Both the position numbers and the translations under genes were made by a program. From Acaryochloris marina MBIC11017 (GTDB lineage: Bacteria > Cyanobacteriota > Cyanobacteriia > Thermosynechococcales > Thermosynechococcaceae): DNA of 32,000 nt. The stretch covers positions 150,001 to 182,000 of the forward strand of contig NC_009925.1 of NCBI RefSeq assembly GCF_000018105.1. Reading direction: 5' to 3'. The notes beneath the pieces were generated by a model. It did not search any database, had not been told where the DNA came from, and was given only the letters and a program-made list of their open reading frames with translations. Positions 1-32,000 of this stretch are shown piece after piece; positions within the stretch are counted from its first letter, which is position 1, and every line of letters starts with the position of its first letter.

Positions 1-814
1 TTAAGGCTGCGAATTGTTGCTGACTCAGTTCCGACTCCGAAGGGAAACGCGACCAAGTCCCTACGCCAGTCGCAGATCCTTTAAAGGTTTGAAGCCATAA
101 TCCGTAGGGAATGGGCTTCCGCCCTGTGCCGTCATTGCCAGCCAAGGCTAATCGACGATAGCGCATCATCGCGTAGTACAGTTGGGCGGGACGTCCGCCT
201 TGATTACCCAAATCGTTCCAGATTCCATAGGGATAGGTGTCTTGCATCAGTAGATCGGGCTGGATGCGACGCATATAGCGTTGGATATTGAGGTCACTGG
301 TACTGCCAAAGCCGCCAAAGCGTTCATCACCATGCTGGTTGGTATAGAGAAGGGTATTGGGAAGAAGCGGTCGGTAATGTTTGATCCAAGTTTCTAATTC
401 TTGAAGTTCACTTTCTTTGCCAATATCTTGTTCGTCTTTAAATTGCCAACTGACAAGATTCTGAATTTGGTCGGATTGGAAGATACGATCAGGAAGGCTT
501 TGGGCAGAATCTTGGGCATTGGCTTGCCAAGTAGACCAGGGCTTTTGCCCAGCGATTGTTTCGGAAGAAGCAAGTTGTCCCCTACCAATATCAAGGGTGG
601 TAAAGTTGCTCGCTTCCCAGTTCTGCCAAAGCTCGGAATCGTTTTCTCTGCCTTTAATGGTGAAGCCAATGGTGAGGGCGTTGAGCTGTAGCCCCCTTTG
701 AATCAAGATTCGATGGCCACGATCTAGTGATTGGAGGTCATTTGGCGTTGCGATCGCATCACCGCTTCCAGCCACAATCAGTCCCAAAAACAATCCACAG
801 CTTTTGAGAAGCAT
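1..814 (-). CDS. Exported hypothetical protein, 3'-partial (continues beyond left window edge)
   Basis: My own minus-strand translation starts at ATG 814-812 and gives MLLKSCGLFLGLIVAGSGDAIATPNDLQSLDRGHRILIQRGLQLNALTIGFTIKG..., with a signal-peptide-like N-terminus. The frame stays open for about 271 codons down to position 1. It is absent from the ORF track because no stop lies in the window. Track ORFs 394..669, 401..691 and 519..701 sit inside it in other frames. Function not recognised. Confidence 0.6.
   Translation of the reverse strand, partial: MLLKSCGLFLGLIVAGSGDAIATPNDLQSLDRGHRILIQRGLQLNALTIGFTIKGRENDSELWQNWEASNFTTLDIGRGQLASSETIAGQKPWSTWQANAQDSAQSLPDRIFQSDQIQNLVSWQFKDEQDIGKESELQELETWIKHYRPLLPNTLLYTNQHGDERFGGFGSTSDLNIQRYMRRIQPDLLMQDTYPYGIWNDLGNQGGRPAQLYYAMMRYRRLALAGNDGTGRKPIPYGLWLQTFKGSATGVGTWSRFPSESELSQQQFAAL
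750..757. repeat. HIP1 palindrome GCGATCGC
   Basis: Exact 8-mer read in sequence. Confidence 0.95.
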
Positions 815-946
815 CGCCGGCAGGGACAGAGGTTTCAATCTGCCGAGACTGGACCAGAGTTGTGTTCGGCAGGGCCTTTCCATTGCCATATTTCCCATTA
901 GTGAGGTGACGATACAGTATCAAATCATTCAGCATGATACCGAAGT

Positions 947-954
947 GCGATCGC
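947..954. repeat. HIP1 palindrome GCGATCGC
   Basis: Exact 8-mer read in sequence. Confidence 0.95.
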
Positions 955-1249
955 ATCCTCCCATATATTTAGAATCCCGCAAAATCTTCAACATCCTACC
1001 TTGTGAACCTACACTTATAGGCCAGGGAACCTAGGGGGCCAAAATTCATCAGTAAGCCTAGTTTTTGACCATCCTCAGAGAATTTTGAGGCAATTATAGA
1101 ATTGGCGGGATAGGGTTGAGGGACTTTATGATAGGAAGACTAAGACGGATCTTCTGGGGGGAGCTGCAGATTCGTTTCCAAAATGAATCTTTTAGATTAG
1201 TCCCTTAGGAAATAATATTAAAATACTTATCTCTCTTGCTTAAGCCTTT

Positions 1250-1999
1250 ATGTACGACGATATTCCAGAGGCCCGTCGGCAGGCCGTTCCAAAAACGGCG
1301 TCTTCACCTTCTCGAGGTAACCCTGCCCTATGGATTGGCAGTGGCATTGGATTGTTGGTGATTGCCGTTGGAGCCGCATTTGCAGTCGGTTTATTCAAGC
1401 CTGAACCCTCCCAAAGCAAGGTAGAAACTAGCCCCACAGCATCCACCCCTCCAACAGGAGGAACGGAGGCCCCTAATACCCCAGATACGACCTTAGGGCA
1501 TTTTTCCTACAAGGTGGCCCCAGAGAACGAATTGCAAGCCATCACCGCAGACAACCGGATTCGTTTACGGTCATCTGCCGCTCGGGCCTACAAGCAAATG
1601 TCCGCAGCAGCAGCAGCAGATGGGATCAAGCTTCAGGCCCTTTCCGGGTTTCGAACCGTAGAGGATCAAGATTACTTATTTTTTAGAGTGAAAGAAGAGC
1701 GGGCCCAAGGTGCCCAACAGCGAGCTAAAGTCAGTGCTCCTCCTGGACGTAGCGAGCACCATACTGGCTACGCCATGGATATTGGCGATGCAACTCAGCC
1801 AAATACCCATGTAAATGTCACGTTTGAAGAGACTCGGGCCTTTGAGTGGCTGCAAAAAAATGCACCCCGGTATAGCTTTGAGTTATCCTTCCCAAAAGGG
1901 AACTCCCAAGGGGTTAGTTATGAACCCTGGCACTGGCGTTATGTCGGTGACAAAGACAGTTTGGAGACCTTCTACAACGCCCGAAATTTAAAATCCTAA
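1250..1999 (+). CDS. D-alanyl-D-alanine carboxypeptidase, peptidase M15B (VanY-like), membrane anchored
   Basis: SEHHTGYAMDIGD and EPWHWRY match the zinc-ligand motifs of VanY/M15B peptidases. There is an N-terminal TM segment (LLVIAVGAAFAVGLF) followed by a Pro/Thr-rich linker. Confidence 0.85.
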   Translation: MYDDIPEARRQAVPKTASSPSRGNPALWIGSGIGLLVIAVGAAFAVGLFKPEPSQSKVETSPTASTPPTGGTEAPNTPDTTLGHFSYKVAPENELQAITADNRIRLRSSAARAYKQMSAAAAADGIKLQALSGFRTVEDQDYLFFRVKEERAQGAQQRAKVSAPPGRSEHHTGYAMDIGDATQPNTHVNVTFEETRAFEWLQKNAPRYSFELSFPKGNSQGVSYEPWHWRYVGDKDSLETFYNARNLKS

Positions 2000-2004
2000 C
2001 CCTT

Positions 2005-2670
2005 ATGAATCAAACTCCTTTAAATGCGATCGCACTTTTCGTTGCCCTGCTCAGTGGTTCGATTCTGGTGGGTCCCATACTCCACATTGCCCCAGAGATC
2101 CCTTTTGCCTTTGCAGCTCTGGTTCTCGCTTTAGTGGTTGCGGATACCTTTGGGTATCAGGGCAAAGGGATGACCCTGTTTTTGGATGGGTTTGCCCGGT
2201 TATCTCCTCAGTACCGCCAGCGGGTGATTCATCATGAAGCCGGACATTTTTTAACGGCTTATTTACTGGATCTACCGATTACGGGCTACACCTTAACGGC
2301 TTGGGAAGCTCAGCAACAGGGGGGCGGACAAGGGGGCGTTTGTATTGAAACTCCAGTTGATTTTTCTGAGACCAATGCCTTGGAACAAGTTGAACGCTAT
2401 TGCACGGTTTGGATGGCGGGGGGCGTAGCTGAAACCTTTATCTACTCAGAAGCAGAGGGCGGCAAAGACGATCTGCGACAACTTCGACGCACTCTAAACC
2501 GCCTGCATATGAATGTAAAGGTTCATGAGCGCCAAGCAGGGAATCGAGCCCGACAAATGATTCGGTCCAATTGGGACGCTTACGAAGCTTTGGTTCAAGC
2601 CATGACCGACCGCAAGTCGGTGGCGGAATGCTGCCAGATTCTGGGGCAACACTGCACGGTTGCCGTCTAA
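2005..2670 (+). CDS. Membrane protein with HEAGH zinc-metalloprotease motif (FtsH/M41 peptidase-domain-like, no ATPase module)
   Basis: HHEAGHFL is an HExxH motif. Two N-terminal hydrophobic helices are present. The start lies 5 nt after the VanY stop, and the stop overlaps the next start (TAATG). Confidence 0.5.
   Translation: MNQTPLNAIALFVALLSGSILVGPILHIAPEIPFAFAALVLALVVADTFGYQGKGMTLFLDGFARLSPQYRQRVIHHEAGHFLTAYLLDLPITGYTLTAWEAQQQGGGQGGVCIETPVDFSETNALEQVERYCTVWMAGGVAETFIYSEAEGGKDDLRQLRRTLNRLHMNVKVHERQAGNRARQMIRSNWDAYEALVQAMTDRKSVAECCQILGQHCTVAV
2026..2033. repeat. HIP1 palindrome GCGATCGC
   Basis: Exact 8-mer read in sequence. Confidence 0.95.
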
Positions 2671-3842
2671 TGCCTAAGCCATCGGCCCGCGTTGAAGCGG
2701 TTCAGGCTCCTATTATCCCCATTATTGGCGATCTGATTCGCCAGCATCCTGGCACCCTGTCCCTCGGACAAGGGGTCGCTTCCTATGGTCCACCGCCAGA
2801 AGCCCTAGCCCAGGTAGCCACCTTTCACCAAAATCCTGGGGTGCATCTCTATCAGTCCGTGCAGGGAATCCCGCCCCTTGTGGATGCGATCGCCCAGAAG
2901 CTACAGGCTGAAAATCAGTTGCGCTTTCACCGTGACCAAATTATGGTGACGGCGGGGGGCAATATGGCGTTTATGAATGCGGTCCTCGCCATTCTCGATC
3001 CAGGGGATGAGGTGATTCTGCAAACGCCTTACTACTTCAACCATGAGATGGCCATTCGGTTGGCCAACGGTCAACCCGTCTGTGTTCCAACGGATCAGCA
3101 GTATCAACTCCAGCTCGATCAGATTGAAGCCGCCATTACCGAGCGAACACGGGCAATTGTGACGGTTTCTCCGAATAATCCATCGGGGGCAGTGTATTCA
3201 GCAGCGGATTTACAAGCAGTGAATCAGTTGTGTTTGGAACGTAATCTTTATCACATTAGTGATGAAACCTACGAGTACTTTACCTATGACGGCATTGAGC
3301 ATATTTCACCGGGTCGTTTTGACCCTGAGCAAACCCATACAATTTCCCTGTTTACCCTCTCCAAGGCTTATGGCTTCGCCAGTTGGCGGATCGGCTATAT
3401 GGTGACTCCTCTGCATCTGCAAGAGGCACTTCAAAAAATTCAGGATACGTTGCTGATTTGCCCACCAGTGGTATCTCAGTATGCAGCGGTTGGTGCGCTG
3501 CAAGTGGGACGGGGGTATTGTCATCAACATTTGGCTACTCTGACAGGAAAGAGGAATCTGGTACAGAAGGCCCTTCTGCCTCTTGAGAAGGTATTTGTAC
3601 CCACTAGTTCAGGTGCGTTTTATGTGTTGATTAAGGTCGATTGTGACTTACCTGATCGAGTTTTGGTAGAACAGTTGATTCGTGATTATCGAGTGGCGGT
3701 CATTCCGGGGAGTGCGTTTGGTATGGAGGCGGGCTGCTATCTGCGGATTGCTTATGGCGCTTTGGATAAAGCTACACTAGCTGAAGGATTGAATCGATTG
3801 GTAAAGGGTTTAAAAACAATAGCAGGAGACCCAAAAAAGTAG
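2670..3842 (+). CDS. Pyridoxal-phosphate-dependent aminotransferase, class I/II
   Basis: SPNNPSGAVY and the PLP-lysine motif LSKAYGFASWRIGY are typical of class I aminotransferases. I place the start at ATG 2670 (MPKPSARVEAV...), which overlaps the upstream stop as TAATG. The track start at 2571 would overlap the upstream gene by 100 nt. Confidence 0.85.
   Translation: MPKPSARVEAVQAPIIPIIGDLIRQHPGTLSLGQGVASYGPPPEALAQVATFHQNPGVHLYQSVQGIPPLVDAIAQKLQAENQLRFHRDQIMVTAGGNMAFMNAVLAILDPGDEVILQTPYYFNHEMAIRLANGQPVCVPTDQQYQLQLDQIEAAITERTRAIVTVSPNNPSGAVYSAADLQAVNQLCLERNLYHISDETYEYFTYDGIEHISPGRFDPEQTHTISLFTLSKAYGFASWRIGYMVTPLHLQEALQKIQDTLLICPPVVSQYAAVGALQVGRGYCHQHLATLTGKRNLVQKALLPLEKVFVPTSSGAFYVLIKVDCDLPDRVLVEQLIRDYRVAVIPGSAFGMEAGCYLRIAYGALDKATLAEGLNRLVKGLKTIAGDPKK
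2886..2893. repeat. HIP1 palindrome GCGATCGC
   Basis: Exact 8-mer read in sequence. Confidence 0.95.
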
Positions 3843-4001
3843 TTTGGCACCAGGATTATCTCCCATTTAATCCATAAAAATAATATTCATAAAAAATAAT
3901 TCGCTCGAAGGGCAAAAAGGAACGGGGGCAGAACACTAGAAGTTTCTCGCCGCAAGCCATACGCTGACCAAATGTAATGAAAACTATGAACGATACCGTC
4001 C

Positions 4002-4092
4002 TTATCCCAACAGCCAAGAACCACTTAACAGCAAGACATAAAACACTACACCACTTAGAAACCAGACGAAACATGTCTCTTTATGGCCTGAG
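4002..4092 (-). pseudogene. Relic 3' end of a paralogue of the ZIP-like membrane protein gene (10124..10846)
   Basis: By-eye alignment of 4002-4092 with 10124-10214 gives about 85% identity. In the homologous frame it still reads ...GHKETCFVWFLSGVVFYVLLLSGSWLLG*, compared with ...DHKETRFVWFLSGVVFYIFLLGGSWLLG*. The rest of the gene is missing. Confidence 0.8.
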
Positions 4093-4100
4093 AGTGCCTC

Positions 4101-4235
4101 TTTGAATTTGAGTTAGGTTAATTTGCATTCAGGAATCGCCAGTTATCAATGTTCTCCAATCGTCATTCAACCGAGCGAGGGGAAGTGGCGGCTGAACAAT
4201 TCTGGAGCGATACGGTACGCGAATGGGTAGTGTGG
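4101..4235 (-). pseudogene. Relic of the antiporter/ZIP-like intergenic spacer plus the 3' end of a paralogue of the Na+/H+ antiporter gene (10936..12237)
   Basis: 4101-4235 aligns with about 10880-11003. The run aggaatcgccagttatcaat[g/a]ttctccaatcgtcattcaac is nearly identical, followed by a more diverged stretch with indels. The encoded tail ...HSRTVSLQNCSAATSPRSVE* compares with ...PVRLPYRSSYRPAAARPVE*. Confidence 0.75.
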
Positions 4236-4382
4236 GTCCAATCAAAGGTCAAAGTTTGGCGAGCTATGGCGTAGATGGAACAGCAAACATCTAGGACGTA
4301 AAGACAGGAGATTGCCTGCAAACATTTCATAAAGAAAATTGGATTTGGTCTGGTCCATCGCTTTGAGATGTTTCTCATCACC
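4236..4382 (+). pseudogene. Degenerate internal fragment of a WD40 repeat gene (copy of 17201..17335 of the STAND gene 14176..17778)
   Basis: By-eye alignment gives about 85-90% identity over the core ggtcaaagtttggcgagct...attggatttggtctg. The copy carries an in-frame stop: atc tag gac versus gtc tgg aac in the parent. The antisense track ORFs 4163..4393 and 17152..17334 share RPNPI.FMK.LQ..SC.YV.DVCCSIY..ARQTLT. Confidence 0.85.
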
Positions 4383-4417
4383 AAAAATATCAATTTGTGG
4401 GCAGACTCAAGATTGTT

Positions 4418-5077
4418 TCAGTCAGGGTTGTACCCACCGACTAATCTACTGATAAAAATTGCAGGATAAATGACGCCAACAATTGCCTCAAAATTGGCAA
4501 CAACCTTAGCCAGCTGACTGACGGGTACCACATCACCGTACCCCACTGTGGTTAGGGTTGTGAAACTAAAGTACAACAGGTCAAAGGTTTGGATTGTCTC
4601 TCTAGCAGAACTAAAGGCATCAGGATGGAATAAGTGAATGCTGCTATAGAACAGAAACCATAAATCTCCAATTAGCAGAAATACACAGATACCACCGACA
4701 ATCGTATCGATCGTTACGTTGTTGTTCTCAAACAGCTTGTGGAGCATCAAGATAATGGACAGAATCAAGAAGCCAATATAAACACTATCTGCGATCAACG
4801 CGGGAATTAATCTGTGATAACTCGATTGAGTAAAAAGGATGTAGAAACAGTCGGAAATGAAGGCTAACCCAGCAATCACAATGTAAAAATAGAATGCTCT
4901 TTTTTGGAGAAAAAACGTTCTTACAATCAGAACAATAGCTATCAGTAAAATGAGGGACAGGATAACCTCTGCCGCTATAGCACCAACGACTGCATAGGCC
5001 ACAAACAGCAGTAACAGCGTGAGTAAAAGCTGAGTGTATTTGTGGTTCGTCAAGCTCTGCAAACAGGTGATTTTCAT
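4418..5077 (-). CDS. Potassium channel protein (pore-loop ion channel, no obvious cytoplasmic regulatory domain)
   Basis: The canonical K+ selectivity filter TTVGYGD is preceded by several TM helices and followed by an inner helix. AGGAG lies about 10 nt upstream of the ATG. Confidence 0.85.
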   Translation of the reverse strand: MKITCLQSLTNHKYTQLLLTLLLLFVAYAVVGAIAAEVILSLILLIAIVLIVRTFFLQKRAFYFYIVIAGLAFISDCFYILFTQSSYHRLIPALIADSVYIGFLILSIILMLHKLFENNNVTIDTIVGGICVFLLIGDLWFLFYSSIHLFHPDAFSSARETIQTFDLLYFSFTTLTTVGYGDVVPVSQLAKVVANFEAIVGVIYPAIFISRLVGGYNPD

Positions 5078-5159
5078 GGATTGCTAGCTCCTGATTGATG
5101 GCAAATGACAAGAAGCCGCGAGGAAATGAACCTAGGGTTCAGTTGTTAATCGTAAGTTC

Positions 5160-5321
5160 TCAAACTTTAGACAAAACCAATGTTTGTTCGATTTTCCTAA
5201 AGGTTGATTCCAACAAACCTGGTGTTAAGTTCGGTTGGGGATAGGTGTCTGCAATAACGGCGGTAATAACAAAGGTTGCAATGAGGCGTTGGATAAAAAC
5301 TTGTTGTTGAGAGTCAATCAT
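5160..5321 (-). CDS. Small hypothetical protein (53 aa), below the ORF-track cutoff
   Basis: My translation is MIDSQQQVFIQRLIATFVITAVIADTYPQPNLTPGLLESTFRKIEQTLVLSKV*. GGAG lies about 9 nt upstream of the ATG. There is no recognisable family; it may be non-coding. Confidence 0.3.
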   Translation of the reverse strand: MIDSQQQVFIQRLIATFVITAVIADTYPQPNLTPGLLESTFRKIEQTLVLSKV

Positions 5322-5366
5322 GGCAACTATTCTCCAGCTTTTCGAGATTGGGGCTTGGATAAATCA

Positions 5367-5398
5367 GATTCAAAGCTGGTAGTTACCAGCTTTGAATC
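5367..5398 (-). terminator. Putative hairpin terminator downstream of the DUF1400-like gene
   Basis: A perfect 13-bp stem (gattcaaagctgg / ccagctttgaatc) has a 6-nt loop and lies 46 nt past the stop at 5444. The trailing U tract on the minus strand (UGAUUUAUCC) is only moderate. Confidence 0.4.
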
Positions 5399-5443
5399 CA
5401 GAGGCTGAGAGGGACAGGTGTTGAAAAAAACCTCTCGCCAGAA

Positions 5444-6052
5444 TTACTGTCCGGTTGGTGCGGAAGCTGTAGCCGAAGAGCAGTTACATTGCAGGTGGTT
5501 AAGGTAACTGTGAACGGAACCCAAGAGTGAGTTGACTTCTTTGACGTCTTTTTTAAGTTGGACGCCATCAATGTAGAGTTCGGCTGTTGGATAGTTCTGT
5601 AATAGCTCCAGAAGGGTTAAGCTATCGTTTTTACTGGCGGAAAGGACTAATGCACTCCGGAGTGCCTGTACATTGGCGCGATCGCTCTTGGTATGGACCA
5701 CCTTTGCCAATTCTGAAAGCAGGAATTCTCCGGGAGCTGTGTTGAGAACACCATCCACCGTGATTGGATCAACTTTGACATCGTAGGTCAGAAATTGCTG
5801 AGCTTCCTTGGGATCTTCCTTAGCCAGTTTCAGAAGTTCTGCCAATTCTCCCGTGGCTTTACCTGTCGAGGCTAGGGTTTCAAATTCTTGGATGGGTACA
5901 CTGCGAGCAAAGGGACCATAGGTCAAGACAACTTTTTCAGCTGCGAAGGCAGCACTGGGCAGTATAGCGCTGCAGCAAACGGTTCCAATAGTGAGGGCTT
6001 TTGAAAAACGCTGGGTAAACAAACGATTGAAGGACTGGAATGACAAAACCAT
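5444..6052 (-). CDS. Exported DUF1400-like protein (paralogue 1)
   Basis: The signal peptide ends AAFAAEK. It is followed by VVLTYGPFARSVPIQEFETLASTGKATGEL, which I recognise as the cyanobacterial DUF1400 N-terminal pattern (family recalled from memory). The start is set at ATG 6052 with AAGGAG 8 nt upstream; the track start 6073 is TTG. Confidence 0.65.
   Translation of the reverse strand: MVLSFQSFNRLFTQRFSKALTIGTVCCSAILPSAAFAAEKVVLTYGPFARSVPIQEFETLASTGKATGELAELLKLAKEDPKEAQQFLTYDVKVDPITVDGVLNTAPGEFLLSELAKVVHTKSDRANVQALRSALVLSASKNDSLTLLELLQNYPTAELYIDGVQLKKDVKEVNSLLGSVHSYLNHLQCNCSSATASAPTGQ
5678..5685. repeat. HIP1 palindrome GCGATCGC
   Basis: Exact 8-mer read in sequence. Confidence 0.95.
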
Positions 6053-6117
6053 AATGTTTCTCCTTTGATTCAATGTGTCGGTGTTTTAGCTAATGTTGGA
6101 CATGAGTTTGTGGGCCA

Positions 6118-6816
6118 CTACTTCTGGACCAAGGGCAGATGACAAGCTATTGGCTTGGATGATGTCAATTGAGTTGAGGGAAGTTGGGTCTGGGATGTGG
6201 CATTATTTTGAGCGGTTTGGCAATGACACAGGATGCCTTTAAGGAAATCGGGGGCAGGGGTGGTGGAATCGCCTTTTTCGATGCCTTCTGCCAGTTGTTT
6301 GATTTGGTTGTAGTCCGTTTCAACCACCTTGAGGTCGATATTGATGGTGGAAGCAGGGTAGTCTCGAATGACTTCAATGACGGAGATGTTGCCATCGGCC
6401 ATCGCCTTAGTAACGGCTTTGTCTAAATCTTCTAGCCCTTTTGATCCGCTCTCGTAGACCATTTCGTCAATTTGGTGGAGGACAAACCTGCCTTTGGGAC
6501 TGTGGATCAAACGTTCAATAAAATAGGGGATTTTGATTTCTTTGGTGAGGAGTTCGCTCCACTGGGTAGGGACTTTTTGAGTGGTATGAAAAAAGGTTTG
6601 GAGGGCTGGGGTTAGCTGACCCGACTGGGCAAAGCTTTGCATCTCGGGTAAGGTAACCGTTACGGTGTCGGAATTATATTTAAGGGTGACCGACTCAGCT
6701 GCGATGGCCCCTGTACCCACCAACAAACTAGTGCTGGTTCCTAGAACTGCTGCTGCTACCGCAAGACGTAAACTGCAAAGGCTAGATCGTGTTTGTACTT
6801 GGGGAAAAATAGACAT
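6118..6816 (-). CDS. Exported DUF1400-like protein (paralogue 2)
   Basis: The signal peptide ends GAIAAES. It is followed by VTLKYNSDTVTVTLPEMQSFAQSGQLTPAL, the same layout as the neighbouring gene. The start is ATG 6816 with AGGAG about 8 nt upstream; the track start 6819 is GTG. Confidence 0.65.
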   Translation of the reverse strand: MSIFPQVQTRSSLCSLRLAVAAAVLGTSTSLLVGTGAIAAESVTLKYNSDTVTVTLPEMQSFAQSGQLTPALQTFFHTTQKVPTQWSELLTKEIKIPYFIERLIHSPKGRFVLHQIDEMVYESGSKGLEDLDKAVTKAMADGNISVIEVIRDYPASTINIDLKVVETDYNQIKQLAEGIEKGDSTTPAPDFLKGILCHCQTAQNNATSQTQLPSTQLTSSKPIACHLPLVQK

Positions 6817-6925
6817 CACAAATTCTCCTATTCGTAGGAATAAATGACAACATTCGACATTAAGAAAGAATTGGGAATTAGCGCAGACAATAAAGCGTTC
6901 TAATTCTCAGTGATTAATCATGAAG

Positions 6926-6939
6926 GGTGAATATTCACC
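6926..6939. promoter_or_regulatory. Perfect 14-bp palindrome GGTGAATATTCACC, candidate operator upstream of the DUF1400-like genes
   Basis: The sequence is exactly self-complementary and lies about 110 nt upstream of the 6816 start, in a 365-bp intergenic region. The cognate regulator is unknown. Confidence 0.3.
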
Positions 6940-7184
6940 TCTTCGCGTGAACCCTTTGAGTAAGCAATGCCCAGCAGGCTGATTGATTAACACAAACTAA
7001 GCCTATTCATTTCCCCATAGTTTTTCAGTAAGGTTAAAGTAAGATCTTTTTGGGGGTTCAACCTATTGAATTTTGAAGTAACTAAAAAGTAATTTTTTTG
7101 AGATAAAGTTACTGCTTACCAGATCTAGCACTTGCTCATAGATGCTTAAAACCCGATTTGCGGTCCCATAGGGTCTGCCCAAAA

Positions 7185-8675
7185 CTACAGATTTCGAGCA
7201 CTTCCAGTGGGCCAGAGTCGTACGCTTGGTATTCCTTGCCCAGGAATACTACTCATGAAATGCGAGTGCAATTTTGTGAGTCCCTGATGTCCCAGTAGAC
7301 TCAGAATTGCAATTGCAAAACATCCCAAACTGGGGCGGGTGGTGAGTGGCAGTAAAAGCATGATTCCCCCCAGAATTGCCATCATAGTTGTCATAAAATG
7401 GCACACCCGCTGAACTTCTGCAATCCACTCTACAGAACGGCGACAGCTAGGACAAAGTTTAGTATGGCGATGCCAGCGGTCATAGAGTTGCTCATTACTA
7501 CGGCTCTCCACTCTTTCTGCGTAGAGAGAATTAGGTTCAGGACCACCACTCCCAAATCGATTGAGCCAGTTTTTTAAGGTCAAAGTTCCCTGATCAGCAG
7601 GAGAAGGAAGGAAGGGAGAACGTCTACGACCCGTATCAATAACAGCCTCATTCCGTTCTTGGGCATGCATAGCTGTAATATCCTGGTCATTGAGTTTGTA
7701 AGTCCCCAAATGTTGTAGTCCAACCTGCACATACTCGGGCAGTAACCCTAGCATTTGTTTGTTCATCCACTGTATTAGACTCAATGGACGTGCTGGGAAT
7801 TCTAAGTCCATCACGAACTTCATAATGTATCGACAATGTTCTGGTGCCGTTGGGACAAAATAGAGTTGAAAGGTTTGGACGCCACCCGTTGGCAGGTAGT
7901 ACTGGGTGATGTTGGCACAAGGAGGACGGAATGTTCGAGTTGCCTCCATCTCTCGGTTGAAGGTGTTATACCCTTTGTGACTAAGAACAAAACCTTCCTC
8001 TGCAGATAGCTCACCTAGGAGTTCGAAACCCTGCATAGGAATGGCGTTCGCGGGTGAAAAAGTGCCGATCCCTTCATGCAGAAATTGGGCATGTACAGGG
8101 TCAAAGCTGTTTTCAATCGAAACAGTGTAGCCTAAAGGAACCTCTATCATGTGCCAATCAGTCTTATTCCACTTCGGACTCGTTTTAGGCAGTGTTGCGG
8201 GCTGCTTTTGCTGACAGTCTGCAAAGGCTCGGTCGTTACGATCTGGCCAAATCCAAAGCAATCCTTGTTCAACCTGGGTCGGATAGGTAGTTACATGAGA
8301 TCTAACATTGTGATAAGCGGCTGGTTGATCTAACTGAGCAGGCAGCATCGGATTCTGGACACACTGTCCCTGCTGATCAAAGCACCAACCATGTTGACGG
8401 CAGACAAGAGTGCCATCCGCTTGAACCTTGCCTAGGGATAATTGCGTCAGTTTATGGGGACAAACATCATCCATTGCAATCCACTGACCCTGATGTTGCC
8501 AGATCACCAGATTTTTACCGAGCAAGGTGATGGGGGTAGGACAGGAGTCATCAAGATAGCTTAAGGGGCTAACCGGATACCACTGCTTTAGCCAATTGAA
8601 GGGTTGCCCTTCTGCGGTAGGTTGTAACTCTAAACCCTTTAGATTTTCTGGATTGAGGTCAATGTCTGTAGTCAT
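7185..8675 (-). CDS. Rieske [2Fe-2S] non-haem iron oxygenase of the PAO/Tic55/PTC52 family
   Basis: Rieske motif CPH-x17-CRQH. Mononuclear iron motif ENSFDPVHAQFLH (E-x3-D-x2-H-x4-H). C-terminal CPSC (CxxC) followed by two TM helices, as in the plant/cyanobacterial PAO-Tic55 family. The start could be ATG 8675 (MTTDIDL) or GTG 8693. Confidence 0.85.
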   Translation of the reverse strand: MTTDIDLNPENLKGLELQPTAEGQPFNWLKQWYPVSPLSYLDDSCPTPITLLGKNLVIWQHQGQWIAMDDVCPHKLTQLSLGKVQADGTLVCRQHGWCFDQQGQCVQNPMLPAQLDQPAAYHNVRSHVTTYPTQVEQGLLWIWPDRNDRAFADCQQKQPATLPKTSPKWNKTDWHMIEVPLGYTVSIENSFDPVHAQFLHEGIGTFSPANAIPMQGFELLGELSAEEGFVLSHKGYNTFNREMEATRTFRPPCANITQYYLPTGGVQTFQLYFVPTAPEHCRYIMKFVMDLEFPARPLSLIQWMNKQMLGLLPEYVQVGLQHLGTYKLNDQDITAMHAQERNEAVIDTGRRRSPFLPSPADQGTLTLKNWLNRFGSGGPEPNSLYAERVESRSNEQLYDRWHRHTKLCPSCRRSVEWIAEVQRVCHFMTTMMAILGGIMLLLPLTTRPSLGCFAIAILSLLGHQGLTKLHSHFMSSIPGQGIPSVRLWPTGSARNL

Positions 8676-8894
8676 AAGGCACCATTGCTCCACTTTTGTT
8701 GAGAACGTGCTTGGAAGACTGTGTGGTTCTATTACATAAGGCAGGCGAAGGCTATATCTGATGGCAGAGTTCTAATTGATGAATTCTAACCAACCCTTCC
8801 TTAGAAAAAATATCACTAATCAGATGTCAGTGACTTTCCCAGCTTTTATGCATTACTCCTTAGACTCCGCCACCTAGCACTGCACCCTGCGAAA

Positions 8895-8937
8895 AATGCC
8901 TGATATGGAAGAATTTTAGCTCTCTATATCAGGCATT
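8895..8937. repeat. Inverted repeat (12-bp arms, 19-nt spacer) just outside the IS left end
   Basis: aatgcctgatat (8895-8906) and atatcaggcatt (8926-8937) are perfectly complementary. Confidence 0.7.
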
Positions 8938-8946
8938 GTACTTTTA

Positions 8947-10088
8947 TACTGCGGACGACTTGTGACTTAACATTGTGGTAGAGAGATTTGGCACACTGGG
9001 AGTATCCCCGCACCTATCCTCCACTCCCATGATTAAAATTGATTTCACCGCAGAGGAAATCCAACAACTCAATTACGAACGCTATCATCACCCTCACCCA
9101 CGGGTGCAGCGACGGATGGAAGTGCTCTACTTGAAGAGTCAAGGTCTTTCCCATACCCAGATCTGCCAGCTTTGTCAGATTAGTCGCCCCACTTTAGCCA
9201 AAACTCTTCGTCAGTATCAACAAGGAGGGATTGAAGGGCTGAAGACCCTTGAATATAAAGGTCAACCGAGTCTACTCAACGCTCATAGCGATAGTGTGAG
9301 AGCTTACTTTGAGCAACATCCTCCCCGCACCAGTGCAGAAGCTCAAGCGGTCATTGAGCAATTAACAGGCATCAAACGCAGTCCCACCCAAATCAAAGCC
9401 TTCCTCAAACGCATCGGTTGTCGTTATCGAAAAGTGGGGTATGTGCCGGGAAAGTCGAGTCTGCCCGAGAAAATTGAGGAGCAAGAGCAGTTTCGACACA
9501 CTCGCCTTGAACCCTTATTAGAGGAAGCTCAACGCCAAGAGCGTCTTGTCTTTTTTGTGGATGCTGCTCACTTTGTTCACCGTGCTTATCTAGGGTTTGT
9601 CTGGTGCATCACTCGGATCTTCATCCCTTCTCCTTCTGGTCGCCAACGTTTCAATGTCCTGGGCGCGCTCGACGCTATCACCAAAGACCTAGTCAGCGTT
9701 ACCAACCACACCTATATCAATTCTCACAGTATGTGCCTGTTACTGGCCAAGCTGGCGCTACTTGACCCAGTCATACCCATCAGCGTGATTTTAGACAATG
9801 CGCGATACCAGAAATGTCAGCTTGTAACGGACTTTGCCGAGATCGTCGATATTGAGCTGGTCTATCTGCCCTCCTATTCACCCCATTTGAATTTGATTGA
9901 GCGACTCTGGCGTTTTGTACGCAAGGAATGTCTCTATTCAAAGTATTATGCTGATTTTCCCGCCTTCAAAGGGGCCATTCAACAGTGCATCGACCAGTGT
10001 AATGGAGAGCATAAGGCGAAACTCACCACCTTACTATCACTCAAGTTTCAGTCTTTTAAGAAAGTTAATATCTTAGCCGCCTAGAGTA
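8947..10088 (+). mobile_element. IS630-family insertion sequence (~1.14 kb) flanked by a TA/TA target duplication
   Basis: It holds a single DDE transposase ORF. The termini TACTGCGGACGACTTGTGACTTAAC (left) and the reverse complement of the right end, TACTCTAGGCGGCTAAGATATTAAC, form imperfect inverted repeats (about 16/27 matches counting the TA). TA lies directly outside both ends (8945-8946 and 10089-10090). The right IR overlaps the transposase stop, as is common in IS630. Confidence 0.6.
9029..10084 (+). CDS. IS630-family (Tc1/mariner-like) DDE transposase
   Basis: An N-terminal HTH pair (LKSQGLSHTQICQLCQISRPTLAKTL; winged helix) is followed by a DD(35)E-like triad context: FFVDAAHF ... 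ILDNARYQK ... PSYSPHLNLIERLW. ATG 9029 (MIKIDF) is preferred over the GTG at 8975. Confidence 0.85.
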   Translation: MIKIDFTAEEIQQLNYERYHHPHPRVQRRMEVLYLKSQGLSHTQICQLCQISRPTLAKTLRQYQQGGIEGLKTLEYKGQPSLLNAHSDSVRAYFEQHPPRTSAEAQAVIEQLTGIKRSPTQIKAFLKRIGCRYRKVGYVPGKSSLPEKIEEQEQFRHTRLEPLLEEAQRQERLVFFVDAAHFVHRAYLGFVWCITRIFIPSPSGRQRFNVLGALDAITKDLVSVTNHTYINSHSMCLLLAKLALLDPVIPISVILDNARYQKCQLVTDFAEIVDIELVYLPSYSPHLNLIERLWRFVRKECLYSKYYADFPAFKGAIQQCIDQCNGEHKAKLTTLLSLKFQSFKKVNILAA

Positions 10089-10123
10089 TATCAATTATGC
10101 ATGTACTCATTAGGTTCATCTAA

Positions 10124-10846
10124 TTATCCCAACAGCCAAGAGCCACCTAAGAGAAAGATATAAAACACCACACCGCTTAGAAACCAGACAAATCGAGTCT
10201 CTTTATGGTCTGGAAGTTCTTCCTTGAAGATATTGAACATCAAGAATCCAGTCAAAAGAGCGGTGAGGGTATTTGAGAAGGTGCGATTTGCTGCTTCCGC
10301 AAATAGGTCAGTGACGAGTCCACAAAAGACGGCTGCGATTAATGCATATCGACCCTGTTGATCAAACAGATGTTTGTAGTGTTCACTCAGATGATGATCG
10401 GTGGATAACAGGTGTAAACTCATGGCCAAAACATAGATAAAGGCAAAGGGAATGCTCTGCTCGAACTGTTCTGGGATGGAATAGATGAGCAAGAAGTTAT
10501 AAGAGCTAATGAATAACATCTGTAGCCAAAAGGCTCTCTTGTTCAGTTCCTGGGAATCATCTTGTGTCTGCGACCAGATCCAACGTTGAGCGCCGTAAAA
10601 AAGCAGAAATCCAATTAAAGCAACGATGTGAATGGGAAATCTGCCTAGGGAAACATCTCCCTGCTCCAGTTCTGGGAGGAGGTGCAAAAACACATAGGTG
10701 ATAGCCATGCCGCCACTAAAGGAAATCGCGATTTGCTCAGAGGTGTAAAGCCACTTATGGAGGGGGCGAGCCCAGTAGTGAATGGCTGCGAATGAGATCG
10801 CCACCAGTGTCGTTAATTCAAGGACAATAAATGAAGCCATATGCAT
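10124..10846 (-). CDS. Polytopic membrane protein, possibly a ZIP-like divalent metal transporter
   Basis: About 8 predicted TM helices. HLLPELEQG and HLLSTDHHLSEH are His/Glu-rich motifs reminiscent of the ZIP HxxPEG motifs. The assignment is tentative. Confidence 0.4.
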   Translation of the reverse strand: MHMASFIVLELTTLVAISFAAIHYWARPLHKWLYTSEQIAISFSGGMAITYVFLHLLPELEQGDVSLGRFPIHIVALIGFLLFYGAQRWIWSQTQDDSQELNKRAFWLQMLFISSYNFLLIYSIPEQFEQSIPFAFIYVLAMSLHLLSTDHHLSEHYKHLFDQQGRYALIAAVFCGLVTDLFAEAANRTFSNTLTALLTGFLMFNIFKEELPDHKETRFVWFLSGVVFYIFLLGGSWLLG

Positions 10847-10935
10847 AAGAATGTCCCCACTCCTGGGTTGGACAGTAAATTTGAATGGTGTTGATTTGAG
10901 TTTAGGAATCGCCAGTTATCAATATTCTCCAATCG

Positions 10936-12237
10936 TCATTCAACAGGGCGAGCGGCGGCTGGACGATAACTGGAGCGATACGGTAGACGAACGGGCATTG
11001 TAGGTACCGTCAAATGTTCTGCCTTAGACAAGGATTGCTCTTTCCTCACTCTTTGGGCATACCAGTTGGCACCGGGAAACGCTGACAGCCCATGAGCAAA
11101 GATGCTGAGCAAAACTGTAGACACCACAATGGTAAATATCTGCTCTCGTCCCTGGATGGCTTCCCGATTCAGAACCATTAGCACGTAGAGAATGGAGGCC
11201 ACGCCGCGAGGACCAAACCACCCCAGAAATAGTTGGGTGTCCCAACGGAGTTTCATGCCAACAAGGCTAAGGGAAACACTCAAGATCCTAGCTGCAGTGA
11301 GGCTTAGAACGGCATAGAGAATCACTCTGCCCTGGATTTGCGTAAGAACAGGCAAGACCATTAGACCGCCAAAAATGACGAAGGTAACGAGGATAAAAAA
11401 CTGACCTTCTGTCTCACCATATTCATATAGGCGAGGGCAAAGTTCTCGATTCGTATTGCCTAAGGTCAGTCCGGCACAGAAGGCAGCGATAAATCCATTA
11501 CCACCCAGGGGTTCAGCCAAACAGAAGGCCAGTGCAGCCAAAGAAAGCAGTGATAAGCGTTGATAGTTCTCAGTCATCCAATGGGTACGAGCCGTGGTCG
11601 CAATCAGTTGTCCTCCCAAATAGCCCACCAGAATACCCACTACGGATCCCATGATGAGTTGAGCCAAGGCAAACCCACCCCAGCTAGCAACAGTTTGTTC
11701 TCCCCCCGCTGACTCAGCTAGGGATAAGAAAATCAATAAGATAGGCAGACAAATCCCGTCATTCAGCCCACTCTCAATATTCAAGGCTTGTCGAATTCGC
11801 ACGGGCACGTTGGGACTATTGACTACGGCCTGCCCTAGGGCGGCATCGGTGGGAGCCAGTATGGTAGCAACAGCGGCGGCTTCCCATATATTGAGTTGGG
11901 GAAAGAGTGCGATCGCAAACCCGCTACCTAACAGGATCGTTAACGGTAAGCCAATCCCCAACAGTCTGAGGGGCAGTTGATACTGCTGTTTCAAGAGTTT
12001 GAAATCAATCCGAGACGCATCGGTGAACAGGACGAAGACCAAGGTTGTGGTGGCAATAATATCTACCACTTCACTATCCACGGACAGATTCAGCAGTTGG
12101 CTAACCAAGGGACTAATCAAGAGTCCAAAGGTGGCAAAAATCATCGGTGGCGTAATCATGCTCTTTTCGATCCGCCCCGAAACTGAACCAAATACCAGGG
12201 TAAAGAGGGAAATGATCGTAACGGCTTCTAGGATCAT
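10936..12237 (-). CDS. Na+/H+ (cation:proton) antiporter, CPA1/NhaP type
   Basis: The protein is multi-TM with the characteristic ESGLNDG motif and FGPRG; its length and topology are typical of CPA1. Confidence 0.8.
   Translation of the reverse strand: MILEAVTIISLFTLVFGSVSGRIEKSMITPPMIFATFGLLISPLVSQLLNLSVDSEVVDIIATTTLVFVLFTDASRIDFKLLKQQYQLPLRLLGIGLPLTILLGSGFAIALFPQLNIWEAAAVATILAPTDAALGQAVVNSPNVPVRIRQALNIESGLNDGICLPILLIFLSLAESAGGEQTVASWGGFALAQLIMGSVVGILVGYLGGQLIATTARTHWMTENYQRLSLLSLAALAFCLAEPLGGNGFIAAFCAGLTLGNTNRELCPRLYEYGETEGQFFILVTFVIFGGLMVLPVLTQIQGRVILYAVLSLTAARILSVSLSLVGMKLRWDTQLFLGWFGPRGVASILYVLMVLNREAIQGREQIFTIVVSTVLLSIFAHGLSAFPGANWYAQRVRKEQSLSKAEHLTVPTMPVRLPYRSSYRPAAARPVE
11909..11916. 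repeat. HIP1 palindrome GCGATCGC
   Basis: Exact 8-mer read in sequence. Confidence 0.95.
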
Positions 12238-12277
12238 GATGGGTAATGCTGAACAACGGGCTGAGTCAATTTTTTAG

Positions 12278-13030
12278 TTAAACAGCGGTCGGTTCTGTCA
12301 GTGCGATCGCATCCCGAAGTTGAGGACGGCTATACCAACTCCACTGTCCTTCCGTAACTGGCTGGATATTGAACTCAGACCGCAAGTCATCTAGGGGCTG
12401 TTCGAACCGTTCTTCCCACTTCACGGGGAACAGAGGCTTTGCGTCTCGTCCTATCTTGATGCCCGTAGACAAGATGTCATAGTCATATTCAACATCGATA
12501 CCGTTATCTTGGGGACCACCAAAAAAGTCCAGCAACATACCCAGAAGATTGATCAATATCCAACCGGGATAGCCCGTCTGGGCAACGGTAACAGACAGGA
12601 CACCCGCTTCACCAAAGTCATCCATGCTAAAGCCCGTCAAAATATGATGTAAATCATGGGTTTTACGAATGCGATTGATTACATAATCTGCATCCTTTTC
12701 AATATTGCGTAGGCGATAGAAGTGGGGCTCGTATCCCAATGCACTCATTACTCGGGCATAGGTCCACCCTAATGATCCTTCCGGCATCTGCAACATTTTC
12801 TCCAAGTCATACTCTGAACCCAAATATTGCGCTTCAATCATTTGAGCAGTCGCTGCATCTTCTCTCATCCAGGTCAGACAGCGCTCCATTTGGGGACTAT
12901 CTCGCAGCAAGTCGCTAATATCAAATACCTCATTCACATCCGTCCCGGCCCCGGCAACATGATCAATAAAGGTCAATAGCTGGTTGATATTGTCAGGTGT
13001 GGCAATTTCATTGATATATTTGAACCCCAT
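12278..13030 (-). CDS. Coq4-family protein (HDxxH-x11-E zinc-binding motif)
   Basis: THDLHHILTGFSMDDFGEAGV matches the Coq4 HDxxH(x)11E signature. GGGAGA lies about 6 nt upstream of the ATG. Confidence 0.6.
   Translation of the reverse strand: MGFKYINEIATPDNINQLLTFIDHVAGAGTDVNEVFDISDLLRDSPQMERCLTWMREDAATAQMIEAQYLGSEYDLEKMLQMPEGSLGWTYARVMSALGYEPHFYRLRNIEKDADYVINRIRKTHDLHHILTGFSMDDFGEAGVLSVTVAQTGYPGWILINLLGMLLDFFGGPQDNGIDVEYDYDILSTGIKIGRDAKPLFPVKWEERFEQPLDDLRSEFNIQPVTEGQWSWYSRPQLRDAIALTEPTAV
12303..12310. repeat. HIP1 palindrome GCGATCGC
   Basis: Exact 8-mer read in sequence. Confidence 0.95.
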
Positions 13031-13102
13031 AATCGTCTCCCTCTCGTGTATGTATCGGTTAGTCGGGTTAGTTCTGAAAAGCTTGATCGATGGCTCTAAG
13101 CT

Positions 13103-13258
13103 TTAAGTCGCAAGCCGTTGGACATGGCTGTAGAAGCCTGACGTTCTATGAATTAGAAACTCACTATAATCAGCGATATCATCAAGCCCAATTGCTGTAA
13201 GCAGTACTTCAAGCGCGAGCCAAATTGTGATTTGAGTCAGTAGCGTTTTCCATTTCAT
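13103..13258 (-). CDS. Small membrane protein (51 aa), not in the ORF track
   Basis: My translation is MKWKTLLTQITIWLALEVLLTAIGLDDIADYSEFLIHRTSGFYSHVQRLAT*. A strong Shine-Dalgarno AGGAGG lies 7 nt upstream of the ATG, and there is one clear TM helix. Confidence 0.5.
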   Translation of the reverse strand: MKWKTLLTQITIWLALEVLLTAIGLDDIADYSEFLIHRTSGFYSHVQRLAT

Positions 13259-13391
13259 GAATGTCCACCTCCTAGCAGTTAGTCTTGTCCTGGGACACTC
13301 CTTCCCCTGGGATTAGAACTTCGGAACGTACAAGCACTAACTAAGGGGAAAGAGTTCAGAGGCCCTTCAGGCCATCATTGGCAAAATCCAG

Positions 13392-13778
13392 CTATGACTC
13401 CTTAATCAAGGCAGCCCAAGCAGAATTCACGGCTTTATCGAAGCGATCTCCCATGCCTTTGAGTTCAGCCACAAAGGTGTCCCATTTGCGACTGGCATCA
13501 TCATTGAGTTCTTTAAGAGACTGATCCAAAGCATTGCCTTGTTCTTGGAAAAAGGTTTCTGTTTGATTGAGGGTTGCCTTCGCTTGGCTGATGGCCTGAT
13601 GATAGGTTTCACGGGTGATTTGGTCAGCAGCAGAAAGTTCAGATTCGGCCCGCTTTTTAATTAAGTCGACCAACTCGCCGGCTTTTTGCTTAATCTCATC
13701 TGACTCATTCGCCATCTTTTGATTAACTAGGGCTCGGGTTTCTTCGCTGACGGGAGTGATTGGGGAAGAAGTAGTCAT
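13392..13778 (-). CDS. Helical/coiled-coil hypothetical protein (128 aa)
   Basis: The composition is charged and helix-rich (E/K/Q/A) with no TM helix after the chosen start. The start is ATG 13778 (MTTSSPITPV) with GGAG 8 nt upstream. The track extension to 13829 lacks an RBS. Confidence 0.6.
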   Translation of the reverse strand: MTTSSPITPVSEETRALVNQKMANESDEIKQKAGELVDLIKKRAESELSAADQITRETYHQAISQAKATLNQTETFFQEQGNALDQSLKELNDDASRKWDTFVAELKGMGDRFDKAVNSAWAALIKES

Positions 13779-14175
13779 GATTTTCTCCAAATTAAGAATA
13801 ATGAGCAAAGCGATTGAGAAGGAAAACAAAGTTTGTCTCCTCGCTAAATCGGTGTGATTTGGGTGGAAAGGTGATGCACAACCGTGGTTTATCCGACTGC
13901 CGTTAATGCATGGTCGGCGGCTATCTCCTCATCCCGATGGTTGCTCCGGTTTGGGTTTCAGCCATCACCATTCAGGTTGTTGAACTAAGTCTATGGCGAT
14001 TTATCAGCTGCGTCAGTAATAGAAAAGTAAGAAGCTCGGGTTGTCTAGATCACAAAGATTCAGCCGCAATGTGATCAAAAAGTGAGATCGTTATGTTGAC
14101 CTAACTATGCCTCCGCCAAGGCACAGCGGTACAATTGGCCTACCCTTGGATTTTCTAAAGCCTGGAAAGTAAACC

Positions 14176-17100
14176 TTGATTGCTGTAGATGCTCTGGCTG
14201 TTCTAGAAAAAACCCTGCCCCCCGGAACACTCAACCAAGTTAAAACATTGGTGTTTAAGCAAGCCTGGGACGGTAAAGGCTATGCAGAAATTGCTGAAGA
14301 GGCTGGCTACGATACGGACTATATAAAAAGTGTGGCCGCTCAACTTTGGAAAAGCATTTCCTCAGAACTAGGCGAAAAAGTCACCAAAACAAATTTTCGG
14401 TCCTTATTGATTCAGCGATTGGACAAATCTGATGTCAGTGAGGATTCACTAGTTCAACCACCTATCGCAGAGGACTCTACCCCACTTCCTTCAGGTATAG
14501 CCAATGAGAAAGCCCCTGTTGTGGACTGGGGCGAAGCCCCCGATGTCTCTAAATTTTATGGCCGTAATGAAGAACTTGCCCAAATTTCTACCTGTAATCT
14601 GACCGAGGGGTGTCGATTAGTGGCCGTGTTGGGCATGGGAGGGATGGGCAAAACGAGCTTAATCGCAAAGCTGGCCCAGCAGGTCCAACATCACTACGAT
14701 TTTGTGATTTGGCGATCCCTCCGCAACGCGCCAACAGCAGACGAGGTCATTGCAGAACTGATCCCCTTTCTGTCTGAGCAACAATCCGATCAATGCTCGA
14801 CCCGCCAACTGGTGCAATGTCTGCGAGCCTCTAAATGCTTGATCATATTCGACAATCTGGAGTCGATTCTCCAGGCTGGACAAGTGGGATACTACCGCCC
14901 AGGCTATGAAGAATATGGGAATCTACTTCGGGTTGTGGGAGAAACGGCTCACCAAAGTTGTTTGCTCCTCACTAGCCGAGAGAAACCGCCAGAGGTGGCC
15001 GAATTAGAAGGCTTGGACTTAGCCGTTCGCTCCTTTTCCCTGCGAGGTTCCTCTGAAGTCGCCACTGCATTACTCAATGCCAAAGGAATTGAGGGTAGCC
15101 CCGAGCAGCAACAGCAGCTGAGCCATCACTATGGGGGGAGTCCTCTAGCCCTCAAAATTATTGCCAGCTCTATCCAAGATTTATTTGAAGGCAACCTAGA
15201 GGACTTTTTAGCCCAAGAAACGGTGGCCTTTAACGGCATACGCCGTCTGCTAGACCAGCAGTTTAAACGGTTGAGTCCCCTCGAAAAAGTTATTCTGAAC
15301 TGGTTAGCGATTAATCGAGAGTGGACTTCGATTGCAGAATTGCAGCGAGATATTGTGCCAACCGTATCCATGGCCAGCTTACTGGAATCGCTGGAAGCCC
15401 TTACCTGGAGGAACCTGATTGAGAAAAATGTCAGTCGCCAAGGGCAATCTGGACAATACACCTTGCAACCTGTCGTTATGGAATATGTGACCAATGATTT
15501 AGTCCAGCAGGTGTATCAAGATTTGATGGAAGATACAGACTCTCAGGGGGTGCAGAGGCAAGGTCTGACATCATCACAGTCCTACTTTCATACCCATGCT
15601 CTACTGAAAACAACTGTCAAAGACTATATTCAAGACAGCCAGAAACGCCTGATATTAGAGCCCTTAGCCCAATTACTCCGCAACACTTTTTTCTCTGCCC
15701 CCATGCTGGCGCAATGGGTACAGTCAGTGTTAAATCAACTCCATACCAGTCCAGTGACTGGATATGGGCCTGGAAATTTGATCAATCTCTGCCGTCAACT
15801 CAAGCTGGATTTAACAGGGTATGATTTCTCCCAACTTCCCATCTGGCAGGCAAACCTTCGGGATATGTCTTTACCTCAGGTCAATTTTAAGGGGGCTAAT
15901 TTTCAGCAGACCTTGTTCACTCAATCTCTTAGCGGCATTCTTAACATTGCCTACAGCCCTAAAGGAGACTTTCTAGCAACCATTGATGCCACTGGGAGTG
16001 TTCGCCTCTGGCAAGTTGCGGATGGTCAACTCCATATGTCTTTTGAGGATCACAGTTACTGGGGGTGGGCATTGGCCTTTAGCCCCGATGGCCAGCAACT
16101 GGCCAGTGGCGGCGAAGACAATATGGTCAGAGTTTGGGATGTTACTACTGGCCAATGTATTAACAGTTTGGAACTCAAGTGTAATGTGGTTTGGACTGTA
16201 GCCTTTAGTCCCAATGGTCAAACCCTAGCGATTGGTACCAGTGATACGGATATTTTGCTGTGGGACCTTGAAAGGAATCAGTTGCCCGAAGTATTGCAAG
16301 GGCATACCAGCGATGTGAGATCGCTCCAGTTCAGTCCTGATGGTCAACAGTTAGTCAGTGCTAGTCACGATCACACCCTTAAAATTTGGAATTTGCAATC
16401 AGGAAAGTGCCAGCAAACTTGTGTCGGCCATTCTGAGTGGGTCCTTTCTGTCGCTTATAGTATTGATGGTCAGACCCTAGCGAGCGGAAGTGCTGACCGT
16501 ACAGTCAGATTGTGGGATGTGAAGACGGGGCAATGCCGCCAGACTTTATCGGGGCATGATCTTATGGTTACTGCCATTGCCTTCAGCCCAGATGGCCAAC
16601 ATATTGCTAGTGCCAGTGAAGACCGCACCGTCAGAGTGTGGGATGTCCGTGGCCAGCATCTGAAAACCTTAGTTGGTCATCTGCATTGGGTTTGGTCCGT
16701 GGCCTTTAGTCCGGATGGTCAAATGCTAGCCAGCGGCGGGAGCGATCAAACCGTTAGATTTTGGCACGTACAAACCGGTCGACCTTTGAAGACCTTGGCT
16801 GGTTATATCGACTACTCCTATGCTCTAGCCTGGCTTCCTGATGGACAAGCTCTACTATCTGGAAGCTCCAATCACACGATACGCACTTGGGAACAAGGTC
16901 GCTGCAGACAAACCTGGAAGGCTCACGAAAACTGGGTTTGGTCTGTTAGCTGTAGACCTGACGGACAAGTTTTAGCCAGTGGGTCCAACGCTGTCAAATT
17001 ATGGGATATGGAGACCAATGCTTGTATAGCCACATTGCAGGAGGATGAGGGATTTGTCTTTTGTCTGGCCTGGAGTCCCAATGGCCGATATTTTGCTACA

Positions 17101-17778
17101 GGTTCCTCAGATCATCGAGTTAGGATTTGGAAAGCGGACACTCAGCGATGTCTACAACTTTTGGAAGGGCATGAAGGTTGGGTGTTTCAGGTTGCCTGGA
17201 GTCCCAATGGTCAAAGTTTGGCGAGCTGTGGTGTAGATGGAACAGCAAACGTCTGGAACATAAAAACAGGAGACTGTCTGCAAACGTTTCATGAAGACAA
17301 TTGGATTTGGTCTGTGGTCTGGAGTCCTGATCACCGATTTCTGGCCTACAGTACAGCCGATGGGAACATTAAATTCTGGGACACCAAAACGTGGAAACTA
17401 CTGCAGACTCTGACGGGCCATACGGCTCAAGTCACCCGGATCGACTTTAGTCCCTCTGGCAGGCGACTAGCCAGTGGAAGTTACGACCTTACGATCAAAA
17501 TTTGGGATGTTGAGACAGGCAACTGTCAACAGACTTTAACGGGGCATACTCAAATTATTACCAATCTCGTCTTTAATCCTGTTGAAACGGACAATAGCTG
17601 CCTGTTGGCCAGTGCGAGTGAGGATGAAACCCTAAGGATTTGGAATATCCTTTCAGGTGAATGTCAGCATGTTCTTAGACCAGAAGGCCCCTATGAAGGA
17701 ATGAACGTTGCTGACACTTCAGGGTTAACCCCAGCTCAAATCAAGTCTCTACAATCTTTGGGTGCTGTGACGGGTTAA
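14176..17778 (+). CDS. STAND NTPase: N-terminal LuxR/sigma70-r4-like HTH, NB-ARC-type P-loop ATPase, 14 WD40 repeats
   Basis: HTH-like segment GYAEIAEEAGYDTDYIKSVAAQLWKSI. Conserved pre-ATPase box VDWGEAPDVSKFYGRNEEL. Walker A GMGGMGKTSL and Walker B LIIFDNLES. LLLTSREKP and GGSPLALKI correspond to the NB-ARC RNBS-B and GLPL motifs. A short pentapeptide-like segment follows (LDLTGYDFSQLPIWQANLRDMSLPQVNFKGANF). I counted 14 WD units, enough for two 7-bladed propellers, and a C-terminal tail PYEGMNVADTSGLTPAQIKSLQSLGA. The only in-frame start upstream of the HTH is TTG 14176. Confidence 0.9.
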   Translation: MIAVDALAVLEKTLPPGTLNQVKTLVFKQAWDGKGYAEIAEEAGYDTDYIKSVAAQLWKSISSELGEKVTKTNFRSLLIQRLDKSDVSEDSLVQPPIAEDSTPLPSGIANEKAPVVDWGEAPDVSKFYGRNEELAQISTCNLTEGCRLVAVLGMGGMGKTSLIAKLAQQVQHHYDFVIWRSLRNAPTADEVIAELIPFLSEQQSDQCSTRQLVQCLRASKCLIIFDNLESILQAGQVGYYRPGYEEYGNLLRVVGETAHQSCLLLTSREKPPEVAELEGLDLAVRSFSLRGSSEVATALLNAKGIEGSPEQQQQLSHHYGGSPLALKIIASSIQDLFEGNLEDFLAQETVAFNGIRRLLDQQFKRLSPLEKVILNWLAINREWTSIAELQRDIVPTVSMASLLESLEALTWRNLIEKNVSRQGQSGQYTLQPVVMEYVTNDLVQQVYQDLMEDTDSQGVQRQGLTSSQSYFHTHALLKTTVKDYIQDSQKRLILEPLAQLLRNTFFSAPMLAQWVQSVLNQLHTSPVTGYGPGNLINLCRQLKLDLTGYDFSQLPIWQANLRDMSLPQVNFKGANFQQTLFTQSLSGILNIAYSPKGDFLATIDATGSVRLWQVADGQLHMSFEDHSYWGWALAFSPDGQQLASGGEDNMVRVWDVTTGQCINSLELKCNVVWTVAFSPNGQTLAIGTSDTDILLWDLERNQLPEVLQGHTSDVRSLQFSPDGQQLVSASHDHTLKIWNLQSGKCQQTCVGHSEWVLSVAYSIDGQTLASGSADRTVRLWDVKTGQCRQTLSGHDLMVTAIAFSPDGQHIASASEDRTVRVWDVRGQHLKTLVGHLHWVWSVAFSPDGQMLASGGSDQTVRFWHVQTGRPLKTLAGYIDYSYALAWLPDGQALLSGSSNHTIRTWEQGRCRQTWKAHENWVWSVSCRPDGQVLASGSNAVKLWDMETNACIATLQEDEGFVFCLAWSPNGRYFATGSSDHRVRIWKADTQRCLQLLEGHEGWVFQVAWSPNGQSLASCGVDGTANVWNIKTGDCLQTFHEDNWIWSVVWSPDHRFLAYSTADGNIKFWDTKTWKLLQTLTGHTAQVTRIDFSPSGRRLASGSYDLTIKIWDVETGNCQQTLTGHTQIITNLVFNPVETDNSCLLASASEDETLRIWNILSGECQHVLRPEGPYEGMNVADTSGLTPAQIKSLQSLGAVTG

Positions 17779-17845
17779 CTGAAAAGGTTTATTCATCTAT
17801 GGTTCTCACTAACAAAACCATCGCAAGTCTTTATAGTGCGAAAGT

Positions 17846-18802
17846 TTAGGATGTTCCTTGATCTGGTTTTGAAAGATTATTCGGGTCCGCTCGCCAAAAA
17901 ATAACAAAGGTGGCTTTACTGAGCTTCTTAACAGATTTCACCAGGCTGACATAGTAAGTTTTATCGTCAACTTTGAACTCATATACTGGCCCCCCTCCGT
18001 ATTCACCAATTTTTTTAGGTTGAGAAGCAGATTTGAAGGCTGGAATGGTTGGGAAAGAGGCTAAGACTTCATCAGGTTCTTTAAGACGATAGTAACGAGG
18101 ACTATTGATAATCGCTCCTAAAGCCGCTAATTTTGGATTTTTGAAATCAAACGCTTTTATGCTTTCTGGCGTAAAAAACTTTTCGGGTTCAGGAAACTCT
18201 TCAGGACCGGGAATGTAATCAAAATCTGATTCAACCTCAGAATTAATTAATGCTTGGTCTAACTCGCCAAAAATGGTTTCCACCTCTTCACTTTCAATCG
18301 GAGGAGCAGGAGGAGTATCGGTTTCCTGATTTTTAGCATTAAGATCAGAATCATTCTTGGGCTCCGAGTCAGAAGATTGAGATTCTGAGTCTTTAGGATC
18401 TTGCTTCTCAGTTGTTTGATCCTTAGAACCAGGCTTTTGTTCTGGCTTGAGCCTTTCTATTTCTGGGGGTTTAGGTGAATCGGGTAACACAGGTAGCGGG
18501 CGAGGTGTCACCGGTGCTCTCTGAATCCTTGGCTTGGGCTTAGGCTTAGGCTTGGGTTTCGATTTAACTTTTGTCCGCTTCAACGATACCGTTTTTGTGA
18601 TGGGTATATCTTTAATTTTAGGTTGTTCTACTTTAGTTTCTAAGGAAACAGGCGTGGCCAGTATGGCGCCATGAACCATTGCAGAGATCAGCACCAGAGG
18701 ATGTTTGAATAACCACCAAAGGAAAAAACGTTTGGGGGGTTTGGGTGCCTCCGGGATATATGTCTTTGGAGGGGTTGGAGGTGGTTTAATCTGCGTAGTC
18801 AT
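17846..18802 (-). CDS. TonB-like energy-transducer protein with a non-canonical C-terminal domain
   Basis: The N-terminal TM anchor LVLISAMVHGAILA carries the TonB SxxxH motif (E. coli has LLSVCIHGAVV). A Pro/Lys-rich rigid spacer includes KPKPKPKPKPKP. The gene lies in the same strand run as exbB-exbD-exbD. I do not recognise the last ~130 aa as a TonB C-terminal domain. The start is ATG 18802 (MTTQIKPPP); the track start 18880 would abut the pstS terminator. Confidence 0.65.
   Translation of the reverse strand: MTTQIKPPPTPPKTYIPEAPKPPKRFFLWWLFKHPLVLISAMVHGAILATPVSLETKVEQPKIKDIPITKTVSLKRTKVKSKPKPKPKPKPRIQRAPVTPRPLPVLPDSPKPPEIERLKPEQKPGSKDQTTEKQDPKDSESQSSDSEPKNDSDLNAKNQETDTPPAPPIESEEVETIFGELDQALINSEVESDFDYIPGPEEFPEPEKFFTPESIKAFDFKNPKLAALGAIINSPRYYRLKEPDEVLASFPTIPAFKSASQPKKIGEYGGGPVYEFKVDDKTYYVSLVKSVKKLSKATFVIFWRADPNNLSKPDQGTS
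18531..18560 (-). repeat. Hexanucleotide tandem repeat encoding the (KP)n tract
   Basis: ggcttg ggctta ggctta ggcttg ggtttc: five tandem 6-nt units inside the TonB-like CDS. Confidence 0.8.
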
Positions 18803-18883
18803 GGACAATCGGTGGTCAATGAAAAGGAATTGAATGCTGCCTTTTGGAATGAAAAGGTTTGGAAGAACACTTAAAATCAACTT

Positions 18884-18931
18884 TTCAAAAAAGAAGTTCC
18901 TGAGGAAGAACTCGTGAACTTCCTCAGGAAC
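18884..18931 (-). terminator. Rho-independent terminator after pstS
   Basis: The minus-strand RNA is GUUCCUGAGGAAG-(10 nt loop)-CUUCCUCAGGAAC, a perfect 13-bp stem, followed by UUCUUUUUUG. It lies 40 nt past the pstS stop. Confidence 0.8.
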
Positions 18932-18970
18932 AATCAGCAGAGTGTGAGAAAACCAAAGTTAGCTTGTTGT

Positions 18971-19963
18971 CTATTTGGATTTGAGCACTTCAGAGACCTT
19001 TAGGCCATCTGTATCTCTACCCGCAAAGAAGCTGCCAGTCTTGCCTTCGCGGAAATTTTTAGCCGCTTGCTGATAAGCCGGAGCAGGTAAAGGGATATAG
19101 CCGACTTCAGCAGAAAACTCAGCAGCTTTTCTGAGGTAGTAGTTCACAAACTGGCGAACTTCAGGACGCTTGGCGGCCTTCTTATTGACATAAATAAAGA
19201 TAGGGCGAGACAGAGGCGTGTAGGTGCCATTCTCCACTGCTTCACGGGAGGGGAGGACGGGTCCATTACCATTGTCAATCGCCACTGCATTCAGGCGATC
19301 TTTATTTTGCTCATAGTAGGCAAATCCAAAATATCCAATTCCATTGGGCTCACGGGAAACGCCTTGAACCAAAATATTGTCATCTTCGCTGGCGGTTATA
19401 TCTTTGCGATGATTTTTCTTGGCAATGGTGCCATTGAAGTAGTCAAAAGTACCCGAATCAGAACCTGGGGCATAAAAGCTGATTTTATCAGCGGGCCAGC
19501 TGGAATTGACTTCTTTCCATGTAGTAACAGAACCCTCTGGGTTTTCTGACCACATCTTCTTGAGTTCAGCAACGGTCATACTCTTGATGGGATTGCCTTT
19601 GTTGACCACAACGGTTAAAGCATCAAAAGCAACAGGGATTTCGATATACTCAACCCCTTCACAAAGCTTTTGTTCTTTCTCTTTAATGGGTCGAGATGCG
19701 TCAGAAATATCTGTTTCACCTGCACAAAACTTCTTAAAACCGCCACCGGTTCCAGACACACCGACTGTGACGTTAACCTTGTTATTTGTTAACTTTTGAA
19801 ATTCCTCAGCAACGGCTTCACTGATTGGAAATACGGTACTGGAACCGTCAATTTTTATCTTTTTAGTTTGGGCATCGGCAGAAGTGGCCGAGAAAGCAGT
19901 TGTGCTGACGGCGACCGCTAGCGAAACAACCGCACCTGTCAGGGTCGAACGATTCAGCTGCAT
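18971..19963 (-). CDS. pstS: Phosphate ABC transporter substrate-binding protein PstS (orphan copy inside the exbBD/tonB-like cluster)
   Basis: Signal peptide ...AFSATSADAQT, then KIDGSSTVFPISEAVAEEF, GSDSGTFDYF and GYFGFAYY, which are PstS-family hallmarks. It is roughly half identical by eye to the pstS at 31250. The start is ATG 19963 with GGAG 7 nt upstream; the track start 19984 is TTG. Confidence 0.85.
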   Translation of the reverse strand: MQLNRSTLTGAVVSLAVAVSTTAFSATSADAQTKKIKIDGSSTVFPISEAVAEEFQKLTNNKVNVTVGVSGTGGGFKKFCAGETDISDASRPIKEKEQKLCEGVEYIEIPVAFDALTVVVNKGNPIKSMTVAELKKMWSENPEGSVTTWKEVNSSWPADKISFYAPGSDSGTFDYFNGTIAKKNHRKDITASEDDNILVQGVSREPNGIGYFGFAYYEQNKDRLNAVAIDNGNGPVLPSREAVENGTYTPLSRPIFIYVNKKAAKRPEVRQFVNYYLRKAAEFSAEVGYIPLPAPAYQQAAKNFREGKTGSFFAGRDTDGLKVSEVLKSK

Positions 19964-20007
19964 ACCTTTCTCCATAATTAACAATCGATACGTAATTTAG
20001 AAAAAAT

Positions 20008-20056
20008 GACTTAAAGCCAAAGCAAGAATACCTAAGCAAGATTAAGGTCAGTTAAT
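20008..20056 (-). promoter_or_regulatory. Candidate Pho box array upstream of the orphan pstS
   Basis: In minus sense: ATTAACTG ac CTTAATCT tg CTTAGGTA tt CTTGCTTT gg CTTTAAGT. These are five 8-mers phased every 10 bp. CTTAATCT fits PyTTAAPyPy(T/A) exactly, and an isolated exact CTTAACCT lies at 20094-20101. The array ends about 45 nt upstream of the ATG. The spacing is 10 bp, not the canonical 11. Confidence 0.4.
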
Positions 20057-20140
20057 GGAAAATGCTGATTTGGTTTATGGGAATGTTATTGCCAGGTTAA
20101 GTTTGTCGCCCAGAGAAAAATATCTAAATCTTCAATTTTT

Positions 20141-20566
20141 CTATTTGTCCTGCAGGAGAAGTGATATACGATCGCCCCCCATTTTTCCCATTTTTTTGAG
20201 CAGTGCAGAAACCTTTGAGTAGGGTAGTTTCCGGTCGGCACTCAAAATGATTCTTCCTTGCGGGTTTTTGTCAATATAAGTAGAGATACGATTTGCAAGT
20301 TTGCCAGAATTGACAGGCTCATTATCTAAAATGATTTCCTCCTTCAATGTCAGCCCTACAACCAGCGGATTGGCCTGCTGCGGCAGCTTATTATTATCTA
20401 TTGAGGCAGTATTTGAAGTTGGCAAGGTCACTTGCAAAACCTGTTGCCCCGTTAAGGTCATGGAAATGATGATAAAAAACGTCAGCACAGACATTAATAC
20501 ATCCATCAAAGGCACCAAATTCACCTCTGGGATTTGAGAACCAGTTTTGCGAGATCGAAAACGCAT
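20141..20566 (-). CDS. exbD: Biopolymer transport protein ExbD/TolR (copy 2)
   Basis: IPEVNLVPLMDVLMSVLTFFII is the typical ExbD N-terminal TM motif, and the size (~141 aa) fits. ATG 20566 (MRFRSRK) is preferred over the TTG at 20578. Confidence 0.85.
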   Translation of the reverse strand: MRFRSRKTGSQIPEVNLVPLMDVLMSVLTFFIIISMTLTGQQVLQVTLPTSNTASIDNNKLPQQANPLVVGLTLKEEIILDNEPVNSGKLANRISTYIDKNPQGRIILSADRKLPYSKVSALLKKMGKMGGDRISLLLQDK

Positions 20567-20570
20567 AAAT

Positions 20571-20981
20571 TTATTCAATAATTAAAGACACGCGCTCACC
20601 CCCGGCAGCTCGCATCAGATCGAGTTTGTGCATCATCTTTTCGTAAGTCAATTTGGGGTTTGGCTTCAAAAACACATTGCCCTTGGGATTATCCAGCAAA
20701 TACTGGCGGACCTTGGCCTGTAGCTCTTTATCAGAGATGGACTGCTTGTCCCGGGATGCCTGACCTTGGTTATCTAGATCCACCACAAATTGATTTTTAA
20801 GATCCGAGAGTTTGATCTCCTGTTGCCCACCTGCTTCTTGAGGAAGTTGAACCTCTAAGCTTTTTTGCTTGCTCAAGGTCATGGTGATCATCACAAAAAA
20901 AGCCAAGATTCCCATCATCACGTTGAGCATGGGAATCAAGTTAATTTCGGGAATCGTCGATTCTTGTTGAGCAAATTTCAT
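20571..20981 (-). CDS. exbD: Biopolymer transport protein ExbD/TolR (copy 1)
   Basis: IPEINLIPMLNVMMGILAFFVM motif, 136 aa, directly downstream of exbB. Confidence 0.85.
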   Translation of the reverse strand: MKFAQQESTIPEINLIPMLNVMMGILAFFVMITMTLSKQKSLEVQLPQEAGGQQEIKLSDLKNQFVVDLDNQGQASRDKQSISDKELQAKVRQYLLDNPKGNVFLKPNPKLTYEKMMHKLDLMRAAGGERVSLIIE

Positions 20982-21020
20982 AGATTTGAATGCAAAGTAC
21001 CAAGGGCAGCAGCAATACCT

Positions 21021-21728
21021 TTACAGAGTTTCTAAAGTAACCTGGGTAGGTTCAACTGAACTGCCTTTTGGCAAATAGGCAGGACGGTTGACCTGGTTGG
21101 GTTCGTACCAGACCTGTCGATAAATCAATTCCATTTCGCTTCCCACTTCGGAGAATGTATCGACTTGGCGGGCCTGCAAAATCACAAAAATGCGTAGAAC
21201 AATCAGGGCCAAAATGGCAACGACCATCCCCGCTGCTGTGGTTAAGAGGGCTTCACCAATCCCTGCAGCCGCTTTGGTTGCCTGTTCAGAGGTGCCCCCA
21301 CTGCCAATGTTGAGATTATTAAAAGTATTGATCAGGCCAGTTACTGTTCCCAAAAGACCCATCAGGGGGGCAACCGCCACAGTTGTTTCCAGTAGCTTAT
21401 CGCCCTTGCGCATTCTGACAAATTCTTTATCTGCCGCCGCTTCCAGGGCTAAGCGGAAGGTCTCTGGCGAGGGTTGATGCAAGCGCAGCGGTGCTAACAG
21501 GAATCGGCCAATGGGCAAAAACCGAGCATGCTGAGCAATGGCTTCCGCTTCCTCTAAGCTGCAGCGAGCTGCATCCAAGACATCATGAACAATACGATGT
21601 TCTTGACTGATCAAACGGATCCAGAAAATGGTTCGTTCGAAGGCACACGCTAAAGTCAGTACAGATAATCCCGCAATGGGAATCATGACTGGGCCACCCT
21701 TGGCCAGGAAAGTATAGATTGTGGACAC
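21021..21728 (-). CDS. exbB: MotA/TolQ/ExbB proton-channel protein
   Basis: Three TM helices and the motif APLMGLLGTVTGLINTF. The GTG start at 21728 has GGAG about 6 nt upstream. Confidence 0.85.
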   Translation of the reverse strand: MSTIYTFLAKGGPVMIPIAGLSVLTLACAFERTIFWIRLISQEHRIVHDVLDAARCSLEEAEAIAQHARFLPIGRFLLAPLRLHQPSPETFRLALEAAADKEFVRMRKGDKLLETTVAVAPLMGLLGTVTGLINTFNNLNIGSGGTSEQATKAAAGIGEALLTTAAGMVVAILALIVLRIFVILQARQVDTFSEVGSEMELIYRQVWYEPNQVNRPAYLPKGSSVEPTQVTLETL

Positions 21729-21813
21729 GGTGTCTCCAGAATTAACCAGGTCTTGTCAGCCTTATGAAGAGAAGACTCACGTCGAATAGGATAACTGAAA
21801 CCCTCTCAACACT

Positions 21814-21867
21814 GGGTTAAGAGAACTGCAGGATCAGGTTAAGCATCCATTAATTCGCCTTAACCTT
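21814..21867 (-). promoter_or_regulatory. Candidate Pho box (SphR/PhoB-type) upstream of exbB
   Basis: In minus sense: GTTAAGGC ga ATTAATGG atg CTTAACCT ...14 nt... CTTAACCC. The TTAA cores are spaced 10, 11 and 22 bp apart. Exact CTTAACCT occurs on the minus strand (21836-21843) and also on the plus strand (21860-21867). The site lies 86-139 nt upstream of the exbB start, in the 147-bp gap after the STAND gene stop. Confidence 0.45.
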
Positions 21868-21875
21868 ATGGGACC

Positions 21876-24800
21876 TTACTCCAGTGTATCCGCCATGAAA
21901 TGCTCACAGGCTCCCAATGCTTTTAAGGAGGCTTTCTGAGCCTTCGTTAATCCCATTGCTCCAGCAATATTCATGCCATCGTAAAGGGGTTTTACTTTGA
22001 GAATTTTTTGGCATGCTCTGGAGTTCATCTGCCAGATCCTCAAGGTCTGGTCCTGGGAGCCACTGGCAATTTGAGGAGGGTCTGCATGAGATAAAGGGGG
22101 CAGAAAAGCTAAGGATCTCACCTCATTCTCATGGCCTTCAAACATCCCAATACAGTCCCCCGTCTCCAGTTCCCAAAGCTTAATGGTTTGGTCAAGGCTA
22201 CCACTGGCTAACGTTTTACCTTCAGGACTAAAGGCAACGGTATAAATGCCGTTGGTATGCCCCGTTAAGGTTTGCAGGCATTGTCCAGTTTGTACATCCC
22301 AGATTTTGATGGTGTGGTCAAAGCTGCCACTGACCACTAACTGGCCATCGGGACTAAAGGCGACTGAAAATACCCGATCCTTATGGCCCTTTAAAGTATG
22401 GATGTTCTCTCCAGTTTGAAGATCCCATAGCCTGATGGTCCGGTCTCCACTACCACTGGCAATGTACTGGCTATTGGGGCTAACCGCGACGGACCAAATC
22501 CAGGTCTGATGGCCCATTAAGGTCATGGTGCAGGCTTCTGAATTAAGGCTCCATACTTTAATGACATGGTCACTGGCTCCCGATACCAGCCAGTTGCCAT
22601 CAGGACTATAGGCCAAACCATAGATCCAACCCCGATGTCCGGTCAAGGCACTAATACATTGGCCACTGTGATAATGCCACAGCTTAATGGCATAGTCGCC
22701 GCCACCGCTGGCGAGGATCTCACCGTTGGGGCTAAAGGCTAAGGAGTAGATAGGTTGATGATGCCCCTTTAGGGATCGCAACAACGATCCCTCTTTCCGA
22801 TCCCACAGACGAATACTTTGGTCGAAACTTCCGCTGGCGATGGTTTGTCCATCAGGACTGCAAGCAACAGCGAAAATCCGATTGGTATACCCCGTTAGCA
22901 CTTTCAGGCAGTTGCCAGTGTCAACATCCCAGAGCCGCACAGTTTGATCCAAACTGCCACTGACGACCAAATGTTCATTGGGGTGAAAGGCGATGGCAAA
23001 AATTCCATGATGGTGTCCCGTAAGGGTGTGGAGACAGTGCCCCTGGTTAACATCCCACAATTTAATCGTTTGATCACCGCTACCACTCACTAAGCTACTG
23101 CCGTCAGGGCTAAAGGCCAAGGAATTCACCCAGTTGCGATGGCCCCGAAGGGTTTGTAATAGCTCTCCGCTATCGCCATCCCAGAGCTTAATCGTGCTGT
23201 CTGTACTACAGCTGGCTAGACGCTGGGTTTGGGGGCAAAATGCCACGGACATAATCCAGTTGTTATGTCCGTGCAAAGTATGCTGACAGGTCCCCTCATC
23301 AACGTCCCAAAGCTTGATGGTTTTATCTGAACTCCCACTGGCGATTCTTGAGTTATCAGGGCTAAAGGCCACGGTAAAAATAGCTTGTTGATGACCCGCT
23401 AGAGTCTGTAGGCAAGTGTAGTCATTAACCTCCCAAATTTTGAGAGTGGTGTCCCTACTGCCAGAAGCCAGCAGTTGCCCATCTGGGCTAAAGGCCACTG
23501 CACAGACTTCAGAGTCATGACCGTGGAAGGTGTAAAGACAGTTACCCGCTTCTGCATTCCAAAGCTTTAAGGTATGGTCGGCGCTTGCACTGGCCAAAGT
23601 TTGATTGTCAGGGCTGAACGAAACGGAAAGGACGGCATTTTGGTGCTCATGGCCCACCCACAGTTGCTGATAGGTATGGGCGCACCAGACTCTGACTTTG
23701 CAATCCTGATCTGCGATCGCAAGATATCGACCATCGGGACTAAAAGCCACTGCTTTCACTTCATCCAGAATTTCTGAGAAGGTAGAATCGAAAAATTTAA
23801 CATTGGCAAAGTTCGTACTGTGCAGCACCATCCCCTGCAAATCTGCTTGGCGAATCGTCATTTCCGAGAAATCACGACCACTCATATCCACCTTCATCAC
23901 CTTAGCCAGGTGAAGAAGATTGCTACAGAAATATCCTTTTTCCAGGTGAACTTGCTCCTGGAGTTGAGGGATTAAGGCAAATATATGTTCAATAATCGCC
24001 TCTGGTGTACCAAATGTAGCTAACAAGCGATCGACAATGGGCTGCACAATCAAACATCTTTGAGTTTCAACAACAGAAACGGGGGCTTGAGCTTTGACCA
24101 ATGGGTATTGGGCTAACCAGTTGATCTGATGCTGTTGGATCGAGGTAGAAACCTCTTGGATCAGCTGGACGGTCATGTACTCCATGACAACGGGCTGCAA
24201 GGTGAAAAAATGATCAGATTTCTCGATTAAGGATCGATTTTGGAGGGCTGCGACCGTTTGCAATAGTTCTCCCAAGGCAGTCGGTGACAGGATATCCGCC
24301 TGAATATCTTGATAGGAAACAGGTTCTCGATGGATGGCCAGCCAATATAACACCTCTGCCTCATGGGCACTGAGTCGTTGAAATTGCTGACTTAGTAAAT
24401 CCTGAATGTCATCAAAAATAAAAGGTTCTTGTTGGAGAAAGCTCAGAAAGTGACTGAGATTGGAGTCAAAAACGTCCCGAATAAAAGTGGCCACAATTTT
24501 TAGCGCCAAGGGATTACCGGTATAGCGCTCAATTAAGGTTGACCAGTCTTCCTCACCGCCTCTATAGGTGCCTATAGCGCTAAAAATTTCACGACCCGCT
24601 TGAGTGGATAGTCCTTGAATTTGATGGCAGCGAACCGGTAATTTGTCTCCTTCTAGTCCATTTAAACCCTGGGGTTTCTCTCTAGACGTCAGAAGTAGAC
24701 AGCTTTGGTGATAGGTTTCTCCGACAATTTTGAATAATTGCCCATATCCTTCATACCCAGCTCGATAAACACCAGCCCGATTGCAGTCTTCTAAAATCGA

Positions 24801-25451
24801 CTCAACATTGTCCAAGATCAGCAAACAGCGACGCTCCTGTAGATGCTGCACCAATCGCGACAACAAATCTGCAATAGATTCAAACACTCTTGTTTCCTGG
24901 TGATGAGAGAGAACTTGAATCAACTGAGACAATAAGGACTCTACAGCAGGGGCATTGCGTAAGCTACGGAAAATGACCGTGTCATATTGATCCTGTAATT
25001 CTTGAGCTAACTTCACAGCCAGAGACGTTTTGCCCACTCCTCCCATACCCAGAATGGTGATCAAGCGGCACTGATCCGTCTGAATCCAGGTGTGCAACGT
25101 AACGAGATCCGCCGACCGACCATAGAACCGGGAAACATCTATGGCCTCTCCCCAATCTTGAAAGTTTGCCGGAGGGGTGGGGGATTGTGATGGGGGCGAT
25201 TGAAGCTGTGAACTACTTTTCTGGACTGGATCGCCAAGATCTGCCACCGTTTGCCAATCTAAATTCAGTTGTTCGCAAAGCTCAACAAAAGTGGCGAAAT
25301 CGACAGGCTTTCCTCTCAAAAAGTTACTGACGGTAGACAAGCTAAAGCCAACATACTCAGCCAAGGAGCGCTGACTGTGGAAGCCACTCCGCTTCAACAC
25401 CACTTTAGTACGGGCAATACAATCACTACGGACACTCAGAGATCTAGACAT
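21876..25451 (-). CDS. STAND NTPase: N-terminal XRE-like HTH, NB-ARC-type P-loop ATPase, 14 WD40 repeats
   Basis: HTH-like SQRSLAEYVGFSLSTVSNFLRGKPVDFATFVELCEQLNL. Box QDWGEAIDVSRFYGRSADL. Walker A GMGGVGKTSL and Walker B LLILDNVES. LLLTSREKP and TGNPLALKI (GLPL-like). Pentapeptide-like VDMSGRDFSEMTIRQADLQGMVLHSTNFANVKF. I counted 14 WD units. The tail is PLYDGMNIAGAMGLTKAQKASLKALGA. Confidence 0.9.
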   Translation of the reverse strand: MSRSLSVRSDCIARTKVVLKRSGFHSQRSLAEYVGFSLSTVSNFLRGKPVDFATFVELCEQLNLDWQTVADLGDPVQKSSSQLQSPPSQSPTPPANFQDWGEAIDVSRFYGRSADLVTLHTWIQTDQCRLITILGMGGVGKTSLAVKLAQELQDQYDTVIFRSLRNAPAVESLLSQLIQVLSHHQETRVFESIADLLSRLVQHLQERRCLLILDNVESILEDCNRAGVYRAGYEGYGQLFKIVGETYHQSCLLLTSREKPQGLNGLEGDKLPVRCHQIQGLSTQAGREIFSAIGTYRGGEEDWSTLIERYTGNPLALKIVATFIRDVFDSNLSHFLSFLQQEPFIFDDIQDLLSQQFQRLSAHEAEVLYWLAIHREPVSYQDIQADILSPTALGELLQTVAALQNRSLIEKSDHFFTLQPVVMEYMTVQLIQEVSTSIQQHQINWLAQYPLVKAQAPVSVVETQRCLIVQPIVDRLLATFGTPEAIIEHIFALIPQLQEQVHLEKGYFCSNLLHLAKVMKVDMSGRDFSEMTIRQADLQGMVLHSTNFANVKFFDSTFSEILDEVKAVAFSPDGRYLAIADQDCKVRVWCAHTYQQLWVGHEHQNAVLSVSFSPDNQTLASASADHTLKLWNAEAGNCLYTFHGHDSEVCAVAFSPDGQLLASGSRDTTLKIWEVNDYTCLQTLAGHQQAIFTVAFSPDNSRIASGSSDKTIKLWDVDEGTCQHTLHGHNNWIMSVAFCPQTQRLASCSTDSTIKLWDGDSGELLQTLRGHRNWVNSLAFSPDGSSLVSGSGDQTIKLWDVNQGHCLHTLTGHHHGIFAIAFHPNEHLVVSGSLDQTVRLWDVDTGNCLKVLTGYTNRIFAVACSPDGQTIASGSFDQSIRLWDRKEGSLLRSLKGHHQPIYSLAFSPNGEILASGGGDYAIKLWHYHSGQCISALTGHRGWIYGLAYSPDGNWLVSGASDHVIKVWSLNSEACTMTLMGHQTWIWSVAVSPNSQYIASGSGDRTIRLWDLQTGENIHTLKGHKDRVFSVAFSPDGQLVVSGSFDHTIKIWDVQTGQCLQTLTGHTNGIYTVAFSPEGKTLASGSLDQTIKLWELETGDCIGMFEGHENEVRSLAFLPPLSHADPPQIASGSQDQTLRIWQMNSRACQKILKVKPLYDGMNIAGAMGLTKAQKASLKALGACEHFMADTLE
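23713..23720. repeat. HIP1 palindrome GCGATCGC
   Basis: Exact 8-mer read in sequence. Confidence 0.95.
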
Positions 25452-25847
25452 GCGTCATCCCAAAAAAAGTTGGCTAATTCGGTCCTATCGGTAGATGGTT
25501 CTGTTGCAGGTCTCAATGGGATCTGGACAGCTAGGGCTCAAGTTCTTCTGCTGCCTAAGAAGCTTTCTCTCAAAAAAGGGGTATAGATTTAGTTTTTTGA
25601 AGCATAATTTTTACTCCAGAAAAATGATATATCTGACCTCTATTAATGGTTTAGACCAATACTCTAAAGGGCTTATCCTGGCAAGTTCCATATATTGAAT
25701 GGTTCCTTTTATATCTAACGTTTATTCTGCAAAAAATCAAAAATAAATTAAGCAATAAGTCAGGTAGAAGTCAGTCATTCTCATGGCTTAAATCAGTCAG
25801 CTATGTCGTTTGATAGTAAATATCAAGTCTTTGATTCACTCAAATCT

Positions 25848-25881
25848 TCAATTCTATTGGTTTAACTATCAATAGAATTGA
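25848..25881. repeat. Perfect 12-bp inverted repeat (10-nt spacer) in an AT-rich divergent intergenic region
   Basis: tcaattctattg (25848-25859) and caatagaattga (25870-25881) are exact reverse complements. On the plus strand they are followed by gattgttttta. Confidence 0.7.
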
Positions 25882-26195
25882 GATTGTTTTTATCTAGATA
25901 AAACTAAATTCAAGGGGAAGATATTTCTATCCTAACCATGAATGAATGGCACAGATTTTTACCCAGGTGCCAAAGAGATAGGAACGAAGAACCTTACTTC
26001 TTAGCTCTTGCTCAGCCATGAAAGCTGACAAACAGATTTCATCAAGTTTTGACTCGGTGTTCCCTATTTCCAATTAGCGCAAATATTTGAGATTCGCGGT
26101 TGGTTCAGATTTGCAGGTGCTTGCGCCTCAAGCTGAAATTCAATGGGCGAAATCAAATGACACTCAATTTCTAATGGTTACAGGGAGATAAATCC

Positions 26196-28244
26196 ATGGC
26201 TTTATTTGAAGGAACAGGCGATATTTCATCTGTGGTAGCCGATTTTCAGGCAGCATTAGGTGGGCCGAACAACGGCAATACGTTTGGCCCAGTTGCCAAC
26301 GGCAGACGAGAAATTAATTGGGATGCCAATATTGTCCCTTTTGACATGCCTGCTGATTTTTTCAACAAAACCGTTACCCGGGGTGCAGAGTTTGTGACCA
26401 ACGCCGGATCTGAGTTCCGAGTAAGCAACCCAGACCCGAGTGATCCAGGTGCCCCAGATGATGAATTTGACAGTATTAATGCCACCTACCCAGATCAGTT
26501 TGATACCTTTAGTGAATTTCGACTGTTTACCCCTTCGGGGTCAAATGTGACAGAAGTGGAATTTTTTGTGCCCGGCTCTGATGTTCGAGCAACGTCAAGC
26601 GGGTTTGGGGCGGTCTTTACGGATGTTGACTTAGCTGACAGCACCAAGATTGAGTACTTTGATATCGATGGCAATCTTCTCCAGTCTGAGTTTGTTAATC
26701 CTGACCCTCAAGGGTTGTCATTCTTGGGGGCAACCTTTGAAGAAGGCAATTTATACAAAGTCAAAATTACCAGCGGCAATACTCCCATTGGAGCCAATGA
26801 TGATCCTGCCAATGGGGTAGATGTGGTTGTCATTGATGACTTGCTCTACGGGGAGCCCCAAGCAGCCGAAACGCTGGATGGTGATGACGGTGACAACGTC
26901 CTTACCGGGACACCTGGGGGAGAGTTTATTCGAGGTTTCGGAGGGAACGATGCCATTCTGGCCTTTGGCGGCAATGACATTGCCCAAGGAGGCGATGGAA
27001 ATGACGTTATTAGCGGTGGAGATGGCAGCGACTTCCTAGATGGGGGCGCTGGAGATGACACCGTTATCGGTGACAAAGGGGATGACACCAAACTCGGGGG
27101 CGATGGTAACGATCGGATTATTTGGAATGATGGTGATGGATCTGATCGGATTGATGGCGGCGCAGATATGGACACCGTCGAAGTCAATGGCAGCCCTGAT
27201 TTAGGCGATGAGTTTGAAGTGGCCGCTGGAGCCAGCGATGTGTTTTTTCAACGGGTCAATCTGGGTCAATTCGACTTGGATATTAGTACCGTTGAGACCC
27301 TAGAAGTGAATAGTGATGGTGGAGACGACCAATTCACCGTTGGAGATCTGTCTGGCACTGGGCTAGAAAAAGTGGTTTTCAATGCCGGGTATGGTAGCGA
27401 TGTCCTGGAAGGTGCGGACGCGACCACTGATGTACAAGCATTGGGCGGCACTGGCGACGATACCTTCACCAGTGGTTCGGGGAATGACACCCTGGAAGGA
27501 GAAGGTGGCAATGACTCTCTTGCTGGCGGCAATGGTGATGATCAGCTCTTGGGTGGTGAAGGGGATGACACCCTTCGAGGTGGCAATGGCAACGATCTCA
27601 CAGACGGTGGCAGTGGGAACGATACGGCTGATTTTAGTGATATTCCCTTTGAGATCAGAGCGGATTTAAATACGGGAAAAGCTCAATACGATGTGGCCCC
27701 AGGTGTAACCGTCGAAGACACATTAGTCAGCATTGAAAACTTGACGGGTAGCACTTTTAATGACCGACTAGCAGGAGATCGCAATGCCAATATTTTGGAT
27801 GGTGGAGATGGCAATGATCGCTTAACGGGTCGTCGAGGAGCCGATACGCTTCTAGGAGGCAACGGAGATGACAACTTAATCGGTGGTAGAGGAGCCGATA
27901 GGCTAGTTGGTGGCGCGGATAAAGATGTCTTGCTGGGCGGTCGAGGAGCTGATGACCTCAATGGTGGAACCGGCAACGATCTGATGCGAGGCGGTCGAGG
28001 GGCTGATGTCTTTCGGTTTGAACGTGATCTCCTAGACGGCATCGCTGATCGTGATGTTATTCTGGATTTCCAAGCCCAGGATGCCTTCAATTTCGATGAT
28101 TACCTGGGTGCTGGCGGATCCGTTACCATCTCAAGAATTACGGGCGGCTTAAATATTGATTTGAGCGGAGAGGATACCATTATGGTTTTTGGTAGCCGAA
28201 GTGCCCTTAATGCGGCAGAAGCCCAACTGGAAGCATTGGTCTAA
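26196..28244 (+). CDS. RTX-type calcium-binding repeat protein (probable type I secretion substrate) with an unassigned ~220-aa N-terminal domain
   Basis: Three blocks of GGxGxDxUx nonapeptides (e.g. GGDGNDVISGGDGSDFLDGGAGDDTVIG and GGNGDDNLIGGRGADRLVGG). There is no N-terminal signal peptide, and the C-terminal region is acidic and repeat-free. GGGAG lies 8 nt upstream of the ATG. Confidence 0.85.
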   Translation: MALFEGTGDISSVVADFQAALGGPNNGNTFGPVANGRREINWDANIVPFDMPADFFNKTVTRGAEFVTNAGSEFRVSNPDPSDPGAPDDEFDSINATYPDQFDTFSEFRLFTPSGSNVTEVEFFVPGSDVRATSSGFGAVFTDVDLADSTKIEYFDIDGNLLQSEFVNPDPQGLSFLGATFEEGNLYKVKITSGNTPIGANDDPANGVDVVVIDDLLYGEPQAAETLDGDDGDNVLTGTPGGEFIRGFGGNDAILAFGGNDIAQGGDGNDVISGGDGSDFLDGGAGDDTVIGDKGDDTKLGGDGNDRIIWNDGDGSDRIDGGADMDTVEVNGSPDLGDEFEVAAGASDVFFQRVNLGQFDLDISTVETLEVNSDGGDDQFTVGDLSGTGLEKVVFNAGYGSDVLEGADATTDVQALGGTGDDTFTSGSGNDTLEGEGGNDSLAGGNGDDQLLGGEGDDTLRGGNGNDLTDGGSGNDTADFSDIPFEIRADLNTGKAQYDVAPGVTVEDTLVSIENLTGSTFNDRLAGDRNANILDGGDGNDRLTGRRGADTLLGGNGDDNLIGGRGADRLVGGADKDVLLGGRGADDLNGGTGNDLMRGGRGADVFRFERDLLDGIADRDVILDFQAQDAFNFDDYLGAGGSVTISRITGGLNIDLSGEDTIMVFGSRSALNAAEAQLEALV

Positions 28245-28274
28245 ATACCTAATAGCGAAGTAAGTTGAAGCCAT

Positions 28275-28307
28275 ACAGAGGAAGCTAAATCCCCTAGCTT
28301 CCTCTGT
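28275..28307. terminator. Bidirectional hairpin terminator between the convergent RTX gene and pstB
   Basis: A perfect 13-bp stem (acagaggaagcta / tagcttcctctgt) has a 7-nt loop and is followed by tttctt on the plus strand. It sits in the 81-bp gap between the two stop codons. Confidence 0.75.
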
Positions 28308-28325
28308 TTCTTGCGAATGCTTGCA

Positions 28326-29153
28326 TTAACCAAACCGACCTGAGACGTAATCGCGGGTGTAGTCTTGCTTGGGATTGGTGAAGATGGTGACGGTATCGTT
28401 AAATTCCACCAAATACCCCAGCTTGCCGCCCTGGTCAGTGGCTTCGGCATTGAAAAAGGCCGTTTTGTCTGACACTCGAGAAGCCTGCTGCATGTTGTGA
28501 GTCACAATCACAATGGTGTATTGCTCTTTTAGCTCCTGCATGAGTTCTTCAATGCGCAGGGTAGAGATGGGATCCAAGGCTGAGCAGGGCTCGTCCATGA
28601 GGATGACTTCGGGCTGGATTGCGATCGCACGAGCAATACACAACCGCTGCTGCTGTCCCCCCGACAGGGAAAGTCCACTATCCTTGAGCTTGTCCTTAAC
28701 CTCATCCCAAATGGCAGCCTTACGCAGTGAGCCTTCTACTAATTGATCCATATTGCCTTGGAAACCATTGATGCGAGCACCAAAAGCAATATTCTCGTAA
28801 ATAGATTTTGGGAAAGGATTGGGTTTTTGAAATACCATGCCAATCCGACGCCGAACTTCTACCGGATCGACCTTTTTGCTGTATAAATTCACCCCCCGGA
28901 AAAAAACATTACCCTTGACCTTGGCGCCAGGGATCAAATCATTAGTTCGGTTAAAGCAGCGTAAAACGGTGCTTTTGCCACAACCAGACGGCCCGATAAA
29001 AGCGGTGATTTGTTTAGTCGGAATATCTAAGAAAACTTCACGCACAGCCGGAGTAGAACCGTAATAAACGGAAACCCCTTCCATCTTTAACGCGGGCTGT
29101 TCAGTAACTGGACTAGAATCAGAGGTCATAGGTGAGTCGGCAAGGTTAGTCAT
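28326..29153 (-). CDS. pstB: Phosphate ABC transporter ATP-binding protein PstB
   Basis: Walker [13 protein letters not shown] signature LSGGQQQRL, Walker [13 protein letters not shown], and the PstB-typical C-terminus DYVSGRFG. Confidence 0.95.
28621..28628. repeat. HIP1 palindrome GCGATCGC
   Basis: Exact 8-mer read in sequence. Confidence 0.95.
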
Positions 29154-29280
29154 GGGGTCGCATCCACAAGCTTATCAGTGAGCGTAAATCTATTGTTCTT
29201 AATTCACCTTAAGGAACACAGCTTATTACTCGGTTAAGAAATAAGGTCATGTGTAAATTTTCCGCAAAGGATGATGTTCG

Positions 29281-30216
29281 TTACAACTTTTGATTCTGGA
29301 ATTTATTACGAAGCAGAATAGCGGTTGTATTCATAAGCAACAGGACCACTAACAAAATAATGATGCCTCCAGCTGCAATCGGCTCAAATGATTTCTGAGC
29401 TCGGGCAATCCAGACATAAATTTGGATAGGCAGTGCAGTAAAGTCTGATTGCAGCCCTTCAAGAGATAAAGGGGGGGCAAAAGCGATATATCCCGCAGCA
29501 CCCACTACTAAAATAGGAGCTGTTTCGCCAATGGCACGAGACAGGGCCAGAATGGTTCCCGTCAAAATACCGGGAAGAGATTGGGGAAAAACCAGGTCCC
29601 GAATAACTTGCCAGCGCGTTGCCCCTAGGGCAAATCCTCCCTGGCGCAAACTACTAGGGACCGCTCGCAGAGCCTCACGGGTACTGACAATAATAATGGG
29701 CAAAATTAATAAAGCTAACGTTAAGCCTCCAGCTAGGACACTGCTGCCACCCGTAATTGGACGCATAATGTCCACAAAAACCGTTAGTCCCAACAGACCA
29801 TAGACAATAGATGGGACTGCTGCCAAATTTCCAACATTAATTTCGATAATCCGAGTAAAAAGGTTATCGGGGGCAAACTCTTCTAGAAAGATGCCAGAAC
29901 CCACACCGATAGGAAAAGCAACTGCTGCAGTAATGCAGAGGAGCCAAACAGTACCCATCAGCGCTGGCCAAAGCCCAGCTTTTGCAGCTTTACGGGAAGG
30001 GGGACTGGTTAAAAAGTCAACACTCAGACTGCTAGCACCGTCAGAGAGCACATCGAATAGCAATGTCGCCAATACCACCAAACTAATAATGGTGGCCAGC
30101 CACGTCAGGGCCTCAAAGAAACGATCCCATCGATATCTGGTATCAAGGGCAGGCTTAAATTGTGAATTTTCACTGTCTTCCAGACCGGGTAAATCCTTGG
30201 GATTTGATAAAGTCAT
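29281..30216 (-). CDS. pstA: Phosphate ABC transporter permease PstA
   Basis: Six-TM permease with the EAA-like loop SRAIGETAPILVVG. Its position lies between pstC and pstB. The start overlaps the pstC stop (ATGA). Confidence 0.9.
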   Translation of the reverse strand: MTLSNPKDLPGLEDSENSQFKPALDTRYRWDRFFEALTWLATIISLVVLATLLFDVLSDGASSLSVDFLTSPPSRKAAKAGLWPALMGTVWLLCITAAVAFPIGVGSGIFLEEFAPDNLFTRIIEINVGNLAAVPSIVYGLLGLTVFVDIMRPITGGSSVLAGGLTLALLILPIIIVSTREALRAVPSSLRQGGFALGATRWQVIRDLVFPQSLPGILTGTILALSRAIGETAPILVVGAAGYIAFAPPLSLEGLQSDFTALPIQIYVWIARAQKSFEPIAAGGIIILLVVLLLMNTTAILLRNKFQNQKL

Positions 30217-31154
30217 TCGTATTTCTCCTGGAAACGGCGGACAAACCAGAAGCTAAAGACATTCAGGCAAAAGGTGATCAGAAACAACGTCATCCCAACG
30301 ACAAACAAGGTTTTATAACCAATCGTGCCGACCGGATTGTCACCAAAGGTGGCCTGAACTATAAACGAAGTCATAGTTTGCACCGAAACCCGTGGATCCA
30401 GGGTCAGCACTGGGGATGCACCAGCAGCAACCGTGACAATCATCGTTTCCCCAACGGCACGGGAAATAGCCAGTACGCAGGAGGCCACAATCCCTGACAA
30501 GGCAGCAGGTAGAACGACCCCGGTTACGGTTTCTCGCTTCGTTGTCCCTAATGCATAAGATCCTTGCCTAAGACTTTGGGGAACCGCATAAATGGCATCT
30601 TCACTGAGGGAGGCCACCAAAGGCATAATCGCGAAGCCCATCACCATACCCGCACTCAGAGAGTTAAAAATCTTCAAACCTGGAACGAATCCCTGGAGTA
30701 ACGGTGTGACGAATAACAAAGCAAAATACCCGTAGACCACGGTAGGAATACCGGCTAACACTTCCAATGCCGGTTTCAACCATCTACGAACATTGGGGGA
30801 GGCATATTCACTCAGACAAATTGCAGCCAATAGACCAATTGGTAATGCCACCATCAACGCGATCAGCGAGGTCATAAAGGTCGCGCTGATCAAGACAAAA
30901 ATACCGAATTGATCACTAAACAAGGGGGTCCATTGCGTATCGGTTAAAAACCGAATCAAGGGAATCTCCTTGAAAAACTCAAAGGTTTCAAAGATGAGGG
31001 TGCCAACAATGCCAACGGTGGTGGCAATGGAAATTAGAGCGAAGCTGGCAAACAAATATTTAACGATTCGTTCAGACCATACGCTCAATCCTCGTTTTGG
31101 CCTCCACAACTGTGAGTCATTAGGTGGGGGGAGTGAGGTGGATTCAGTATGCAT
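30213..31154 (-). CDS. pstC: Phosphate ABC transporter permease PstC
   Basis: Permease with the loop SRAVGETMIVTVAAG, downstream of pstS. ATG 31154 (MHTEST) is preferred; the track start 31160 is TTG. Confidence 0.9.
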   Translation of the reverse strand: MHTESTSLPPPNDSQLWRPKRGLSVWSERIVKYLFASFALISIATTVGIVGTLIFETFEFFKEIPLIRFLTDTQWTPLFSDQFGIFVLISATFMTSLIALMVALPIGLLAAICLSEYASPNVRRWLKPALEVLAGIPTVVYGYFALLFVTPLLQGFVPGLKIFNSLSAGMVMGFAIMPLVASLSEDAIYAVPQSLRQGSYALGTTKRETVTGVVLPAALSGIVASCVLAISRAVGETMIVTVAAGASPVLTLDPRVSVQTMTSFIVQATFGDNPVGTIGYKTLFVVGMTLFLITFCLNVFSFWFVRRFQEKYE

Positions 31155-31249
31155 ATTCAAACCAATCAGGTTATCTCAATTCTCCAATTACTCAGGGATT
31201 CTGAATAGAACTACCTGCCCAAACAGAATCCCTAGGTGAGTGGCGTTAA

Positions 31250-32000
31250 TTAAAGAACGTCACTCAATTTAACGCCAACTGTCTTTCCGTCAGGGAAAAT
31301 GGTTCCAGTCTTTCCTTCCTGGGCACGGGCCAACGCCTTGCCATAGATATCATCTGGCATGGGGAAGTAACCCACATCAGCGACGAGTTCCTTGTTCGCT
31401 GGATCCAAGTAAAACTCAACGAAGGACTTCATTTCGGGACGATCCATAGCCGTCTTGCTGACATAAATGAAGAGAGGGCGCGCTAGAGGAGAATAGGTTC
31501 CATCCAGAACAGTGGCATCACTAGGGGTGATACAACCATCTCCCCCATCAATTTGAACTGCTCTGAGAGAATCCTTATTTTCCTCATAGTAGGAATAACC
31601 GAAGTAGCCCATGGCATTCTTGTCGCCAGCAACACCACGGACAATGGTGTTGTCATCTTCACTAGTGGCAAAATCGCCTCGGCTCCCTTCTTCGTCAGTA
31701 ATCGCTTCATTGAAGTAATCAAAGGTACCTGAGTCTGTACCCGGTCCATAAAGGGTTAGAGGGGCATCTGGATACTTAGAATTGACCTGATTCCACTTAC
31801 TAATCTTGCCTTGAGCACCCTTTGCCCAGGCGGTCTTTAACTCGTCGACAGTCATACATTCCGCCCAATCATTATCCTTATTGACAACAACAGACAGGGC
31901 ATCATAGGCAACAGGTATTTCGATGTACTCGATATTTTTTTCCGCACACAAATCTATTTCTTTTTGCTTAATGGGGCGGGATGCATTTGAGATTTCAGTT
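31250..32000 (-). CDS. pstS: Phosphate-binding protein PstS, 5'-partial (start lies beyond right window edge)
   Basis: GTDSGTFDYF and GYFGYSYYEENKD are PstS hallmarks. The frame is open to position 32000, so the track Met at 31951 is internal. It is the first gene of the pstSCAB operon. Confidence 0.9.
   Translation of the reverse strand, partial: TEISNASRPIKQKEIDLCAEKNIEYIEIPVAYDALSVVVNKDNDWAECMTVDELKTAWAKGAQGKISKWNQVNSKYPDAPLTLYGPGTDSGTFDYFNEAITDEEGSRGDFATSEDDNTIVRGVAGDKNAMGYFGYSYYEENKDSLRAVQIDGGDGCITPSDATVLDGTYSPLARPLFIYVSKTAMDRPEMKSFVEFYLDPANKELVADVGYFPMPDDIYGKALARAQEGKTGTIFPDGKTVGVKLSDVL

Follow-up and report, generated by a model that had tools for sequence, protein, structure and literature searches.

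A five-gene ExbB-ExbD module with an embedded pstS as a candidate accessory of phosphate uptake in Acaryochloris marina and other cyanobacteria

Five co-linear minus-strand genes (17846–21728) of the 32,000-nucleotide stretch of Acaryochloris marina DNA analysed here (the window) encode an ExbB-family protein, two ExbD-family proteins, a PstS-family protein and a protein termed X (Table 1). With a probability of roughly one half, this set is read as a motor-coupled accessory that some cyanobacteria would induce under phosphate starvation to aid Pst uptake, with X acting at or near the outer membrane. Recurrence of the cluster beside phosphate importers in many cyanobacteria points to an energy-dependent step in phosphate uptake, and the cluster would mark such a step as one previously undescribed. 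Open reading frame positions and profile matches bore out the gene order and strand given in a preliminary description of this DNA, as well as its placement of a canonical pstSCAB operon about 6.5 kb away: the end of pstB lies 6.6 kb upstream of exbB, with one WD40 and one RTX-repeat gene in between. As had also been described, the window lacks a TonB-dependent receptor, since a domain search of its open reading frames returned neither Plug nor TonB-dependent receptor domains; outer-membrane protein genes were likewise absent from the window.

Table 1. Positions in the window of the module, its putative regulatory elements and the neighbouring pst operon.
Feature	Position	Strand	Remarks
exbB	21021..21728	-	235 aa; MotA/TolQ/ExbB-family proton channel; PF01618 E 7.8e-31
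exbD1	20571..20981	-	ExbD/TolR family; PF02472 E 1.1e-22
exbD2	20141..20578	-	ExbD/TolR family; PF02472 E 6.8e-24; likely start ATG 20566
embedded pstS	18971..19963 (ORF 18971-19984)	-	TIGR02136 298.8 bits, cutoff 206.6; PF12849 E 4e-42
gene X	17846..18802 (ORF 17846-18880)	-	318 aa; no Pfam/NCBIfam match
pstS-X intergenic hairpin	18886..18931	-	13-bp stem, then U tract
pstS-pstC-pstA-pstB operon	28326..32000 and beyond	-	canonical; Pfam matches and phmmer; pstS exceeds window end
exbB promoter region	21788..21854	-	phased Pho-box-like octamers and -10-like hexamer
ATTAATGG	21854-21847	-	exbB promoter octamer
CTTAACCT	21843-21836	-	exbB promoter octamer
CTTAACCC	21821-21814	-	exbB promoter octamer
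TATCCT	21793-21788	-	exbB promoter, -10-like
CTTAACCT, second copy	21859-21866	+	before exbB; not conserved in relatives
internal promoter of embedded pstS	20025..20101	-	phased Pho-box-like octamers and -10-like hexamer
CTTAACCT	20101-20094	-	embedded-pstS promoter octamer
AATAACAT	20090-20083	-	embedded-pstS promoter octamer
CATAAACC	20079-20072	-	embedded-pstS promoter octamer
ATTAACTG	20056-20049	-	embedded-pstS promoter octamer
CTTAATCT	20046-20039	-	embedded-pstS promoter octamer
TATTCT	20030-20025	-	embedded-pstS promoter, -10-like

The three motor genes belong to the expected families, and to that extent the preliminary description of a complete ExbB plus two-ExbD energising set held; the essential membrane Asp, however, is present in one exbD only. 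In exbD1 it is replaced by Asn (PMLNVMM), a variant kept at loci L001, L005, L085, L092 and L093, while exbD2 retains the Asp (PLMDVLM), as do all its orthologues. The exbB gene begins at a GTG preceded by a conserved GGAGAC and has orthologues at L001, L005–L007 and L085. When compared with the NCBIfam equivalogs, exbB scored far under every TolQ and ExbB cutoff; the top match was TolQ for ExbB and TolR for both ExbDs, each marginally above ExbB/ExbD and far below cutoff.

The embedded gene encodes a periplasmic phosphate-binding protein, as had been proposed; the protein carries a signal peptide and lacks a lipobox Cys, and the start of the gene is most likely ATG 19963, which has a conserved GGAG ahead of it. 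By sequence it is an ordinary phosphate binder: it shares 52% identity with the PstS encoded in the nearby operon, and its nearest non-cyanobacterial relatives (50–57% identity) head plain pstSCAB operons wherever the non-cyanobacterial locus extends far enough to include downstream genes. The exbB-exbD-exbD-pstS arrangement recurs in other genomes, and the module including X was found in further Acaryochloridaceae and Thermosynechococcaceae. In relatives the operon directly abuts exbB: L006, an Acaryochloris relative, carries an uninterrupted pstS-C-A-B-exbB-exbD-exbD-pstS-X, and L001 carries pstC-A-exbB-exbD-exbD-pstS-X. At the distant marine locus L085, exbB-exbD-exbD-pstS-X is divergent from a gene for a 2735-aa phytase-like/nuclease/5'-nucleotidase protein. 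Distant X homologues have pstS and/or exbB-exbD as neighbours in Trichothermofontia, Gloeocapsopsis, a Phormidesmis-like genome, and marine and other metagenomes. Of 16 contexts, 13 place an X family member next to pstS or pstSCAB, and 13 have exbB/exbD at most three genes away. These gene neighbourhoods support the view that the pairing of ExbB/ExbD genes with phosphate uptake is more than a chance feature of the A. marina genome.

The same neighbourhoods bear on a second explanation, in which the genes form an ExbB/ExbD system of general use, serving iron or other inorganic ions, and pstS entered it by rearrangement. ExbB-ExbD sets of Synechocystis are reportedly necessary for inorganic iron uptake. 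In addition, the Synechocystis ExbB-like unit sll0477-0479 belongs to the iron stress regulon (PMC4195498), and the A. marina region has been rearranged, as the WD40 and RTX-repeat genes between pstB and exbB indicate. This explanation is nevertheless highly improbable, given that the position of the embedded pstS and its promoter is kept across genomes with PstS identity down to ∼64% and in the distant marine lineage, and that relatives have the module joined to pstSCAB.

Regulation by phosphate is suggested by the two promoters of the module. The Pho box of Synechocystis consists of 8-bp PyTTAAPyPy(T/A) units that recur every 11 bp ahead of a -10 element (PMC4195498). Upstream of both exbB and the embedded pstS, TTAA-core repeats in 11-bp phase are followed by a -10-like hexamer in six diverged genomes; the cores are invariant in the six at both promoters, as is the TATCCT of exbB, L085 included. 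Two units per promoter, of 4–5 phased positions, fit the consensus fully or at 7/8; the rest of the phased units have degenerate cores (ATAA or CATAA). The exact motifs previously listed before the embedded pstS, CTTAACCT and CTTAATCT, were confirmed on the minus strand. Those listed before exbB were confirmed in part: CTTAACCT and CTTAACCC lie on the gene strand, but the second CTTAACCT is inverted relative to exbB because it is on the plus strand. Across the window, YTTAAYYW itself shows no enrichment (25 matches, 20.65 expected; 25 or more in 21 of 100 shuffles); the promoter motifs exceed chance because they are spaced in 11-bp phase and are conserved at matching promoter positions in six diverged genomes. 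Using patterns drawn post hoc from the alignment, TTAAY-N17-TTAAC gave five matches, exclusively at the exbB promoter position (shuffle mean 0.29), and the likewise post hoc CTTAACC-N4-ATAA-N7-ATAA occurred once per locus, at the pstS promoter only (0 in 100 shuffles). Repeats of the CTTAACCT type also precede pstS or pstC at other loci. Induction of the module by phosphate limitation and binding of SphR would be consistent with this pattern.

Protein X has a short cytoplasmic N terminus, a single transmembrane helix with S40-x3-H44, a Pro/Lys/Glu-rich linker of ∼115 residues and a C-terminal domain of ∼150 residues; its homologues all begin, with MTTQ, at the equivalent of ATG 18802. Ten close homologues were found, and the family comprises ∼48 clusters at 50% identity, restricted to cyanobacteria and annotated nearly always as hypothetical. 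Of 46 full-length members, 43 carry the transmembrane Ser/Ala-x3-His motif, with Ser at the -4 position to the His in 34 and Ala in 8 (one spurious regex match set aside). The C-terminal domain has no sequence match in Pfam, NCBIfam or the PDB, and its confidently predicted model (pLDDT 84, pTM 0.77) matched no solved fold in a Foldseek search of the PDB, TonB and TolA included (best E 0.14); the domain is novel. The designation "TonB-like transducer" in the preliminary description fits the membrane anchor with its His and the Pro/Lys-rich linker, to which the resemblance is confined, and not the C-terminal region, where a TonB domain is absent by both sequence and predicted fold. Even at the N terminus the likeness rests on motif and architecture, because BLASTP against E. 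coli TonB (an approximate sequence) gave no significant similarity. Without the TonB C-terminal domain, canonical contact with the TonB box of a TonB-dependent receptor is not implied, and without a detectable TonB or TolA domain, homology gives no target. Between pstS and X lies a hairpin (MFE -26.1 kcal/mol, z -2.65), likely an intrinsic terminator or attenuator; it escaped a consensus terminator scan that allows loops of 3–8 nt, probably because the unpaired segment separating the two arms is longer than that. Given this hairpin and its U tract, X may be much more weakly expressed, or expressed separately.

TolA too combines a Ser-x3-His anchor with a long linker, and these features would suit Tol-like envelope maintenance, in which ExbB/ExbD are TolQ/TolR, X is a TolA analogue serving outer-membrane attachment or division, and adjacency to pst is functionally meaningless. 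The marginal, sub-cutoff lean of the motor proteins toward TolQ/TolR agrees with such a role, as do the envelope phenotypes of an Anabaena tonB2 mutant, likened by its authors to Tol (PMC8597729). However, tolB, pal and cpoB-like genes are absent from the window, Foldseek found no TolA domain III fold for X, six or more distinct gene orders link X to nutrient ABC importers, and both promoters have conserved Pho-box-like repeats, which together render a Tol-like role decidedly improbable.

The immediate neighbours of X suggest another possibility, namely a periplasmic scaffold or chaperone for substrate-binding proteins, with no outer-membrane action. X could, for instance, hold or recycle PstS (or ModA, or ZnuA) close to its importer or within the thick periplasm of cyanobacteria, whether or not it draws on the motor. 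X most often adjoins a binding-protein gene or the last ABC gene: pstS-X occurs in the window, in L085, in L092 and L098 (pstS-X-exbB-exbD) and in L094 and L096 (exbD-pstS-X), and pstB-X in L087 (pstSCAB-X) and L093 (pstSCAB-X, then two unknown genes and a convergent exbB-exbD-exbD). X follows modBC in L090 and lies next to znuA in L095, and the family is not phosphate-restricted because of these molybdate and zinc outliers; in L088, X stands between exbB-exbD and an operon for a binding protein, an OprB/SLH porin, two permeases and an ATPase. A C-terminal domain that, by fold search, is no TonB-box binder also accords with a scaffold. On the other hand, the conserved membrane His and frequent exbB-exbD linkage argue that X is driven rather than passive, a periplasm-spanning linker is unneeded to reach an inner-membrane importer, and the phosphate, molybdate and zinc binding proteins fall in different structural clusters. 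A scaffold is therefore considered unlikely.

In the preferred reading, as a motor-coupled accessory of Pst uptake, ExbB and the mixed ExbD pair (one Asp, one Asn) would form a proton-driven inner-membrane motor coupled to X via its membrane His. X would cross the periplasm on its Pro-rich linker in the fashion of TonB, its new C-terminal domain replacing the TonB box-binding domain. Under phosphate scarcity, SphR acting at the Pho-box promoters would turn on the module together with its own highly expressed PstS. X might then apply motor energy to a partner at or close to the outer membrane, the likeliest candidates being a porin-type channel and a phosphate pool bound at the surface, so that more phosphate would be delivered to PstS and the PstCAB importer. 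Against an energised step, phosphate usually passes outer membranes passively via porins.

As in the TonB-ExbB-ExbD systems of E. coli and of Anabaena (TonB3 with ExbB3/ExbD3), ExbB/ExbD are co-encoded with a third protein that has one N-terminal membrane helix, a His four residues after Ser/Ala and a periplasm-length Pro-rich linker. Unlike TonB, X has a C-terminal domain that is not TonB_C by Pfam, PDB profile search or fold search; the module further differs in its two ExbD paralogues, one without the membrane Asp, in having no TonB-dependent receptor nearby in the A. marina window, and in being linked to the Pst phosphate importer rather than to siderophore, cobalamin or glycan cargo. Tol-Pal (TolQ-TolR-TolA) shares the motor family, the weak NCBIfam matches tilting slightly to TolQ and TolR, and the Ser-x3-His helix and long linker; the present module is set apart by its lack of TolB, Pal and CpoB genes (in the window) and of the TolA domain III fold, by its linkage to nutrient importers and by its Pho-box-like promoters. 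Bacteroidota clusters of the order exbB-exbD-exbD-tonB-pstS-like are presumably similar in placing a PstS-family gene beside exbB-exbD-exbD and tonB, although we take that tonB to encode a canonical TonB C-terminal domain. The literature searched yielded nothing on these clusters and no description of X or of a pstS-linked ExbB-ExbD module. In Pseudomonas aeruginosa, the uncharacterised exbB2-exbD2-tonB4 (PA0693-PA0695) belongs to the phosphate-starvation/sigma-VreI regulon (PMC7035377) and is likewise an ExbB/ExbD/TonB-type set tied to phosphate, tonB4 and X being compared by description only; in contrast to the module here, that putative TonB set adjoins secretion and porin-like genes, has no embedded pstS and occurs in another phylum. 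Finally, both promoters here have the core and phasing of the Synechocystis SphR promoters of pst1, pst2 and phoA, from which they differ in that only two units in each fit the consensus fully or at 7/8.

The main result of this analysis is a conserved gene neighborhood. Five open reading frames follow one another in tandem on the minus strand (17846-21728), as stated in the preliminary description: exbB, two exbD genes (exbD1 and exbD2), an embedded pstS paralog, and the gene for a fifth protein, here called X, which had been put forward as a TonB-like transducer. Subfamily assignment of ExbB was not achieved with NCBIfam, as its TolQ, ExbB, PomA, and MotA equivalogs all scored under their cutoffs. 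A Zorya defense system (ZorAB) was considered and rejected: the match of ExbB to ZorA is weak (E 1.9e-4, 18 bits) and reflects the shared MotA/ExbB domain, and the other four proteins of the module lack a PADLOC match. The pstSCAB operon reported nearby is present, at a distance of 6.6 kb rather than 6.5 kb, and no ORF of the window carries a Plug or TonB_dep_Rec domain, in agreement with the earlier statement that a TonB-dependent receptor is absent.

Features of the window and gene orders at related loci (window coordinates unless a locus is named)
Feature	Coordinates	Strand	Details
exbB	21021-21728	-	PF01618, E 7.8e-31, 106.9 bits versus gathering cutoff 22.9
exbD1	20571-20981	-	PF02472, E 1e-22
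exbD2	20141-20578	-	PF02472, E 7e-24
Embedded pstS ORF	18971-19984	-	TIGR02136, 298.8 bits versus cutoff 206.6; start ATG at 19963, preceded by conserved GGAG (from homologs)
X ORF	17846-18880	-	no match in Pfam, NCBIfam, or PADLOC; start ATG at 18802 (set by homologs)
pstS-pstC-pstA-pstB operon	28326 to window end	-	same strand as module
Hairpin 3' of embedded pstS	18931-18886	-	13-bp stem plus U tract, MFE -26.1 kcal/mol, z -2.65
exbB promoter box ATTAATGG	21854-21847	-	six-genome alignment
exbB promoter box CTTAACCT	21843-21836	-	six-genome alignment
exbB promoter box CTTAACCC	21821-21814	-	six-genome alignment
TATCCT of exbB	21793-21788	-	invariant in six genomes
First motifs upstream of embedded pstS	20101-20072		CTTAACC, ATAAC, and CATAA, invariant in six genomes, 11-bp phase
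Second box pair before embedded pstS	20056-20039	-	ATTAACTG and CTTAATCT, six-genome alignment
-10-like TATTCT of embedded pstS	20030-20025	-	8 nt beyond second box pair
Pho-box-like octamers	25734-25763	-	spacer between WD40 and RTX genes
Giant flanking gene	14176-17778	+	
Giant flanking gene	21876-25451	-	
Counterpart of upstream giant gene	L005 1430-5008		
RTX-repeat gene	26196-28244	+	between pstB and WD40 gene
DDE_3 transposase gene	8975-10084	+	
Tandem DUF1400 genes	5444-6073 and 6118-6819	-	
Rieske/PaO-type oxygenase gene	7185-8693		
Gene for 2735-aa protein	L085 1-4348	-	
OprB/SLH-type porin gene	L088 3429-5198	-	
L006			pstS-pstC-pstA-pstB-exbB-exbD-exbD-pstS-X
L001			pstC-pstA-exbB-exbD-exbD-pstS-X
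L085			exbB-exbD-exbD-pstS-X, divergent from gene for 2735-aa protein
L087			pstSCAB-X
L092, L098			pstS-X-exbB-exbD
L093			pstSCAB-X, two unknown genes, convergent exbB-exbD-exbD
L094, L096			exbD-pstS-X
L097			X-exbB-exbD
L088			X between binding-protein/OprB-SLH porin/permease/ATPase operon and exbB-exbD
L090	4288-7840		outlier: X after molybdate-type binding protein (modA) and fused permease-ATPase (modBC), among TOBE-domain genes
L095	7173-12815		outlier: X beside znuA, cobW, GTP cyclohydrolase I gene, and AraC regulator with TonB-dependent receptor

Gene order was compared with that of related loci from other genomes and metagenomes (L numbers in the table). L001 and L005-L007, all from the Acaryochloris/Thermosynechococcaceae group, keep the complete five-gene module, which in L006 and L001 is joined directly to pst genes; the exbB-exbD-exbD-pstS arrangement, for which a synteny survey had been proposed, is kept in these loci and also in L085. 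Among distant members of the X family, which are ∼25-35% identical in the C-terminal domain, the theme recurs in varied gene orders. Of 16 informative contexts, 13 have a PstS-type gene adjoining X and 13 have exbB and/or exbD no more than three genes from X, several of the contexts being close relatives and not all independent. The module is real and conserved. At L085, a marine TARA cyanobacterial contig, the divergent 2735-aa protein has phytase-like, endonuclease/exonuclease/phosphatase, and 5'-nucleotidase domains, and its pairing with the module suggests a shared phosphorus-scavenging locus.

A WD40/STAND gene lies upstream of exbB in both the window and L005, and in the window an RTX-repeat gene follows beyond it, before pstB. 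Because these genes intervene here while pst genes abut exbB in L006 and L001, the 6.6-kb gap is best explained by an insertion that split an ancestral pst-exb cluster. WD40/STAND genes were rejected as parts of the module, being absent from L001 and L006. Two giant paralogous genes (∼1200 aa) flank the module. Each combines an HTH-like region at its N-terminus with an NTPase region and with WD40 repeats, and through the repeats both match the PADLOC model HEAT-ARM_XIII; the upstream copy has a counterpart in L005 and is missing from L006 and L001. The RTX-repeat gene encodes a 682-aa product in which six or more calcium-binding repeats are the only recognizable domains. The presence elsewhere in the window of a DDE_3 transposase with HTH domains fits with rearrangement of the region; tandem DUF1400 genes lie beside a Rieske/PaO-type oxygenase gene.

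X shares 88% identity with a protein of Acaryochloris sp. CCMEE 5410 annotated as hypothetical, and ten close homologs share its layout of a short N-terminus, a single membrane helix, a linker, and a well-conserved C-terminal domain of ∼150 residues. Within the helix (LISAMVHGAIL), Ser40 and His44 are invariant among the ten; a Ser-x3-His helix is the signature that couples TonB to ExbB/ExbD and TolA to TolQ/TolR. Among the 46 full-length family members, 43 carry the membrane His motif; four positions ahead of the His, 34 have Ser and 8 have Ala (one spurious regex match aside). The linker (∼115 residues, about 52-165) is rich in Pro, Lys, and Glu, includes KPKPKPKPKPKP, and is predicted to be disordered (pLDDT <50). 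BLASTP comparison of the X N-terminus with E. coli TonB was not significant, and X therefore resembles TonB in motif and architecture without detectable homology.

In its C-terminal domain, X differs from TonB. Pfam gave X no match at all, the TonB C-terminal domain (PF03544/PF13103) included, even at E up to 10; ten other family members scanned against Pfam gave zero matches, and searching all PDB sequences with an X profile returned nothing relevant. A model of the domain built from 35 diverse sequences (mean pLDDT 84, pTM 0.77) had a best Foldseek match in the PDB of E 0.14, with TM scores <0.3, and TonB and TolA structures were not among its best 50 matches; the full-length model of X was poor (pLDDT 55), and its Foldseek matches were noise. 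The designation "TonB-like transducer" accordingly holds for the front half of X, with its anchor motif and Pro-rich linker, and fails for the C-terminal domain. Characterized TonB-like proteins of Anabaena are described with TonB-box-binding domains (PMC8597729) and therefore belong to a different family from X.

By sequence, X is a member of a cyanobacterial protein family. A C-terminal-domain profile, searched exhaustively with HMMER against 1.84 billion representative proteins, matched 48 clusters (E ≤0.001), and the full-length members have a matching build. Named hosts are Acaryochloridaceae, Trichothermofontia, Leptothermofonsia, Oculatella, Gloeocapsopsis, Phormidesmis, Desertifilum, Spirulina, Lyngbya, and Leptolyngbya, with no model strain among the named members. 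Complete genomes with X include those of Trichothermofontia sichuanensis B231, Leptothermofonsia sichuanensis E412, and Acaryochloris sp. CCMEE 5410. Annotation reads "hypothetical" almost throughout, two JGI records having "outer membrane biosynthesis protein TonB." The 35-sequence domain alignment, used in a word-indexed protein search, yielded three proteins only, and an X subgroup alignment, run against metagenome contigs, three loci only. No description of the X family or of a cyanobacterial ExbBD-Pst link was found in the literature searched. The head domain of X and its wiring to phosphate uptake are new, while the 5:2 motor, the TonB-like anchor, and PstS are of known kinds.

The two ExbD paralogs differ at the membrane position where an Asp is essential in ExbD, TolR, and MotB: ExbD2 keeps the Asp (PLMDVLM), and ExbD1 has Asn in its place (PMLNVMM). 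Asn-type ExbD also occurs in L001, L005, L085, L093, and L092, and in the last of these, from Trichothermofontia, it is the sole ExbD adjoining X. The mixed Asp/Asn pair offers a natural test of the number of protonatable residues that such a motor needs.

The embedded PstS is an ordinary protein, of the PstS family by curated model and with phosphate as its predicted ligand. It is 52% identical to the product of the first gene of the pstSCAB operon, and its translation includes a signal peptide and lacks a lipobox Cys. A homolog scan (one genome per species) gave 80 loci; outside the Acaryochloris group, relatives at 50-57% identity have pstC-pstA-pstB downstream wherever the locus is long enough, and neither exbB nor exbD was found near them. 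A special TonB-associated PstS subfamily was considered and rejected, the closest relatives being ordinary operon PstS proteins. The hairpin that follows the gene, missed by a consensus terminator scan and found by folding the stretch directly, would fit high PstS output with lower read-through into X.

Matches to YTTAAYYW in the window are at chance level (25 versus 20.65 expected), and phylogenetic footprinting of six genomes, including the distant marine L085, was used instead. Upstream of exbB, TTAA cores are invariant in all six, spaced 11 and then 22 bp. Two exact boxes had been claimed here; one is on the gene strand in the aligned position, and the other is on the opposite strand and not conserved. 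Relative to PyTTAAPyPy(T/A), the exbB units score 5/8 and 8/8, the third phased position lacks a match, and the last unit scores 7/8; upstream of embedded pstS, two 8/8 units enclose three degenerate ones, and all five are in phase. The remaining spacer sequence at both promoters has diverged (mean column identity ∼50%, with indels). Patterns derived from the alignments occur once per locus, at orthologous sites only (93 kb, both strands; shuffles gave about zero), a test made after viewing the alignments, which shows the sites to be unique and does not establish their independent significance. Repeats of the CTTAACCT type also precede pstS or pstC in other loci. The geometry of both module promoters agrees with that of Synechocystis SphR boxes, which consist of repeated units (PMC4195498). 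From these footprints, Pho regulation of the module promoters is likely. The window's top score for three 11-bp-phased Pho-box-like octamers (21/24 positions) falls outside the module's own promoters.

Recurring linkage to importers, taken with the conserved promoter motifs, bears on two other assignments of the motor. Tol-like envelope maintenance is less likely because of both observations; tolB, pal, and cpoB domains are found in no window ORF, and the TolA fold is unmatched for X. For the same two reasons, a generic iron or ion ExbBD system is also less likely.

The best-supported reading, drawn from gene neighborhood and promoter footprints, is that a motor, a driven arm, and PstS are co-expressed for phosphate acquisition. 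ExbB/ExbD would be the motor and X an arm driven in the manner of TonB but bearing a novel type of head; the module would be expressed together with PstS under phosphate stress and would serve phosphate acquisition at a predicted energized step ahead of PstCAB. The long linker and the L088 porin gene suggest an outer-membrane partner of X. In that Phormidesmis-like genome, the OprB/SLH-type porin gene is inside a binding-protein/permease/ATPase operon divergent from X, which is a 363-aa form with an extra middle domain and has exbB-exbD on its other side; the porin is a candidate partner. The main rival to a partner in the outer membrane is that X acts on the binding protein itself. More speculatively, X may represent a new class of ExbB/ExbD-driven periplasm-spanning transducers whose head acts on a non-TonB-dependent outer-membrane partner, such as an OprB/SLH-type porin; small anions and metals (phosphate above all, with molybdate and zinc as further cases) would then cross the outer membrane of cyanobacteria in an energized, not purely diffusive, way under starvation.

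Phosphate is a main limiting nutrient for cyanobacteria, and its passage through the outer membrane is usually seen as passive porin diffusion, with all energy spent at PstSCAB. If the proposal is true, proton-motive force is spent by some cyanobacteria at an earlier phosphate-capture step, via a conserved, probably Pho-regulated module wired into pst operons, and the 5:2 motors (ExbB/ExbD/TonB, Tol, Mot, and Zorya) gain a new output domain. ExbB-ExbD are reportedly required for inorganic iron uptake in cyanobacteria (attributed to Jiang et al., 2015), an unexplained report on which the module would give a concrete handle.

Compared with a TonB transducer, X matches the single N-terminal helix with Ser-x3-His at the motif level only, likewise has a Pro-rich periplasmic linker, and is likewise genetically linked to ExbB-ExbD, on which it is predicted to depend; in contrast to TonB, it is without a TonB-box-binding C-terminal domain by both sequence and predicted fold. 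The nearest published parallel to the module is the functionally uncharacterized exbB2-exbD2-tonB4 of Pseudomonas aeruginosa, which is induced by phosphate starvation (PMC7035377).
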